From assembly GCA_050084515.1 (NCBI GenBank), contig CM114271.1:4154001-4218000 (forward strand): 64,000 bases of DNA. The letters run 5' to 3'. This document shows positions 1-64,000 of the stretch, in pieces. The notes under the pieces were generated by a model. The model saw nothing but the letters and a program-made list of their open reading frames with translations. It ran no database searches and was not told the origin of the DNA. Positions within the stretch are counted from its first letter, which is position 1. Each line of letters begins with the position of its first letter. Made by a program: the position numbers and the translations under genes. This stretch comes from Blasia pusilla. Lineage: Eukaryota.

Positions 1-418
1 TAGCTCTCCGCCCTGCGAATGGGGCAATTGAAGTGAGCACAGCACTCGTCGAACAGTGCCTGACAGTGCCATTGTACTCCGGCTCCACACTCAGAAGGTC
101 ATGATGATCCCAAGACCTGCACAAGTTTCCACGCCAGTCAAATTGAAGAGCTATGAATTCCCGCTACTGCAAGCATACCAAAGCCAGAAACAGATCAGGG
201 AATTACCAGGTGAAGCAACCATTGGACCCATGAAGACTATAGCGAACCGGACGAGTGGTTCTGGGAGGGAGCAGCAGATTGAGGCTGCTAATGTGTGGGC
301 CTTGATGTCCTTTACTCAGTCCACCCTCTACCAGACCCGGAAATCCACATAACAGCACTAGGAGCGCGATAACGACCACCTTTGGTAGCAATTCACTGGT
401 GGGCATACCACTGCCCAT
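1..418 (-). CDS. GP210: Nuclear pore membrane glycoprotein GP210/NUP210, 5' part (exon 1 418..207, intron 206..117, exon 2 116..<1; runs off the window)
   Basis: A hydrophobic signal-peptide-like N-terminus is followed by GPHISSLNLLLPPRTTRPVRYSLHGSNGCFTW. After a GT..AG intron the frame continues SWDHHDLLSVEPEYNGTVRHCSTSAVLTSIAP. This matches the recalled plant GP210 N-terminus (GPHI.DVNILLPP...V.YRLQGSDGCFKWSWDHHDILSV.PE.N). Confidence 0.93.
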
Positions 419-954
419 TCTCTCTCACTTTCATATATCAATCGTCACTCACTTTCTCAGCTCAACCTCGAGCTAAGACCTTAAACCTGCACCTCCACCT
501 GCCTCCATTCAGAATTCGCCTGCCTTCCTTCGAATCCTCCACCACCAAAGCAGTCACACTCGGCTAACTCGCAGAGCTCCAAGAACGCCCACAAACCCCC
601 TCGATTCCGATGACTGCACCACCTCCAGACGTAGCTACAAATAAAACTTGTGGCTCAAAACTAAACTCCATTCGAGATTTCATAAACCCCCACTGCCCAG
701 CCTATACACATTGTTGTCCTCCTGCTCCTGAGCTCGATTCCCAGAGACCCGCAAAACCCTCAGATCCCAGACGCGGCCCAAAGTGAAATCCGTGGGCTCA
801 AACTACGCACTCCTGTCCTGAATTCACAGGACCCCACATTGTCCTCCTCCTCCCTCCTCTCCTTCTCCTTCGAGCTCGGGTCGCGACCCAAAATAAAACT
901 CTCTGTGGTCTCACACTCCTCTCCTGATTTCACAGAGCCCCCCTTCCCAGTCCA

Positions 955-1044
955 CCCTCCTCCTCCTCCTCCTCCTCCTCCTCCCTCTCTCCTCCTCCTG
1001 AGCTTCCACCGACCACCTCTGACCAGCCACCACCACCACCACCA
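955..1044. repeat. (CCT)n and (CAC)n microsatellites in the GC-rich region upstream of GP210
   Basis: Direct reading of the trinucleotide runs. Confidence 0.85.
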
Positions 1045-1984
1045 CAAGCGCGCAGCCGAAACCGGAGCTCAATCGCAGCAGCCCACGCAACACTTCTCCT
1101 CCTCCTGCAGCTGCAACTGCTGCGGCCGCCGCAGGAGATCGTTCAAGAAGTCGTCCGAGCGCGAATTGCGAATCCCGCCTGCGATCTCCGCGGCGCTGTC
1201 TGCCTCTGCGCGCAATTCCACCGCAACGTCTCCGTCGCGCCGCAAGACACCGCCCAACAGTTAGTCTGCCGCTCCGCTGAGCTGGAGCAGAATCCCGGAA
1301 CGAGAGAGAGAGACGGCAGTCGATTTCAGTGTCGGTGTTCAGTCAGTGCCCCTTCTTCCCTTCGATTTCCAATCGCTGCGTTCGACATAACGAACGGACA
1401 AAGAAAGAATGAATGACACACAGAGAAAGAAAGAAATAACATGCACTCGAGGAAAAACGTGATTAACGAAATCATTAGCAAACGAAGTTAGTGGTTAGTC
1501 CCAACTAGAGCGATGGAGGGAGGGGAGAATTATGGCCGTTAAGGGCTTGTGGACCGATCCATGGTTCTCAAAATAGTCATGGACATTGTCCGTGAATATT
1601 ATTTTGCATGGACTTGTCGATATAATTAAAAGAGGATGGTGGTTACACTCCAACTTTTTGCCTCTAATAGAAGACTTAAACTAACGTACAAGAAGAGCTA
1701 AATGAACAAGATGAGCTACATTAACGAGATGTCTTTCCTGTTGGGTGATTCTCATTCGTGAGGAAAGACATTATGCTAGTGTATGTTATTATCAAATGGT
1801 GAGAGTTTGACATTCCTGAATTTAAAAAGACCACTTGTCCTTTTAAATTCAGGAATGTACGGTTGAATTTATGTCTATCTATCATAAATAATAAGTTTTT
1901 AACAAATTACTTTTGGGAACTTGGGCGTTTAGGGTTATAGGAACCGTACATCGCACGGTCTCTCACGGATCCTAACTAGTGTTG

Positions 1985-2720
1985 TTTTGAGTGTTGTCGT
2001 GCGCATACATATCGCTACACAACATACATCGCTCGTCACATCTACACCACACAACACCGATCTTCCCCACACACGATTCGATCCACACATGTACAAAAAT
2101 AAACTCATACATATACATGGAGATCACACAACAAAAATAAAAAGTAGTAAAAATGGCACACCCGGCCTAAAACTCCACTCCTCAATCTACATCGATATAT
2201 CGAGCCTCGTCCACCTTGTGCTATCAAGGAATCCGGACGCTAGCACCGTAGTCCTAGCTCACACACATACAAGGGAGGTGCTCCAACGGCCCAACATGAG
2301 AAAGATGGCTTAGGAAAGCCATCTTCCTCTCTTATATAGGTTGGGAAGAGCCAAAAGGCTCTTCTCCAAAAACTAGCCCTTCCCTTAGTAACATGCGCGA
2401 CACAGTTACCAGGGGCAGGTGACCTGGTCAACAAGTCACCCGGCTGTAAAAGACCTCCACATGAAAGTCGCCGTAAACGCGTTCGACACAATGGACCTAT
2501 CCTCAACCTCGTCCGACACTGTGGGACAAAGTTACACTCAAGATAGTCCGTTGGCTCCTACACCCTATCCACGATAGATCTCGGCCTATCGGCTACTCAG
2601 ATGTGACAGTGCGGGGTGCCGAAGGATGTAGACTTGCACCTCCTTACGTCCGGACGCATTGTCACACTCCACGACTTTTTAGTTCACACGTTATGTTAAT
2701 GCATCACCTCATACAATCAA
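1985..2720. mobile_element. Possible LTR-like or other repeat fragment
   Basis: GC-richer block in AT-rich surroundings with a CTTATATAGG TATA-like motif. No TSD or PBS confirmed. Confidence 0.25.
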
Positions 2721-5700
2721 GGATCCCCTCAGTTGAAAATAAATATGTCGTCCTCCTTTTACGATCGAGGACCAAGAAGTCTACGCAAGACTTATTTCAT
2801 GTTGTATGAAACGCCCTAATGGGCAAGTGTGTTTTATTTTTTATTTTGAACTTTCAGCAATAATTAAATATGAATCTTGGAGTGGAAATACAAAAGGGAA
2901 CTTCTAGAGAGAAGTGGATTTAGCTCATTTGGAGAGAGAGGAAGTGACTTTAATGAATACTCTTGCTTTTTAAGGCGTGTAATACATTGGATCTAAAGAT
3001 TATCCATCGTCATAGAGGGAGGGATTGTCCCTCTAGAGACCGGAAAGGATTTCCTCCAACTTGCGTAACTCTCCTCTCCGTCCGTTTCTCTCCATATCTC
3101 TTTTCTTCGAAAGGAATGGATAGAGTTTCTTCACATACTTTCTCAACCCCTCATCTTTGGCCCTCACCTCCTATATTATCTATATTCACCCCTCCACAAA
3201 GGGTAGGGATATCCTTACAAAGATGGAAAACAACTCTATACTCTTCTTCTCTCCATAGAGTTGGAGATGGTCCATTCCTTCACTTATAGGAGGAATTTAG
3301 ACGATTCTTAAAAAAAACTTAGAGGAAGGTTTGATATGTTCCTCCTCTCCAACCATATCAAACTCCTTTACCTCGTGTCAATTCATGTATTCCAATGTTA
3401 TCCCCTATCCATACTCCCCTAAACTTGCTTAAAACATTCTTATGAAATCCTGCCTCATTGAAAGTTTGTCTCATGCCCTCTTCCTCTCCCTATTGAAAAT
3501 TAAATGACTTTGAAAATATTTATTGTGGAGCACTCCCTAGTTGAAATTTTTTTCCCTAATCTCACATCATCTCCCATATTCAAAATTTATTCCCTATCTC
3601 ACTCACTTAAAATTTGATATTCTTAAAAGCATTCTTTATGAAATCTTCCCCCACCAAAAATTATCGCTTTCTCTATGTCCCTCTCCTATTGAAAAATAAA
3701 TACTGTAAAGAGAATCTTATGAAATCCTCCCTTGTTGAAAATTCATTATTTTCTCTCCTCCCCTTCCATATTGAAAATTTTGAATCTTTTAAAATGGTCA
3801 TTGTGGAGCCTCTCTTTTGAAAAAAAAACTCCATTTCTCTCTTTCCATCCCTGCCGAAAAATTGTTTCCTATATATACTTCCCTTTCCTCTTCAAAATAA
3901 ACCTTAATTTTATTTCTTTGTTTTGCCCTCTCTTGTTGAAAATGTATTCCCTTCCTCACTTCCCATCCCTTATGGAAAAATTATTTAGTACCCTGAATTT
4001 TGAGGTATTGATGGATAGTGAGCGAAAAATAAGATTCGATGGTATATTGCAGTCCAAGATGGTTGCATTTGGCTTCATGGCAATACAATTGTATGCATTG
4101 AAATTTCTTATCACTTCTAGGCTTGTCTTGCAAAGTAGATGCTTGTAGAGGGGCTTTCATTATTAGGTAGTGCATTGTAGGTGGTTTGATTCAAGTTTAA
4201 ATAAATGTTGGTTTGACTTTGGGTGATAAGTATATATCCAAGATCTCTCAACGATGTTACATTTTTTTTGGAGAAGACAAAAGATTTCAATGGAATCCCC
4301 AAAAAAGTGGGGCAAATACTAGTGTAGAAAAGATGATTTTATTATTGTCATTGCAAATAACTTGCGGACTAATAAAACACTAACCCTTCCAATCAAAACA
4401 CGTCGCACTAGAGTATCAAGGCCTTTGAATCAATGGAAAGAGCGTGCCATCAATCAATCCAACACAACCCCCAAAACCCTATTTAGCGAAGGTAGAAGAT
4501 ATATTTTGCTACTCACACCCGCTAGTTAGGACAATTGTATTTTCTTGGCAAGTTTGTTTAACAAGGCCTTCATGCATATATTTGTGAAATTGACCATTGA
4601 ATCTTGCAACATACCTTGTAAGAATAAAATGCAAGCCAGACAAGAAACTTTTCTATTATGACAAAACCTATTGACTAGGACAAACAACTGCACTTGTATT
4701 TGCACAAATATTTATTGATTGTAAGAATCATACTAGAAGATTGGATGCTCTTGGATAAGACTATATAGTTCATAGAAAGATGTAGAGGTCATGTCAGTAA
4801 AATATCTCAAAGACGAGGGCGATTCCCAAAATGTTATTGATACAAGTTGAGCTTTAAGGCATCCTAAATGATATCCAAAAAATATTCTCAAATGCATAGT
4901 TGTATGAGATTATTATCAATACCATAATTTTCATTTTTTGAATTATAAATTATAGATCCTTCATCCATTTTCATGGTATGGATTGTATGAAGATATCTCA
5001 AATCTTGAAAAGAATTGGACTCAACTGAATCACCTAAGAGAATCTAGATGCTAAGAGAATCTAGATTTCAAGACTCTCTCTTACAAATTTCAACAACTAC
5101 TACCTCTTTGAAATTATTGGCATGACACGTCAATTTGGATATCTCTTCTTAATCTTTGGAACTGATTATAAATTAATCAACGCTTCATGTGCCAAAGAAG
5201 ACTAGCGCTATTGGGATAGTCTACAAAGGAAATAATGAAACAAAAAGGGAAAGAGAAGCAAAATTAAACTCAAAAGGGGATGATCAACGAAAGTTGTAAC
5301 CTAAAGAATTGATTAATTGAAGTAGATTGGACCCTTGAACTTTAGAGTATAAAGCATAGAGCATGATCCTTGCTAACCATGTGTATAATCAAGAGCCTAC
5401 AACACCATAAAACTGTGGAGTTTTCAAGAGTATGGACTTCTCACCCATCCCAACAAATTTCCTTATAGTAAAAAATTCAAAGTCATATCAACAAATGTCT
5501 TAGAGATATATATGTGTGCAAGTGGGATTCACCTACACTAACCAAATCCAAGGAAATTCTCCACGATGGACAAGAGGAAATAAATGTGAATTACAACAAA
5601 AAGGTGAATCAAACGATAAAGCTAAAATTTAAAGCCCATTTCATCAACATGAACGAGTCCAAAAAATTTAATTTACGGTCCAATTGTGAGTTTGACTTAC

Positions 5701-6292
5701 AATCAATTTTATGATTGCATTGCAAGCCTAATGTGAGTCCTCGTAGTCGCAATGAAAACTTGGTTATCCGGACCCACAAACCATTTGTAACTCTAAAACA
5801 TGTGTGGAATCATAATGGACCCACAAATTATCAGCTCTTGGCAAAATTAAACTCGCAATAGAGTCGCCTTGACACTTTTATCCCTTGATGTGTCTTCCAC
5901 TCCTCTTTTGCTTAGTTTAACATAGTTTTTTAACCTATAAAGCATTTAACTAAAGGAGATTTGACTCTTCCAATTTATTCATAGGGATGGTTATCCATTT
6001 TTTTCTCTTTCATTTCTTTTAGTCTAGGACCAATTTAGAAAAAAACATGCAATACTATAAACTTCACTTATCTACATATCCTTCACATACAAAAAAAATT
6101 CCCATCCAAAAATTCCAAGAAAATAAGCTCCACTATAGAAAGAAGCTAGTCACAAAGTAGGAAGAGGGATCTTGAAAAGGTATGAGGGGTTTGGAGGCGA
6201 AAGGGGAATTTGTGGCGAAGGTTTCATTGTTTGCAAGTTTATTTGCGGATGCTATGCAAATTGTATGTGAGACATGCTAAAAAATCTTAGTG

Positions 6293-7000
6293 TGAGATAT
6301 AAAAGGCCAAATTATTAGCCATGGAATATACACAAGAGTATGGCTTGGACCATGATGGAAAATTTAATCTTGTAGCCTAGAGGTCACAATTAGAATTGTT
6401 ATTTATGGCACTAATAACTAGCAAAAGATGTAGAATACATTAAATGAATTCCAAGAATACGTTTCTATGAAGATTTGGAGGAGGAAGTCTACAAAGTCAA
6501 TCCCACTATACATAAGTATGAAGATTATATTTCTTTGGTATGCAAATTGAGAAAGGCTCTTTATGGGCTCAAACAAGCACAAAGTGATTGATATAGTAAG
6601 ATTAGGAAATTCCAAAATACCTTGGATTGCATATTTATAATTCAAATTCCTCACCTATTTAATAGGAGTTGAAGGACAATATTTTATTATCATCATAGTT
6701 AGTATGAATGCATGTATGTAATTGGTAGTAGTGAGCATCTAATATAGAAGATCAAAGTGCGATTGAAAGAAAAAATTGAGTTGAAATTTTTCAAAGAGTT
6801 CGAGTATTTTTCTTGATGTATATAGAGTTTATTAAGGATGGAGATGATATATAACTATTTCGACACCACCACTATGCTTTTGACAAGAATTCTGAGGTTT
6901 AATTTGACAACATACAAGCCTACCTCCATGCCATTGGAACATATTGTTAAACTTACAATCAATACTATTATATATAGGAGGATTATATTAGAGGAAGAGC
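6293..7000 (+). mobile_element. Decayed Ty1/copia reverse transcriptase fragment
   Basis: Frameshifted translation gives RYK.KLLAMEYTQEYGLDHDGKFNLVA (cf. RYKARLVAKGYTQ.YGIDY.ETFSPVA), LEEEVY and VCKLRKALYGLKQA. Confidence 0.85.
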
Positions 7001-10000
7001 CTCCGTTGTATGACAAGTGTCCTCCAAAATCAACCCAAAAAGTGACACATTCCATATAAAGTCTTGGCCACCGCTTAAGAATCGCACGTGTTATATGGTA
7101 CTAACATTAATTTGAGCATATTCCATTACTAATGTTTCTCAATTTATGTGAATAGAGCCATTTTAACCGTTAGTACCAATAGAGAAAAGATTTTTAGCCT
7201 CCGATCTTGATAACCAATGAAATAATCGATTTTGAACTTAGGATTTTGACATGAGTTGATCCTCCATTACTAGGTCTTTAAGCTTATTTGGCATTCATAA
7301 GGATTTTGTAGCATTTCGGGAGAACAGTCACATTTAGAACTTTGAGAGCCGCTTAAAGCTTGGATATGCAATTTTTCTATTAGCAATTTGTTTTTTTAGA
7401 TACATAAGTACATCCTCTTACTTCTAATGTTTTTCTTAGTCCAACAATTTGCTATTAGCTTTCATCCTAAGCTTACCTGCATCAATGCTACTTTCTTGCT
7501 ATGCTTTAAAGTATACTATTATGCATCCAACCTATAATTTGGAGAGCATATTTCACAACTATACATTGCTACTACTTACTCTTTACAATGTCTCAATAAA
7601 TACATTTGCAGTGGTCCAAAGTAGAGTTGTACATGCTATATAGATTCAATATTATAAGTATCTATTGGGGGTGTTAGGCCCTTCCAAAGTCCTTGATCTG
7701 TTGAGCCCTTATGAGTCCTTAATTTGTTAAACTCTTGATATGTTGCTTCCAACTACAAAAAAACCGCTAATAAAAATGTAAGCTTCCCTAAAGAGAACTA
7801 ATCTAACCATTGTATGCAGGGTTCTGACAAGGTGAGAAAATGGCTCAAAGATGCAACGCAATGAAATCTACACAAGGTAGAGGAAAGATAACCATGAAGA
7901 AGGAGTCTTACCCAACATCTTCTATATGACAGTATACTGTTAAATGGGGGGATACTCCATATTTGCATGGACCCATATAATTCCCAATTACATAATATGA
8001 TTCCTTCCAATGTCGAGCCCAAATTATCCTTTGGGCGTAGATCCTTCTTTTGCAGTTAACTCAAAATGGAAAATAAAACTCAGTTGTTAAAATCAACTTG
8101 ACTTTGGGATGCCATGAGGCATTCCATGTCCTCGTCGACTCCCGACACCCAGCCCTTAGCCAAGCCAAATGTCAACTTGTCAAGGCTTGTGTAGTTTGTT
8201 GAGTATCATGTGAGATCTAAACCCTAACGATCATTTATGAAAAGTGGCGAGCCCTCCGCTAAGTCTAAGAGTGTCAACTCTGAGGGCCCAATTCCATGGA
8301 CCGCGGGCTTGGGCTCACGCGCAACCCCATGACCCCAAGATCCGATGAAATCCAGCGGCGCATTAAGTCGGAATCTGCGGCTTTGCGCCGGTTGTTGGCA
8401 GGTAACCAAGGAATAGCCCTACGATAATGAAACCCAGGAACCGGTTTGGACCAATTTTTTCAAATTACAAATGACGTGGAAGATATCATATGCAGCTAGG
8501 ATAACGAAGGAATTATTGCAGCCAAAATTTGTGGTCGCAAGAATTTCTAAGACCCCACCAAAAACCAAGGGCGCCGACAAAAAGTTGGCAACTCGGATCA
8601 TTTCAAAACAATAGACATCGTCAGATTTCTCTGATTCGTCGTAACTACTAGGATTGCATAAGTACTTTGGCCCATGGAATCGGGCCCTTAAGAGTATATT
8701 CCACAATCTTTGGGCAGTAGTGACAAAGTCAATATCTGCCATGACGAGCATCAAGAGGAGTCTATTAGTGGTTCAAATCAAAGTACAAAAGCCCAAAAAA
8801 CAAATGGCAAAATAAAAAATCCGGGAGATTACATCATATATTTCTTGAATTTAAAGTTAGGCCATATACTTCAACTATTTTCAAGAGTGTTGAATTTGAT
8901 AGTTGAGTGATAACAATCAAATGCATGATTCCAATGGAAATTTAGAACACATTCTAATTGATTGCATTTGTACATGATATTGGTCACCATTCTAAGTTTT
9001 CATTGGACTTTCATGAGTCAAATTGTGCCTCAAGCTATAGTATTTGGATGCCATCACATATTATAGAGTGCTTTCCTAAGTTAACCCCCTTATCTACCAA
9101 GCCCGATCTCTCTAAAATAGAAGAGTCTAAAAAAATCAATCCACTGCAACGAGATGAATATCCCTTTCCCCATAGCTTGCATTCCACTAAGAACTTATGC
9201 GTTGAAAATTACCAAAATCCAATCAAAGCCAACGTGGATAGTTCAATCAGGCGGACGAGGCCAAAACTAGATGAGCACACGCGTAAGAATGTTAACATGA
9301 ACAAAACAAATTTGAGGCAAGAATTATAAAAATACAAAGTGGGCATAGCCCGAGGCTCCTCTCTTTGCAAAGACAACCACACGGTTATAAACAACATACA
9401 ATTGATCCAAGGGCGAGGCTACTAGACGAATGCAAGGCAAGGACTCAATCGGGCTCACGGTGAGGCGGGCGTGCTAAGGGTCAATATAGAGCATAAGGTC
9501 AATTCCAAAGAAAGCTCAAGGCAGACGAGATCAAATATATAGCATCAAAAAGATGAAGCGGATGGGGAAAAACGATCAAGATTGACGAGCAACACACATG
9601 GAGAGGCAAAGTGGATGAGAGCGACTAGAATACAGACAAGAGCTCACATAGGGCGCCGAAGGCAACGCCCTATACGAGCGGGGAAGTTGTTGAATATGGG
9701 CTTGGGAGGGGGACGCGCGCTCAAGGGGAATTGAGGAGCAAACAATAAGATCAGAGTCTACTCTACCCTGCCCACCTCATCCCCCATGCTAAAAGCAACA
9801 TGCGTAGCATACAACGATGGCCCTATGCAAGGCCCGAACAACCGCTTCTTCATGATCTACATCAAACGGTCCGATCCAGATCTGCTGGGTAGGCCATTCA
9901 ATGCTAATCCCCTAGATCCTAATGTCTGAATTGTATAGAACCGATGGCGGGCCCCTCCTGATCTCACCCCTTTCCTCCCCTTATTTCCAATTTTTTCCTT

Positions 10001-11629
10001 AAAAAGAACATCTTTCCACTTTTCCCCCTAATTTCTTCCCCTAACTATACTCCTAATTGATCCCTCAATTTTTAAAAATTTTGTTCCTTAAATTATTTTT
10101 TTCCTACTTTTCCCCCTAATTTTTCCCCAAAATGTTTCTCATAATTTGTTCCCCAAGTAAGGATATCCATTTCCTTTTTTTTCCCCATAGAATTTTTCTT
10201 ACCTATTTTTAGAAAATCATTATATATTTATTGATTCTCTTATACTTCCTAAATTTTGATGCTAATGTGTTTAACATATCAGCATATAGGAATATTAGCA
10301 TGATGGATAATTCCACGCTTTGCGACATCACCAATTTCCAACATATGCATTGACAAGTTAAAATACTGCATACTCAAATCAACCCAATCTCTTTGACATT
10401 TGTATGGTCTTTGTTCTATACATGAGTATGAAACATATAATTTGGTAAAAAAAAATTCCCAACATTTATTTAGAAAGTTTATCATGTAATTTTCATTTTT
10501 TTTCAGACTTCCTTTTCCAAAAAATTTGAAAGATTTGAGATTTTTTTAAGTTATTACGCAAATAAGGAAAAAAACCAAACTTTAAGTGCTCAAAAGTTGG
10601 TAGATTAAAAAAAATCCTCTACTTATTCAATCATCACCAACATTAGTTATGCCTATGGCCCATAGATCTTATTTCACTACTAATCTTTGGTATTCATACT
10701 CAATTCGATTGATACTATTATACGAACTTTCTTCTATGCAACCTTTTTTACAAACTTCTTATTCCATCAAATCCTATTTCTATCCATGGTTTCCAAAAGG
10801 TGTTACGTGGGGAGGCACAAAAAGGAAAAAGATTGATTTGCGCCTAGACTTCGACACTTAAAAAAGACAAATCAAAAGTCTATGATAAAGAGGACAACAA
10901 AAAAGGAAAGCGCTACAAGGAAGATATGATTCTTCTACCTCAAATTTTCAACCCATTTGTGAAATTGAGAATATTACAATGCTCCACTTACTACAATGGA
11001 GAAAATTACAATGAACCCTTTCAATACTATTGGAAGGTACGCACTCTAATTTCTAATCTAGTTAATTCATGATAAAAGAAGTTCATATCTCATGAGCTTC
11101 TTTTATCATGAATTAACTAGGTTAGAAATTATAATTCCAACTATCTTTTCTCACGCCTATGATTCATTGCATGTTACTTCCTCAAGTTATTCAACACAAT
11201 CAGCACTGCCCGAGGTTGAGGCACCTACATGCGTATTGCCAACACATGATTTATGTGACTTGGTATCTATTAGACATGGCATGAACATTCTTGAAGCTCA
11301 TCAACTCATTAACAATGCTCCAAGTATTATTGAGGACATATCCATTAGGTAAGGTGATAATGATATCAACAATGGATGCACAACTCATACTTTTGAGATA
11401 TCTACTAATGTAATTCCTATAGTTATTCAACAAGCGTCCTCCGCACATCATGGATTAAACCTCCCATTTGAGAATATTCAATCATCGATGCAATATATTG
11501 AGACATTTCTAAAAGTCATTAAGTCACTCAATCTTGCACGAATTCAAAACTTCTAAGAGAATGATATAAAAAAGTTAAGATTACAAGGAAGTATAAAAAA
11601 TATACCGGTCATTATACTATTTGTTCTAC

Positions 11630-12167
11630 GACAAAAATATGCCCTTCATGCTATACCATGTATTGGAAGTGTGAAAAGGTGAAGATTACAAGGTTTTGGA
11701 ACTCATCTTTTGGTATGTATTGTGATCATGGAAAATTACAACTTCCATTCTTGAAGGGTTTTCCTCCATTCTTGAAATCATTGATTTTTGGTGTTGGAGC
11801 TTAAAGTCTTCATTTTCTTTCCCATGCTTGAGCTTATAATTGTGCTCTTTAATTAGCATCCACTAGAGCCCAAGTTAGGGAGGAAGTTGATAGCATAAGA
11901 TACGTTCATATTCAAGGTGGAATTTATCATTGTATTGGATCATTGCATTATGTCCAGGGGAATCATCCACAATTTGCTAAAATACATATTCATGATATTG
12001 AGAATAAATTGGAAAATCGAGGAAGAGTTATGTCCCATGATCTTCAACCAAAGATCTAGAGAGGACTACAAAATATGTTAGGATATTTTGACAAGCAGCA
12101 TTTGAGGCAAGTGGTCCTAATCTTCGTATCATTCTAAAGGCAAGAAATCAAGGATTGGATTTCAAAC
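11630..12167 (+). mobile_element. Helitron RepHel N-terminal fragment (pseudogene)
   Basis: Translation shows CHTMYWKCE..., YCDHGKLQLP, AYNCAL and IQGGIYHCIGSL..QGNHPQFAKIHIHD. These match the Helitron N-terminal motifs (YN..F.F.S; I.G..YH.IGSL.P..G..P.F.Q.YIYD). Confidence 0.8.
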
Positions 12168-14417
12168 CACTAGAAGAAATCATACATTTTATGACTTTCA
12201 TATATGACTAGGTAGAGTCATATTTTGGATGAAATCACTAGTTATGACAAATGACCATTAGAGTCATATAAACCAAGTCATGTACATGTTATGACCGAGG
12301 ATAATCATCTTGGTGTATTATTTCAGTTGTTAATCATTGAGTCATACATATATATGACTAAACATCAACAATGACTAGATATTAATACATAAGCATCTTA
12401 CATTACAAGGAATAGTTTAAAATATGAAAAAATGACACATGTGCAATATGACTAGGTCATTTTTGTTGTATGAGTAAGTCATACAAGACAAATATCACAA
12501 TTCCATTCAATATGTCATGATGACATAAACACCATAAGTGCACAAATATTGCCATGTTTTTATAGGTTCATAGGTTATGAGTTTGATTTTTGACATGTGG
12601 ATCTAATGACTCAGTCATATAAACCACTTTATGTCAGCATCTAATATGTTGAATCAATTGTATGCCGCCACATGTCAATGTTGTGTTTAATTTTATATGA
12701 CACGTGGAAAAAATGACTCGGTTATATATCGTTGTCGTGTCGAGAATCTTTCTTCGAGCAAGGGCGGGCCTTCTAGCTGCGGTAGATGCGGTTGATGCAA
12801 GGTGAACTCTCTAATAAGTTCTCCTTTTTCAATACAAAATTATGATTTACACTCTCCATTCTCTCACGACAGGTATCACAAATGGAAGTGCCGAGGCGAT
12901 CACTTCTTCATAACATCGGACCCAGAAATTCCTAACTATAAAATCCCTATAAACTATTTTACGTTTGTACACGAGGAAGATAGCACAACTAGTGTTAAAC
13001 CCTACTTGACCAGGCCTATTGACATCCATGGATCGCTATATAAGGACATACAAAGTATAATCCCATGTCCTTCCATATGTGACGATAGGAAGAATCACCG
13101 GAGTTGAGATTGCATGACCTGGTTCATGAACGCCCCAAAGTGATAAACTAAATAGCGAGTGAACCAAAGGCCTATCTACAAAGAGTACCTTGACATGTTA
13201 AGGATTGAGAAAAGGAAAGTCACGGCTCGTGCTCCACCCCTATCCATGCTTGATGACATTCTCTACTCTCCTCAAGAATGGGTTTTATGGAGTTATTCTC
13301 CCAAGAGGGGTAATCCACTCTCATTGGGAAAGTAACAAGCCAAAACATCCGCTATTTTAGTATGACTAAACTCCTCTACGGTGACAAATCTCTCATCCCC
13401 CCCACACTTTAGAAACCTCTCGAAGAATAGACCATGATCAAGTTACTCTCCCAAGAGGGGTGATCCACTCTCATTGGAAGAGCAAGCAATCCCAAAGCCA
13501 TACACTCAAGAGAGACACGAGAGACTCAAGATGTGGAATAGAAGGTGATGAACCCTTGAAGGTCCCTCCTCTTTATATACTCACAAGGGATGCACAAGAG
13601 TACGAAATAGAGCTTATCTTATCTTGTGCCACATGGCTTCCTCCCAAGGCTTAGCCAATCACATTTTGACACAAGTAGATTTCCTCTTATCTCTTCCAAA
13701 ATATCCTCTTTTACCCACATGATATTTTCCAAATTACCCCAACTAACCTAGCCACCAACCAATACTACTTTTGCTTTTCATTAAAGCAACTACTTTACTT
13801 TTATAAAATCATCATTTATTTATTACCTCCTTTTCCTAAAGTTGGGCCCGCATAAAAGAGGCACCATAAAGAGGTTTAAACATAAGAATCTCCTTTTTCT
13901 AAGCCAATTTATTTAATACTAATGAAACTCTATCTAACACTTAATGACGAAGGAGTTTACACACTGGTTGATTTTACTATACGACATCGTACTTGGCTAA
14001 AACAGTCATTCTTATGAATATACAAGTGGAGATCTTGCTTCCAAAAAGGTCATTCAAAGATTTCATACAATCATTGGGTGGGTTGATTTGAGTCATAATA
14101 GTTGGCTCACAACTAGTAGGTAGGTTGATATGAGTTGTAATAATTGACTCATAAGTACTAGGTGGGTTAATATGAGTCGTAATTGTCGACTCACAATTAT
14201 TGGGCAGGTTGGGATTAGTGATAGTTGACTAATGTAGTAATTTAATTTAGATATACAATGCGCATTGGATTATTTTGTGATTTTCAATATGAAAATCATT
14301 TGTATAACTAAGATTATTACCATCTCCACTTATCTAATGACTCAAGTCATAGATGTGGCCATTCCATATGACATGGAGAGCCTTTCCTTGAGTCATATCT
14401 TTTTGAAAATATTAGTG
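12168..14417. mobile_element. Non-autonomous CACTA/EnSpm-like element interrupted by a solo LTR
   Basis: Starts CACTAGAAGAAA at 12168. Dense ATGACT/AGTCAT subterminal motifs occur on both sides of the inserted LTR, with ~42-bp tandem units at ~14074-14230 and TAGTG at 14413-14417. The TIR match beyond CACTA is poor and the TSD is not conserved. Confidence 0.5.
12733..13986 (-). mobile_element. Solo LTR (~1.25 kb, family A, probably Ty3/gypsy) with 4-bp TSD TCGT
   Basis: TGTC...GACA termini. Collinear with 28827-30082. TCGT at 12729-12732 and 13987-13990. Confidence 0.9.
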
Positions 14418-14533
14418 GAACTCAAATTTTATGTGAAAAAAAGGCAGGAAGAAGTTTGTGATTCAACATTGAGAATTGTCAAGGCCATTGAAAAACTCAA
14501 GTGAACAATGCAAGGATATGAAATATTGCTAAG

Positions 14534-14653
<120 letters not shown>

Positions 14654-15690
14654 AAATAGAAAATGGCACTCATAAACACCTTCATAATTGCATATCCAAG
14701 TTTATGAATAGTAAAATTCAACAGAAGTAAAAATACTTAGAATGGTGTCATTGATACATTCCAAAACTTCACCTCACTATCAAGTTAGTTACATTAGTCC
14801 TTTATTGAACAACACCACACCATAGTCTTCGAGATAGACATATGTCTTCTCTTTGTAGCTATAATACAAGAAAGTACATAAAAGACACATAGAAATGATT
14901 TCCCAAGGTAGAAAAAAAGACATCACAATAGGAATTCTTCAACCATCATAGGAATATGCATGATAAGAACTTCAGGAAGTGATAACACATATGTAATCAT
15001 GTGGAAAAAAGTTTATTGTGTACTCAATTGGAATAATTGAAGTGTAGGACAGAGGTCATCATGCTATAGGATCGGAGAAAAAAATTAAACCAAAGAACTT
15101 ACATGTGACAATTTAAAATCTCTTAGTGCTGGAAACTACCCAATGGTGGCATTTAGTTTACTACTTAATGAACCACTTTCTTCATATTCAACTCACGCCA
15201 ACTAATGGCACTCTCAACTTCATCTCCAAATATACGTTGTGGTGGATCATCGTTTTCATTTATCTCCCACAATGGGTAATCTAGTTGTGTTATACTTTTA
15301 AGGTCTACTCGGACTATACCAAGTGCAATCTCCTTACAATGGACTTGTCACGACCACTCAAGCCTAAAATAACATCGATACCCAAAATATTTTTGATGAG
15401 ATTTGGTTGGGTAAGATATACCTCGTCCCCCCCACAAAATTGCAATCATCAGGTCGAAGTTAGACACCAAGGTAGTTGCATGTCGAGATACATATGCAAG
15501 TATGAGATTTTCATGGGTTACTTGGATGAAGGTCCCCATACTAGTAAGTTCCTTGAAAATCTTACAAATGTCACTTGATTGGTTATAGATTATACGAACT
15601 ACAAGAAAATGAGAACACCTATTTCTATGAAGAAAAGAGGAGATATGTTATGCAAAGTCATTGAGCATCAAGAAATATGGTAAAAAAATA

Positions 15691-18600
15691 TGTGGAAAAC
15701 TGCTAAAAAAGCATAATTGGTGGGAAACGGCTCTCACACTCACACATCATCATGACGAACGAAATTTGCAATGAGAGAATGAATGGAGGCTGGTCCCCTT
15801 CTCAATTATATAGGGTATGTACAAACAACCCTAACCCTAACCCTAACCCTAACCTTAACCTTAACCATAATCTCGAGTTAGACTAACTATGATTAACTAA
15901 CCCTAGTTAAGACAATCACGCTTAACTGATTAACCAATATTAAGCTTCCATACTTGGTGTGAGTACCAAATGTAGCAGTTTAGATGTTTCATGAGCTTGA
16001 TTGTAACTCAATCTTTAATATTCCCCCTCAAGCTCATATCGATATCTCTAACGACTAAATCATTTCTAAACATCTCAAACTTATCTCTAAACAATGCCTT
16101 TGTAAAGATGTCAGAAATTTGATGATCTGTACCTATCTACACAAGATCAATTTCTCCTGCAAGCCCTTTCTCTCTGATAAAATGATAGTGCACCTCAACA
16201 TGTTTTGTACGAGCATGTACACACGATTATTAGCAAGCCTGATGCTACTAATATTGTCTGCATATATTACACTAGGTCTTAAGTTACTTACACCATTTGC
16301 AACAAGTAATCGACGAAGCCACACCACCTCACATGCTGTATTGGTTGCTCCTTTGTACTTAGCCTCTGTTGAAGATAAAACAACTGCGGGTTGCTTTTTT
16401 GAAGCCCAACTTATAACTGCGCTTCCCAAAGTAAATGAATAACCAGATGTGGAGTGTCGACCATATACGCTTCTTGGTCAATCATCATCTGTGAATCCCT
16501 GTAATTAAAAACAAGGAGAAGGTTCGAATTGAAACCCGAATTGAACAAAGAATTTCACATACCGCATAATCCTCCTCACAACATCAAGGTGAGGTTTTCG
16601 AGGTGGTTGCATAAATTGGCTCACTAGGCCAACTACATAGCTCAAATCTCGCCTGATTATAGTCAGATAGATCAAACTTCCAACCATGCACATGTTCATA
16701 TTAGAATCTACAAGCAACTCTCCTTCATCCACTCTTAGCTTCAGACTATGGTCCAACGGTGTAGAGATTGGCTTACAAGCCATCATACGATATTTTGAAA
16801 GCATATGAAGAGCATATTTTCGTTATAGTAACCACATGCTCTCTCCAACCTTGATAAGTTCAACATCAAAGAAATACTTGAGTTGTGCGAAGTCCTTCAT
16901 ACCAAATTTTGCTTGTAACTTCAACTTAACTTATTGTACCAATTCTTCATTACTTCCAGTAATCAAGAGGTTGTCAACATACAACACAATAATAACCGTA
17001 TGATCTTTTCCTCTCAAGACATATAATGAGGAGTCAGAATCACATACCCTAAATCCCAACTCTTGTAGGACGTATGTAATCTTGCCATACCAAGCTCTTG
17101 GAGCTTGTTTGAGCCTATATAGAGCTTTCTTCAACCTGCATACTCGAAGTGGAAACTCAGGATGCTCATATCCAAGTAGTTGAGTCATATATACCTCCTC
17201 ATATAGATCTCCATTCAAGAAGGCATTTTTGACGTCCATGTGATGTAATCTCCACTTCTTACTTAGTGCAATTGCAAGCACTGTTCTCGTAGTCGCCATC
17301 TTTGCAATAGGGCTAAAAGTTTCTTCATAATCAATGCCATATTGTTGTGCATAGCCATTAGCCACCAATCTCGCTTTGTATCTGTTAACTATACCATCTT
17401 GATTGCGTTTGATTTTGTAAACCCATTCGCAACCAATAGCTTCCTTACCCGAAGATATATCAACCAGCTCCCATATCTCTTGATGGCTTAATGCAACAAG
17501 CTCTTCCTCCATAGCTTCAACCCATTCAACTTTACCTATAACTTCTTCAAAACAACTCGGCTCATGTTCTTGAAGGGTAGTCATCATATATGCATGATGT
17601 GTCGTAAGGAAACCTTCATTTATGAATCTATGAATAGGATGTGTAACTCTACTTGATCTATGAAATTGTTGTTCAGAGGTAGATGCCTCTGACACCTAAC
17701 TCAAGCTCTTACTTGTGTCAACAAATTGAATACGTATCCTTCCCTTCCATGGACTCACAAATCTAATTGATGAATCTATGACCTCTCTTCCTAATCTTGC
17801 ACTAGTACTTGGGGAATTTGAAGGCAATGTCTGTTGGTTTACAGTCATATTCTCCCTCTCAACAAACAAGTTTAGAGATAGAATAGGTTTAGATGGAGCA
17901 TACCATGACTTTAGCTTAACAAAGACAACATCGCGACTAATAATAAGCTGCCTAGAGGATGGAATGTAGCACTTATATCCCTTAGTTTCATCATCGTAGC
18001 TAATGAAGATACATCTTTCAAACTTGGGGTCTAATTTTTTACGTCTCTCAGAAGGAACACGAGCATAATAAGTACAAACAAATACTTTCAAGAAGGAAAA
18101 ATCAAATTTATTTTCTATGAAGACTTCCAATGGAGTCTTATCATGAACTCTTGTTGTTGGAGTTTGGTTGATTAAGAAAACTACACACGCTACAGCCTCT
18201 ACCCAATACACCTTAGGTATGTTCTTCTCATTCAACATAGCTCGTGCCGCCTCAATAATATGTCGATTCTTTCTCTCAACCACTCCATTTTGTTCTGGAG
18301 TGTAATGGCAAGTCCCTTGACATTAGATGCCATTATAACATAAATAGTCATCAAACTCTGTTGAAAGATTTTCTTCTCCTCCATCACAACGTAATTTCAA
18401 AATGTGATCTTCAGTCTACTTTTCTACTAGAACTCTCAATGTTTGGAACACTGAGAATACCTCTAACTTGGCTTTCAGAAAGTATACCCATATATACTTA
18501 GAGAAGTCATCAATAAATGAAACAAAATACTGACAACCACTAAGGCTATGTTGTGATGCTGTCCACACATTATTGTGGATCAACTTCAATATCTTGGATG

Positions 18601-21017
18601 CTCTTTTACCTTGCTTTGGAAAAGGAAATGTAGCTTGTTTTCCCAATTGGCAAGCAGGACATACCTCTAACGTAGCAAGACTCGCTAATTTAGGAAGTCC
18701 TTTTACTACATTAGGTTATGAAAGACTGTAATATTTGAAGATTCATATGTCCAATTCTCTTATGCCAAACATTTAGATCTGTGACTTGTTGGCCGGTTTG
18801 ACCATACATTCATATTTGAATATCTAGCATAGAGACATCTAATTTGAACATTCTGCCAGATCTAGTTCCTTTGACCATCGTAGTCTGGTCATTCATTGTT
18901 TCAATGAAATATTCATATGTGTTAAACTTCACTTGATAACCCTGTTCTATTATGTGTCCTACAAAGATCAATTTCTTGCAATGATAGGAATATAGAGAAT
19001 ATTTCCAAGAGCACAAAGATCATATGATGTTATTGGAACTTTATCGATATGCATGATATGATGTTGAGGGTGATCTCCTGTGAGCACTATTGCAGGATCT
19101 TTCACAAGCTCCAAACTAATGAACCATTTAGGTTGTGAGGTCATGTGATTTGATGCACTAGAGTCAATGCACCAATCTGTTGTCGAGTCTTTCTTGACCA
19201 TTGCTCCCATATGATGAGTCATGACCAAGAGAGTTTCGTTTGTGAAAGTTTTTGTTGTTGTTATTACTCTTGGTGTTGTTGCTCCACATATTTGTTTTGC
19301 TCTAAGGCTTCTATTCTCATATCTAGCTTCTTCTTGAAGCAAAACTTTTTATAGTGACCTTTTATCCCATAGTAATTGCAAGATCCAGGGATCCTCTACT
19401 ACCGATCTCGACCCCAACGATTTCCACCATCACCACCTTGTCATTGCGTTTGGTACTGGTTCGTAGTTGATTGAGTGATGTTATATTGAGTGCCTCTTCT
19501 TCCATATGCTTGCTATCCACGACGACCACGGAAGCTTCTATCACGACCCCTACCTTTGTTTTATCCATAACCTACAAATAACGAACTCTCTTGCAGACTA
19601 GACGAGCTGCCGCTGTCTACTAGGCGCATCTCTTCATTGATTAACAATGAGACTAACTCTTGAGAGGTTGGATACTTCTCTCTCATATAGATAGAGGTCT
19701 CAAAGGACCTATAATCCTTTGGAAGGCCTTGAAGAGTGAACAAAATCATATCATCATCTTCTACTGTCACTCTAATGTTATTCAATTGATCAAGAATATG
19801 TTAGATACTCAAAATATAATCATTGATGCTCTTCGATCCTTTCCTCACTTCGTTCAATTGTTGTTTCAATTAAAGCTTTCTGGCCTTTGTGGATGTCTGG
19901 AACAGCTTTTCCAATGCATCTTAGGTCTCCTTCAGAGTATCAACATCTTGAATGTGACCTTTCATTGGCAAACTGATAGTCATGGAAATGTAGTGGATTA
20001 CTAGCCTTGCGTGTTTGTTCCAAGCGCGAATATTCAAGTCTGTTGAGTCACCTTCTGGCTTTGCCTCATCACCTGTGACAAACTCCCATAGTTCTTGACC
20101 CATGAGAAATTGTTTCATGCGAAACTTCCAGACATTGTAATTCTACTTATCTAGCTTCTCGCATATGATTGCTGCTGAGGAATACTCCACGGCGAATAAT
20201 TTCACTCACAAAAACGTAATTTCAAGCACTCACTGCTCCAATTGAAGCATAGACCAGTCTTATAGAGAAATCGACTTGAAATTTGCCAAGATTGATCAAT
20301 TGTATGAAACAACTAGTCGAAATTGGTCTGTAGAGAGCAAACTACACAACTTTTCTTCACTAATTGCACTTTCCTACATTGAGATTGCTACTGCAGGAGC
20401 TCAGAATGTCAAAATCAAGAAATTTTGGATGCATTAGAAAGCTCTTAACGAGCTCTATAAGACCGCTACATCAAGCCTTTGGCATCATCCTAGCTGTTGC
20501 AGACCCATATGGCTAAATCGACCAAGAAAGCCCGTAAAAATGCCTACAAAGTTTTATCATCATCAAAGCTCCACATGAAATCTGCACCCATTGAGCTCTG
20601 AATGAAATTTTGTTCTCCCAAAATGATATTATGCCTTTTCTTTCCTCTCTTCTCTCTTCAAACACCAAGAATTTCAACTGATGTTCTCGTATTGCTTTGA
20701 TACCATGTGGAAAACTGCTAAAAAAGCATAACTGGTGGGAAACGACTCTCACACTCACACATTACCATGGAGAACAAAATTTGTAATGAGAGAATGAGTG
20801 GAGGCTGGTTCCCTTCTCAATTATATAGGGCATGTACAAGAAACTCTAACCCTAACATTAACCATAGTCTCGAGTTAGACTAACTATGATTAACTAACCC
20901 TAGTTAAGATAATCGCACTTAACTGACCAACCAAGATTAAGCTTTCCTATTTGGTGTGAGTACCAAATGTAGCAGTTCAAGTGTTTCATGAGCTTGATTA
21001 AAACTCAATCTTCAATA
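15691..21017 (-). mobile_element. Near full-length Ty1/copia LTR retrotransposon (5' LTR 21017..20706, PBS 20705..20694, gag-PR-INT-RT-RH, PPT ~16030..16021, 3' LTR 16020..15691); ORF broken by stops and frameshifts
   Basis: Two similar LTRs (312 and 330 bp). PBS TGGTATCAAAGC (initiator-Met type) and PPT TGAGGGGGAA. Motifs appear in copia order: gag NYNVWKFRMKQFL, protease WCIDSSASNHM, integrase YFVSFIDDFSKYIWVYF and VERKNRHIIEAARAM, RT YKARLVANGYAQQYGIDYEETFSP and LYVDN, RNase H ISWASKKQ..V.LSSTEAKY. Confidence 0.97.
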
Positions 21018-21844
21018 AAAATCTCATGTGTGGATGATTATCTGTTATTTTTGTTGCTAGACCTTAATTCACCCTTTGTGGCATTTCCAAGACTTCCAAC
21101 CACATCACTACTTGCATGGACTTTCTTCTTCTTCTTTGGCGATAGTTTAATTTCCATGGATGCTACATCTGTAAAAATATAGTGGACTTAGTTATTAATT
21201 AAGCATAAATTATCTAGACTAAGTAATTGTTCAGGGTACAATCTCCACAAAGATTTCCAATTAAAAAAACCATAGCAAGTCCTCACCTTAAGGAGGGAAA
21301 ATCAATGATCCTTTCTTCTTCACTTCCCTATGTATGGATTTAAAGGACCAACCAACATGATTGCATGCTTATTTTAAACACACATAATTATGATGTAAAG
21401 ACTAGACAAGTTTAGTAAAAGTGAATAATTTCAAACTTATGTGCTTACCTTTGGAAATCATACTACAAGCAACGGTTAGCTTTTTCTTCTCCTCAATTTT
21501 ATATCTTCAATACAACACTTTTCTCCATCTTTACAAAGCGAGGATATAAGAGCACGATATTTGTTTTTTTTCTTCTGGAAAAAAAGTTATAGTAGTTTCC
21601 AAAACACTCATAGAAATGGAACAAAGACCAAGGTGATAACATAGCTACACTCTTGAAGTAAACTATTTACAAGCTATTTCTTGCAATTATAATCAAATAT
21701 ATTTTCTCTGGTATATATATTGGAGGGTGTGCATACTCCATACCTGAAACCACTTGCACCTTCTCCTTCTTTTTGGTGAGAGCATGGGTTCTCCTCAGAG
21801 CTCATCAACCATCTTAGCTCTAGCAACAATTATCTCTTTTGATA

Positions 21845-21846
<2 letters not shown>

Positions 21847-21893
<47 letters not shown>
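21847..21893. repeat. (GA)n microsatellite
   Basis: Direct reading. Confidence 0.95.
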
Positions 21894-21897
<4 letters not shown>

Positions 21898-21909
21898 ATT
21901 GAGGGAGGG

Positions 21910-22312
21910 TATTGGATATTCAACATCTATTTCTAAATTCGCATCATTAATCTAAATGATCCCCTTGTATGAGGAGAAGCCTAGATTAATGGTCCCAACT
22001 TAGATATCTAAGGAGTCATAGTTACATGGCGTAGGTGATTTATAGAATAGAGTGTTATTCTAATGACCTAACTCTTCAAATGGGGAAAATTCTAACTAAA
22101 AAAATATAAAAATAGGCCACAAATATAATTTCCAGATTATTCATATAGTCGAGCAATTATAACACTAGTGCATTCTTGTATGTCGAGTCTTCTCCATGTT
22201 TTGGCCTAGGTTCAATAGAGGCTCAATTGTGAGCGCACAAACATATTAGGTCATTTTCTGCTTTAAGGATTTCTACATATTCAATGATTTGTTCATATTC
22301 TCTTTTGTTATA
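21910..22312 (+). mobile_element. Degenerate copy of LTR family B
   Basis: Shares CCTTGTATGAGGAGAAGCCTAGATT..TGGT, AAGGAGTCATAGT and GTATGTCGAGT..TCTCC blocks with 32914-33356. Confidence 0.65.
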
Positions 22313-24713
22313 CCACCAAACACTTCAATCAAAGTCCAAGCTTTTTTATGGCCTTCTTGGAGTCTAACTCTAATAGAACTTGAGCCCTCCTCAAGTTCCA
22401 CCCTAGCTCTTCCAGATCACAATTGTTATCATTCAGACGCCCTTGAAGCCTTACGTCTTGCTTCTACAACTCATACCTCGCTTGAGAGACTTTGAACATT
22501 TTCCATTCTAGTGAGAGCCCTCTAGAGTTCTGATGTTCCACATTAGCATATGTTTGGTTACACTTTGGTTACAATGGTTGTGTAAAATCTCCTTTCTTTC
22601 AGATTTTAAATAGATGAGACTACCAAGTGTTCTATTCTTACATATGCATGTGTAACTTAGAGACTCGCCTTATTTTCTTCCCATAAAAGTAATATGCTAC
22701 CTCATATTTTCCTTTCAAAGAAACTTCATTTCTTCTAGAAGAAACTTTCCTCATATATATAGTAAACCCTTAACATCTTTCTTGAAGTAATGCATATAGA
22801 GCATATTATGAAAATATTTCTTTACGTAGGGCACAAGAGTCAAACATAAAGCATATTCATCATTAAAATTTTATGAAAATAAGAGAATTTATAGAAACAT
22901 GAGTAATTTAAGAATTTTATGAACCATCCATAAGAGGGCCCTTTTTCAAGCATTATAAAAAATGAATGACTAACAAGCTTGAGACCAATTATATCTAAAA
23001 TACATTAATTTGAAATATAAAATTTCCTCAATTTTAAATTAATTTCATATTTTTTCAAGTTAAATGGAAATTTTCATAAAACATAAAGATTCTTAATATC
23101 AAGTAAGAAATATTATTACAATTTTAATTAATTATTATTAGAGACATTCATCTTTAGCCAAAACACCCCCTTAAGTTGAGGAAATTTTATAAATTATAAA
23201 TTGAATTTCAAACTTTATCATGTTAGCCATGGCTCCTAGAATGCAGCCTTACTTTCCTAGTTTGTAAGAAAAAATAATAACCACCAATGAATCTATATAA
23301 CTAAAAGAGTATGGAGTTTGGGAAACCTTCATCCTCCTCCCATGTTGACAAGTGACATATTTAACAAATTAACTACCAAATCATAAACTTAAGGGATGTC
23401 TTTCCCAATCGTAGACTTAACTCATGACTAAACATTTTCACCCAGGGGCATTATGCCAGTAGGGTGTAGTGACAAGTCTACGGAAGTCTGATGTGGTTCT
23501 ATATCAACGGTGACAGATATCAACCAACCTCTACATTCTGTCCTAACTGCGATCTCTAAAAGAAACCCGAAAAGAGCCACGAGAATCCGCGAAATAAAAA
23601 ACAATTGAGTCAACCGCATCCAAGAAGAAGTAGGAGGTTGTCCACACGTAGATAGTGCCGTATTTCGTGTCGAACACTTCAATCAGGGAAATACATGGAT
23701 ATTCGGTGGAAAAAGAGTTTTAGAATGTGTCACAGTGGGTTCTGTTGGACCTAGACCAGTTGTCACTCCATTGACACATGGATTTGAAGGCAGGGGAGAG
23801 ATTGGCCCTAATTCGGTGTCGAAGGGCTCGAGAACAAACGAATGAGGGACGGGACGAGAAAATAGAGCTGCTGACGCCGGAGTATGGGCAGGTGGTCTGT
23901 GTGGGGGAGCTCGCGAGGACTGGTAGGCTGCAAGGCTCCGGGCTCGACAGGAACAGTCCAAGTGATACGGGTGTGTGTGTGTGAGCGAGAGAGAGAGACT
24001 GCCACGGAACAGAGAGTGCATTCCATTTCGACCTTCCAAGTTTTTTGTTTTTTTTTTGGTTTGTTTTCCTTTTCGGCAAAAGAAGCAGGGCTGCGACTGA
24101 GATGAGTTCGAGATAGAACACCAGCCTCAACTTCGTTGCAGAGTCTTGTCCCGTGGCATATCTGTATATTAAGCGAGGAACCGCACTGACATTTGAGTAG
24201 CCACCTTCCGACTATAGATAGCATCTCCAGATCTACATCTTCGAAGTATCAACCGACCTACTCTGTATAGAATCTGGTTTGATACTATTCTGCTGTAGCT
24301 TAGTTCCGGAAGTCGTGACCGTGTCTGGCTAGTGATAGGGGTGTATCAATTCCCGGTTGCCTCTCGTTGTATCACGACTTCGCCATTCCGTTTTCACCCA
24401 CGATTCTGCGTTGCATTGGATACATCTGACATCGCCTGTCATGTGGCGTCATCCTGGACTCGCGCGTCCCAATATGTGGGCGGCGTAATTCCGTATGCAA
24501 TGTTCGATAGTTTTGCTTCTCAACTCTAATGCTAAGTTAGCTGTGAGCCTGTGTCCTTCTAGGCCTTCTGTCTACAGTCCGCCGCTGTCTTTCATTTTCT
24601 CTCTCTTCACAGCTCCCTCGAGTCCCGTACGCGTCGACGATGAATCAGAACATTCGTTCTGCAGTGCTTCCTCCTTCCTTCCATGTGCCGTCCTCGCCTT
24701 CTCGTGTGAACGT

Positions 24714-25190
24714 CTAAACGCTTGTGCAGCGAACTTTATAATATTCCTGTGGCCCGGAGATCGTTCTCTCTTTCAAATGCTGTGATAGGTGAAGTGTGAA
24801 CATAGCTTCCGCAAGCCTTGTGTGCCTCCTCGGGAAGATCGCAAGTTCCGGGATCTGCACTCGTGGGTGTGCTTGTAGCAGTAAATTTCGCGTCCATTGG
24901 AAGAATGTCTTGTTCTCCGATCGTGATGTCCGGTCGAAGTCCATCCGTAAACCTTCAATGGTCGTCTTAGAGCCATCCATCTCAGTAATTTCCGTTCCTC
25001 GCTCGTCAAATTCTCTAAGAAATTTGTCGACGGTATCTTTCCACCTTCGACAAGTGGATACGGGAACATGAATACGTGCGGATTCCGAGGTCCTTGAGGA
25101 TTGGTTGAACTTAGGAGATGCTAAGGTCCTTAGTATTTGATGAAGCATGACATGGTCGGTTCACGCCACAAGGTCAACAAAGGTTTCCAT
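24714..25190 (-). pseudogene. Possible F-box-like protein pseudogene
   Basis: ATG at 25190 gives METFVDLVA*TDHVMLHQILRTL...VSTCRRWKDTV, resembling an N-terminal F-box (DL..D..L..IL..L ... VCRRWK). One in-frame stop. Confidence 0.3.
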
Positions 25191-27419
25191 TGAACAAGAG
25201 CAACACGGTTTTAAAGCTTGGGCTTAGACCAGTATAGCCACCGACATATTCTGCTTTGTTCAGGTGCAGTTAGTGCCGAATTCACATTTCCAATAGCACT
25301 ACTGACAAATTATACCTACACATTTGTCACCGTTCGAAATAGGAGGGTTTTTTTTTTTCCCTGTTGGTTTCGCTCGCTCGGTTGGTTAGCCAGAAGATGT
25401 TGAATACTCCAGCCCCGAGAATATTCAATCTAGTCTGTTCCATGTCTCTGGTCTGCTGGTTGATGGGTACTGCGTACACCCAATCGAACACTCACTTTTG
25501 GCTTCACGAGGTGCCAACGCTCGTGTTTCCCAAATCACGGCGATTGCTCGGCGAGAGTTTGAGGAATAGCCTTCGGAATCAACAAGACATGGCTGAGCCA
25601 TCAACGTCGCATGAGGTTGTGAAAGCGGACCGTGCGGTCATCTGCGTGTGTGATCATCGTCGCCAATCGTCACTCCATGGGAGATCATCAGCGAATGTGC
25701 CATCAAGCTCGACAGATCAGGAGGATGGTGGATCGTCCACGAAGAAATCGAGGTGGAGCAAATTCCAGTATCAACAAGCGCTACATCAAGTGCCGGGCGG
25801 GCCCGACCCCATTCACAATAGGTAGAGAGGACGTACCCATATGCAACCAACCATTCATGCACAATCGAAAATACGTGAAGAAAACAATAAAGAAATATGT
25901 TCGTATCTATACACACGCACCTTTATTTACATAGCCAGTGACAGTGGTGGATGCGATCAGTGCAAGTGAGCTTCAGAGTTCGAGGTCTAATTCATACGCG
26001 TAGAGTCTGACGTGGATCCGTCATATGCAGACCTCGATGTTGATACATCGGCATATTCAATCGCGAGTCTAGATTTGCCTGTGGACCCGAGCTAGAGATT
26101 GAATTTCATGATGAGTTAGAGCAGAAGGCATCGAATCTATTTGATCTGGTAGCTCTGGTCTCCTAGCTCGCTACGCTTGAATATCGGAGACCGCATCAGT
26201 CAGTAAGTTTATTATCCCGCTCACTTCTTATCGAGAAAATATCTTTCATCACGTATTTATCTTGATGGTGTATCTGATGATCATGAATCAGAGGCGGCGA
26301 CCGGAGGTCCATGTAAATTCTTCGACAGTCTACTTCTAGTCGTAGCCGCACTCTTTCTGTGACAATCCAGGCCGATGAAACGAAATCGCCTTCACATCTT
26401 ACATCAGCACACCCAGACTTCATCTATGGAGTTCATCAACTTACTCGGCTGGACTGGAACGGGACCTTGGGAGCAGCGCATGAAAATTTTCGATGAGGAA
26501 ATGAGGAGATCGAAGTCGTCCGACTTGCGGATCTCCATATCTCCAATACGATAAACGTGTATCACTTGGATCCTGTTCTATATTTTGCACTTCGGCAGGC
26601 GCGAAGTTTTGGTCAGAGGAGATATGACGCTACCTACGGTGGATCTTCAGCAATGTGCACACTTACTCAGGAGGCATCTAGCGCTTAGGTTCTAGACCCT
26701 ACAGGAATCGCCAGGTCTCAAACCTTAAACCTTGGACACCTGCTTGTTGTCACTGACAGATGGAAGAAGTTCAGAGATATACTTCTGCCTTTGCACCTTC
26801 TGTATACGGTGTTCGAATTCTGGATAACTACTGTTAATGGTTGTCTTACTTCTACTTCCGCTACGCGAGAAGAACGGAGTATGGAAATGCGAGGTATGGG
26901 GGTACATGGCTCTTATTCATGGTTAAATTTAAATAAAATAAATAGCCATCTGGTTTTGGACTCAGCTGGGGCTAGGTTCCAAGGACTACCGGTGGGATTT
27001 CTCGGTTGGGCAAGTGATCAGTTGATTGATGCATTTTTCATGTTCATTCTCATTGTATCATAGATGATTCCCAAAGTTTTGCTCGCTTCATTTGGTGTGG
27101 ACGTTGTGCTAAGAATTTGTGAAGAGGTGCTCCGGCCGTTGCGGCAAACAACATGTTATCTATATTATTATTGGACAGTGCCTTCTTGATTTGCAAACAC
27201 CTCTTTGCTTGACACGTGACAACCGGGCATCAAGAAAATGTCTCCTCCTCTACGGCAGCAAGAAAAAGATTTTGTGTGCAACGTGATTAGTCCTTTCACT
27301 CTCGTGCATGGCACGGGCTGCCCACTAATACATTGTGATGTGTGCATCATTTTCTCATTGTCGATTGTACAATAGCCAAGCTCTCTCAAGTAAGTAGGAG
27401 CCCAATTTGGCACCTACTA

Positions 27420-27468
27420 ACTTCTTCTTCTTCTTCTTCTTCTTATTCTTATTCTTATTATTATTATT
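27420..27468. repeat. Compound (CTT)n/(ATT)n microsatellite
   Basis: Direct reading. Confidence 0.9.
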
Positions 27469-27965
27469 GCTTTCGCTAAAAATCAAATAGTATAGGAAAT
27501 AGTATAGGTCACCAGACATAATGTCTAAACTATAGTGAAGTCCACATGGAAGACTTTGTGTCTAAAGTTCCATAAAATCCACTTTGCACAATTTTAAGTG
27601 AAAATTTAGAAGACAGAGTAAGAATAGGAATCATAACCCCCCTATAGGAATAGGAATCATAATTAAGACAATTGAGATAATTGAAAATTGAATTGGCTTG
27701 TTTTATCGACCAAGATTTTCCAAAAAGTGTTCAAATTCAGCTTTTTGGTAAGTGGCGTCCTGCCTCTTCTTCTGCTTCATCTCCGCCTCCATGCATTTCT
27801 TCTCGGCCTTCTCATCCTCCGCGAGCAATTTCGCTTCCCGCTTCTCCTCTTGCTTCGCGAGCTTCTCTAGAGCTAGCTTTGCCAACATTTCCTGCTTCCT
27901 CATCTTGGTTTCCTCTCGCGCCTCGATTTCCTCGTGCCGCACACCTACGGCCGTGCGTCGCGTAC

Positions 27966-30082
27966 TAGGATTCCTATCAAGTTTTAGCTCAGCCATTTCT
28001 ACTCTCAACTCTCTCAAACCTTTCGCCAATTCATCAATAGAATCTTCAAGCTTTGCTGACATGGGCTTAGGCAATAGATTTGAAATTGATACCTCCGACT
28101 TGAATAGTGCGATTCTACCTCTACTTCAACTTTGCTCTGTGAGAATAGCAACAACTTCTTCCACTTTCTTCCAATTAGTCTTGACACCTCCTTTTTCGGT
28201 TATGAAAAGCTTGTCCTCCAAATTCTCATCATGCCGCCTCAAGGAATAACTCGGTTTTTCTCAAGTCTAGAGTTGCTCTTTCGGAAGAAGAAAGCTGAAA
28301 AAACCGCTTATCAAACTCACGCAACAATTCATTTGGAGTCATTCCCTTCCCTAGACGTTGCTCTATCCATTCTAGAAAACTCCTCTTAATCACCCGATCC
28401 ACATCATCATCAAGAATTCTCCTTTCAGCAATTGCTCATACTCCTCCCACGAGGTTGGATTTTCTACTCTCAACTTCTTTACTTGACTACGGATCTCTAG
28501 TATTATAGCTAACTCAAAACTTGACACCATATAACCTTCGGGTACACGGTTTACCTCAATCTCACAGACGTATTCTCGAACATGGTTATGTCCCTCCCCT
28601 CAAATCTCCCCAACTTCTTTACAATCGCTTGGAGAGCCCTTGTTGATCTTTGCTCTCCTATGTGAACTCTTCCTTGTTGGCTCAATAATGTTGGCAAAGT
28701 TCAGAAAAGATCCTCAGCTCTCTCAATTCCCATTGATGAAATACTCCCAAAAGTAGTCATCTTGATAAGACTCCAACTTGCAAATACAATCTATCGCCTC
28801 AAAGATCTCTCAATGGAAGCATCATTTGTCATATCGAGAGCCTTTCTTCGTCTCGCGCAGGCCTTCTAGCTGCGGCACACGTGGTCGATGCAAGGTAAAC
28901 TCTTTGAGAAGTTCTCCTTTTTCAATGCAAAACTAATATGAATACTCTCTATTCTCTCACGACAAGTATCACAAATGGAAGTGCCGAGGTGATCACTTCT
29001 TCGTAACATCAGACCCCAAAATTCCTAACTATAAAATCCCTATAAACTATTTTACGTTTGTACACGAAGAAGATAGCACAACTAGTGTTAAAACCTACTT
29101 CACCAGGCCTATTGATATCCATGGATTGCTATATAAGGACATACAAAGTACAATCCCATATCCTTCCATATGTGACGATAGGAAGAATCACCGGAGTTGG
29201 AGATTGAATGACCTGGTTCATGAACGCTTCCCCAAAATGATAAACTAAATAGCGAGTGAACCAATGTCTATCTACAAAGAGTACCTTGACATGGTATGGA
29301 TTGAGGAAAGGAAATTCGGGCACAACTCGTGCTCCACCCCTATCCATGCTTGACACACATTCTCTACTCCTCAAGAATGGATTTTGGCGGAATTATTCTC
29401 CCAAGAGGGGTAATCCACTCTCATTGGGAAAGAAACAAGCCAAAACATTCACTATTTTAGTATGACAAGCCTCTCATCTCCACACACACACCACACTCTA
29501 GAAACTTCTCGAAGGATAGACCATGGTCAAGTTACTCTCCCAAGAGGGATGATCCACTCTCATTGGAAGAGCAAACAATCCCAAAGCCATACACTCAAGA
29601 GTGACACGAAAGACTCAAGATGTGGAATAGAAGGTGATGAACCCTTGAAGGTCTCTCTTCTTTATATACTCACAAGAGATCCACAAGAGTACGAAATAGA
29701 GCTAATCTTATCTCGTGCCATATGGCTTCCTCTCAAGGCTTAACCAATCACATTTTGACACAAGTAGATTTCCTCTTATCTCTTCCAAAATATCATTTTT
29801 TATTCACTTGATATTTTCCAAATTATCCCAACTAACCTAGCCACCAACCAAGCCTACTTTTGCTTTTCATTAAAGCACGAACTTGAGTACTTTACTTTTA
29901 TAAAGTCATCTTTTATTTATTATCTCTTTTCCTAAAGTTGGGCCCGCATAAAAGAGGCACCATAAAGAGGTTTAAACATGAGAATTTCCTTTTCCTAAGC
30001 TAATTTACTTAATACTAATAAAACTCTATCTAACATTTAACGAGGAAATAATTTACACACTGACTGATTTTACTATACGACA
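27966..30082 (-). mobile_element. Truncated family-A LTR retrotransposon: 5' LTR (30082..28827), PBS-like site and decayed gag-like coiled-coil region
   Basis: LTR collinear with 12733-13986. It is followed by AA-TGATGCTTCCATTGAGAG (TGGTGCTTCC in the 34685 copy). Downstream frame reads ...KLEDSIDELAKGLRELRVEMAELK. Confidence 0.85.
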
Positions 30083-30863
30083 ACGGTTGTAGATTGGAAT
30101 CGATAAGGAGGAAGGATCCGAGAGCCTTGTCCCCTTAGGAACCCCGTATATGTCCCATGTGATCCATGATGAGTCCCAACGCCTCCCCCGATTTTGAAGC
30201 TTTTGGAAACGAAAATCCATCGAAATCAATATTTGGTCCTTCCCCGAGAACAACCACATCGCAACTCCAAACGCTTCAAATCCAAGGCACCAACACTCAC
30301 TCGTCATCATCCGACAGCTCCTCCAGAATCACCGTTGGCCTCGTCCTTCCAAATTTTGGGATAACTGGTAGTGAGGATGGCGTCACAACCAGTGGCTCCA
30401 ATGGAGGTTCCTCTACTCGTCCAGGCAACTTGTAAATGCCAATCATCCTCTCATAATCTAACTTTTCCTCTCGGCAAAGTGCAAACAAGGCGTTCCTCAC
30501 CTCAAGGTAGAGAATGTTTTGCCCACTCTGCCAAGCAGCTCTAACACTTGCCCTAGAAAGACCGACCAAATCTAGAACCAAATCACATGGCCTCAAACAT
30601 AGCTCCATCAGGGTTTGCAGGAGTGAGGGGGATTTTTCCCTTCCTCCAAGCATAGGCACCCCTTCCTCGATCACGATTCGAGGGGGTGAATTTGACAGGT
30701 TGTTCAGAGTGTATCCACGTAAACCTAGATCAACATGATCCTTTACCTCAAAAACCTCAAACCTGTGCTCCGGTCTGACAAAACAATATACGTACGAATA
30801 TTCAATCTGCAAAAAACACTCGTTAAAATAAGCTTAGAATCGATGGGGGGAAGAGTTCCAAGA

Positions 30864-31178
30864 GAAACCCGACGGAATTTGACGGGTTGCAAATGAAATA
30901 TATCACCGAGGCAATTTTCTTTCAAGGGTCTCTCAGCATTCAGACGCTTTGCCCAGCAACCGTGGATGCCCAAAGTGCAACCCGTCAGAATCCGACAGGT
31001 TGCAAGGGTTGCGGCAAGGCCTATTAGGGTGGGTGCTGCGACCCGTCGGAGTCCGACGGATAGCAGGACCCACTCACTCTCTGGCATGTGTTTCGCAAAC
31101 CGTTGGAGTCCGACGCGTTGCAGGAAACACTCCCTTTCTGGGTTGGATTTTGCATCCTGTTGGAGTCCGACGGTTTGC
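30864..31178. repeat. Array 1 of 27-bp palindrome GCAACCCGTCGGAnTCCGACGGGTTGC (5 copies, intronic)
   Basis: Copies start at 30864, 30977, 31038, 31095 and 31152. Confidence 0.9.
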
Positions 31179-32913
31179 AAGAAAGAACAAAAAAATTTGC
31201 GGGTTTAAGTTATCGAACTTGCCAAAATTTGGTTTCAAACCGACCTTAGTGGGTAGTCATAGTTCACTACCCAAGATTGCACGGTTTGCCACTTCAATGA
31301 TCGCTTCACGCAGTGCAAGTTGAAGAGCTCATCCTTGCTTCCTCCGATGAGAACCAAGAAACACCTGGTGTCACTACGATACGCGTTGGTAAAGGAAAAC
31401 ATCATCGCTATCTGGTCATATGTGAATGGAGTGTTCCATTCCAAGACTATGTCGCGTGGATTTTCTGCCCACACTTTGAGCCCCGACGGTAGATCAGCGA
31501 TGAGGAGGTCAACTACAACCTCCTCACGAACCCCATTGACGGTCCATGGGGCATGGCCACTTTTCAGAAGCTTACGTCCCAACAGTGTCAGCTTCTCCAA
31601 GGCAGGTGTAGACTTGTGCTGAGAACTTATCCAATTCTTCCAGCAACGATGTCTGATGTAGCAGAATGGTGAGTTTTGCTGCTAAATCCCTGTGCTTCCC
31701 CAATGATGAAAGAGTCTAGACAAAATTCTTGTCCCCCCCCCCCCTCCCCCTTGAAGGAATTGGGTGTCTCCCTCTTTTGCTTTTCGTGTGTGGGGTGCCT
31801 GCTTGTTGGGGTCTCCGTGACATCGGAATCCACTGGATTTGATTTTGGGGCCTCCCGTATCCATCCTTCTCGTCTTGATGATCTTGCTTCGGATGGTTTG
31901 GGGGCCTTTACCTTGGCTCTCAACCCCGCAGTCGACTTGTCTTTTGCCGTGATTGTCTTTGACAAAATCTCCGCCGCCTCAATCGCTTGTGCCTTGCCAT
32001 CTCCTTCGAAGTACTCCTCGGTCTTGAAGATATTTGGGATGTTCTCCTCGCCAGCAGCTAGCACATGATACAAGTCTTGCATTTTGGGTCAATGAGCTCA
32101 TCAGGGTCATTGAAGTCCAACCAGATTGGACAGTTGAGCAATTCCCAAGGGCTCATCTCGAGGGCCATGTGCATGTCATACATGGAGAATCCTTCGCCAT
32201 TCGGAGTATCTGCCCATAGCTTGAGCGCAGCCGGAAACTTCCTCCATATTCTTGCATTCACACAAGAGTTCAAGAACTTGAACACCATCCTCTACGCAAC
32301 TCAATGGCGGGATGAATCGGCAGCTTGATCTTGAAGCTCCTTCTTCTTTTTGGTGAAGTCTCGTGTCTTCGGGTCGCCAATCTCCTCGTCGACATCCCCC
32401 TGTGGAAAAATCTGGTTCTTGAATATCATCTTGAACCCAGGGTTCTTTACCCGCTTATCCCGGATGTCATTTAACCACAACTCGAACTCCTCCGCTGATT
32501 CGAGGCTAGCCTCCTCGGGAATGAGCAGAATTCTCTGCATGTCATCTTGAAGGCATTCAATTATGGACTTTCCCAGCAAGCGCAAGGCATCCTAGAAGGA
32601 TGACTCTCGCAGCCACTGGGAGATGATTGGGTCCAAGGCCCTCAAGGGATGGTGTGCCAATTTTTTCTTTTCCTCTATTCCTTCTAGACTGATCTTCATC
32701 AATCTCATCCGCCTAAATTCGGAAATCCCTGAAAGGGCCAACCGGTGAACTCGATCCAATAACACCTTCTCTACATTGCATGCTTGGGGATCCTCATCCC
32801 TCTTTCGCTGCCTCTTGATTATGGCCTTCAACTCTTTGTAGAAGTCTGGCCCGAGCTCGGGGTTTAGGACGGCGATGTACCGCTGCATCTTGCTCGCAAG
32901 GTAATGGGTGGAC

Positions 32914-33356
32914 TGTTGGATTCTCAACATCCACTTCTCTAAGCACCATTAATCTGATCGGCTCCCTTGTATGAAAAGAAGCCTAGATTGATGGTTCCGA
33001 CTTAGACGTCGAAGGAGTCATAGTAATATGACGTAGGTGGTTTGAGGAGTAGCGTTACTAGGTTTATCTTACCCTATATTGCATCAGGGTGCCCCGCACC
33101 CTGATGCAATATAGGGTTAGATAAACGTTTCTTTGTTTCTATGAATAGAAACAAAGAAAAATAGGTAAAAACCCTAGTTTTCCCAAGTAGTCAAATAGTC
33201 GGGAGCCGCAACGGTAGCGCATTCTCGTATGTCGAGTTATCTCCCAGTTCAGGTTCCATCGAAGCTCTTCTGTGAGCGCACGGACGGACTAGGCCACTTT
33301 GTATCTCTAAGTTTTGTAAAGATTTCAGTGACTTCGTCACTTTCCGTTTTCTCACA
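32914..33356 (+). mobile_element. Solo LTR (family B, 443 bp) with 5-bp TSD TGGAC, inserted in the MTase-like gene
   Basis: TGTTG...CACA termini. TGGAC at 32909-32913 and 33357-33361. Homologous (inverted) to 47275-47700. Confidence 0.93.
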
Positions 33357-33709
33357 TGGACGCCGACACCTCAACTTAAATGAACTTGGCTCTCTCAGAA
33401 GCCGAAACATTCTCTCTCCACTCGAGCTCAAGTGTCGCGCTTCTTTTCGCCACCTGGATGTTTTACCAGCATAGTATTGTAACAACTACATCTTGGGAAA
33501 TGAATGTGTTGGCCCATGTCTTCTTTTTTATTTGGGCTCCTTTTGCGAGCATCTCATCCACCAATTCCTCTCCTAGGAATCCCTTGTATTACGATGGGTG
33601 AGTTCTAAGCACCTTCCTCACTAGGTCGTATTTTTGGATCCAGTGATGGGTAACATTCCTTCGGACACAATATTGCAAACATCAACAAAGAGTAAGAAAA
33701 TTTACAACT

Positions 33710-34071
33710 ACAACCCGTCGTTTTTCGACGGGTTGGAAGCAGACAAACAAAACAAAAGCTATTTGCAACCCGTCAAAGTCTGACGGGTTTTTCCAAAAGT
33801 TTTGAACAATCCGACGGAAATCCACGGTTTGTATTCGGGTCCATCACGGCTGGGTTGCAACCCGTCGGACTCCGTCGGGTTGCACCTCGACTCCGATAAA
33901 TTCAAAAATTTAACCCGTCAGAAACCGACGGATTGCAAAGCCATCCAAATTGAGTTGAGGATTCAGACGCTAGTTCTTGCACTCGCAACCCGTCGAGGTC
34001 CGACGGGTTGGAAATTATAGAGTGCCAACATGCGAGTTTGATTGGCTCTGCAACCCGTCGGTCTTCAACGA
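33710..34071. repeat. Array 2 of the 27-bp palindrome (7 copies; last one cut by an LTR)
   Basis: Copies start at 33710, 33765, 33806, 33857, 33910, 33985 and 34050. Confidence 0.9.
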
Positions 34072-34840
34072 TGTCGTATAGTAAAATCAACCTGTGTGTA
34101 AACTCCTTCCTCGTTAAGTGTTAGATAGAGTTTTATTAGTATTAAGTAAATTAGCTAAGGAAAAGGAAATTCCCATGTTTAAACCTCTTTATGGTGCCTT
34201 TCCTCAATCCATACCATGTCAAGGTACTCTTTGTAGATAGGCACTGGTTCACTCGCTATTTAGTTTATCACTTTGGGGAAGCGTCCATGAACCAGGTCAT
34301 TCAATCTCCAACTCCGGTGATTCTTCCTATCGTCACATATGGAAGGACATGGGATTGTACTTTGTATGTTTGTATATAGGGATCCATGGACGTCAATAGG
34401 CCTGCTCAAGTAGGGTTTAACACTAGTTGTGTTATCTTCCTCGTGTACAAGCATAAAGTAGTTTATAGGGATTTTATAGTTACTAATTTTGGGGTCCGAT
34501 GTTATGAAGAAGTGATCGCCTCGGCACTTCCATTTGTGATACTTGTCGTGAGAGAATGGAGAGTATACATGATAATTTTGTATTGAAAAAGGAGAACTTC
34601 TTAGAGAGTTCACCTTGCATCGACCACGTCTTCCGCGGTTAGAAGGCTTGCCCTTACTCGACGAAAGGCTCTTGATACGACAAATGGTGCTTCCACTGAG
34701 AGATCTTTGAGGCGGTAGATTGTGTTTGCAAGTTAGAGTCTTATCAAGATGACTACTTTTGGGAGTACTCCATCAATGGTAACTGAGGGAGTTGAGGATC
34801 TTCTCTGAACTTTGACAACATTGTTGAGCCAACAAGGAGG
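34072..34840 (+). mobile_element. Family-A LTR (34072..34682, with ~640-bp internal deletion near 34199) plus PBS-like site and short internal sequence
   Basis: Reverse complement of the 28827-30082 LTR ends (TGTCGTATAGTAAAATC...GATACGACA). TGGTGCTTCCACTGAGAG at 34685. Confidence 0.9.
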
Positions 34841-34852
34841 AGTGAGAAGGCA

Positions 34853-35100
34853 GTGTCCTGCCTCTTCTTCAGCTTTATCTCCGCATCCATGCGTTTCTTC
34901 TCGGCCTTCTCCGTATCTACGAGCAATTTTGCTTCTCGCTTCTCCTCTTGCTTCGCGAGCTTCTCCAATGCAAGTTTCGCCAACATTTCCTGCTTCCTCA
35001 TTTCGGCTTCACGCTCGCGTTGCTCGATTTCTCTCGCCGTACATTTGCAGGCGTCCGTCGCGTAACAGAAGGTGGAGTTCAGCTGGATTTAGGCGAGAAG
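34853..35100 (-). pseudogene. Coiled-coil coding fragment, probably an upstream exon of the MTase-like gene; second copy at ~27703-27965
   Basis: MRKQEMLAKLALEKLAKQEEKREAKLL..EKAEKK.M.AE.K.KKRQD occurs at both loci on the minus strand. Confidence 0.55.
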
Positions 35101-35506
35101 CTCTCGACCGTGCTGGCTTAGCTTTTTTTTCGAGTCATCTTGAAAAAAGCGTAGAATCAAACATTGCGCGAGGGGTTTTCTCCTGAATCTTTGTTTCCTC
35201 TTAAAAGAATTGATTCAACTCGAACCGTCGTCACTAATTGTCGTAACCCCCAAATGAAGAGACAACAACCAACCGTCGAAATGTCCGAGTAATTGGAAAG
35301 TCAATTTTCGTAGTCGTGTGAACGGGGGAGCTGAAATCAACGCTGAAAAGTATAGAATGGAAAAGTGAAAGCGTCGAAACTGGTCCTCATATACTTTCGG
35401 AGCAATTGCACTCAACCGTTGGTACGACGGTCGACCGTTGGCGTCCGATGGATAACCGGTTGTACGATGGTCGACCGTTACGGTGCAAGTTCCGCGTGGT
35501 CTGCCT

Positions 35507-35775
35507 GCAACTTGTCAGAGTTTGATAGGTTTCTGGGAGAGATCCCGCTCAGTTCCTCCAACACGTCAGACCCCAACGGGTTGCAAGGTACCCATCCAGC
35601 TTGGGTCCCGTGCAACCCGTCTGACTCCGATGGCTTGCACAAGGACCATTCATCCTGATTCATGCAACCCGTCGGACTCCGACGAGTTGCAAGAAGATCA
35701 CGTGAAACATGCACGATAACCCACGCACTGAACCTGTGCGAGAATTTTGCAATCCGTCGGACTTTGACGGGTTAT
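35507..35775. repeat. Array 3 of the 27-bp palindrome (5 copies; a further degenerate copy near 35849)
   Basis: Copies start at 35507, 35558, 35612, 35664 and 35749. Confidence 0.9.
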
Positions 35776-36599
35776 GTTGTCCCATCCAAACTCGATTCAA
35801 CTCGACAAAATGCTTAGGGCTCGTTCCTTGATCTTTCCCTTCGATATTCCAACCCGTCCGGCTCCCAGGGATTCAAGGAAGCCTGGAAAATCCTTGCCCA
35901 CTACTGAGTAAAAAGCATGGCCAAATATTCCTCTGGCTGGTCCAGTCAACTAACTACCAACTGCATGTCAGACATATTCTGTCTGAATTTAAATGGACAC
36001 TGTTCACTATAAATTCAACATTTTCATTCTTATTCTCATTCTCATTCTTATTCTTATTCTATCTTGGAAATCATTCATGGTCTGACCAAAATGGAGAATT
36101 ATGTGAAACTCACATGTGGCAGCCATTAGCGGGCCTTCCTCAATCAGAGATAATTCGAGCCCAACCTGGTGACATTCATGTAATTGTCGAAGAACATTTC
36201 CTCTCACTCCAATTTCTACTCCATATTGGAACCATTTTTGTATCCATGGATGTCAAGGTTGATGGGCAAGATGATGTTATTGGTGAAACAGTCCAACCGG
36301 AGATTGGAGGCTCCAAAGTTTGGAACCTCTTTCCCTACTCCAATGACAATTCAGAGTTTATGGCTTACCTCTGATCACCACTTCCACTCATGAAGACGGT
36401 CCGAGACCTTCCACTGTTCCATGCTCCACGTTTGGCACGGCTGCTTCGGCCGATCCAACGTCAACTCCAATTTCACAAGCACGGAATGTCGCGGTCGATC
36501 TCACCGGATCTGTTGGAAACATGTCTGACCCAACATCTGCTTACTCTTTCCTGCTTTGAGTTTCAGGGAATTATTTGCTTTCTTCTCTTCCCTTGAAAC

Positions 36600-37180
36600 T
36601 GTTCAAGCACGTTATCGTGGATAAGCTGCCCACAACGTATGATGAAGACTGCATTTTTGAGCTGCCTCCACTTGTCAGTCTGGCTTAGAAAAAAGATGGA
36701 GGCCGCCTGAAGGGTATGGACCGAAAATTGGACCATAATCGATGGTGCAGATTACAGCGGACGAGCGCTTCAATCCCATGTGATCCTTGGATTGTGTCTC
36801 ATCGCCAATGCGTTGGCGCATTGGAGTGCAGAAGTTCAGGATGCCCCTTCCTCGAGAGGAACGCAGTTGTTAATACTTCCCTATTCCCTCCCAAAAATGC
36901 AGAAACTCCTTACGCTGTGGTTACCACCATACTACTGGGTGGCCATCGATGTTCGCACTGTCAAGCTTGTGCTTCCTATGTTAGAGCTTGTCCAACTTAT
37001 ATTTTTTTCATAGTGCGCGACTACACTTCTATGTCCGAGTATACAAGGTTGGAAATTCATGTTGGGTCTCACACTCATCCTGTCACGGGTGCAATTGAGA
37101 GACACATCAAGGAGGATGTGGCAAAGAAAGTGGCCGGAATGTACAAAAATTCTCTAGGATCAAATCCAGGAGTGATCTAG
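36600..37180 (+). pseudogene. Transposon-type protein fragment with WRKY/GCM-like zinc-binding domain
   Basis: Frame reads VDKLPTTYDEDCIFELPP..*..LKGMDRKLDHNRW...HRQCVGALEC....CPFL....RCSHC.....CPTYIFF....RLEIHVGSHTHPV. The Cys pattern with terminal G.H.HP resembles the GCM/WRKY-like DNA-binding domains of Mutator-like transposases. No DDE core is visible downstream. Confidence 0.6.
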
Positions 37181-40100
37181 GAAATCCCCAAGTTCCTCAT
37201 AAGATTTTCATCCAAATTTTTGTGACGTCCATCATGTATTCTTTGTCCCTATCTCATATTCTTATTGTGGGTAGCTTCTTGCAATACTTCTATTATGGAA
37301 ATATATAGCCAAAATTTTGTTCCTAATAATTTTAACATAAATCATAATATCTTGGCTTCATGACAAGCTATCTTGCCTATTTATTTTGAAATGTATGCCT
37401 TTTCTCCTCAATCGCATACGTCCCAAAAGAAAATTTGAGGAAGTTGAATTGGGCTTTAAGTTTTCTCCAAGGAGATGCAAGTATCATGTAATATAGTCTA
37501 TGATGAGAAGGGAGATCTCTTATTCCCACAACATTTGAGATTTTCCAAAACTCTTCTTCCACTTGCTTCAATTAATTGATTATAATAGAACTTAATTGAC
37601 TTCAAGTGAAGGTTAAGTGCCAACCAAAATTTTAGTTTGAATTTTCCAAAAAACTATCTTTTTCACAAAAAAAGTCGCCAGTGTTAGTAACTTCGGCTCT
37701 TAACAACCACCAAGCTTAGGGAGTTAAGTACACAAGGCTACATTTTCAAGATTTCATAATGCGAGCATGAATATTGGATTCCATGGATCCCATCCCATTC
37801 TTTGTATGAATGCCAATGATACCTAATACAAAAACCTAAAAGTAAAATTAGATTCAAACGCTTCCATACATGCAAATATTAATACATATAGTGGATTTTC
37901 ATAGACTCATAGAAGGGAAGGATGATTGTTTTATTGCACCTAGACAAAAGAGGGGTTAAAGGGGAGTGTGATACGAAATATCAATGAGACCATACACACT
38001 TACAAAATGAGTGCAAAAGTGGAAAGAGAATATACTTAACACAAAATTCAATATTTCATAATTAGAGGTACTAAAAGTGCATAATTTTTTGAGAGGGAAA
38101 TAGAGGAAGACAATGATTTGAATTAATTTTATTATCCATGCCGTCACTAAAAGTAACCACTTTGGACTATTTTTAACCAATCTTATTGTTGCATGTGTCC
38201 TTAAATCATTGGAGGTCAATTGGGGAATCATTTAAATTACAAAGGCAACCACCTCTTCCATTGCATTCCTTTCATGTTGATATATTGGTCATGATGGGTA
38301 ATTTAAATTACCCATCATGACTTATACATCATCATTGGCCTCTACATCGATGTGTTCAAGTATAAGAAATTTGACACGTAGAAGATTGAACGTCCGATGT
38401 TCAAGACCAAAACATCGGTCTTGTATTCATGGGATTGGAAGGTTGGAAGAAGAGCCTCGGATTTCCAGCCACTATGCATAGGCGGATGCGTATGGAAGAA
38501 CAATGTTACAGATTATATGATGTTGCGTGAGATCTCACGTGAGATTTGATCATTGCCGGTTGTACTACCATACTCCAAGGACATACCGTTTGTACTCTCC
38601 TTACTGAATGCATTTGAACATAGAGCACGTCAATTAGATTTAGAGATACATCAAGAACTATCCAATGTAAGCGCAAGACTATTTCTTGAGCTTGCACTCA
38701 ATCGGAGGTAAAACGTATTTTTAGGCTAGCCGCATCATAGATATACCACATCCTAAATTACATTCATACCTCACGTTGGGACAGAGATAATGGCAGTCGT
38801 GAGACCTTTTCACCTGTGCCATCGTCTGATCCAATCCGAAAGAGCCATTTTGCAGTGTTAATGAAGCTTTCTCAATTCCTACCAAATAACCCGGTGTTAA
38901 TGAAGCTTTCGGGTTACTTGGTAGGGCAGTGTTAATGAAGCTTTCTCAATTCCTACCCTTTTTTTTTATTCTTTTACACCTGGAAAAAAATTGTATTTTT
39001 TTATGATCCAATCATAGTTACATTGCTATAAATTTTTAATTTATTCATTAAATTAATTTATTAATGTGATTCAACTGAATTTATAACTAACCCTGATTTC
39101 AATTATCATTGGCTCAAATGGCAAGAAAATAGAATTGAATTTCAAATAGGTGATGGAAACAGAAATGATAAAAGTTGAACAAAGGAGGATCCTCTAAGGA
39201 AAAAAAAGTTTTGATGTTTCATTTTCAATAGGAAAGGGGAAGAAAGATAAGGAAGAAACTTTCAATAAGGGATGGGAATCATCGTGTGTAAGAGAGGGGG
39301 AAATTTTCCAACAAAAAAGTGCTTACAAATCATTATTTAAGGTGTTTAATCTAGAATAAAGGATGGGGGGAGGTAAAACGACAATTTTTTCAAGGGAGTA
39401 AGAGATAGTTGAAGATGCTAAACAAACCAACCTTCTTATGATCCTTTCTTTTCCTCCATAATATGAAGGGATGGACCTTAGCCTCTTCATTCCGATCTAA
39501 TGGCACAAAGAGTAAAAGGGAGAGACTACATCCCCATCTCTACCCAATTCACATAAATGAAGATACAAGATAGGGGAGGGACGAAGATATGGCATACATC
39601 TTCATCCCTCATAGCGTCTATGGCATAAATAGAGGGTATAGACAAAAACTCTCCACTCCTTTGAAGAGTAAAGACATAGAAGGAGATGGATGGGATGGGG
39701 AAGGGAGGTAGATAGAGAGGACCCTCCATTCTTACAACAGAGGGAGACGTCAATGCTAGAGGTCCTCTTAGTGATAGTCATGTTTCTCTAGGCGTAGCTG
39801 ATATTGTCTATGTTGTTGGTAAGTTTAGCTCGTGGGGGAGGGTGCACCCTTTTTTCTTTCACTCGGGCCATGTGTGGATTTGATGTACTAAGATCATTGA
39901 GTCCCTACTCTTTTGTACTTTGGGTGGATTCTCCCATCATCCTTTTATGCAGGATTTCTTTCCTTCAAAGAGGAATATCTTAATCATATGTATTTGGAAA
40001 CTACTTGCCAGAAGTAATCAACTAGATTTTTTTAAACTCCCAAAAAATACATTTTTATTGAAATTTCACATATCAATCTAAATTATAAAGAATGAATGGT

Positions 40101-41149
40101 TCAAGAGAAAATAATAACACTCAAGAGTCAAGGATTCATCCGTTTGTGTCCCAACAATTCTCTCTCCTTTTAGGGTACAATTTTTTTTAATGGAATTGGA
40201 GTTATGATTAGCATTCAAAAAATATTCAATTGATTGGAGGAGTGGAGAAATAGAAAAGTGGGGGGAAATTCTTTTGGATATGTGACTAGTGGGTTTTCTT
40301 TTTAACATTTTTCATCTCTATCCCTCCACCCTAATGCAATGTTATGGTATTGAATTACTAGTTCCTTAGAACAATTAGTGGAACAGACCAATAACTCAAA
40401 CCTTAACATCAATAAGCTTGACCCAAAATTTTAAAAATTCTACCTGTTTTGCACCAAAAAAATTTCAAGATGTTTGTGTAGAAATTAGAATTTCTTCAGT
40501 TTTACTGCTGGTATTTTCAAAACATTTCCTACTCCATGGGTTAAGAAAGTCCCAAAAAAAAGTCTTCACAGCTAAAAGAGTTTCAAGAAAAGATTCAAAA
40601 GCTTGTGCACTTTGGAGCATCTTATGGTTCATCTGGGAAAGAGTCTCAAACATATACACCGTGGCTTCGTACATTTGAGCACTAGTTTTGAAATTATTAT
40701 ATGGAGGGACTAATAACCAATGACCAATCAATCAAAACACAAACTTTTCATGTTTGTGAAAGACGAAAAATTTATAGCCAGAACATCCTCTGAATACTAA
40801 AAAAGAATTATCAACATTACACCGCAAACTTGTTCATTCCGCTTTAGTATCTGATATAAAAGTCATATACACGCTTAAATGCTTCATTGAGGTTCTGTTT
40901 TAGACGTGCTCTAGGAGTGCCGATTGTTGCTCCTCACACTTGTTCTATTTGATATTGGTTTGCAGATGGTTCACACGTGGTGGAATAAGATCGACGTTCA
41001 TGAAAGACTATTTATTTGCATGGACCCAATTATCAAAGTAACAACTTACGTTTCGGCCAATTTGGAGTTCTCGACATAACAACGTGAAATCTAAAATGGG
41101 AGGAGTTCACATCACCATTATTATCCAATCAACAACCTACTAATAGACT

Positions 41150-43398
41150 AGATTTGGCTATCAGAGGTTTTCAGAAAAGAAAAAAAGAGTCATTAAGGCT
41201 CATTCTTGAGAAGAATATTATGGGTAAGGTTGTAGGATATATCCATGTGGTTGAATTCCAAAAAAGATGTTTACCATATATACACATTTTGATTATTCTA
41301 GGCTATGAGGATAAGCCACATTCTATATCTAATTATGATGATATAATATCAACTAAGACATCTAATGCAAACACTCATCCAAGACTTCATTCTACTATAG
41401 CTAATTTCATGCTTCATGATCCATGTGGATAACTCAATCCCAATGCTTCATGCATGGACAAGAAAACCAAAAAAATGTGCCAAAAGCTATTCGAAGCCAT
41501 TTGCAACCATCATTAAGGAGAGCGAGGATGGTTATCTAATTTATTGAAGGTATGCAATCTATGTCCAATTTCAATCATCTTTTTCCTCCCCTTGATTCGA
41601 AAATATTTTTCATGAAATATTTTGAATTTTTTTCCTCTTTCCTACTAAAAGAATTGGTTAATGGAATGAAGATAAGGAAGCACAGTCAAACTTTGGGTGA
41701 TTGTTGGATTTTTTCTTATCATATCTTCTTATATACTCTCTTTATTGAGTCTTCAAATGTCATATCAATTTGAAGATAAAAAACACAATTTCAATTATGA
41801 AATACTTATATAAATATGTGTAGAAGGGATCACATGTCATCTCATTTAAGGAGTGAGATGATGCAACTATCTCCTTATAAATTAATATTATTAATGAAAC
41901 CTCACACTATCTTGATGCAAATTAAGCATTATTTTATTTTTGGTCATTTTAACATTTCGGGATATTCTAAAACAATATATTCAATACTAATCTATTTTTA
42001 TCCTCATTATTATTATTATGTATTGTGTATCGATATATCTCTTCTTCTGAGGCATGCAGGCGACTTTTCAAGTTAAGCTTACTTACAGAACATCCAAGTA
42101 TTGTAAGATTGGCAAATCATCTATGAGAGTTGCAAATATTTTTCTTCAATGATCACGATATTATAACATAAAATCTACAAAAAGATAGGGAGACAACTCT
42201 CAAAAAAATATTTGCAACTAACTATTTTGATTCTTCAACACGCAAATATTTCTCTATTGAATTTCCTTCATATAATTATTAGAGGAGTAAAAAATGGATT
42301 TGTAGATTCATAAAAGAAACGGTTGTGGTCATTTTATTGGTCAATAGTATCTGTCACATCCAGATATATCTGCTTACAATTTCTACAATATTAAAACCTC
42401 TTTAGGTTCCGTTTCAAAATTATGTGGAATATTTTACGCAATACACATTTACATTTATGTTTGTATAGGTGAAGGAGAATTCCATTGGTTGTGGTTGCTA
42501 CTTTATCATATTTGAGTTGCTACTGCATATGTGTATTTAAGAACCATAGGTGGAGTGCTTTATCCAACCTTCAAGGAGGATACTATTCAAATGTATCTTC
42601 TCAAGGGCGGATAATGGGAAAGTTTACTTATGTCTCCAAGAAGCTTTTGAAATTTACACGGGTCGTACGCTTTGTCAACTCTTTGTCATTTTTCTAGCCT
42701 ATAACACACATTTTCAACGTGATGAACTATAGAGTCAAATTTTTATCTCACATATAGATAATATCCTATATAAACAACGTGAGGTAATTCCTATTCTTAT
42801 TTTCTTTAGCACACATATTTATTCCATCTACTAATCAACTTATTTAATGAATTATAGGATCGATTAAGACAACAAGGATTTTTTATCTTGCCCTCGATGC
42901 TTTCATTATTAATACCATATTATTGGAGGTTCACTATCATTTGCAAGACCAAAGGAAAGAGACTATCAGATTTCCCAAATTTGTCCTAAGCTAATTGCCA
43001 TGCTTCATCTTTCCATTCTTATTTGGAAGCAAAAGAGCTCCTTTATGATCGTGATTCATTATATGAACAAGCTAGGTTAGGAGAGAAGAATTTGAATGAT
43101 AAAAATAGTTTATTTGGAATGCTTTACACAATAGTCATGATATTTGAAATTTCATTAATGAATGTAATATCTTGCCCAAAATATGAATATCTTTAAATAC
43201 TTAATAGCAAAGTTGTATGCTTAATTCAAAGAGCTTGGATTATCATAGGGGTTGAGGCACTTATAATTCATCACCATGCATTTGAGGTTGTAAATAATTC
43301 TTTCTAAGATACCATGAGAGTGGTATCCTAAGACTTTAGAAATATTCCGTTCTGAGGAAAATTAATAATCTATGTTGGAGATTTTTTCCAAGGCTTGC
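41150..43398 (+). mobile_element. Decayed Helitron RepHel (Rep core to PIF1 helicase motif III)
   Basis: HVVEFQKRCLPYIHILI (HUH motif), MLHDPCG*LNPNASCM, KYLYKY, and at the right end EAL..HHHAFEVV...PF*GKLIIYVGDFFQ. Confidence 0.9.
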
Positions 43399-43399
43399 A

Positions 43400-44776
43400 T
43401 TCTCTAATAATCACGATATAGACTCTCAATTCTTTAATAAAAGGGATCACAAATAGTTGTGTCAAGGCAATCACGCCTTCATAACATCTAATCCCAAAAT
43501 TTATGACTATGAAGTCTTCGTAAACTACTTTGCGTTTGTACACTAGAAAAATGATACAATAAGTGTTGAATCCTACTCAAGAATAGCAAGCATAATTCAA
43601 CCTTTCTTAATTCCTAGCTCCCAACCGAGCAAGTCTTCTGAAACTTGGGACAGACTTTGTGGTTAGTCGATACACCTAAAACGGCGCCACACGCATAGTG
43701 GTACATCCCAAATGTCCAATAGACCTTCCATGAGCCCCCAAAGTAGACCCAACTAAATAATTCTCTTGTTGGAATCCAATAGGGACATCCAAAATCCATT
43801 CTATTGGACTTGGTTCGGGTTTCGAATCCCAACGCCAAAACTCCCGATCCATTCCGTAACCTTGGGTCACCCCGCGGCGCCCCAAAGTGGGGCTTGAGTC
43901 CCAAATACTCTTGAAGACCTTCCCCCTTATTAGTACTTCTGGGGATCTTCATGCGCCCTCCCCCTACCTTTGGGGAAGAGACGTTCGGGCCCCTCTTTTT
44001 GGTCCTCAATCCGACTACCCGTGCAATTGTTTATGGCCAATTTCTTAGCCTTTGCTTGATGCGTTGGAACCGAATTTGCATACGCAATCCAACGCCATTT
44101 TATTTATCCCAAACGCATCTTTGAACTAAAATTCATGGTCCAAAATACAATCTAAATCCCAAACTCTAGTCACGTTCCAAATCCGATTCTCATCTCTTTG
44201 GCAACCAACATTTCTAGACTCGACTGCTCTAAAGTCTTGGTTCATGTTTGGTTGAGATTTCCTACTCACAACCATAAATGCATGAAATGCTCAACCTCAT
44301 TCGCGTCTCATCTTTGGTGTCGCTTATGTCACTTCCAAGAGACCACTCCGACGCGTAAACCATCATATTGTGAGTCCGCTAGAGTTCAGATGTTCTCATT
44401 GGTTCTCATTTGATTATGAGAGTTACGACACGTTTGGACACAAGAAAAGTTCTTTTTATCTCTTCCTAAATATCCTCATAAAACCACTCCATATCCTCAT
44501 TCCTACCCCAACTACCCTAGTATTCATTTTTCACCAATCATGGCTCCTTTAGTTTTATTATCATCACTACACCAAATCCACTACTTTACTTTCATGTTTT
44601 CCCATGCCTCGTTTATGATCTCTATTCCTAAAGTTGGGCCCACATAAATGAGGTTCCGCTAAGAGATTTAAATATGAAAACGTATTGTCCTAAGCTAATC
44701 ATTCAAAAATCATATAAAATCTTTTAACACTAATAAGAGTGGAATATATATGTCACATCATTTTACTACAAGATAG
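43400..44776 (-). mobile_element. Diverged relative of LTR family A; its central block recurs at ~45700-45925
   Basis: Shares TAAACTA.TTT.CGTTTGTACAC, CTAAAGTTGGGCCC.CATAAA and the terminal TTTTACTA..GA.A with family A. 43610-43830 is similar to 45705-45915. Confidence 0.6.
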
Positions 44777-46700
44777 CATATGAGCATAATCTCTCTCTCT
44801 CTCCCATGTGGCATGTTGATCTCTCGTGCGCACATGGCCATGCTCTCTCTTATGCATGAAACAAATTAGGGAATTTTCTTTATGGGAGACATGTCTATTG
44901 CACATAATCCTCGACCTTGGAAACTCTTGCCTTTACTTTGCATACTCTCGTCCTCCTTCATGATCTTTCAACCATTCTCCTTGTCAACGCTTGTGCTTTT
45001 GTGCTTGAGAGCCCTCGAGCTACTCTCTTTTTTGGCCGCTTGTAGATTATTCTTAAGGGTCACTTGAGTCTCTTTGATTTGAGAGAGAGATCTAAGAGGG
45101 GAATATGGTAGGATGACTTTGAATGAGAGATGGTTCAGGTTGGTGTGCAAATCTGATCTTGGTCACGAGGATGCAATTTCTAGGTTTGTTTCTATATATA
45201 TATCTACTAGGTTTGAAGAGAAAGTTCCCTTTTTGTCATAAAATATCCACTCAATTGTCACCCAAAGCAAGAGAGTCAATCTAAAATCGCAATGGCAAAG
45301 AGATATAGGGTGGGATTAGGGGTAGTGCTAGACCAAACAAACAAGCTCTTAGAGCACATAGAAAACATAGATCACGGCGAGATCTCAATGAGAGTTCCAC
45401 ATACTTGGATCCATATTCTCAATAATTGGTTGCTTAGACTTCAAGTGGTTTCTACACCTTAAGTCCAACTATCACTAGGCCACATGCATGCATGTGGTGA
45501 CATTCAAACTTTTTTCACCCTTGGTGTTGTGCGCCTACTCCTCTTGAACGTCAATACCTAGTGTTGCGAAAACGTATGTTCAATAGGACACGATCTCATT
45601 GTTGATTAGTACCCAAACACATTAACGTTAGTCTAGTCTGGGTCAATCAGCCTTCCAACTCCCCCAAGTTCTCAACTCGAGCAATTCATCAGGCTCAACC
45701 CTCCTAGTTTCTTGCTTCCCAACACGGGCAAGTCTTTTGAGACTTGGGACAAACTTTATGGTTAGTCTAGGCACCTAAAATGGTGTTTGCACGCCTACTA
45801 GTCCCAAATGTCTAATGAACCTCATATGAGCCCCTAACCGAGACCCACGTAAATAAGTTGTGGGTCGGAATCCAAGAGTGACCTCAAAATTTGCTCTATT
45901 GGACTTGGTTTAGGTTTAGGTTTAGGATTTACCGAATGGATTTATGTCAACAATAGATAAGTGACATTGTGCTTGTTGGACTTGTTCAAAGATAGAGTTG
46001 CTAAGCGAAGAGTAGAGCCAAAAGCAAAGTTGGAGTGAAAGTTGGTAGTTGAAATTGCGTTGCAAGGTAGGAGCAGGCTAATGAGCGCTAGTTGTAGAGC
46101 CAATTATAGAATTTTTTTCAAAAAATATGCAATGCATTGCAAAGAAAGCTAAGTTTGCAAGATTAGAAGTTTGCAGTGAGCATTATCTGGTAGTATATTA
46201 GTTGTTAGCTCAAATAGCATGATCACACACAATAGTATAACTACAGTATAAGCTTATCAATTTACAAAAGATGAAAGACATGGAACTTTAGTAAAGTTGA
46301 GATTCATATTATTCACTGTTGAGTAAAGTTTGGGAAAAGTGAGATAAGAGTGAATGAACTCCTTCACTAATTGTATGTTGCATCTAATCAAATGTCGCAC
46401 CAAAAATAAGATTTAAATATCAAAACTTTAAATATTATTGAAGGAAGACGCTTGAAACCCTAAACCACAGATTGTTCTCTTGCTCAATGATTTTAATGGA
46501 ATGGATTCTAAGAGTCAAGAGAATGACCCTCAAGGTGGGTCGCTTAAATTTTTCTTTAAAGTATCATCACCTTAAGCGATAGCATAACATTCATTACTTC
46601 GGCCACTACTTTGATAGGAGTGGCAGCACCTCGGTTCAACAAAAAGGAGAAAAAATTCGACCTATTTCATTTAAATATAATTGTTTTTAAGAACGACATA

Positions 46701-48240
46701 TGTCAAAAAGTTGTTGGCCAAAAAGGACAGGTGTTACCGGTTAGGGTGTTTGAAACCCAAAAGGGCACTATGCTATAATAGTTATTATTATAGCATGGTG
46801 CCAAGCTAGAGCAAGAGTTGTTGAAGAAACTACACACATATAAACAAAACAAAGAGAGAGGTAGCTTGCATAAACAAGAAGAGTGAGAGGATGCACAAAG
46901 AGAATAAGAGACGCTCATTCTTCTCCTTGTATATAGAGGTTGGGAGAAGCAATGCTTGCCATAGAATCCACACAAAAGGTTTATAACCTTACCCTATATG
47001 AGTACACAAGTTACATGAACCAACTCATATCACTTTTTAAGCTATCACGCTAAATATCAATATACTAACCTATATGAAGCATCTTAAGCTTGGGCTTGTA
47101 TTAATTTTCCCCCTCAAGATCATCCCTACATATCCTTTACATATAAATGGAATTTTAAATAATCAAAATTATCTCTAGATAGTATCTAGGTGAAGATATA
47201 ATCCAATTGTTCATTTGTATTAACATATGTAAGCTTTACTTTATCTACAAAGATTTTCTCTCTAATGAAATAATTGTGAGAAAACAAAAAGTGACGAAAT
47301 CACTGAAATCTTTACAAAACTTGGAGATAACTCGACATAGTGGCATAGTCCGTCCGTGTGCTCACTGAAGAGCTTCGATGGAACCTAAACATGGAGATAA
47401 CTTGACATACGAGAATTCGCTACTGCTGCGGCTCTTAACTTTTTAACTACTCAGGAAACTAGGGGTTTTTACCTATTTTTTGTATTTCTATTAATAGAGT
47501 TTTTTCATCATGGTGCCCCACGCACCGTGATGCAATATAGGGTTCGATAATCCTAGTAACGCTACTCCATAAACCATCTACATCATATTACTATGACTCC
47601 TCCGATGTCTAAGTTGGCACCATCAATCTAGGCTTCTCCTCATACAAGGGGGCCGATCAGATTAATTGTGCTTAGAGAAGTGGATGTTGAGAATCCAACA
47701 ATAATAAAGCATCTTAATGTGCTTTGCCCTAACTTGAAACATTCTTTTTTTTTCCAAATGAATATTGTTGATATTCTCTCATAAATGAATATTAGATTTG
47801 AATATTCTAAGCCTATATATATGAGTAGATTTTTCAACCAAATTGATTTTTGTAATGCCATGGTTACTCTTTGGTATTAATCTTTAAATGAAGATAAGGC
47901 ACAAATCAACTATTTCTTCAAAAACTAGCCTACTACCACACTTCCAAATTTGAATCTGGAAGTTGATCTTCTGTCATGGGTGTTCCAACCCAATATTCAT
48001 AAGAATACATGTATACTTACAAGGCTTTAATTATGAGTAGTGAAGTCTAAACAGATTTTTGAATTTCACATACCTTATGACCCGCCTAATTACATATATC
48101 GAGATGTAGTTTATGCACTGGTTGCATAAATTGACTTACCAAACCAATTGCATAATTAAGATCTGGCTTATGATAGTCTAGTAGATCAAACTCCCAACCA
48201 TAGCATAAGAAGTGTTGGGATTGCTTATCTCATTGTCTTC
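46701..48240 (-). mobile_element. 3' part of a Ty1/copia element (RT C-terminus, RNase H, PPT, probable 3' LTR ~47105..46701)
   Basis: MVGSLIY....PDLNYAIGLVSQFMQP; KHIK...FIREK...YVNTNEQLDYIFT; PPT CTTGAGGGGGAA at ~47117..47106. Confidence 0.85.
47275..47700 (-). mobile_element. Solo LTR (family B) with 5-bp TSD ATAAT, nested in the copia RNase H
   Basis: TGTGAG...CCAACA termini. ATAAT at 47270-47274 and 47701-47705. Inverted homolog of 32914-33356. Confidence 0.93.
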
Positions 48241-48245
48241 ATCTA

Positions 48246-49060
48246 TTAGTAATGTGCCCGTGCAATGTATTGGTATGAAGATACCAATAAGAGAAAGTTT
48301 ATTTTATTGAAAGGCTTCCTTAAATCATATTACGTGTGAAGTGTCCTTTTTAATTTGAATGGGCATCACTTCCTCTTGTGATGTTAATTGCATTTCTTTA
48401 TCCTACTTTTGAAAATGCTATACATAATTGACCATGAGAAAATATTGACGTAGGTAGATAAATTCCTACATTTTTAAAATTTGGAACTTGAGACTTATTG
48501 ATAGTCATGGCAAAAGCATAACAAATAGGAAATTGAAATTTACGTAAATCGAAAGGTAAACCTGAGTGTGATGCAATCAATGGTATACGTGGGATAAAGA
48601 CTCAATCTTCACTATTCCTCCCAGTGATGATATCAACATGAATGACATATTCTATGAATCCACGAATAAGCAATCGCGTTCCATTGACTTGTCCCTTTGA
48701 ATCGTTCAAGTTTCGCAAGATCATGGTAGGTGCACCAATTTTCGAACATAAATAATATGGTGGTAAACTAGATGGTAAGCACATATTTAAAAAATCTATG
48801 GGATAAACATAACTCATTCCCTGATGCGGAATGGAATGAACACTAAGGTAAGTATGTAGAATAAAGATATATTGGAAGATGATTTAAACTTGAATTCACA
48901 ATATATGAAAGAATCCATGAAGAAAATTAGATTTAAAGTATTGGAAAACCAATATAACCTCTCCATAGCATAGAGATATGACTTATATATTGATATCATC
49001 AACATCTCAAATTTTGGTGTAAGAATTGTTATATCTCTCAAAAAGTTGATGTTATGAAAC
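48246..49060 (-). mobile_element. Helitron 3' fragment (PIF1 helicase C-terminus and 3' end)
   Basis: KIGAPTMILRNLNDSKGQVNGTRL; RKFQFPICYAFAMTINKSQ...VGIYLPTSIFSHGQLCIAFSKV; degenerate hairpin followed by CTAA|T at 48249..48245. Confidence 0.9.
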
Positions 49061-50199
49061 TCAACTCTCTTGCAAACAAGTCCCATCTATTGCTAATGCA
49101 GTTTGATCAGTCTATTCCCCTTCCTCTCGTGATGGAGAGCCCATAGTTGTTTGCAAGAGAGAGACTCAAAGAACGTTGTTGCCTTGCTACGCACGAGACA
49201 AAGGAGGATGTCAGACAAGTGACAAAGAGTGAGGACGAGCGAAAGGGTGAGGATGGGGAGAGGAAGGGGAATGGATGATCAAGCTACATTAGCAATAGAT
49301 GGGATATTTATGATACGGGATCAACCGCCAAAATTGATCATATCTAGATCTTTTGATGTGCAAAAGTTTGGAGACATCTGGTTCTTATTAGGTTAGGAAT
49401 GGTGTTACATTAGGTTAGGGTACAATACTCGATCGGCCTTAGATTAGGGATAAGACGGGGTATTAAAATTAATATAAAATAATTAATCTTTTAAAACACA
49501 AAATTTCAAATTAGTTTTAATCCTTCTTCTTCATTTTTACACAAAGTGTAGTATTTTATTCTTCTTCTTTGCAATATTTTCCTTTCTATTCTTTATTCAA
49601 GTTTATATTTATTTTATAAAAATTAATCTTCTACTTACTCTTCTCATTGTTGTGTGTTCTCCAGATGCCGATTCTCAAGCATATAATAGTGGACATGGAG
49701 AGACTTCCACTTATTCCAATCACAAAGAGACCAATTCCATCATAGAGTACAAGAGAGAAACATGAAGTTCTTAAGCACCTATCTCACTTATGTAAATACA
49801 CTTATTTATCATCATATTTTTTTTGGGTTTTTGTGATGAGCAAGTAAGATTCAATTATTATAAAATGTCTTGTATGATAGTTTCCATTGTGATTTTAATT
49901 TTCCATTTTTCCAAAAAAAATAGTGCAAACTTCCTTTTCCATCAAATCCTACGGATCTATATGATTTTCCAAAATTAGCGCGTGTAGAGGCTTAAAAAAT
50001 AAGTCATGCCCATCGTGCAAATAAAATAACACATCATACGGAAGTAAAACCTATTTCTACCATTGAAACGTCTCCAATATGAATTCATTCCATTCATAAT
50101 CATTCCCAAGGTCAATCTATTTCTGCCTCGTATTTATATGGATGCACTGATTTAACATTCTCATGTTGTTGCAAACTTTTGATTCTATTGAGTTCTATC

Positions 50200-53100
50200 A
50201 ATGTACGTGATTTTCACAAGGTTTTGTGTGTAAAAGCCCAAACACAAAAAGTCCATTCAGGATTCTAAAAGGGAGAGCCTCATGCAAGAAAAAAGGACAT
50301 GGCAACATAAGTAAGAGAAGAAGGAAAGCACTTCAAGTTCAAACTACAACTACTCTGGTAGAAGAGACTATTCCAACTATTCCAAATACCAAAATTTCAA
50401 ATAATGAAAGTCCATTTGTAAGGTAATATTCATACATTGGTCTTTTTCAATTTCCTTTTTTTTAAACCGTTCAACGTTCATATTGATGTTCTGCCTAATC
50501 TTTGTACACTTTCACTCTTATTTCACGCCTTTTTGTGAGGATGGGGTTATGGTTGAAGCAAATCATGGAATTCCTCTTAGAGTTCCAGAAGATGAATTTG
50601 TGCAAGATGATTGTATACTTAAGGTGCAACAAGCTACCACTTATATATCACCAAGAGTTTAGTTACCCAATATTTCATTCCATGGGTATTCCAAGTGTGC
50701 TTCTTTGACCAAACCAACTACTTATGCATTACCAAGCGTTAAGTTAACTTCCACAATCCATCTTCAAGATAAAGTGTTCATACTCGCCATGAAGTCCAAG
50801 ATACTGCCTCTACTTTTTCTAATCTCGAGGATGAAATAACCTCAATAGTTCATTCAGTGCATTCTATAGATTATGGATTTATTTGACTAGTACAAAGTGC
50901 TACAATTCCAAATGCTTCTACAATCCATCCTCTCAACATATTGATATAGTTGTCAAAGGGAAGACAGTGGTCATAGATAAGCGGATATCTTTAGTTTTAC
51001 AATGTTATCAATATTATAAGTGAAGATACTAGCTATTGTATTAGGTAATGGAAGTGAACATAGACCATCATGATATAGTAGTACAACTTCAAGGAGGAGG
51101 AGTTAGACGTATTTCCAACCTAAATGGAGCATATATTCCATTACACTTTCTTTTTATTTATTTATGTATGGTGAAGCATGTCGGCATGTTGGAATATCCT
51201 TTAGAAATCTCCAAAGTATTCAAAACACTTCATCACCGATTAGGAAGGTGTGACACATTGAAATTTTGGACGAGTATATGGATAAAGGACCAACTTGACA
51301 ATGATGTTGTTTAGGAGACAAGGACAAAGCGTCTCATAACCTTGCAATTTGCATATTTTATACTACAAACGCGGAGTAGTGTTGAAGATGACAATTATTT
51401 ATAATGATTTGGGCGACTTACTAAAAAGTATATGATTTACCTCTATGCCATTATAGAGATGTACTGATTATCATGGGTATGCCAAAATCAGAAGGAGTTG
51501 AGAGGGTCGAATTAAATCAAGGTGTAAAGAGTACAATGCATCCACGTTATGTGGATAACACAAGATTCAAGAGATGTATTATATTATTCCTCTTTTTTAC
51601 CAAACGTCAACATCATATGCATCAATTATATTAGGATTCAACAACAATTTTCAAATATTTAGGGAACTTGATTACTTTTTTAGTATGACAAGCAATCCAA
51701 TGTGTGAAGAGATCACACTATCCTTACTATATGATCAATCAGTTGGAGATCGATCAAATTTTATCTTGCAAATTTGTTAGAAGAAGAAGAAGGAGTTATC
51801 TTCAACAAGCACGCGTTGAGTCTAGTTGTAGAGTGCATTCATATCGTGGAATTCCAAAAGAAAGATCTATCGCATGGACACATTCTTATTACTTTAGGTC
51901 ATGAAGATAAACGACATACAACTTCTGATTACGATCCTATCATTTGGGCTAAAAATCTAATCAAACTACTCATCCAAGGCTTTATTCTACTATGTCTAAT
52001 TATATGGTTCATGGTCAATGTGGGCCATTAAATCCAAATGTACCATATATGAATAAAAAGACAAAAAAATGTACAAAAAGCTACCCTCACGCTTTTACAA
52101 CCATAACTATATAGATGGAAGATTGATTATTATCCAATCTTTCGCATGTACTTATCATTGTATCTTCTCTTATCTTTACTTATTCCGTGACATTTGAGAT
52201 ATTTTATTCATTAATCAGTACTCTAGTTTTATATATTGGAGACTGAAAGGGCGATAATGGTAGGCCAAAATTTGATGGATAATCGTTGGGTAGTACCCTA
52301 CAATCTAGTATTGAGCAATCTTTTTGATTATCATATTAAATTGGAGATGACCAGTACTATTACTATAGTCAAATACTTATATAAATTTTTATCTAAAGGT
52401 TTGGATGTGACATCATTTAAGTTGTTAAAAGATAGTAATACACCAAGCGTTATGAATGTTATTGATCGATGAGATATTATCATATATGGATACGATATAT
52501 GCTTCTTCTAACTCAATTTTCCCTTCCATTATGTTTTATTTTTTTACCTTAATTTGGAATTTATACTTAAATACTTTGAATTCTTATTATAAATAAATAT
52601 CTTCATTCAAGGAATGTTGGTGAAATGTCCAAGTATTTTGTAATTAGTAGTTCATCTTACGCAACAACAAATAGTTTACTTCAGTGATATGGATGCTCTT
52701 TGGGATATTTTTCAACAAAATAGAGAGATGACTCTAACATGATGGATTACAACTAATCTATCTGATTCTATTGCTAAAAAATACATGTATATTGATTTTC
52801 CTTCACATTATCATTGGAGTAACAAGACATGGATTCTAAGGATACAAAGAAAAAATAGGTTTGGCCTTCCTATTGGCTGATTATATCTTACTCATCCAAG
52901 TAAATATTCATATCATAATTATTTTATTATTTCTAGTTGCTTAAAACTTTCTACTTTTCTATGTTATATTTTACAACGAGGGAATATTTGTGGAATTGAT
53001 CGGATAATTTATTTAGGTTATTGATTGATGAAGGATAACGTGATTGGTTAAGACTACTTCTCTATCGAAGTACGATTATAAGTGAATCCTTGAGAATTGG

Positions 53101-54968
53101 AGACGAAATATTATGTCCAACATTTGAGGAGGCCACTATATAATTGGGACTTCTTTAAGATGTTATGGAAATTTTCTCTTGCTTCAAAGAAGCTTCTATG
53201 ATCCATATAAGGTTTTCACTTCAATGTCTTCTTTAAATTTTTTTAGCGTACAACACGCTTGCTTGATTAGCTACATTATGGAGTAAATTTTTAGATCCAC
53301 TTATTGAAGATCTTTGATATAAAAAACTTCAAGTAATAATCCACTATCTCCAAAAATATTTGTCATAAATATCAAGATGGAAAAGGAAAGATATTTCTAT
53401 AGAATCTCTTCTTGAAACTAAGTGTGCGGAGTGTAAGGGATATAGCTATGGATGTGGCATCATAAAAAAATAGATGCGCTATTTTTAAATTGAGGACATA
53501 TTGCACATTCATGCTTCAAGGTTTTGATCCACCTCCATAAGATCTCTACATAGGATTATGCACTTCTATACTTAAAATCCTATTTGCTCAATATAATAAT
53601 GCAGTGTATCCACACATGACAAATTCTAATTTACTTCCCATGACATATGTCATTTGTAGTTTATTAGTCGATAGTCTTGAAGTACACTTAATTCGTGTTG
53701 CAATGCTTGTTATGTGGGATAAAACACCTATGACTCATGATTATGCATTTGAGGTAGTGAATTGCTCTTTACAATTTATTATGGGAGTGGTCTCTATTGA
53801 GCTACGACAAGTACTATTTGGTGGAAAACTCATGATATTTGTTAAGTCTTGCTTGTTGTTCGTCATAGGAATCATCCACAAATCATCCAAGCGACTATCA
53901 AGAGGTTATCTCTATGGTCTCATGTACAGACCATGAAGTCGATGACAAACATGCTAGTACAAAACTTAGAAGGTCATTTGCCTGTCCACCAACAAGCTTT
54001 TGCTAATTGGTTATTGACAGTGGAAGAGGGTCGTGTACCTTTGCATCCTCATTTGGGAGATAACTTTATAGGATTGCCATCAACAATGGTTAGGAAAATT
54101 AATAAGATATGTGATATTATGAATATAATATATGGAAATTCACATGATTGATTCCATGATCTTGACTTCTTATGAGATACAAGTATTATAACATTGCGAA
54201 ACAAAGATGTTGACGATATAAACTGATATGGTGTTTTTCGGTTTCCTATAGAGGTAATAATCATTTCACACCTTTTCTTCCCAATTCCACATTATTCCAT
54301 GAATTATTTAATAAAGTCTTCTTATAACATCCTCTTATACTATTTATTGGAGCAGATTTACCCCAACTTTGACTCTATTTCAAACGAGGGGATAACTCAT
54401 ATATATCCCATTGAATTTTTTACCATATGTTGGCCCTTTGGACCAACTCCAAACGGTTTTTGTTTTAAGATTGATGCACCAATCATGCTCTTACAAAATA
54501 TGAATAAGTCACATGGACAAGCAAACAACATCACATTGGTGATTCTTGGCAATATTGCATACACATTGAAATCATCACAAGGAGGAATATTGAAAATCGA
54601 TTTTTTATTACACGTATTGCATTGATTGCATCTGACTCCAGCCTACCATTTCATCTCCTTAGATTTCAATTCCCTATATATTCGTCCATCGTCCGTCTCA
54701 TGGTCAAACTATGCAAAAGGTTAGAATTCACTTGCCTACTCCTGTTTTCTCTTATGGTAAATTGTACGTACCATTATATAGAGTAGGGAAGAGAAGTTCC
54801 ATTCACATTACGATGGGAAGCGAAGACCATTTAAATAAGGAAGGTCACCACAAAAAATGAAATGTATAAGGAAATGCTTAGTTGAAATAAAACATTCAAT
54901 TTTTTTAACAAATACACATTTGTATAGCATTATCTCATGCACCGTGTATCGCATGAGCATCTTGCTAG
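50200..54968 (+). mobile_element. Decayed, near-complete Helitron (RepHel) with canonical 3' end; 5' boundary uncertain
   Basis: Motifs in RepHel order: HDIVVQLQGGGVRRIS, HIVEFQKKDLSHGHILI, DNRWVVPYN..L, IVKYLYKF..KG, VMWDKTPM..., LFGGK, FANWLL.V.EG, APIMLLQN. The 3' hairpin CTCATGC..GCATGAG (54934-54957) is followed by CTAG|T (54965-54969). Confidence 0.92.
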
Positions 54969-56834
54969 TATAATAGATTGCAAAATCTGTAATTTTCAAG
55001 TTATAAGCCCTTTTTTGGCGAACTACTATTTTATGACATATGGTAGAATGCTTGAAATGTGCATTCTTTTATATGCCTACACAGGAGTTATATTTGCATA
55101 ATTAAAGTTTAATTAATTTTATTTGTGTAAAAGAAAGGGAGTAGGAGAAGATACATGAGATTAAATTTTAAGAAAGAGAAGAGAAAGTGAAAATTTCTCA
55201 AAAAGATAGGTCTCTGCTATTTTTTAATGTTTAATTTTCAATAAGAGAGGGAAGTACACATGAGAATTTATAAATTTATTATTGAGCCCTTATCTATTTA
55301 TTGGAAGATCTATCCAACTTTTCCCTTCCTATCTCTTATTGAAAATTAAGAAATGTGTTTAAATTTCTTAGTAGGGATGAGGATGATAGAAAATGATAAA
55401 GTTTCAACAAAAAGGGTTTTATAGGAAAATTTTAAAGAAGGGATGGGAAGATCTAGATAGATAAGTGTTCGACAAGGGAGGGTTTGGTAAGAATTATTTT
55501 CAAAAGTTAAATGTTCAATTGGAGAGGGGAGGAGAGATAAGTAGAAATATTGAAGAGGGAAGTGGAGATAAGATAAAACACTTGGAGATGGTTGGAAAGA
55601 AGGAACACACCCATATTCTTCTTCCATTGATCATGATTACGTTGTTTAGACTTCTAGTGGAGGCTCTTGCCATCTACCTTGGAGGAGACATACCATTCCT
55701 TCCTAGAGGTCTAGAGACAAGATGTTCATTATTGTAAGGAGTCCATCTCTCTCTCTCTCTCTTCCAAAGTATAGGGTATTTTATTTATCTTAGGAGATAA
55801 GACATGGAGAAGAAAACATGTTATAGTACATAAAATACAAAGGTTCAATAATAAATCCCAATTCCCAAGAATAAGCAACCGAATCGAGAAGAAATTGCAA
55901 TTATGTTGAAATGAGGTATACGAATTGATAAGAAATTACAAATTCTAATCCATCACCACTAGAGATATCTTTACTATTAAAGGAGGATAGCTTCTTAATT
56001 TGCAAACACTTCTTAACTTGATATGACAATGGGGGAGGAAAAGATATCTTCCTAGCACGAGAATAAATAAATAAAATTTGGGTAGCATGATGTTTCAAAT
56101 TTCAATAGTATATTGTTCCAACCCGGAAAAATCCAAAAATTATCTAGACATCTATATTATTATTAGCAACAAGGGTCTCAACAACAAACCTCTCTCTATT
56201 TGACACTTATTCTTTTGGATGGCTTCTAATTGCCACACTTCTCGCTTTTAATAATTTAGTCCCATTTAACTAAAGTAGAGAAAGGATGGGAGGAGAAGGA
56301 GAAAAAAGAAAGACTCTTCCTAACTCGTGCAGGGCACTGGCACCAACAAAACGTCTATACTATACCATTAAAAGATAATTTACTAATTTGTAAACACCTC
56401 GCCAATTGAGACTTGCCATTCTAACAGCAAGAAAATGTTTTGATAACATGGACAACCAACTTCTTTTCTATGAATTTGTGGGCAAATATCATTATTGGTC
56501 CCTTAGAGAGCACATGTTCCACACTAGTGATACTAATTCATACATCTTTCTCTAATAAAATGAAAAAAATGACAACGCATTGCAAGACTATGCCATGACC
56601 GCCCAAGAATCCGGATATAATCCATGGGCTCCGCAATATCTCAAACGGATCGCACAGTCTTTGAAGACACAATACTAATCCATCCACTCCCAAAAAAATT
56701 AAAGTAAAAGACACAGTCCCACTAATCCACACCAATCCGAAGGACTGCCTACTCATTTCCGAGGTCCTCGTCACCTCATAGGCTCAAAACTCAGCTCCCG
56801 CAATTTGAATAGTACGGCGGGCGGTCGTCATGAT

Positions 56835-56886
56835 AAAACCATAAGGAATGTGCGTTTACGGGGCCACCGAGGTTGGACTATATAAA
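56835..56886 (+). promoter_or_regulatory. snRNA promoter: USE-position element AAAACCATAAGG (56835-56846) and TATA box TATATAAA (56879-56886)
   Basis: TATA lies ~30 nt upstream of the U2 start. The candidate USE lies 32 nt upstream of TATA, the plant Pol II snRNA spacing, but its sequence differs from the angiosperm RTCCCACATCG. Confidence 0.6.
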
Positions 56887-56909
56887 CGGAGGCTAGTGTC
56901 ATAAGCAGT

Positions 56910-57105
56910 ATACCTTTCTCGGCCTTTTGGCTAAGATCAAGTGTAGTATCTGTTCTTATCAGTTTAATATCTGATACGAGGATCATCGATCCTCACGATA
57001 TTAATCTTATTTCTTTCAGGGTGTGGGGCCAATCTTGCAGCTTGCTGCCTGGGACCTGCCAGTGTCGCCTTGGTATTGCACTACCTCCTTGGCAGGCGCA
57101 GCCCT
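56910..57105 (+). ncRNA. U2: U2 spliceosomal snRNA
   Basis: Starts ATACCTTTCTCGGCCTTTTGGCTAAGATCAAGTGTAGTATCTGTTCTTATCAGTTTAATATCTGATA, including the GTAGTA branch-point recognition sequence. Sm-site-like ATTTCTTTCAG, loop-IV ATTGCAC, and a 3'-box-like CA-N4-AGACCAA at ~57114. The 3' end is approximate. Confidence 0.97.
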
Positions 57106-60100
57106 CCCTCCTTCACGGGAGACCAACGAACTCAACCAGGAGCATCTGAAATTCGTAGTTTCTCCCTGGCGTCATTCAATGAATACTGTTTTAATGGATG
57201 AAACCCTACAGAGAAACCGCAGCAGGATCTGCAGCGTAGTGAGAGCCAGGTGTGATGGATTAGGGTCGAGTGGGTTGAATCATTCGTATGTACACCGTAA
57301 AACGGCCAGTGATCTGAGGATTGTTTACCTGGAATTACCTGAAGTAACCAAAGAGAGTCGATTATGGTTTATTCCGATTGGAATGCGTACGTTCGATTCG
57401 TAGGAGACGGGAGGACCGGAGTCATAGTAGGGTGGCGCCATTGTCTAGAGTTTCTTCCCACTCCGAGTTTTCAAATTTGAACCAGAAGATGTGTAGGGTT
57501 ATGATCGCTATGAACCGCAGTTATTCGCATTGTCTGTGGATTGCGTACAGATGCTGAAACATCGTAGAATCTGCCTGTTGTGGGTGCGAGGGACTAGCAA
57601 GAGTTTGTTAACCTGTGTCTCGGATTCCCTGTAGCCAGCTGCGCCGGCGCCGAATGGAGGCGGAAGAATGTTGGCAGTTCTGTAGGTCGCGGTGATTCAG
57701 ATTGTGTAGGGATTGTGAGGAGTCTGTAGTTGTACCCTTGAAAAATTTCTCTTAAGTTGGCAGCCTGCTGCAGGGGTTTTGCCAGTGTTCCTTTAAAGGG
57801 TTTCGTCGTGGTAATCTCTTCTCGCTCATTCGTAATAATATGGAATCCGACAAGGTCAGCATTTGGATCGAATCCCTAGAGCTTCAGTGATCAGAGTGTC
57901 TTAGGTCTGGAGAGGTTCCGTGATCGTTGCTCTTCGTTATCAGCCGTTGGTAACGACCGTAAGCGAACGTCGTAGGAGTCATCTATTGCTCGAGGGCGAC
58001 AAAATGGAGGAATGGAATAGCAGACCGCCTTGTAAGAAGTTGGCACCTTGCTTTCCTACAATCTCATGTCGCGGTTTGCAGTAGCGCTGGGTCGGGGTGA
58101 ATGTATGGATGAATAGGTAGCAGTTCGATGTATTTGCAACGATCGAGAATGTCTTCAGCTTCGGATAACTACAGTGATCACTGCTCACTGACTACATGCG
58201 ACTGAGGAAGCATTCGACCTGTGACCGACTGGAGGTCGAATCCGTTGAGTTTTAGTTATCAGAATGTCTTGGGATTGTGAAGAGCTTAGGTTTGAAGAGC
58301 TTCTGTGACCGTGCTCTTCACTAATCAGCCGTTACTAACGACTTCAAGGCAACTTTGCAGGAGTCATCTCTTGCTCGGGAACCCCAACAAATCAAAGCAG
58401 GAAAACCTCTTAAAATTCGGTCACTTGCTTTTACACAATCTCATGGTCGTCGATAGCAGTAGCCAGGGTGGGGTCGGGGTAAATAGATACGTGTAGCAGT
58501 TCCGTGTATTCGCAATGATCCAGATGTTTAGGGATTGTGATTCGTGAAGATGGAGGACTACAGTGATCCTACTCAATTATCACGGTTTACTGACGACCTG
58601 AAACTGACAAACCACTCGTGGGGCTTTGCGATCTTCTCGGGTCGAAAGCGTTCGTTGAACTTGCGTTGTTGATGGAGGACTGTGGGCGTATTGCAATTGG
58701 CACGTCATAGTTCCGCTGTAAGTATTTGACGGTGTACATTTGGTAGCACTTCGAGTATGTGACATCCTTTCGGTACGAAAGCGGGGGACCCTTACACTGA
58801 CAACAGCAGACGTTCGCAACTATTTGCGGGAATGTTCTTCCACACCAATCCATCAGTTCGTTAGTGCTTTGCGGTCTTCGAGCCCGATTCCGCAGAATTT
58901 TGAATCGCGTGAGACGCGTCGAATGTGGGACAGTGCTCATTTGGATCAGCCACCAGCGAGCGGGTTTCACGATCACGTTGGATCAGCTGTCGACATTAGA
59001 TCGCCGAAAGGACAGGAGCCATTTGACCGTTGCCTCGCATGTTGGGCAGTGTTGGGAATTGAAGTCAGCACGGATCATCCGCATCGTTCCTACAAGAAGA
59101 GACATGCTACTCTAAGTTTAGTTGATCCGGATTCCGGAATCCGGATACAGTTTTCACACGATGTTATCAACCAATCCATCATGTCAAGGGTCATCGTGTC
59201 GCACGTCATGGCTCCTCTTCAGACGGCTCGAAGCTTCTTCTTCTCCAGCACAGTATGTTTGTACAGCACGCACGAGAGTTTGTAGTAGTTGGGGAGGTTA
59301 CAGGCCTGTACGTAATGTCGTCTCACGGAGGAAGGTTCATGTCGTCGAGACTGTGGTCAGTAGGATAAAACAGGTGGGTTGGCTGCCCTGCATGGCTGGC
59401 TGGGGCTGGAGTAAAAATTTCGCAAGCTCCGCAGCGGGAGTAAGACCGAAATCGTTCCTCCCAAAAGTAGCGTACCCCTCGGTCCCCTCCCAACGTTTCA
59501 TGCACTCGCAGATTGCTGGATCTATTTAGAATCTTCACCCAGATCGACAGACCCGACACGCTTCAAGCGACGGGTGCTGAGAGATCCTTTGTGCTTCGCT
59601 ATTGTCTGGAATCCTGCCGAAGTGCAAAATCACAGGTGCCTCTACCACTTCTGAATCAGAGACACAGGCAGTGATTCATGGAGCACTAGGAGTGCGTAAC
59701 CTGCTGTGCATGGATTTCAACTACAGTAAATGAAGAAGTAATACTGTGAACTCAACAAGGTGTTGGGGTTGGTTTCTGGGAATGTTCGCGTTGCGAGAAT
59801 CTGCAGGAGTTTTGATTACGGTAAGAGCGAACTCAGAGAAGTGGTGGCCGTCCATGGAATACTCGGGCTGCGTAATCTAACTTTCATGAAATGTGGTTAT
59901 TATTGTAAGCGAAGAGGGATGGAAGTGAACTAATCCTCCTCCTGCGTTACAAAGGCAGAAGTAAGTAAAAAACCATCGGCAACCGAATTCACAACAAACC
60001 TTGCAAGGTACACAGCTGGAGAAAAAGACTCCACAAGAATTCGAACGTGGCAACATTGGACCCACTGTCAAGTATCATTTGATGCTCAGCGCAACAACCA

Positions 60101-61398
60101 TGTCGGAGAGGAAATTCGGAAAAGCGCAAGTGCATAAAGGGCTGAAGCACGGGTGGGACAAGTGGACTTAGTGAAGGACACAGAGCCCGAGAACGCTCTC
60201 AACTGAGGATCTGATCGCCTCTGCCGCCGTCTGTTCAGACATATTTCATCCGACGGATTTCTAGCGTTTCCGGAACCCTGCCTTTGTAGAGAAGGAATTC
60301 ACCGCAGCATATGCTACAACTGTCAGATCCTTGCCAGCACAGCTACGTCCAGCAAGAAAAGCAATAGCATATGCTGCAAGCTTAGTTGGAAAATGGAGGA
60401 GTTCCCAGTTCAGACTAGGAATTGAATCCACCCTGCCGAGCTATAGTGGGGCCGGGCATCCCGAACATATGCCGTTCCGATCTCCTCTTGGTCTCATGCG
60501 TTTCGGAGTCCGTGCTAGTTGCAAGAATCCCTGCGATGGGAGATTCGAAGCTACAGCGGATGCATCCGAAGCGCTCACAAATGTGAGTCGGCACTGAAAG
60601 ACCCGAGAGACCGCTCGCATCCGGAACAGAGGATGTGCAATGCATACACCGGTACTATTGGTGGAGGTAAGCACGCTATGCTATGCATTATCCTCACAAT
60701 CACCCGCCAATTAGAAATTGACGAGAGTGGATATTTACGGCGATGAACTGAACCAGCTCCGCGCCGAGATTGGAAACCCGTTGGGTCCCGGACAAGGAAA
60801 GTAGTAGCCCACTCCGAACTAGCCGGAGCCTCCGTGAGCCGAAGCCAGAGCTGGGGCACACGGATGCCAGCTTCGTCCATCGTGACACTACGGGAGAAGG
60901 AACCATGCATGTAAGAGAAAAGTGATTAGCATGACGCAATTTGCCTGCAGGAATCCTGCGCGCTCATGAGATCTCACATTGCGTCTACCACCAGGGCAAT
61001 GGGGACCCCGAAGGGAGTCGGGACATAGCCAGGGCTGATCGCAGAGCAGTCACTGCGCGCTCTGTCTCTCTCTGTCCTTTCGGGTCCCTGCGGACAAGAA
61101 ATAAATCACATCATTCTGTCCCTCTCTCTCTGTGGGCTACGATACACTCAGAATTCTCCGAGTGGACGGGAAAGGCGAAGCAAATAAAATTATCTTCCTG
61201 TCTTGGTCTGGGGCTAGGAAATCGATTCCAGTCTCTCGCCGTGGACTGCATCCTGTGAATCCTGTGAAACCACTTCCTTCCGATTCTAAGATAGGTTCTC
61301 TCGCAGTTTCAAGTACCATTGCCTTCTTGGGTCTCAGTGGGCCGCAAATTTGTTCGTTCGTTCGCTTGTCCATTCCTTCCTTCCTTCATTAATTCTCC

Positions 61399-61434
<36 letters not shown>

Positions 61435-61614
61435 GTATTTGTCAAGTCCCGTGGGCCTTTTGGATCCTTGTGGACAATAATCATCGCATTCATTCTCTCC
61501 TGTGGACAATAAATCAGTTCATTCATTGTCTCTCTCTGTGTAGCATGGGCTGCCTATTGTCGGAGTAGGAGGAGCCACTGCCCTATGTGCTGAACGTGAG
61601 AGAGAGAGAGGTGG

Positions 61615-64000
61615 ATGGGTATCGAGAAGATGGGCCGATTCAAAAGCGTGAGTGGGTTGATATGTTTGGTGGTCGTGCTTCGCCATCTTTATTGCTGCTT
61701 AGGCCAGATCCCCAGCACACTGGACGGACCATTCACCCCCACGACGGTCTCATTCGACCCCTCTCTGCGTCAGGGTAGCGAGGATCTCTCCATCTCTGAC
61801 CCTCGAGTGGTGAAGAAAGTGTCAGGGATTTACCCGGAGCAGATATCTATTGCACTCTCGACACCGGATGCAATGTGGATTTCTTGGGTCACAGGTGAAT
61901 TCGCTCTCCTGGAATCCTCCAATATCCTTGCACTGTCGCGTAGCTTACGTTGGACACTGGACCGGAACCGGAAGGTCCTCCATCATTCCTCCATCCTCCA
62001 TTCCAATTATCGTCGTGCTTCGAGGCGATGGACTGATTGCTGAGATTGTGAGATGTCGAATGCAACCTTTCACTTCCAGTTTAATTGCTTCGAATGGAAG
62101 AGAAGGGCTGCGAGCTCAATTGCTTATCAGAATGGACAAGAAAGTTTAAACATTACTCCTATCTGAACCGAGTAGTGTACTCTTCCCGAGCGAGGGATTC
62201 CACCAGTGATTAAATTATTGTTGATACGGAATGCAGGAGATGCACAATTGGGACCCAAGGTTACTCCCTTGGATCCCTCGACAGTGGGCAGCGACGTCGT
62301 GTATGGTATTCAGAGTGGTGTGTATAAGTCAACAGCAATCGGCACTTCGTCCGTCTACAGTCAAATCTATCCCTTTCAGGGTCTACTAAACTACACCTCA
62401 GGGATCATCCATCATGTTCGCTTGACTGGTACGCACATGTCCACAGAGCGTAGAACTCTCAGATCATTCTCCTGTGACACTTTAATCGTCCAGAGCTTTT
62501 CATGGACACCGTGACTTAAGGGTTTGTCTGCTCATGGGTTTGCTCTGTGGTTTTGGAGATCTTTGTCCAGTCTATACGTACACTTTCTCCTTTGGCTATG
62601 TTGAAGTAGGTGGGGCCTTGGAGCGTCTAGTGTGTTCACTGTTCCACCGTTTGTGGCACAAGTTGATTTCGACATATGGGTCTACAGAAGTCAAGGATCT
62701 AATGGACTTTATCTTCCTACTTCTCAAAATGTGGTATTTGATCATGTTGCAAGTCGCAAAGACACTCAAGTCCCCCAAGAGATAGTAATGGGTGACGAGA
62801 ATCAGTTCAGATGATAAATCAAGTGCTTGTGAACAGTTTAGAGCTTTCTGGTTTAGAATGCCCATCGTGCTTAAGTGAGATCGGTGCAGGACTATCACAT
62901 CGAACTGTGGCGAATCGGTCATATTTCCTAGTTTGCTTAGCCTCTCATTCGTCTCAGAGTTGTAGCTGTGGTATGATATTTGATGCTGACGATTGTTTTC
63001 TGACTTCCATTTGTTTGTTCAGGTCTTCTTCCAAGCACAGTATATTACTTTGTGTGCGGAGATAGTTCATTAGGAATCATGAGCGAAGAGGGCTCCTTCC
63101 AAACCCTTCCCCTGCCCAGTCCAGTAAGCTACCCTGCCAGAATTGCTGTGGTGGGAGACCTGGGCTTGACTTACAATTCTAGTTCAACTCTGGACCACGT
63201 AATCCAGAACGATCCATCTATGCTTTTGATGATCGGAGACCTGAGCTACGCCAATCAGTACCTCACCGATGGCACTGGAGCAGCGTCGTGCTATAGCTGC
63301 TCTTTTCCCGACAGTCCTACACGAGAAACCTTCCAGCCTCACTGGGACAATTGGCAGAGGTACGTTTCCATTCAAATGTTGGATTGTTTGAGTTGGAAAA
63401 TTCTCGTTTGCTGTGAACACCTTCTGCCATAACAGTTTTACCAGATTGTCACTCTAGATGGACTTTCAATACCGTGGTTGGTTTGTTTTAGTCGTAAGAG
63501 AACTGAGAAACTCTTGTTTGATATCAATATTAATACTGCTTGCCATAGCCTTTCGACCAGAGTGCCACTCTGGATAGGCTGTCATTTGCTATCGATATTA
63601 TTATTGCTTGCCACAGCCTTCTGACCAGAGTGCCACGCTGGATAGTCTGTCAATTTAATATGATCGGTAGAGGAGGGCATTTCAGGTAAATGCGCGTGAT
63701 TAGAAGTTGGACCGGCCTGTAGTATTTCAAGTCGAATTGTCAGACTTTCATTCAGGGGAATGGTGAGATGAGTTTGTTGACTTGCCAAGATGTTGGGTTG
63801 GCAGGTTCATGGATCCACTGATATCCAAGATACCGATGATGGTGATAGAAGGAAATCATGAAATTGAGCCTCAAGCTAATGGGGTGACTTTTGAAGCTTA
63901 CAAGACACGATTCGCCGTTCCATTGGAAGAGAGTGGATCTGGAACCAGTCTTTATTATTCCTTTGATGCCGGCGGCATCCACTTCATCATGCTTGGAGGC
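61615..64000 (+). CDS. Purple acid phosphatase, PAP23/PAP15 (phytase-type) clade; exons 61615-61894, 62237-62428, 63023-63359, 63805->64000
   Basis: IPSTLDGPF...PEQISIALS...ISWVTG, LLNYTSGIIHHVRL, metal-ligand motifs GDLG, GDLSYAN and GNHE, and FYYSFDAGGIHFIMLG. All introns are GT..AG with consistent phase. The start may be the ATG at 61615 or 61630. Confidence 0.96.
63521..63656. repeat. Two-copy ~68-bp tandem duplication in PAP intron 3
   Basis: TGCTTGCCA.AGCCTT..GACCAGAGTGCCAC.CTGGATAG.CTGTCA occurs twice in tandem. Confidence 0.8.

Follow-up and report, generated by a model that had tools for sequence, protein, structure and literature searches.

Palindrome arrays in a decayed two-gene repeat of Blasia pusilla, a possible mobile element

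In En/Spm (CACTA) elements, the TnpA protein binds repeated 12-bp subterminal motifs, partly arranged as inverted pairs, which lie near a CpG-rich region of the element whose methylation TnpA counteracts. In the VANDAL (Mutator-like) elements of Arabidopsis, the anti-silencing VANC proteins are described as binding, and acting on, short family-specific motifs repeated in tandem within non-coding DNA of the very elements that encode them (PMC10398659). The Marchantia DN4MT1s (MpDN4MT1a/b) are reported as beta-class enzymes with a TSPPY motif (bioRxiv 10.1101/2021.02.12.428880), and the bdelloid N4CMT as a eukaryotic acquisition of an amino-methyltransferase (PMC8885841). Mobile elements with methyltransferase (MTase) domains have been described as well, namely DNMTs in dinoflagellate and charophyte retrotransposons and the MTase domain of DIRS1, every copy of which is predicted to be inactive (PMC4738411, PMC5890265).

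Here we describe a block at positions 30083–37180 of a 64-kb window of Blasia pusilla DNA (the whole stretch analysed), which whole-genome (WGS) reads place in a repeat family of roughly 100 copies. We tentatively read it, at a little under an even chance, as one dead copy, broken up by insertions, of an unclassified mobile element that carries two genes and has a middling copy number in the plant's nuclear genome, and whose palindromes would be binding-site arrays for an element-encoded protein. Its parts are the following:

28826–30085, minus strand: retrotransposon LTR, left bound of the block (self-BLAST and repeat search)
30086–30296, minus strand: non-coding 3′ tail that ends the MTase-like gene and belongs to the repeat family (summed DNA depth 81)
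30297–30833, minus strand: last-exon ORF of 178 aa, C-terminal part of the MTase-like gene
30834–31234, strandless: candidate intron (DNA depth 77 and 46, like the exons)
30864–31178: palindrome array 1, five copies in the candidate intron (spacings 113, 61, 57, and 57 nt)
31235–32948, minus strand: upstream coding part, five ORF pieces with in-frame stops and frameshifts
32914 to ~33400 (right end approximate), strandless: small high-copy repeat insertion dividing the MTase-like gene within its 5′ part
33710–34076: palindrome array 2, seven copies, the last one cut by the LTR insertion (depth 115–137)
34071–35064, plus strand: rearranged, inserted retrotransposon fragment that splits the intergenic palindrome region (depth up to 1378)
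35141–35500: CpG-rich stretch (observed/expected [o/e] 1.63) of lower copy number (DNA depth 20–30)
35507–35875: palindrome array 3, six copies upstream of the Cys/His-rich gene (depth 232 in bin 35454–35697)
36091–37180, plus strand: Cys/His-rich gene of ~360 codons, broken by two frameshifts and two in-frame stops in this copy
36809–37081, plus strand: metal-binding-type domain, CxGxxxCx4C ... CxxCxxCx6CP ... HxH
37181–37385: sequence after the stop of the Cys/His-rich gene, over which family depth persists (48, last bin)

Scanning for the 27-bp palindrome (consensus GCAACCCGTCGGACTCCGACGGGTTGC) with up to nine mismatches returned 18 sites, all in the three arrays between 30864 and 35875 and none elsewhere in the 64-kb window, close to the 17 or so copies counted in the sequence-only reading; a repeat-finding program clustered 16 copies. 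At the same limit, 20 mononucleotide shuffles scanned on one strand held 0–1 sites each, and with up to three mismatches we obtained 7 distinct sites (10 matches over both strands) versus 0 in 100 shuffles. The palindromes all lie outside long ORFs, either in the 401 nt that separate a pair of minus-strand ORFs or in the region between the oppositely oriented gene candidates, which agrees with their proposed confinement to intron and intergenic DNA, the intron itself remaining a candidate. Each is built from two 12–13-bp half-sites, with the centre as its most variable part, and pairwise identity amounts to 0.70 among palindromes versus 0.456 among spacers (shuffled control: 0.42). Conserved palindromes with drifting spacers and a variable centre fit the pattern of dimer binding sites and, given that the palindromes are conserved and the spacers are not, would suit binding-site arrays as in VANDAL/VANC. 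In the WGS reads, other family copies also carry palindromes—with regular 33–39-nt spacers—and depth over the palindromes is 1–4 times gene depth, which is not satellite-like.

The block holds 4.41 CpG per 100 nt (o/e 0.81), compared with 2.60 (0.66) in the window as a whole and 1.60 (0.52) in the flank to its right, in keeping with the earlier impression of a CpG-rich block in poorer surroundings; the palindrome arrays have a CpG o/e of 0.90–1.35, and other GC-rich parts of the window (24–26 kb and 58–62 kb) are equally rich. On the left, the LTR truncates the element 211 nt beyond the stop of the MTase-like gene and is followed by gag-like minus-strand ORFs (27703–28599); further copies of it lie at 12732–13989 and, inverted, at 34062–34843. 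The inserted fragment comprises an LTR and leader part (34071–34843), from which ~640 nt of the left copy are missing, and a coiled-coil, gag-like piece (34855–35064) resembling 27757–27964, with a polypurine-type loose end of RNA reads just before 34071. The small repeat at 32914–33400 encloses a 31-nt inverted repeat (33062–33126), reaches a WGS depth of 534–967 with 612 loose ends at 32914, and recurs within the window at 47275–47700 and 21912–22257. A second palindromic repeat sits in the CpG-rich stretch 35141–35500, with two 26-nt copies at 35414–35479 that hold AACGGTCGACCGTT; whether this stretch belongs to the element is uncertain. To the right, the element extends to at least 37385. 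We located no right end; the window does not include the element's termini, and the right side of the block has no inverted match to the left side. In-frame stops, at least two frameshifts in the minus-strand gene, and the LTR and small-repeat insertions mark this copy as dead, as had been proposed.

Family depth was taken as summed WGS depth from ~1% of one run and came to 29–81 over the minus-strand gene (30086–32769). At eight listed places every read (14–35 of 14–35) differs from the window, so the window's own copy was barely sampled; in the 3′ tail this applies to positions 30101 (35 reads), 30206 (21), and 30216 (21). Four defects of this copy are missing from the majority (55–68%) of other-copy reads, and each difference restores the called ORF frame. 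The upstream part of the minus-strand gene has stops at 32592–32594, 32301–32303, and 32292–32294, and its frame shifts near 32083 and again between 31627 and 31681. Of these, the stop at 32592–32594 reads TGG in 34 of 50 reads (TAG to TGG at 32593), and an additional base after 32083 turns two ORFs into a single frame (18 of 32). In the plus-strand gene, one extra base after 36126 sets ATG 36091 in frame (39 of 63) and another after 36344 fuses two ORFs (28 of 47). Both genes were thus once real, and the claim of two oppositely oriented pseudogenes holds, the frames of both being open at these four sites in most other-copy reads.

The candidate intron and its array belong to the repeat family, and all 16 frame-keeping GT-AG pairs for it enclose array 1. 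RNA reads are sparse (depth about 0.3–9) and cover both the exons and the candidate intron; depth over 30834–31234 is not below that of the exons, giving no splicing signal. Over the MTase-like gene, the RNA has the strand that it also shows over the inserted plus-oriented LTR, which with the usual dUTP chemistry would make it antisense to both genes. Listed variants of the MTase-like ORFs (9 synonymous, 25 non-synonymous; 11/13/10 at codon positions 1/2/3) gave no sign of selection among copies. A copy-by-copy linkage of both genes with the arrays is suggested only by their similar depth.

The minus-strand gene encodes a protein of ~740 aa or more, in which MTase likeness is limited to ~35–60 residues (about 53–120 of ORF 30297–30833) with motif X and a degenerate motif I; the resemblance to these amino-MTase motifs spans residues ~64–112 of the 178. 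Of 30 named ESM hits, 29 were PF01555 (score 0.91, recognition 3055), and the best tblastn matches among 50,697 phage records were adenine MTases (E 0.7–3). Pairwise BLASTP to one such phage enzyme, itself PF01555 at 7.5e-42, gave 33% identity over 60 aa, across GKKPEALL...DLVLDSFGGSGTT. PHROG returned two hits in all, both 'DNA methyltransferase' (E 0.062 and 0.36), and hhalign an E of 0.002 at 13.7% probability. With a 4-sequence profile, the score of the ORF was reached by 0 of 1000 shuffles, and it ranked 2nd among 1214 window ORFs (E 0.32). Neither MTase-like ORF had a Pfam match at E ≤ 10 or a relevant PDB match by phmmer, phmmer against 1.84 billion representative proteins gave only two spurious repeat-protein matches, no tool detected an MTase signal in the motif IV half (ORF 31235–31681), and single-sequence AlphaFold models had a pLDDT of 35–36. 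The signals are non-independent, all falling on the one ~35–60-residue stretch. Across methods they weakly converge on an MTase, and a beta-class (N6/N4) amino-methyltransferase is the probable source of the C-terminal region. Of the MTase label, then, a weak, convergent likeness in one stretch stands, without a Pfam match. At curated Pfam thresholds, neither an MTase nor a GCM or MULE match appeared, an outcome that had been named beforehand as counting against the whole proposal; the MTase reading is still sustained by the weaker, converging signals. The FxGxG position of motif I reads VGLSRAS, and DLPS stands at the expected place of motif IV in the upstream coding part (31235–32948; by eye only), by which this copy has lost the AdoMet-binding glycines and, as judged by eye, the catalytic (D/S)PP(Y/F) motif; at least this copy is therefore no enzyme. 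A DNA methyltransferase-like gene, if confirmed, would be an uncommon component of a mobile element in plants.

Depth over the Cys/His-rich gene rises from 55–83 in its 5′ part (36186–36673) to 400–649 over 36674–37161, making the zinc-rich 3′ part ~10 times deeper than the MTase-like gene, and the two genes do not strictly share one distribution; a sister family of the Cys/His domain is ~ten times more abundant. When hand-translated in the ORF frame, four 30-nt loose-end consensus strings of this sister family gave 24 of 37 identical residues, even though the DNA at these strings is too unlike the window for the 80% limit and shows synonymous Arg, Leu, and Pro changes: the domain is conserved at the protein level. 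Pfam returned no GCM, WRKY, FAR1, FLYWCH, or MULE profile match, and the only sub-threshold matches were of the 4Fe-4S ferredoxin type (Fer4_10, E 4.7e-4, below its cut-off; PsaC, E 0.32; an NdhI-type family, E 0.046), so that the GCM/WRKY-like label given to this gene is not confirmed by any tool. A weak ESM lead points to plant En/Spm-type proteins (Transposase_24; score 0.86–0.87, recognition 1917). The protein is probably DNA-binding.

Of the earlier description as a DNA transposon relic, a single dead member of a multi-copy family survives; the block yielded no transposase, TIR, or TSD, and none of the 30 ORFs scanned in it matched a Pfam family at the cut-offs applied (E ≤ 0.01 to E ≤ 10). 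The palindromes could instead be ordinary cis-acting transposition sites, subterminal or internal, at which a transposase or a TnpA-like protein would bind, as is the case in En/Spm (CACTA), Ac/Ds, or Mutator elements. The MTase-like gene would then be cargo, a gene fragment captured or acquired horizontally that plays no part in marking or protecting the element. We consider this rather unlikely. A multi-copy family, arrays that are kept while spacers are not, the ESM lead to Transposase_24, the degenerate MTase motifs, and the binding of TnpA to 12-bp subterminal, partly inverted motifs would all suit it, but the arrays lie between and inside genes rather than at identifiable ends, there is no TIR, and Transposase_21, _23, _24, and MULE are without a Pfam match (E ≤ 0.01 to E ≤ 10). 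Moreover, the long MTase-like ORF is open in most other-copy reads at three sites, which is unexpected for junk cargo.

Chance juxtaposition and over-reading—a spurious MTase similarity, a Cys/His ORF from a more abundant repeat, and arrays that are an unrelated short tandem repeat—seem less probable again. The MTase-like ORFs indeed lack a significant database match, their best E-values (0.002–0.7) stem from one short stretch, depth over 36674–37161 is ~10 times that of the other gene, and the palindromes of other copies have regular 33–39-nt spacers. Against this, depths are alike over the MTase-like gene (29–81), the intron array (46–77), and the 5′ half of the Cys/His-rich gene (55–83), palindrome depth is just 1–4 times gene depth, unlike a satellite, and 18 of the 18 palindromes in 64 kb fall inside the block; the four frame defects are missing from most other-copy reads, and ESM, PHROGs, and tblastn name one enzyme family. 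Helitrons and large DNA viruses commonly carry DNA methyltransferases or captured genes, and a Helitron_like_N fragment (41088–41429; E 2.1e-12) lies 3.9 kb downstream on the strand of the Cys/His-rich gene, with a paralogue at 51825–52104. That the two-gene unit is Helitron cargo or flank, or what is left of a large DNA virus once integrated here, nevertheless strikes us as very improbable: the best weak MTase matches are viral (phage) enzymes, yet a eukaryotic-type (candidate) intron apparently interrupts the MTase-like gene, no other viral gene occurs among the 30 ORFs scanned, 37400–41000 is AT-rich with no plus-strand ORF that looks coding by eye, and the sequence upstream of the paralogue has no similarity to the block.

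If the block is a mobile element with its own binding sites, a dimer of an element-encoded protein, for which the Cys/His-rich protein would be the first candidate, may bind the palindromes of all family copies, which sit in the shared upstream region of both genes and in the candidate intron of the minus-strand gene, and thereby govern the chromatin state and the promoters of the element itself. As for the MTase-derived protein, it could be a recruited modifier or, more likely in view of its motifs, a non-catalytic DNA- or AdoMet-binding adaptor.

Compared with known systems, the Cys/His-rich protein resembles WRKY-GCM1 zinc fingers (GCM, WRKY, FAR1, MULE transposase N-termini) by eye only, in an early C-x-G-x3-C-x4-C, a final G-x-H-x-H-P, and an inserted Cys cluster, and differs in the lack of a profile match and in a C...HxH spacing of ~75 residues. 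The other gene resembles beta-class MTases (PF01555, N6_N4_Mtase) in the stretch GREKSPSLLQTLMELCLRPCDLVLDLVG, which in phage adenine MTases aligns with motif X and the beginning of motif I, and by eye in the motif order, IV-like upstream and X-I at the C-terminus; set beside the Marchantia and rotifer enzymes by description only, it is no single host gene but TE-like and present in many copies. Retrotransposon-borne MTases are polyprotein domains of other classes (C5-DNMT, PCIF1-like group-2 enzyme), whereas here the MTase-like gene stands alone in a unit with no RT or recombinase. To En/Spm leads the weak ESM similarity of the Cys/His protein, but Transposase_21, _23, and _24 gave no Pfam match to the block and CACTA ends would fall outside the window. 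From VANDAL/VANC the block differs in lacking a MULE transposase, TIR, or VANC-like gene, in a motif that is a 27-bp palindrome and not a short direct motif, and in an accessory gene that looks MTase-derived, of a kind that VANDALs, to our knowledge, do not have. Here too, however, family-specific motif arrays—predicted binding sites—occupy only the non-coding DNA of a multi-gene repeat, while the spacers between them drift.

The block (approximately 30086–37385) is best read as the dead remains of one copy of a mobile element that carries two genes and fits no known class, with palindromes that form putative binding-site arrays. It is embedded in repeat-rich DNA of plant nuclear type, with a GC content of 0.43–0.51 against 0.30–0.40 over most of the window. 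The features of the block and its surroundings are listed below; long terminal repeats (LTRs) were located by repeat and self-comparison searches.

Features of the block and its surroundings
12732–13989: LTR copy with TG...CA-type ends
16931–18322, minus strand: ORFs with Copia-type reverse transcriptase (RVT_2) and integrase SH3
27703–28599, minus strand: gag-like ORFs, next to the left LTR copy
28826–30085: left LTR copy, TG...CA-type ends
30833 to 30297, minus strand: last-exon ORF of the minus-strand, methyltransferase (MTase)-like gene, 178 aa
30864–31178: palindrome array 1, 5 copies
32948 to 31235, minus strand: further ORF pieces of the minus-strand gene
32914–33400: small inserted repeat, with copies at 47275–47700 and 21912–22257
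33710–34076: palindrome array 2, 7 copies, the last one truncated
34071–34843: right LTR copy, inverted, TG...CA-type ends
34855–35064: gag-like fragment in the wrong orientation, similar to 27757–27964, adjoining the inverted LTR copy
35507–35875: palindrome array 3, 6 copies
approximately 36091 to 37180, plus strand: ORF pieces of the plus-strand, Cys/His gene
41088–41429: Helitron_like_N fragment (Pfam E 2.1e-12)

The sequence-only reading had counted about 17 copies of one palindrome, confined to non-coding DNA of this block, and this description held. The consensus GCAACCCGTCGGACTCCGACGGGTTGC had seven distinct sites at ≤3 mismatches (ten matches over both strands) versus none in 100 dinucleotide shuffles, and repeat finding placed 16 copies in a single group. 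A scan at ≤9 mismatches, for which mononucleotide shuffles read on one strand gave 0–1 sites, returned 18 sites in three arrays and none elsewhere in the 64 kb. Pairwise identity was 0.70 among the palindromes, compared with 0.456 among the intervening spacers and 0.42 among shuffled spacers. Variability was highest at the central 3–5 bases, and at the CpG positions of the consensus 19 of 24 changes were of the CpG-to-TpG/CpA type. Folded as single strands, the best copies reached −12.8 to −14.3 kcal/mol (z-scores −5.4 and −6.3). Read joints from other copies of the family showed successive palindromes spaced 33–39 nt apart, and one 39-nt spacer was covered by 80 reads in four variants; the palindrome was absent from the metagenomes scanned. 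As with the targets of VANC, a protein that acts on motif arrays of its own VANDAL elements, the arrays are family-specific and restricted to the non-coding DNA of the element.

The block was also confirmed to be richer in CpG, with 4.41 per 100 nt (observed/expected 0.81) against 2.60 (0.66) for the window, a level similar to that of two further GC-rich regions of the window; within the arrays the ratio rose to 0.90–1.35. A second palindromic repeat, at 35414–35479, consists of two 26-nt copies that are 88% alike and each contain AACGGTCGACCGTT. It lies within a CpG-rich stretch (observed/expected 1.63) immediately left of array 3, at a DNA depth of just 20–30 and an RNA depth of 5–7.

Beyond the window, the analysis drew on protein databases and public reads. 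Copy number was gauged from DNA reads at ≥80% likeness, taken from about 1% of one whole-genome run (1.97 billion letters), with depths summed.

Summed DNA depth along the block
Minus-strand gene and tail: 29–81
Bins with array 1: 77 and 46
Array 2: 115–137
Array 3: 232
36186–36673: 55–83
36674–37161: 400–649
37162–37385: 48
Small inserted repeat: 534–967
LTR: up to 1378

The reads were 80–99% alike, indicating many diverged copies, and we roughly estimate a family on the order of 100 copies, a figure that takes dispersed and tandem copies together. Within the 64-kb window, tblastn found no other copy of either gene. At eight listed places, all of the 14–35 reads disagreed with the window, so the copy in the window itself can have contributed hardly any reads.

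These reads also bear on the state of the genes. Stops, frameshifts and LTR insertions are all present, as the sequence-only reading had it in calling this copy dead. The minus-strand gene carries in-frame stops at 32592–32594, 32301–32303 and 32292–32294, and its frame shifts near 32083 and again between 31627 and 31681. The first of these stops reads TGG in 34 of 50 reads, and an extra base after 32083 (18 of 32 reads) joins the ORFs 32058–32291 and 31627–32088. On the plus strand, an extra base after 36126 (39 of 63) brings the ATG at 36091 into frame, and another after 36344 (28 of 47) joins the ORFs 35832–36374 and 36347–36559. These four defects are missing from the majority of other reads, so that, by frame arithmetic done partly by hand, each gene was an open reading frame in the ancestor of the family. 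The variants listed in the minus-strand ORFs fall 11, 13 and 10 on the three codon positions (9 synonymous, 25 non-synonymous), a spread that is neutral decay after insertion and is uninformative on selection in master copies.

The left LTR copy truncates the block 211 nt past the stop of the minus-strand gene, and the inverted copy interrupts the last palindrome of array 2; the Copia-type ORFs at 16931–18322 may represent the internal part of the retrotransposon to which this LTR belongs. Since the right LTR copy lacks about 640 nt (equivalent to 29312–29954 of the left copy) and the gag-like fragment beside it points the wrong way, a rearrangement or inversion has taken place here. The 4-kb segment between the inverted LTRs may itself have been flipped by them, which would change how the two genes are oriented towards each other. 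Together with a 160-nt leader, the LTRs form an inverted pair (28666–30085 and 34062–34843; 0.8–1.4 kb) that flanks the MTase-like gene. The small repeat is transcribed and of very high copy number. Its copy in the window has a 31-nt perfect-type hairpin at 33062–33126, and 47 RNA reads bridging 33054–33132 skip 77 letters and carry 13 other letters instead.

RNA depth over the block was low (approximately 0.3–9, three RNA runs), and the candidate intron with array 1 was covered as well as the exons. In nearly all RNA pairs the first mate lay on the minus strand over 30330–32769 and on the plus strand over 36186–36673. Over the LTR, plus-oriented by a polypurine-type loose end before 34071, first mates were on the minus strand (46–143 versus 2–12). 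Should the LTR signal be sense, which depends on the library chemistry, the transcripts over either gene would be antisense.

Of the proposal that the block derives from a DNA transposon, the existence of a multi-copy family is borne out, judged by depth. A Pfam scan of 30 ORFs in and around the block (28–37 kb) returned no transposase (DDE, MULE or Transposase_21) and, sub-threshold matches aside, no family at the thresholds used; plus-strand ORFs downstream to 41 kb, judged by eye alone, included none resembling a transposase. No inverted match that could serve as a terminal inverted repeat was found, in an element whose left end was cut off where the LTR stops (30085). Autonomous copies may exist elsewhere. 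Farther along, the Helitron_like_N fragment has a paralogue at 51825–52104 (72% identical, 10 kb away), and the ORFs near the two include no helicase part of a Helitron. A perfect-type 31+31-nt palindrome at 38274–38335 gave the only Rfam signal (E≤0.1), sub-threshold matches to miRNA precursors (28 bits against gathering scores of 74–80), and is probably a mere hairpin within repeat DNA. By eye, the ORFs at 61600–63429 on the plus strand look like the exons of a host gene of purple acid phosphatase type; three pieces of them had no Pfam match at E≤0.001.

Whether the minus-strand gene encodes an amino-MTase, as the sequence-only reading proposed, turns on one short stretch of its last-exon ORF, spanning the conserved motifs X and I, which all positive signals share. 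In this gene, 16 GT–AG pairs would each splice out the 401-nt gap with array 1 while keeping the reading frame (for example tgg/GTAGTG at 31270 with TTTTTTGCAG/ at 30807). On the favourable side, ESM features assigned PF01555 in 29 of 30 named matches (score 0.91, recognition 3055), with just 156–160 features shared and subject to the caveats that the method itself states. The best tblastn matches among 50,697 phage records were adenine MTases (E 0.7–3, residues 53–135), both PHROGs matches were annotated 'DNA methyltransferase' (E 0.062 and 0.36), and BLASTP against one phage MTase, itself a PF01555 member at 7.5e-42, gave 33% identity over 60 aa covering motifs X and I. Alignment to four phage MTases with hhalign reached E 0.002 across 32 columns, yet a probability of 13.7%. 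None of 1000 shuffles attained the score of the ORF against the profile of these four sequences, a test that is not independent because the profile was picked after the tblastn result. In the other copies, residue Q105 is R in 27 of 42 reads, a change that presumably shifts the segment towards the PF01555 consensus pattern 'GR..G.E'.

Against these signals, Pfam returned no family at E≤10, PF01555 included, for the ORFs 30297–30833 and 31235–31681 (both minus strand), NCBIfam gave nothing relevant to an MTase, and PDB phmmer gave no match for ORF 30297–30833. The PDB matches of ORF 31235–31681 were monobody and Nip7 noise. A protein homologue search with the MTase-like ORF returned no match, and a phmmer scan of 1.84 billion representatives with the 178-aa ORF as query gave two repeat-protein matches (residues 9–54), which we rejected as spurious. 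Among 1214 window ORFs of at least 30 aa, the phage MTase HMM ranked ORF 30297–30833 second at a non-significant E of 0.32, and it gave no score on the exon-1 ORF. Motif I, the AdoMet-binding FxGxG, aligns LVGLSRAS to SFGGSGTT, with VGLSRAS in its place; no motif IV, (D/N/S)PP(Y/F/W), was found upstream of motif X, only 'DLPS' behind a hydrophobic strand, by eye, in an ORF (31235–31681) that did not align to MTase profiles and had no detectable MTase signal. What survives of the proposal is at most a weak likeness over the motif X/I stretch, and what falls away is support from Pfam, NCBIfam and PDB, together with, in this copy, FxGxG and motif IV. Weighing both sides, we consider it reasonably probable from sequence comparison that the C-terminal region is homologous to amino-MTases, and catalytic activity of the window's copy is next to inconceivable.

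The partner gene had been called GCM/WRKY-like, an assignment that no tool supported: no profile of GCM, WRKY, FAR1, FLYWCH or the MULE N-terminus matched it. A Cys/His pattern is present by eye, with a spacing atypical for the WRKY-GCM1 zinc site. At E≤10, Pfam gave Fer4_10, Auts2 and Fer4_8 only, each under its cut-off (Fer4_10: E 4.7e-4, 20.5 bits, cut-off 25.5); Fer4_10, PsaC from the PDB (E 0.32) and an NdhI-type NCBIfam family (E 0.046) all matched the segment CSHCQACASYVRACPT, so that the profile evidence is sub-threshold and ferredoxin-type. ESM pointed, weakly, to En/Spm-type proteins of plants. Protein homologue searches gave no match, the protein was absent from the metagenomes scanned, and single-sequence AlphaFold models of both ORFs were unusable (pLDDT 36.0 and 35.2; Cys/His model 36). 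Upstream of its ATG, a low-complexity TTCTCATTCTTATTC-type run occupies 36054–36129, where 68 DNA reads from other copies skip 68–74 nt.

Evidence that the domain is real comes from a sister family, an approximately tenfold commoner repeat sharing the Cys/His domain in the 3′ part of the gene. Four loose-end consensus strings from the reads, hand-translated in the frame of the Cys/His ORF, align with it as follows.

Sister family (left) against the Cys/His ORF (right)
CPYLERNGRV against CPFLERNAVV
FFIVHDLGS against FFIVRDYTS
VYRNSPGSK against MYKNSLGSN
SDCHRWCRL against LDHNRWCRL

Of these 37 residues, 24 are identical in DNA too divergent for the 80% likeness limit; by this comparison of translated sequences, the Cys/His domain is conserved as a protein. 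Even on the modest reading, the family is a repeat of no known class that holds two genes and whose conserved Cys/His domain also occurs in a roughly ten times larger sister family, and it merits a whole-assembly description.

A far more ambitious reading, which we regard as improbable, is that a land-plant mobile-element family encodes a module of its own for modifying DNA, or for countering modification, in a sequence-directed way. Here a bacterial- or viral-type beta-class amino-MTase homologue (either catalytically active in master copies or an inactive AdoMet/DNA-binding adaptor) and a Cys/His-rich DNA-binding partner would act on 27-bp CpG-rich palindrome arrays in promoter and intron, writing 4mC/6mA on, or shielding from 5mC, the element's own copies only. 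Apart from this ambitious reading, an amino-MTase-derived gene beside such arrays in a plant element would be a new kind of accessory gene among elements that act on their own motif arrays. It would also be a second entry route of bacterial-type N4/N6 methyltransferase folds into plant genomes, besides Marchantia DN4MT1 (bioRxiv 10.1101/2021.02.12.428880). In full texts outside subscription journals and supplements, searched with narrow terms, no paper came up on a DNA transposon of plants that carries one.

Under the best-supported reading, the dead two-gene element, the palindrome arrays would let the element direct control of its own promoter and chromatin. Few mobile elements are known whose activity is directed at arrays of motifs in the non-coding parts of the element itself, the cases being VANDAL with VANC and En/Spm with TnpA. 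The action of TnpA on En/Spm is a further likeness for such self-directed control. VANC acting on VANDAL is what the proposed control would resemble (PMC10398659).

Follow-up and report, generated by a model that had tools for sequence, protein, structure and literature searches.

A broken copy of a repeated Blasia pusilla gene with a candidate degenerate beta-class methyltransferase-derived domain

The window analysed here is a stretch of 64,000 nucleotides of Blasia pusilla DNA (GenBank assembly GCA_050084515.1, contig CM114271.1, positions 4,154,001 to 4,218,000), and the locus described within it is a broken copy, not an intact gene, from a repeated family that is decaying amid high-copy repeats. 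With somewhat more confidence than doubt, we read it as a dead copy belonging to a repeated plant gene family and carrying a degenerate beta-class (PF01555-type) methyltransferase-derived domain. The family gene would comprise about 720 codons, its N-terminal ~430 residues being helical, of low complexity and without likeness to any recognisable family, and its C-terminal domain of ~290 residues, which would descend from a circularly permuted DNA amino-methyltransferase, being split by one GT..AG intron. The present copy itself is probably an inactive relic.

Two minus-strand open reading frames, each with a methyltransferase-like motif block, lie exactly where the original prediction had located them, and the helical and low-complexity reading frames that it had described upstream of the domain are likewise present (Table 1). 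The open frame 31681..31241 contains ...EEVVVDLLIADLPSG..., and the frame 30806..30300 contains ...GGREKSPSLLQTLMELCLRPCDLVLDLVGLSRASVRAAWQSGQNILYLEV..., in the order motif VIII-like EYSYVYCFVR, variable region and motifs X-I-II, ending in an acidic tail rich in proline. The GT..AG intron proposed to split the domain has its AG, the 3' end of 31240..30807, preceded by a T-rich tract, and its removal joins the two frames, the junction reading ...YDYPLRS followed by IEYSYVY...; left unspliced, exon 1 meets a TGA after one further codon. The methyltransferase alignment of the spliced domain by hhalign continues across the putative exon junction. Each intron junction is bridged by one contig in the DNA runs, that at exon 2 by a contig differing at 15 of 107 letters. 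Contigs of a presumed RNA run match only the high-copy element 32914..33356, which has no bearing on expression or splicing. The intron also contains four hairpin-repeat units at a spacing of ~57 nt, and the intron together with the plant repeats within it excludes bacterial contamination, as had been argued.

Table 1. Features of the gene region and its flanks (window coordinates)
Feature	Position	Strand	Remarks
N-terminal coding segment	32595..32886	-	starts at first ATG (MQRYIAVLNPELGPDFYKEL...); charged, helical
Continuation of N-terminal frame	32061..32591	-	codon starts mod 3 = 2; three-frame translation
Low-complexity middle segment	31630..32088	-	other frame (mod 3 = 0); G-run near 31750
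Short helical segment	31575..31715	-	frame mod 3 = 2
Exon 1 of the methyltransferase-like domain	31241..31600	-	frame open from 31681; motif IV-like block, then helix and strand blocks
Motif IV-like DLLIADLPSG	31481..31510	-	in exon 1
Putative spliceosomal intron	30807..31240	-	GT..AG, 434 nt, phase 0
Exon 2 of the domain	30300..30806	-	TGA stop 30299..30297
Motif X-I-II-like block EKSPSLLQ..DLVLDLVGLSRAS..AAWQSGQNILYLEV	30498..30638	-	in exon 2
High-copy repeat R	28666..30085		3' flank of the gene; outside the gene
Nested high-copy element	32914..33356		just upstream of the first ATG; near-perfect palindrome ~33060..33140
Inverted partial copy of repeat R	34062..34843		5' flank of the gene region

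The resemblance of the predicted domain to PF01555 appears to exceed chance, though it is weak. A 79-sequence PF01555 profile, in which the conservation of motif IV is inflated because a peptide pattern for this motif served to collect the sequences, aligned with the spliced 289-aa domain in a single collinear alignment of 253 columns by hhalign (score 26.3, P 0.0079), with high posterior confidence at both motif IV and motifs X-I-II; the hhalign probabilities, calculated from sequence profiles alone, amount to only 2-8%. A score of 26.3 was reached by 0 of 212 shuffles of the spliced domain (mean 14.8, sd 2.6, max 22.4); reversing the sequence lowered the score to 15.7. Taken alone, exon 1 found its best match at the motif IV block (score 20.3, P 0.027; equalled by 2 of 85 shuffles) and exon 2 at motifs X-I-II (score 26.1, P 0.0046; equalled by 0 of 85). 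With another profile, made from 30 Bacillota PF01555 genes chosen by the Pfam model, the register was unchanged (26.0, P 0.0069). When hhalign was used to compare this 30-sequence profile with all 313 stop-to-stop reading frames of at least 60 aa in the window, the exon-2 frame ranked 1st (25.9, the second-best scoring 17.9; mean 11.2, sd 2.25) and the exon-1 frame, with its alignment at the motif IV columns, ranked 9th. A YhdJ-family profile aligned with the X-I-II block of exon 2 (P 0.024). The signal seems specific, since an MT-A70 (PF05063, METTL3/14/4-type) profile from 22 bacterial loci gave only noise by hhalign (score 13.2, P 0.45). Of 40 columns conserved to at least 85%, the plant sequence matches 15 exactly, while its overall identity is 19%, and the motif order IV ... 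VIII ... X-I-II, with the catalytic motif first and the SAM-binding motifs C-terminal, is collinear with PF01555. Counting against the resemblance, the HMMER profiles built here scored about -2 bits on the domain, and in a window-wide hmmsearch one profile placed the exon-2 frame only 6th of 313, while the other did not place it among the top 8.

Database searches were for the most part negative. Pfam, with exons 1 and 2 scanned separately, returned no family at E <= 10, hence nothing at the PF01555 gathering threshold of 26.7 bits; NCBIfam returned only an arabinopyranosidase at 13.7 bits, which is noise. There was no relevant match to either exon by phmmer among PDB sequences, no longer protein in word-index searches with exon 1 and exon 2 as queries, and no relative in metagenome scans with both exons. 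A bacterial LVIVD-repeat protein, the sole match of exon 2 among 1.84 billion representatives (phmmer), was driven by repeats and judged spurious. None of the protein collections searched yielded a relative from which a family alignment, conservation signal or ancestral motif state could be derived. Only 2 of 38,880 PHROGs families matched, both named 'DNA methyltransferase' (E 0.056 and 0.33; residues 57-111), and the better one, phrog_6952, which aligns with the X-I-II block of exon 2, maps in all 5 bacterial genomes compared to the C-terminal portion of beta-class methylase genes. In the ESM Atlas, PF01555 was found in 19 of the 30 clusters nearest to exon 2 (score 0.91), an agreement of a type that also occurs for one third of shuffled proteins, and exon 1 found nothing (best 0.80).

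Structure prediction adds little: the AF2 single-sequence models (pLDDT 35.2 for exon 2 and 44.1 for exon 1) are too poor for fold assignment. When the exon halves were folded as two chains, ipSAE was 0.37 (best control 0.00), with at least 61% of contacts in agreement between runs and a partner pLDDT of at least 54, a weak prediction of packing, given that halves of one domain may pass this test through likeness to solved structures. Of 78 solved complexes 51 pass the ipSAE mark, as do 2 of 108 mismatched pairs; passing at values of at most 0.60 are 5 of the 78 solved complexes and all 4 passing mismatches (of 180). The beta-class identity put forward in the original prediction is thus upheld in part: collinear order, two profiles, first rank in the window, PHROGs and the ESM Atlas speak for it, but the signal is weak, and the profile comparison that had been proposed beforehand gave a profile-profile match to PF01555 but none in Pfam at E <= 10.

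The PF01555 (N6_N4_Mtase) family consists of beta-class, circularly permuted enzymes and includes E. coli YhdJ and CcrM-type enzymes; its catalytic tetrad is (D/N/S)-P-P-(Y/F/W/H). The plant domain is like these enzymes in the order and spacing of its blocks, in that a motif IV-like strand and loop come first and are followed, ~160 residues on, by a K-P helix (motif X), a VLD strand (motif I), a helix and a Glu-ending strand (motif II). However, its tetrad is D-L-P-S (31495..31484), in place of the D-P-P-Y found in 79 of 79 profile sequences, a set collected by that pattern. In addition, the SAM loop of motif I (30570..30544) reads D-L-V-G-L-S-R-A-S instead of D-P-F-x-G-S-G-T-T, so that the glycine-rich loop is gone and all of its P, F, G, T and T columns, which are at least 95% conserved in the profile, are altered. 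The motif II Glu (E228) and the motif X helix Lys (K184; both in spliced-domain numbering), in columns conserved to 95% and 94%, are retained, and about 8 of 9 key catalytic and SAM residues are altered. The divergence of both motifs had been pointed out before and is confirmed against the profile columns. The plant gene further differs from PF01555 enzymes in its score below the Pfam threshold, its intron and its unrelated N-terminal ~430 residues, and is repeated and decaying, whereas those enzymes belong to restriction-modification, phage or cell-cycle systems. Given that a loss of key residues on this scale is unlikely to result from ~5-15% nucleotide divergence in one copy, the family progenitor was probably already a pseudo-enzyme, in which the methyltransferase fold would have persisted as a module for binding nucleic acids or proteins. 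Comparable cases would be METTL14 and the dead methyltransferase domain carried by DIRS1 elements.

Upstream of the domain, three-frame translation reveals three in-frame stops, and the frame changes three times. The N-terminal segment 32595..32886, which had no Pfam match at E <= 10 and a best PDB match of only E 0.72, is directly followed by an in-frame TAG (32594..32592). Its continuation, for which nothing was found in Pfam or among PDB sequences, is broken by a TGA (32303..32301) and a TAG (32294..32292), and its frame ends at an A-run (32085..32082). The low-complexity segment that follows matched no Pfam family. The short helical segment would join the exon-1 frame if 2 nt were added at 31611/31612, and one contig of another copy carries an A inserted behind 31611 and a T behind 31612. 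Ahead of motif IV the exon-1 frame has no Met, leaving the domain alone without a start codon. The plant gene is therefore not intact.

Nor is it a domesticated single-copy enzyme gene, a reading implicit in the original prediction, but one of several diverged copies among high-copy repeats. DNA runs of the same organism contain contigs 85-97% alike to the gene, differing for example at 28 of 190, 49 of 350 and 6 of 218 letters. Among the 42 of 653 variant rows listed, 8 of 8 differences in the two domain exons alter the amino acid, as do 14 of 18 over the whole gene, one of them to a stop; as the listed differences are mostly non-synonymous, there is no sign of constraint. The differences between copies are mainly C>T and G>A. 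Because a diverged copy retains the intron, the family would have spread at the DNA level, or via unspliced or antisense RNA.

The surroundings of the gene are rich in repeats. Repeat R has a further copy at 12732..13989 (88.6% alike), and loose read ends are abundant at its edge (30082/30085); the inverted copy at 34062..34843 is about 90-91% alike to R and has no equivalent of 29312..29954. The nested element 32914..33356 has copies at 47275..47700 and 21912..22257. We considered whether the flanking inverted repeats are the terminal repeats of a gene-carrying transposon and rejected this, because the third R copy ends at the same base and is then followed by unrelated sequence, and because many reads have loose ends there. 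Neighbouring reading frames included no transposase, and no reverse transcriptase close to the gene; in the six reading frames of the gene itself Pfam found nothing, including no reverse transcriptase or recombinase family. Also present in the window are an exon for a purple acid phosphatase (its best PDB match being 6git, E 2e-40) and the reverse transcriptase of a copia element (PF07727, E 8.6e-57), which show that the window comes from a plant.

It is unlikely, though a serious contender, that the motif blocks are coincidental and that the locus is non-coding or derives from a decayed repeat protein of unrelated fold. Such a chance resemblance would explain why Pfam, NCBIfam and PDB sequences hold no match for the domain and why no homologues appear, why the HMMER scores are negative and without top rank in the window, and why AF2 confidence is very low; moreover, the region was selected for its motifs, which brings in a look-elsewhere effect. 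However, the exon-2 frame is a clear outlier among the 313 frames of the window and the exon-1 frame stands 9th with the correct columns and order, and coincidence would also have to account for the agreement of two profiles, the noise level of MT-A70, the restriction of PHROGs matches to DNA methyltransferases and the pointer of the ESM Atlas to PF01555. We give rather less credence to a progenitor that was an active, or recently active, N6-adenine/N4-cytosine DNA methyltransferase of a mobile element or endogenised virus, with the loss of motifs reflecting the decay of one copy. The present copy is clearly decayed, several key changes lie one transition off the canonical codon (e.g. CTA Leu for CCA Pro in motif IV, AGG Arg for GGG Gly in motif I), and C>T and G>A prevail between copies. 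Nevertheless, the altered key residues go far beyond the 5-15% nucleotide divergence between copies, the motif IV aromatic and one motif I glycine require at least 2 changes, and the listed variant rows, which omit the motif codons, include no intact or canonical copy.

Two further readings are far less probable. A functional single-copy host gene of bacterial origin that has been eukaryotised is very improbable: the GT..AG intron with its good acceptor, the surrounding plant repeats and the two long open exons are what such a gene would show, but the upstream stops and frame changes and the missing start codon of the domain contradict it for the present copy, and both the several diverged copies in the DNA runs and the mostly non-synonymous differences argue against it. 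Hardly any weight falls on the last reading, a PCIF1-like, inactive methyltransferase domain of a DIRS1-type retrotransposon, which was prompted by the inverted repeats that flank the locus. DIRS1 elements are indeed described as carrying an inactive methyltransferase domain, but one of the M.EcoKI/M.TaqI-type group, which is not circularly permuted (PMC4738411), whereas motif IV precedes motif I here. In addition, the DIRS1 domain lies in a polyprotein with RT/RNase H beside a tyrosine recombinase, and Pfam recognised no reverse transcriptase or recombinase family in the six reading frames of the gene; the flanking inverted repeats represent a high-copy repeat that is independent of the gene, and a review of land-plant transposable elements places DIRS, among plants, in green algae only (PMC9033089).

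Our preferred reading, a dead copy with a degenerate beta-class domain, can be set beside genes of this bacterial enzyme class in other eukaryotes. DN4MT1 of Marchantia is reported to group with prokaryotic N4C methyltransferases and to be an essential N4-cytosine methylase of sperm (bioRxiv 10.1101/2021.02.12.428880), and rotifer N4CMT is described as a eukaryotic N4-cytosine methyltransferase of bacterial origin (PMC8885841, PMC10406627). Compared by description, DN4MT1a/b and N4CMT share this class with the plant gene; in contrast to the copy described here, which is broken and has lost key motifs, they are active enzymes with biological roles. The DIRS1 methyltransferase domain and METTL14/Kar4 resemble the plant domain in another respect, as methyltransferase folds with disrupted catalytic or cofactor residues that are non-catalytic or repeat-borne (PMC4738411). 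However, the former belongs to the M.EcoKI/M.TaqI-type group and METTL14 to MT-A70, and the plant domain matches neither type.

According to the same review, land plants have few amino-methyltransferases (PMC4738411). With its catalytic motifs lost, the dead copy is of value as a query for intact relatives in the host genome, and not as a new enzyme. It is conceivable, if rather doubtful, that the locus belongs to a repeated, probably mobile, land-plant element family with a gene of its own that contains a spliceosomal intron and derives from a bacterial-type (beta-class) amino-methyltransferase, and that copies more complete or younger than this one might code for a functional N6-adenine/N4-cytosine DNA methyltransferase or for a decoy. 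If a decoy were encoded, the methyltransferase fold would be used by the element for self-marking or for interference with host silencing; the family might also exemplify a repeat carrying a methyltransferase fold. An element-borne methyltransferase would give land plants an equivalent of the DNMTs carried by retrotransposons and of the dead methylase of DIRS1, and a repeated plant family from the same bacterial class as DN4MT1 would represent another independent acquisition.

The gene considered here is the minus-strand locus running from a first ATG at 32886 to a TGA at 30299..30297, and its two downstream exons, when spliced, encode a domain of 289 residues. The open frames, the motif blocks and the putative GT..AG intron lie in the sequence where the original prediction had placed them, and because the intron borders and the phase 0 join are present as well, that observation is confirmed as written. 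Without splicing, a TGA is reached one codon past exon 1.

Features of the gene, of related contigs from the same organism and of the surrounding DNA (window positions)
Feature	Position	Strand	Detail
N-terminal frame	32886 (first ATG) to 32061	minus	
In-frame stops in N-terminal frame	32594..32592, 32303..32301, 32294..32292	minus	TAG, TGA, TAG
Three frame changes	32085..32082; near 31750; near 31611	minus	A-run (32085..32082); around G-run (31750)
Exon-1 open frame	31681 to 31241	minus	contains EEVVVDLLIADLPSG
Motif IV-like block	31510..31481	minus	within exon-1 frame
Putative intron	31240..30807	minus	434 nt; GT start, AG end after T-rich tract; phase 0 join
Exon-2 frame	30806 to 30300	minus	stop TGA 30299..30297
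GGREKSPSLLQTLMELCLRPCDLVLDLVGLSRASVRAAWQSGQNILYLEV block	30638..30498	minus	within exon-2 frame
Example contig	30415..30604		28 other letters in 190
Example contig	31252..31601		49 other letters in 350
Example contig	31118..31335		6 other letters in 218
Repeat R (high-copy)	28666..30085; 12732..13989; 34062..34843		last copy inverted, without about 640 nt
High-copy element, about 440 nt	32914..33356; 47275..47700; 21912..22257		near-perfect palindrome around 33060-33140
Palindromic-unit arrays	30983-31172, 33863-34005, 35618-35769		
K/E-rich ORFs	27703-28125, 34753-35088	minus	
Ty1/copia integrase and reverse transcriptase	16931-18322	minus	RVT_2 PF07727, E 8.6e-57; one in-frame stop between
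Purple acid phosphatase exons	61600-63432	plus	ORF 63004-63432 vs PDB 6git, E 2e-40
GC-rich stretch	686-1416	both	overlapping long ORFs

Profile-profile comparison weakly connects this domain to PF01555 (N6_N4_Mtase), the circularly permuted beta-class DNA amino-methyltransferases. Exons 1 and 2 were joined in a script and aligned by hhalign to profile 1, made of 79 PF01555-type genes (a YhdJ-family alignment gave 80 loci, one of which was excluded for length). This yielded a single collinear alignment of 253 columns with a score of 26.3 (P 0.0079), a value reached by none of 212 shuffles (mean 14.8, sd 2.6, max 22.4); the reversed domain scored 15.7. Posterior confidence was high over motif IV (VDLLIADLPSGL vs VDLIFADPPYNI) and over motifs X-I-II. 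When each exon was aligned by itself, exon 1 matched best at precisely the motif IV block (20.3, P 0.027; reached by 2 of 85 shuffles), and exon 2 at motifs X-I-II (26.1, P 0.0046; 0 of 85). The proposed splice is itself supported, since the alignment continues over the exon junction, from an IVW-type strand into an E-Y-x-hydrophobic-(K/R) block. Profile 1 had been collected using a motif IV peptide pattern, and therefore profile 2 was built from 30 Bacillota genes selected by the Pfam model itself; it reproduced the register of the alignment, with a score of 26.0 (P 0.0069). With all 313 stop-to-stop ORFs of at least 60 residues in the window as a natural-sequence null, the exon-2 ORF ranked first (25.9 vs 17.9 for the next; mean 11.2, sd 2.25), and the exon-1 ORF, directly upstream of it, ranked ninth, aligned on the motif IV columns. 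These comparisons suggest a weak, reproducible signal to PF01555, and we consider homology to PF01555-type methyltransferases likely, though well short of assured.

Direct searches gave no such match. In Pfam, neither exon and none of four upstream ORFs matched a family at E <= 10, and nothing relevant came from phmmer against PDB sequences or from NCBIfam, nor any match for either exon from word-index searches for longer proteins; two metagenome scans were likewise empty. An exhaustive phmmer search with exon 2, covering 1.84 billion representatives, found one protein, a bacterial LVIVD-repeat protein; the match runs through its repeats and was judged spurious. Annotated relatives of the family are absent from the Pfam, PDB, NCBIfam, protein and metagenome collections searched. 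Our own HMMER profiles scored the domain at about -2 bits, and a window-wide hmmsearch ranked the exon-2 ORF sixth among the 313 when one of the profiles was used and below eighth place when the other was, so that HMMER-level evidence for homology is absent. The methyltransferase match on which the original prediction depended was therefore found in part: by hhalign with both PF01555 profiles, but not by Pfam or HMMER, and AF2 without an alignment reached only pLDDT 35 (exon 2) and 44 (exon 1), values too low to verify the fold.

In PHROGs, two of 38,880 families match exon 2, both named 'DNA methyltransferase' (residues 57-111; E 0.056 and 0.33), and in five of five bacterial genomes phrog_6952 falls on beta-class methylase genes, over their C-terminal part. 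PF01555 made up 19 of the 30 nearest ESM Atlas clusters of exon 2 (0.91), but by the tool's own warning one in three shuffled proteins shows agreement of this kind; exon 1 had no match there (0.80). Folded as two chains, the exon halves gave an ipSAE of 0.37 vs 0.00 for the best control, with contact agreement of at least 61% between runs and partner pLDDT of at least 54. Of 78 solved complexes 51 reach the mark used, as do 2 of 108 mismatched pairs; passes at 0.60 or under comprise only 5 of the 78 solved complexes but all 4 passing mismatches (of 180), and halves of a single domain may pass via likeness to solved structures. The models weakly favor halves that would pack together.

Forty columns of the profile have a conservation of at least 85%, and the plant sequence carries the identical residue at 15 of them. 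Motif IV retains D, L, A, D and the second P, and motif X its Lys and two Leu; also retained are the two Asp around strand 1, an Ala in helix A and the motif II Glu. Motif IV has lost its first Pro, its Tyr and its Asn, and motif I its Pro, Phe, Gly and both Thr, losses that bear out the divergent catalytic and SAM-binding motifs described earlier. Given the established roles of these motifs, a PF01555-class enzyme with such losses would be predicted neither to hold SAM nor to position the target amino group. Judged by sequence, the domain probably descends from and works like the PF01555 beta-class enzymes. It departs from that family in catalytic motif, cofactor motif and Pfam score, and for these reasons is not filed as a member. 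MT-A70 identity is ruled out by a control profile (22 loci), which scored 13.2 (P 0.45). The dead methylase domain of DIRS1 was also rejected, since one review assigns it to the M.EcoKI/M.TaqI-type group rather than the circularly permuted one (PMC4738411), and a TE review gives green algae as the only plants with known DIRS elements (PMC9033089). Marchantia DN4MT1 (bioRxiv 10.1101/2021.02.12.428880) and rotifer N4CMT (PMC8885841, PMC10406627) belong to the same bacterial class and are active enzymes in eukaryotes; their likeness to the domain is one of class description. A limited literature search found no published account of a plant repeat that carries a domain of this kind.

The window is plant DNA, as its purple acid phosphatase exons and Ty1/copia reverse transcriptase show, and other repeats surround the gene. 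Inverted repeats around it might be taken for its own termini; instead, they are two insertions of repeat R, because R ends at an identical base in all three copies, where many reads also have loose ends. R has very high depth in DNA runs and may be an LTR or other element terminus. Pfam found no transposase or reverse transcriptase adjoining the gene among its own and neighboring ORFs. Within the stretch compared, contigs of a run guessed to be RNA fall only on the element at 32914-33356. The K/E-rich ORFs flanking the locus, about 83% alike in DNA and without a Pfam family, are in direct orientation, yet the adjoining R copies are inverted. The window holds 10 occurrences of a short palindromic unit with a CGTCGGAnTCCGACG core, vs 0.03 expected; four units, about 57 nt apart, lie within the putative intron, and the rest form two arrays upstream of the gene. 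DNA-run contigs connect the intron array with that at 33700-33860, which marks the unit as a dispersed hairpin-repeat family. Farther off, the Pro/Ser/His/Arg-rich stretch at the window's start probably represents either low-complexity sequence that does not code or the 5' end of a gene.

This copy of the gene is a pseudogene, with in-frame stops, frame changes and an exon-1 frame that has no Met ahead of motif IV. A contig from another copy carries two additional bases at 31611/31612; with these, the frame would again run on into exon 1. Many parts of the gene have counterparts, 85-97% alike, among contigs from DNA runs of the same organism. One contig spans the exon-1/intron junction and one the intron/exon-2 junction (15 other letters in 107), so the intron is older than at least part of the family's spread. 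Among the copy differences, C>T and G>A predominate. The 42 of 653 variant rows listed include 18 substitutions in the gene's frames (4 synonymous, 13 residue-changing, 1 stop), and each of the 8 that fall in the domain exons alters a residue; these listed substitutions show no sign of constraint. The evidence weakly supports a real methyltransferase-like relic, carried by one dead member of a repeated family in a plant, and its main interest is that it could serve as a query in the search for fuller copies.

Follow-up and report, generated by a model that had tools for sequence, protein, structure and literature searches.

Palindrome arrays in the non-coding gaps of a Mutator-like transposon of Blasia pusilla: candidate loading sites for an element-encoded ParB-methylase

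The 27-bp palindromes that form three arrays in the window (the whole stretch of 64,000 nucleotides analysed, positions 4,154,001 to 4,218,000 of contig CM114271.1, assembly GCA_050084515.1) belong to a Mutator-like DNA transposon of ~11.5-12.8 kb; they are demonstrably under selection, and tandem duplication and inversion have multiplied them wherever the element has a non-coding gap. By analogy with VANC of the VANDAL elements and with VirB, they may be parS-like loading sites at which the element's own ParB protein acts against silencing, a reading to which we give a little less than an even chance.

In the window, 17 copies of the palindrome are found, grouped in three arrays (5 + 7 + 5):

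30864..31178, no strand: palindrome array 1; 5 copies, starting at 30864, 30977, 31038, 31095 and 31152
33710..34076, no strand: palindrome array 2; 7 copies, the last one cut, starting at 33710, 33765, 33806, 33857, 33910, 33985 and 34050
35507..35875, no strand: palindrome array 3, between two divergent genes; 5 copies to 35775, starting at 35507, 35558, 35612, 35664 and 35749

The start-to-start distances that an earlier note had given for these copies are reproduced exactly. None of the copies is exact (1-8 mismatches each), and array 3 holds a weak 18th copy at 35849. With at most 3 mismatches allowed, the window yields 7 matches and 100 shuffled versions yield 0; outside the arrays its sole match is one 9-mismatch stretch at 8360, in agreement with the claim that copies are lacking elsewhere. 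Most spacers measure 24-58 bp and the spacing peaks at 35, 48, 51-58 and 63-67 bp; these peaks are not multiples of 10.5, and helical phasing is rejected.

The arrays lie in a damaged copy of the transposon, which has itself been invaded:

30083..37177, no strand: truncated, decayed element copy of an older subfamily, both ends missing; blastn identity to other copies 75-87%, with matches ending at 30083 and 37177
34062..34843, minus strand: LTR-retrotransposon-derived piece at the place where a ~1.5-kb segment with the ParB exon is lost, recognised as a gap relative to other copies
32914..33356, no strand: nested insertion of 443 bp that resembles a solo LTR (TG...CA, 5-bp duplication TGGAC, long internal hairpin), absent from other copies

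The retrotransposon-derived piece has inverted matches of 90-91% to 28666-29311 and 29955-30093. The 443-bp insertion is foreign to the element; relatives of it occur at 47275-47700 and 21912-22053. A Helitron 3' end at CTAG (37177-37180) is rejected, since other copies continue through the transposase. The three arrays of this copy occupy two introns and the promoter gap: the introns of the ParB-methylase gene house arrays 1 and 2, the latter in the one that follows the ParB exon; this exon is deleted here.

Genome-wide, 522 exact palindromes are found, alongside 844 and 941 exact matches to the two end motifs. All 32 of 32 sampled exact-match loci fall in one transposon family; the motif is thus confined to the element, rather than scattered through the genome regardless of it. 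Intact copies carry 31-43 palindromes and their mapped exons none: the exon-matched 48% of six elements holds 0 of 227, which bears out the claim of exon avoidance. A target-site duplication of 9-10 bp with at most one mismatch flanks 6 of 7 young copies, and one of 9 bp an older copy. Both ends of the element begin with G; their sole further similarity is a subterminal inverted stretch, short and rich in purines, long terminal inverted repeats (TIRs) being absent. Long TIRs are typical of the Mutator (MULE) superfamily and absent in its non-TIR clades; the element is a non-TIR Mutator-like transposon.

The spacers are passed on together with the element, and it is duplication and inversion that generate them. 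They had been described as unique, a description that fails: 13 of the 14 window spacers match other copies of the same subfamily (at least 75%), and among 186 spacers of six younger copies 57 have a direct partner at 80% or more and 14 further ones an inverted partner (71 of 186 in all). The statement that the spacers are mutually unrelated and form no simple tandem holds for the most part, mean identities within arrays 1, 2 and 3 being 0.62, 0.48 and 0.47 against 0.55, 0.48 and 0.46 after shuffling, but not for the end of array 1, which is a 57-bp tandem of 2.5 copies (77%). Because spacers are inherited and made in this way, the CRISPR-like architecture proposed earlier is unsupported. A memory array storing foreign spacers would account for the repeat-spacer appearance with its mostly 24-58-bp spacers, but it is refuted by the sharing and duplication of spacers among element copies and can practically be dismissed: a scan of 19 ORFs yields no cas family, Rfam no CRISPR match, array 2 no phage match, and the repeat has 0 matches in viral contigs.

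The coding DNA of the older subfamily is 67-73% identical to that of the young one; only 1 of 14 spacers still matches between the two, while the half-site consensus of the palindrome is the same. This fixed motif amid spacer turnover speaks against neutral palindromes that propagate themselves as hot spots of hairpin formation or template switching, and against a structural role in introns, in either case with no protein partner. Such repeats would be in keeping with the direct and inverted duplication of spacers and with the strong single-strand folding of array 2 (z=-9.5). The folding, however, is strong because palindromes fold trivially. Compensatory double changes are unenriched at 12 of 13 positions, and the remaining one, position 6, reflects a symmetric variant that has been propagated; across 756 palindromes from loci chosen independently of the motif no hairpin covariation is seen beyond position 6, in a test that is weak because most changes are later than insertion. 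Neutral repeats are accordingly improbable, the least probable of the readings apart from the CRISPR one.

The gene that runs head-to-head with the transposase gene supplies a candidate partner. It is spliced and transcribed, and its product, of ~1,250 aa as estimated from the exons and a 1,207-aa Riccia homologue, consists of a ParB/Srx-fold domain, a helical middle and a C-terminal beta-class N6/N4 methyltransferase fold. In the window it is represented by the following parts:

34846..35260, minus strand: what is left of the gene's first coding exon, which encodes a charged N-terminus, with an approximate upper end; from ORFs and other copies, which match 34846-35511
31223..33672, minus strand: long middle exon encoding the helical region, a linker rich in charge and the N-terminal half of the methyltransferase fold; tblastn of P0001, 46-75%
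30807..31222, minus strand: intron splitting the methyltransferase domain; donor GC here, GT in an intact copy, acceptor AG
30297..30806, minus strand: last exon, SAM-binding half (motif X-I) of the beta-class fold; 64% identical to P0002

The long middle exon is disrupted by stops, frameshifts and the solo LTR. Sense RNA reads cover ParB-methylase exons and a splice of the ParB exon, and the intron equivalent to that of array 2 is spliced out in 6 reads of run X7 (152-174 reads per run, one study, mostly less than 95% identical to the genomic copy compared). For the array-1-type intron, no joint read is among those listed; depth over the L041 equivalent of 30807..31222 is 0-0.25.

The model of the ParB domain has a pLDDT of 93.6; Foldseek places ParB, Noc and KorB on top (best E=0.006, moderate and short of the 0.001 level), the top 8 matches of VIA all belong to the ParB/Srx family (best Z 8.5, rmsd 2.2, 91 aligned residues), and Atlas returns ParB_N, DUF3723 and DUF6551 clusters, while PDB sequence searches with the ParB exon are blank. 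Among rows with the loose motif, 113 of 119 read GNHR; GxxR is the nucleotide-binding P motif of ParB proteins, whose nucleotide preference is described as unpredictable from sequence (PMC12704722). The helical middle has no Pfam match and no HTH is identified in it. A search of the same genome for another, remoter ParB family gave matches of uniform 25-33% identity, many of them at known loci of the present family.

The methyltransferase fold is permuted, motif IV preceding motif X-I. P0002 matches Pfam N6_N4_Mtase at E=1.4e-4 and M.RsrI at E=0.004; a search with it for longer homologues is blank. An active amino-methyltransferase, brought to the arrays by the ParB domain and marking the element with 4mC or 6mA, as published in hypothesis for algal elements, would fit the completeness of the beta-class fold (model of Riccia P0159, pLDDT 65, Foldseek E=4e-11, VIA Z 14.8), the D-x-P that motif IV retains in different lineages, one Adiantum protein with DVPF, and the CpG-rich palindrome cores. 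Against it, the aromatic residue of (D/N/S)PP(Y/F/W) is missing in most rows, which read D-[LMI]-P-[STE]: the long middle exon of the window has D-L-P-S, rows from the same genome have DLPSG in 10 of 27 cases, F in 2 of 27 and Y in none, all motif-carrying Riccia rows end in S or T, and metagenome rows in E. Motif I is degenerate as well (DLVGLSG), and in rotifer N4CMT the change of SPPY to APPA abolishes activity (PMC8885841). Targeted methylation is thus quite unlikely, if slightly less so than neutral repeats; since the catalytic aromatic is missing, the domain has most probably lost its methylating activity and serves instead to read DNA or modified bases, or as a shield. That the fold is retained without this residue across distant plants calls for explanation.

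On the preferred reading, a ParB-methylase dimer would recognise the 27-bp palindrome as ParB does parS, would then close as a nucleotide-gated clamp, and would spread across the ~12-kb element, its methylase-fold domain serving as the reader or shield; cognate copies would thus be kept open for transcription and movement, as VANDAL elements are by VANC and as VirB counters H-NS. A point in its favour is that the palindrome motif stays constant between subfamilies while nearly all spacers are replaced. Protection of the palindromes from 5mC decay, an indirect test of hypomethylation, is not seen: private CG transitions stand at 0.045 in palindromes and 0.046 in the rest of the element, private CHG transitions at 0.038 and 0.040, about 4-5 times the A/T rate. 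Palindromes decay like the rest of the element, which indicates that copies, once inserted, underwent methylation and had no lasting protection from the sites. The full proposal, that Mutator-like transposons of bryophytes and ferns carry a working nucleotide-gated ParB clamp which spreads from family-specific palindromes as an anti-silencer, with a dead methylase as shield or reader, is more doubtful than the loading-site reading; if true, it would be an independently evolved VANC analogue, new biochemistry of a ParB clamp on eukaryotic chromatin, and a natural library of protein-palindrome pairs usable in targeted epigenome editing.

The main rival for the binder is the transposase:

36091..37177, plus strand: 5' part of the transposase gene, with a Cys/His-rich N-terminal domain, the DDE core lost; tblastn of P0004/P0005

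Its N-terminus, read from an alignment with the intact homologues P0199-P0201, has a conserved Cys/His pattern, and the blocks SFD..., MADN..., DAFH and GAES are conserved, which may correspond to the MULE DDE/(C/D)xxH pattern. Pfam gives no MULE match on the transposase, and SWIM (E=0.014) is under the cut-off. A WRKY-GCM1-like zinc finger in this N-terminus could bind the palindromes for transpososome assembly or cognate activation, the ParB-methylase acting otherwise. Such domains are known in MULE transposases (PMC1702500), and one MULE transposase alone activates cognate copies (10.64898/2026.08.24.746577); in all 6 of 6 intact copies of the present element, which has no long TIRs, a single palindrome is found at a distance of 190-220 bp from one end, and palindromes persist in two short non-autonomous derivatives, L057 and L070. 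The majority of palindromes, however, are kilobases away from the ends, and related transposases occur in relatives whose motifs are unrelated. The GCM-like domain posited in the earlier note finds no support, no match being found by Pfam, PDB sequence or Atlas searches; PF03615 has 2 weak matches in the genome, both off the element, and the presumed likeness of ACCCG to a GCM site extends over 5 bp only. The note's dimeric element-encoded binder survives in that the site looks conserved, family-confined and exon-avoiding, but it had overlooked the ParB-methylase. A transposase binder is unlikely, though better placed than targeted methylation.

The ParB reading is favoured by comparison with algae. 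In the Bostrychia Plavaka elements PAG2/PAG3 (10.1101/2025.02.11.637652) inverted-repeat tandem arrays adjoin a ParB-like gene and a PF01555 methylase gene is present; as here, a giant DNA transposon combines ParB-like accessory, arrays and methylase, with the same binding hypothesis. Since these arrays adjoin ParB under a different transposase superfamily, what the systems have in common is ParB rather than the transposase. The same paper notes homologues in Chondrus Mutator elements. As described there, the host is a red alga with an EnSpm/Plavaka transposase, and ParB-2OG-oxygenase and methylase-SET are separate genes, whereas here a land plant has a Mutator-like element with ParB and methylase in one protein; the catalytic aromatic is lost here, the Bostrychia proteins being compared by description only. 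Sola1-1_Ec32 of the brown alga Ectocarpus likewise encodes a ParB + N4C/N6A methyltransferase protein (1,104 aa) on the strand opposite the transposase, but belongs to the Sola superfamily; the available part of that account leaves palindrome arrays unmentioned and treats the methylase as potentially active (PMC12477816). The algal-type set, ParB-like and PF01555 domains opposite a transposase with inverted-repeat arrays, thus recurs here in architecture. By these accounts, algal transposons are already known to combine ParB with arrays of inverted repeats and to encode ParB-methylase fusions; a land-plant Mutator version is not found in main texts, whose supplements may contain plant homologues.

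VANDAL elements are Mutator-like, too. The motifs of Arabidopsis VANC, tandem-duplicated in introns, intergenic and terminal non-coding regions and family-specific like the present palindromes, are 9-bp direct repeats in one orientation, in contrast to a 27-bp palindrome with a ParB/methylase-fold protein, and anti-silencing, proposed here by analogy, is proven for VANC (PMC5735166). The ParB and beta-methylase domains point to a protein other than VANC, as far as domains are compared. Bacterial ParB/parS, Noc, KorB and VirB share the ParB fold with GxxR and clustered palindromic sites (PMC12704722), and VirB is a clamp-type anti-silencer (PMC10770331); the present element differs in having no parA and a eukaryotic, spliced gene, with dimer, HTH and nucleotide use only putative. 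Rotifer N4CMT and Marchantia MpDN4MT1 (PMC8885841, 10.1101/2021.02.12.428880) also have a bacterial-type beta-class amino-methyltransferase fold in a eukaryote, but are described as active host enzymes with SPPY, whereas the present domain is transposon-borne, ParB-fused and without that motif. The family offers a concrete land-plant test case for the algal ParB hypothesis, itself still a hypothesis: its 27-bp site is sharply defined, its copies number roughly a thousand or more, its transcripts are spliced, and it has non-autonomous derivatives.

There are relatives in Riccia, in Adiantum and in metagenome contigs, and lineages bear their own, differing palindromes; the dozen or so sister lineages suit swap experiments. 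P0001 is homologous to Riccia P0158 (E=2e-25), which has the ParB-methylase architecture within one protein. For the metagenome motif that occurs most often, the Blasia genome yields 0 matches, and the Blasia palindrome has 0 matches with up to 6 mismatches in metagenome loci of at least 4 kb. Motif classes track the ParB tree (quick and FastTree trees); they would also track the transposase tree, since both genes are co-inherited. Among 32 metagenome loci, 15 are without any family of at least 4 copies; the other 17 carry at least 4 copies of a palindrome of their own, against a null maximum of 1. Unrelated repeats may account for the arrays in L120 and L083, and at some loci two motif families occur.

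The palindrome arrays are part of a transposon: window positions 30083-37177 align with many other loci at 75-87%, and full copies of the element (11.5-13.8 kb) carry G-rich motifs at both ends, without long inverted repeats, and lie between target duplications of 9-10 bp in six of seven younger copies and of 9 bp in one older copy. The two end motifs have 844 and 941 exact occurrences, and querying with exons brought up about 2,600 provisional candidates, of which 150 were scored. Two genes are arranged head-to-head, a transposase and, on the opposite strand, a multi-exon accessory gene. The transposase is rich in Cys and His at its N-terminus and conserves D, D, DxxH and E motifs, which we read as Mutator-like; a Pfam search of it returned no MULE match, and the Mutator assignment is based on this reading together with the target duplication. 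The copy in the window lacks its two ends as well as the ParB exon of the accessory gene, and is laid out as follows:

Array 1: in the methylase intron
Array 2: in the intron following the ParB exon
Array 3: in the intergenic gap
32914-33356: solo-LTR-like insert of 443 bp inside the copy
34062-34843: LTR-derived piece replacing about 1.5 kb of the element

The family of 443-bp solo-LTR-like sequences has a long, nearly perfect hairpin, and three relatives lie in the window, at 33056-33133, 47275-47700 and 21912-22053. LTR-like direct repeats of about 1.26 kb each (12732-13989 and 28826-30085; 89% identical, 16 kb apart) are also present, the second adjoining the broken left end of the transposon copy. 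Elsewhere in the assembly, the small contigs C10 and C11 hold many copies of the older subfamily, frequently nested in each other.

The palindrome has the consensus GCAACCCGTCGGA-N-TCCGACGGGTTGC, and the coordinates and spacings that the earlier note gave for its three arrays were reproduced for all 17 copies, which carry 1-8 mismatches apiece; a weak additional copy lies at 35849. Seven window palindromes have at most three mismatches (none in 100 shuffles), and the Blasia genome (390 Mb, 26 contigs) contains 522 exact ones, against none for a reversed control. The motif keeps to the element in 32 loci chosen solely by an exact palindrome, which head the list of clusters on contig C1 and are thus not a genome-wide sample: 29 show homology to the element over 300 bp or more beyond the palindromes, two are short non-autonomous derivatives in which both ends are preserved, and one is an orphan array-2 piece. 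The derivatives (L057:1720-2415 and L070:1909-2250; about 340 and 700 bp) retain 1-5 palindromes; the orphan (L073:1687-2353) has 10 and sits within an apparent intron of an unrelated gene.

Within the element, palindromes are concentrated towards either end, in the intron of the transposase gene, in the intergenic region and in two of the accessory gene's introns. None of 227 falls within the exon-matched 48% of six full-length copies, as matched with six exon queries that did not include the accessory gene's first exon; as these copies are related, the 227 amount to fewer independent trials. The spacers recur by subfamily: 13 of the 14 in the window are found at 75% or more in seven same-subfamily regions, and one in ten younger-subfamily regions, about the shuffle level. 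The half-site consensus is identical in both subfamilies, partly favored by the gathering of copies at up to seven mismatches. Six young regions contain 186 spacers, of which 57 are matched by a direct twin and 14 by an inverted one. The arrays thus expand by duplication and flipping, their spacers drifting while the motif is kept, which refutes the CRISPR-like architecture suggested by the unique-looking spacers; we give a CRISPR array practically no credence. Neutral arrays would accommodate duplication and flipping; the motif held while spacers drift points to selection on the palindrome site, and neutrality is, in our judgment, quite improbable.

For the ParB exon of the accessory gene (P0003, 159 aa), a search of 1.8 billion representatives gave 149 relatives at E≤0.001; of 20 looked up, the 15 with species names are all from Riccia sorocarpa or Adiantum nelumboides. 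The model of this exon, built from 92 sequences (pLDDT 93.6), retrieves ParB, Noc and KorB at the top of a Foldseek search (best E=0.006, none below 0.001), and with VIA the first eight chains are all of the ParB/Srx family (best Z 8.5); of the 119 rows fitting a relaxed version of the motif, 113 conserve GNHR. The last exon matches N6_N4_Mtase (E=1.4e-4), and a 1,207-aa Riccia protein combines ParB, a middle region and methylase in a single chain, the model of its methylase part (pLDDT 65) matching beta-class amino-methyltransferases (E=4e-11, Z 14.8). An active methylase marking its own element would suit this fold; the aromatic residue of motif IV is, however, missing (own genome: DLPSG in 10 of 27 rows, F in two, Y in none; D[LM]P[ST]G in Riccia, DIPE in metagenome loci, DVPF in one Adiantum protein), and we consider such activity improbable. 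Changes among 756 palindromes are mainly transitions at CG and CCG, with compensatory pairing absent save at one position; private CG and CHG transitions occur at equal rates inside and outside palindromes, so the sites gave inserted copies no protection from methylation-linked decay. On the minus strand, a gag-like ORF (27703-28125) includes a piece of about 210 bp, 83% identical to the accessory gene's first exon (34855-35064), which is a captured or rearranged fragment.

Transcription is low. Three RNA runs from one study, chosen by species label, each placed 152-174 reads over part of an intact copy, mainly in the orientation expected of sense transcripts; most are less than 95% identical to it and thus belong to other copies or to a close relative. 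Depth over the array intron is 0-0.25. Six reads in one run splice the ParB-exon end to the next exon at GT-AG; no joint across the methylase intron is among those listed. Over the last methylase exon of the intact copy L041 (2873-3426), depth is about 10-fold higher and loose ends recur at 2873, 3209 and 3396, which may reflect a domesticated gene or a divergent copy with stronger expression.

Scanning metagenome contigs yielded 80 related loci, at a guess of bryophyte origin; several encode, on the other strand, a related transposase, and in some there is a related methylase part. Among 32 representatives 3.9 kb or longer, 17 carry four or more copies of a 22-25-bp palindrome of their own, against at most one in shuffles (two pairs are duplicates and two arrays may be unrelated repeats); the other 15 yielded no such family. 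Many motifs have CpG-rich cores, and one clade has a 51-bp-spaced array. Motif classes track the FastTree tree of ParB (29 loci); as kin share motif labels, this agreement shows inheritance with the element, not the identity of the binder. It would equally fit a zinc finger of the transposase as palindrome binder, the chief rival reading, which we hold to be less likely. The strongest case for ParB comes by analogy from red-algal elements, where inverted-repeat arrays also lie beside ParB genes and the transposase is unrelated. Our preferred reading, held tentatively and at somewhat less than even confidence, is that a ParB-type dimer recognizes the palindrome, on which it would load as a nucleotide-gated clamp, then spread and counter silencing. 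Six metagenome loci (L101, L105, L117, L118, L152, L153) have two or three distinct palindrome families each, which could be separate sites for two element proteins.

By this analogy the system would be of a known kind, ParB with inverted-repeat arrays. In the Bostrychia report (10.1101/2025.02.11.637652), ParB accessory genes adjoin inverted-repeat arrays and the PF01555 gene is separate, whereas ParB and methylase here form one chain; in the Ectocarpus report (PMC12477816, citing Iyer 2011), a ParB-methylase fusion lies opposite the transposase, as here, that transposase being Sola. Further comparison is framed by VANC targets (PMC5735166), VirB (PMC10770331), a ParB-fold survey (PMC12704722), N4CMT (PMC8885841), MpDN4MT1 (10.1101/2021.02.12.428880), Iyer 2016, Babu 2006 and a 2026 transposase preprint (10.64898/2026.08.24.746577). 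The land-plant Mutator version appears to be new: literature outside subscription journals, Repbase and supplements yielded no land-plant Mutator element with this ParB-methylase gene or these palindrome arrays.

The window further contains a Copia-type LTR retrotransposon (15690-21017; 331-bp LTRs 85% identical, RVT_2 E=9e-57, gag piece at about 19924-20142), of a kind often targeted by insertions of Mutator derivatives (L057); a Helitron Rep fragment on the plus strand (41088-41432; Pfam Helitron_like_N, E=2e-12); and, also on the plus strand (61600-64000), host-gene exons, probably of a purple acid phosphatase (weak Pfam match, E=0.003).
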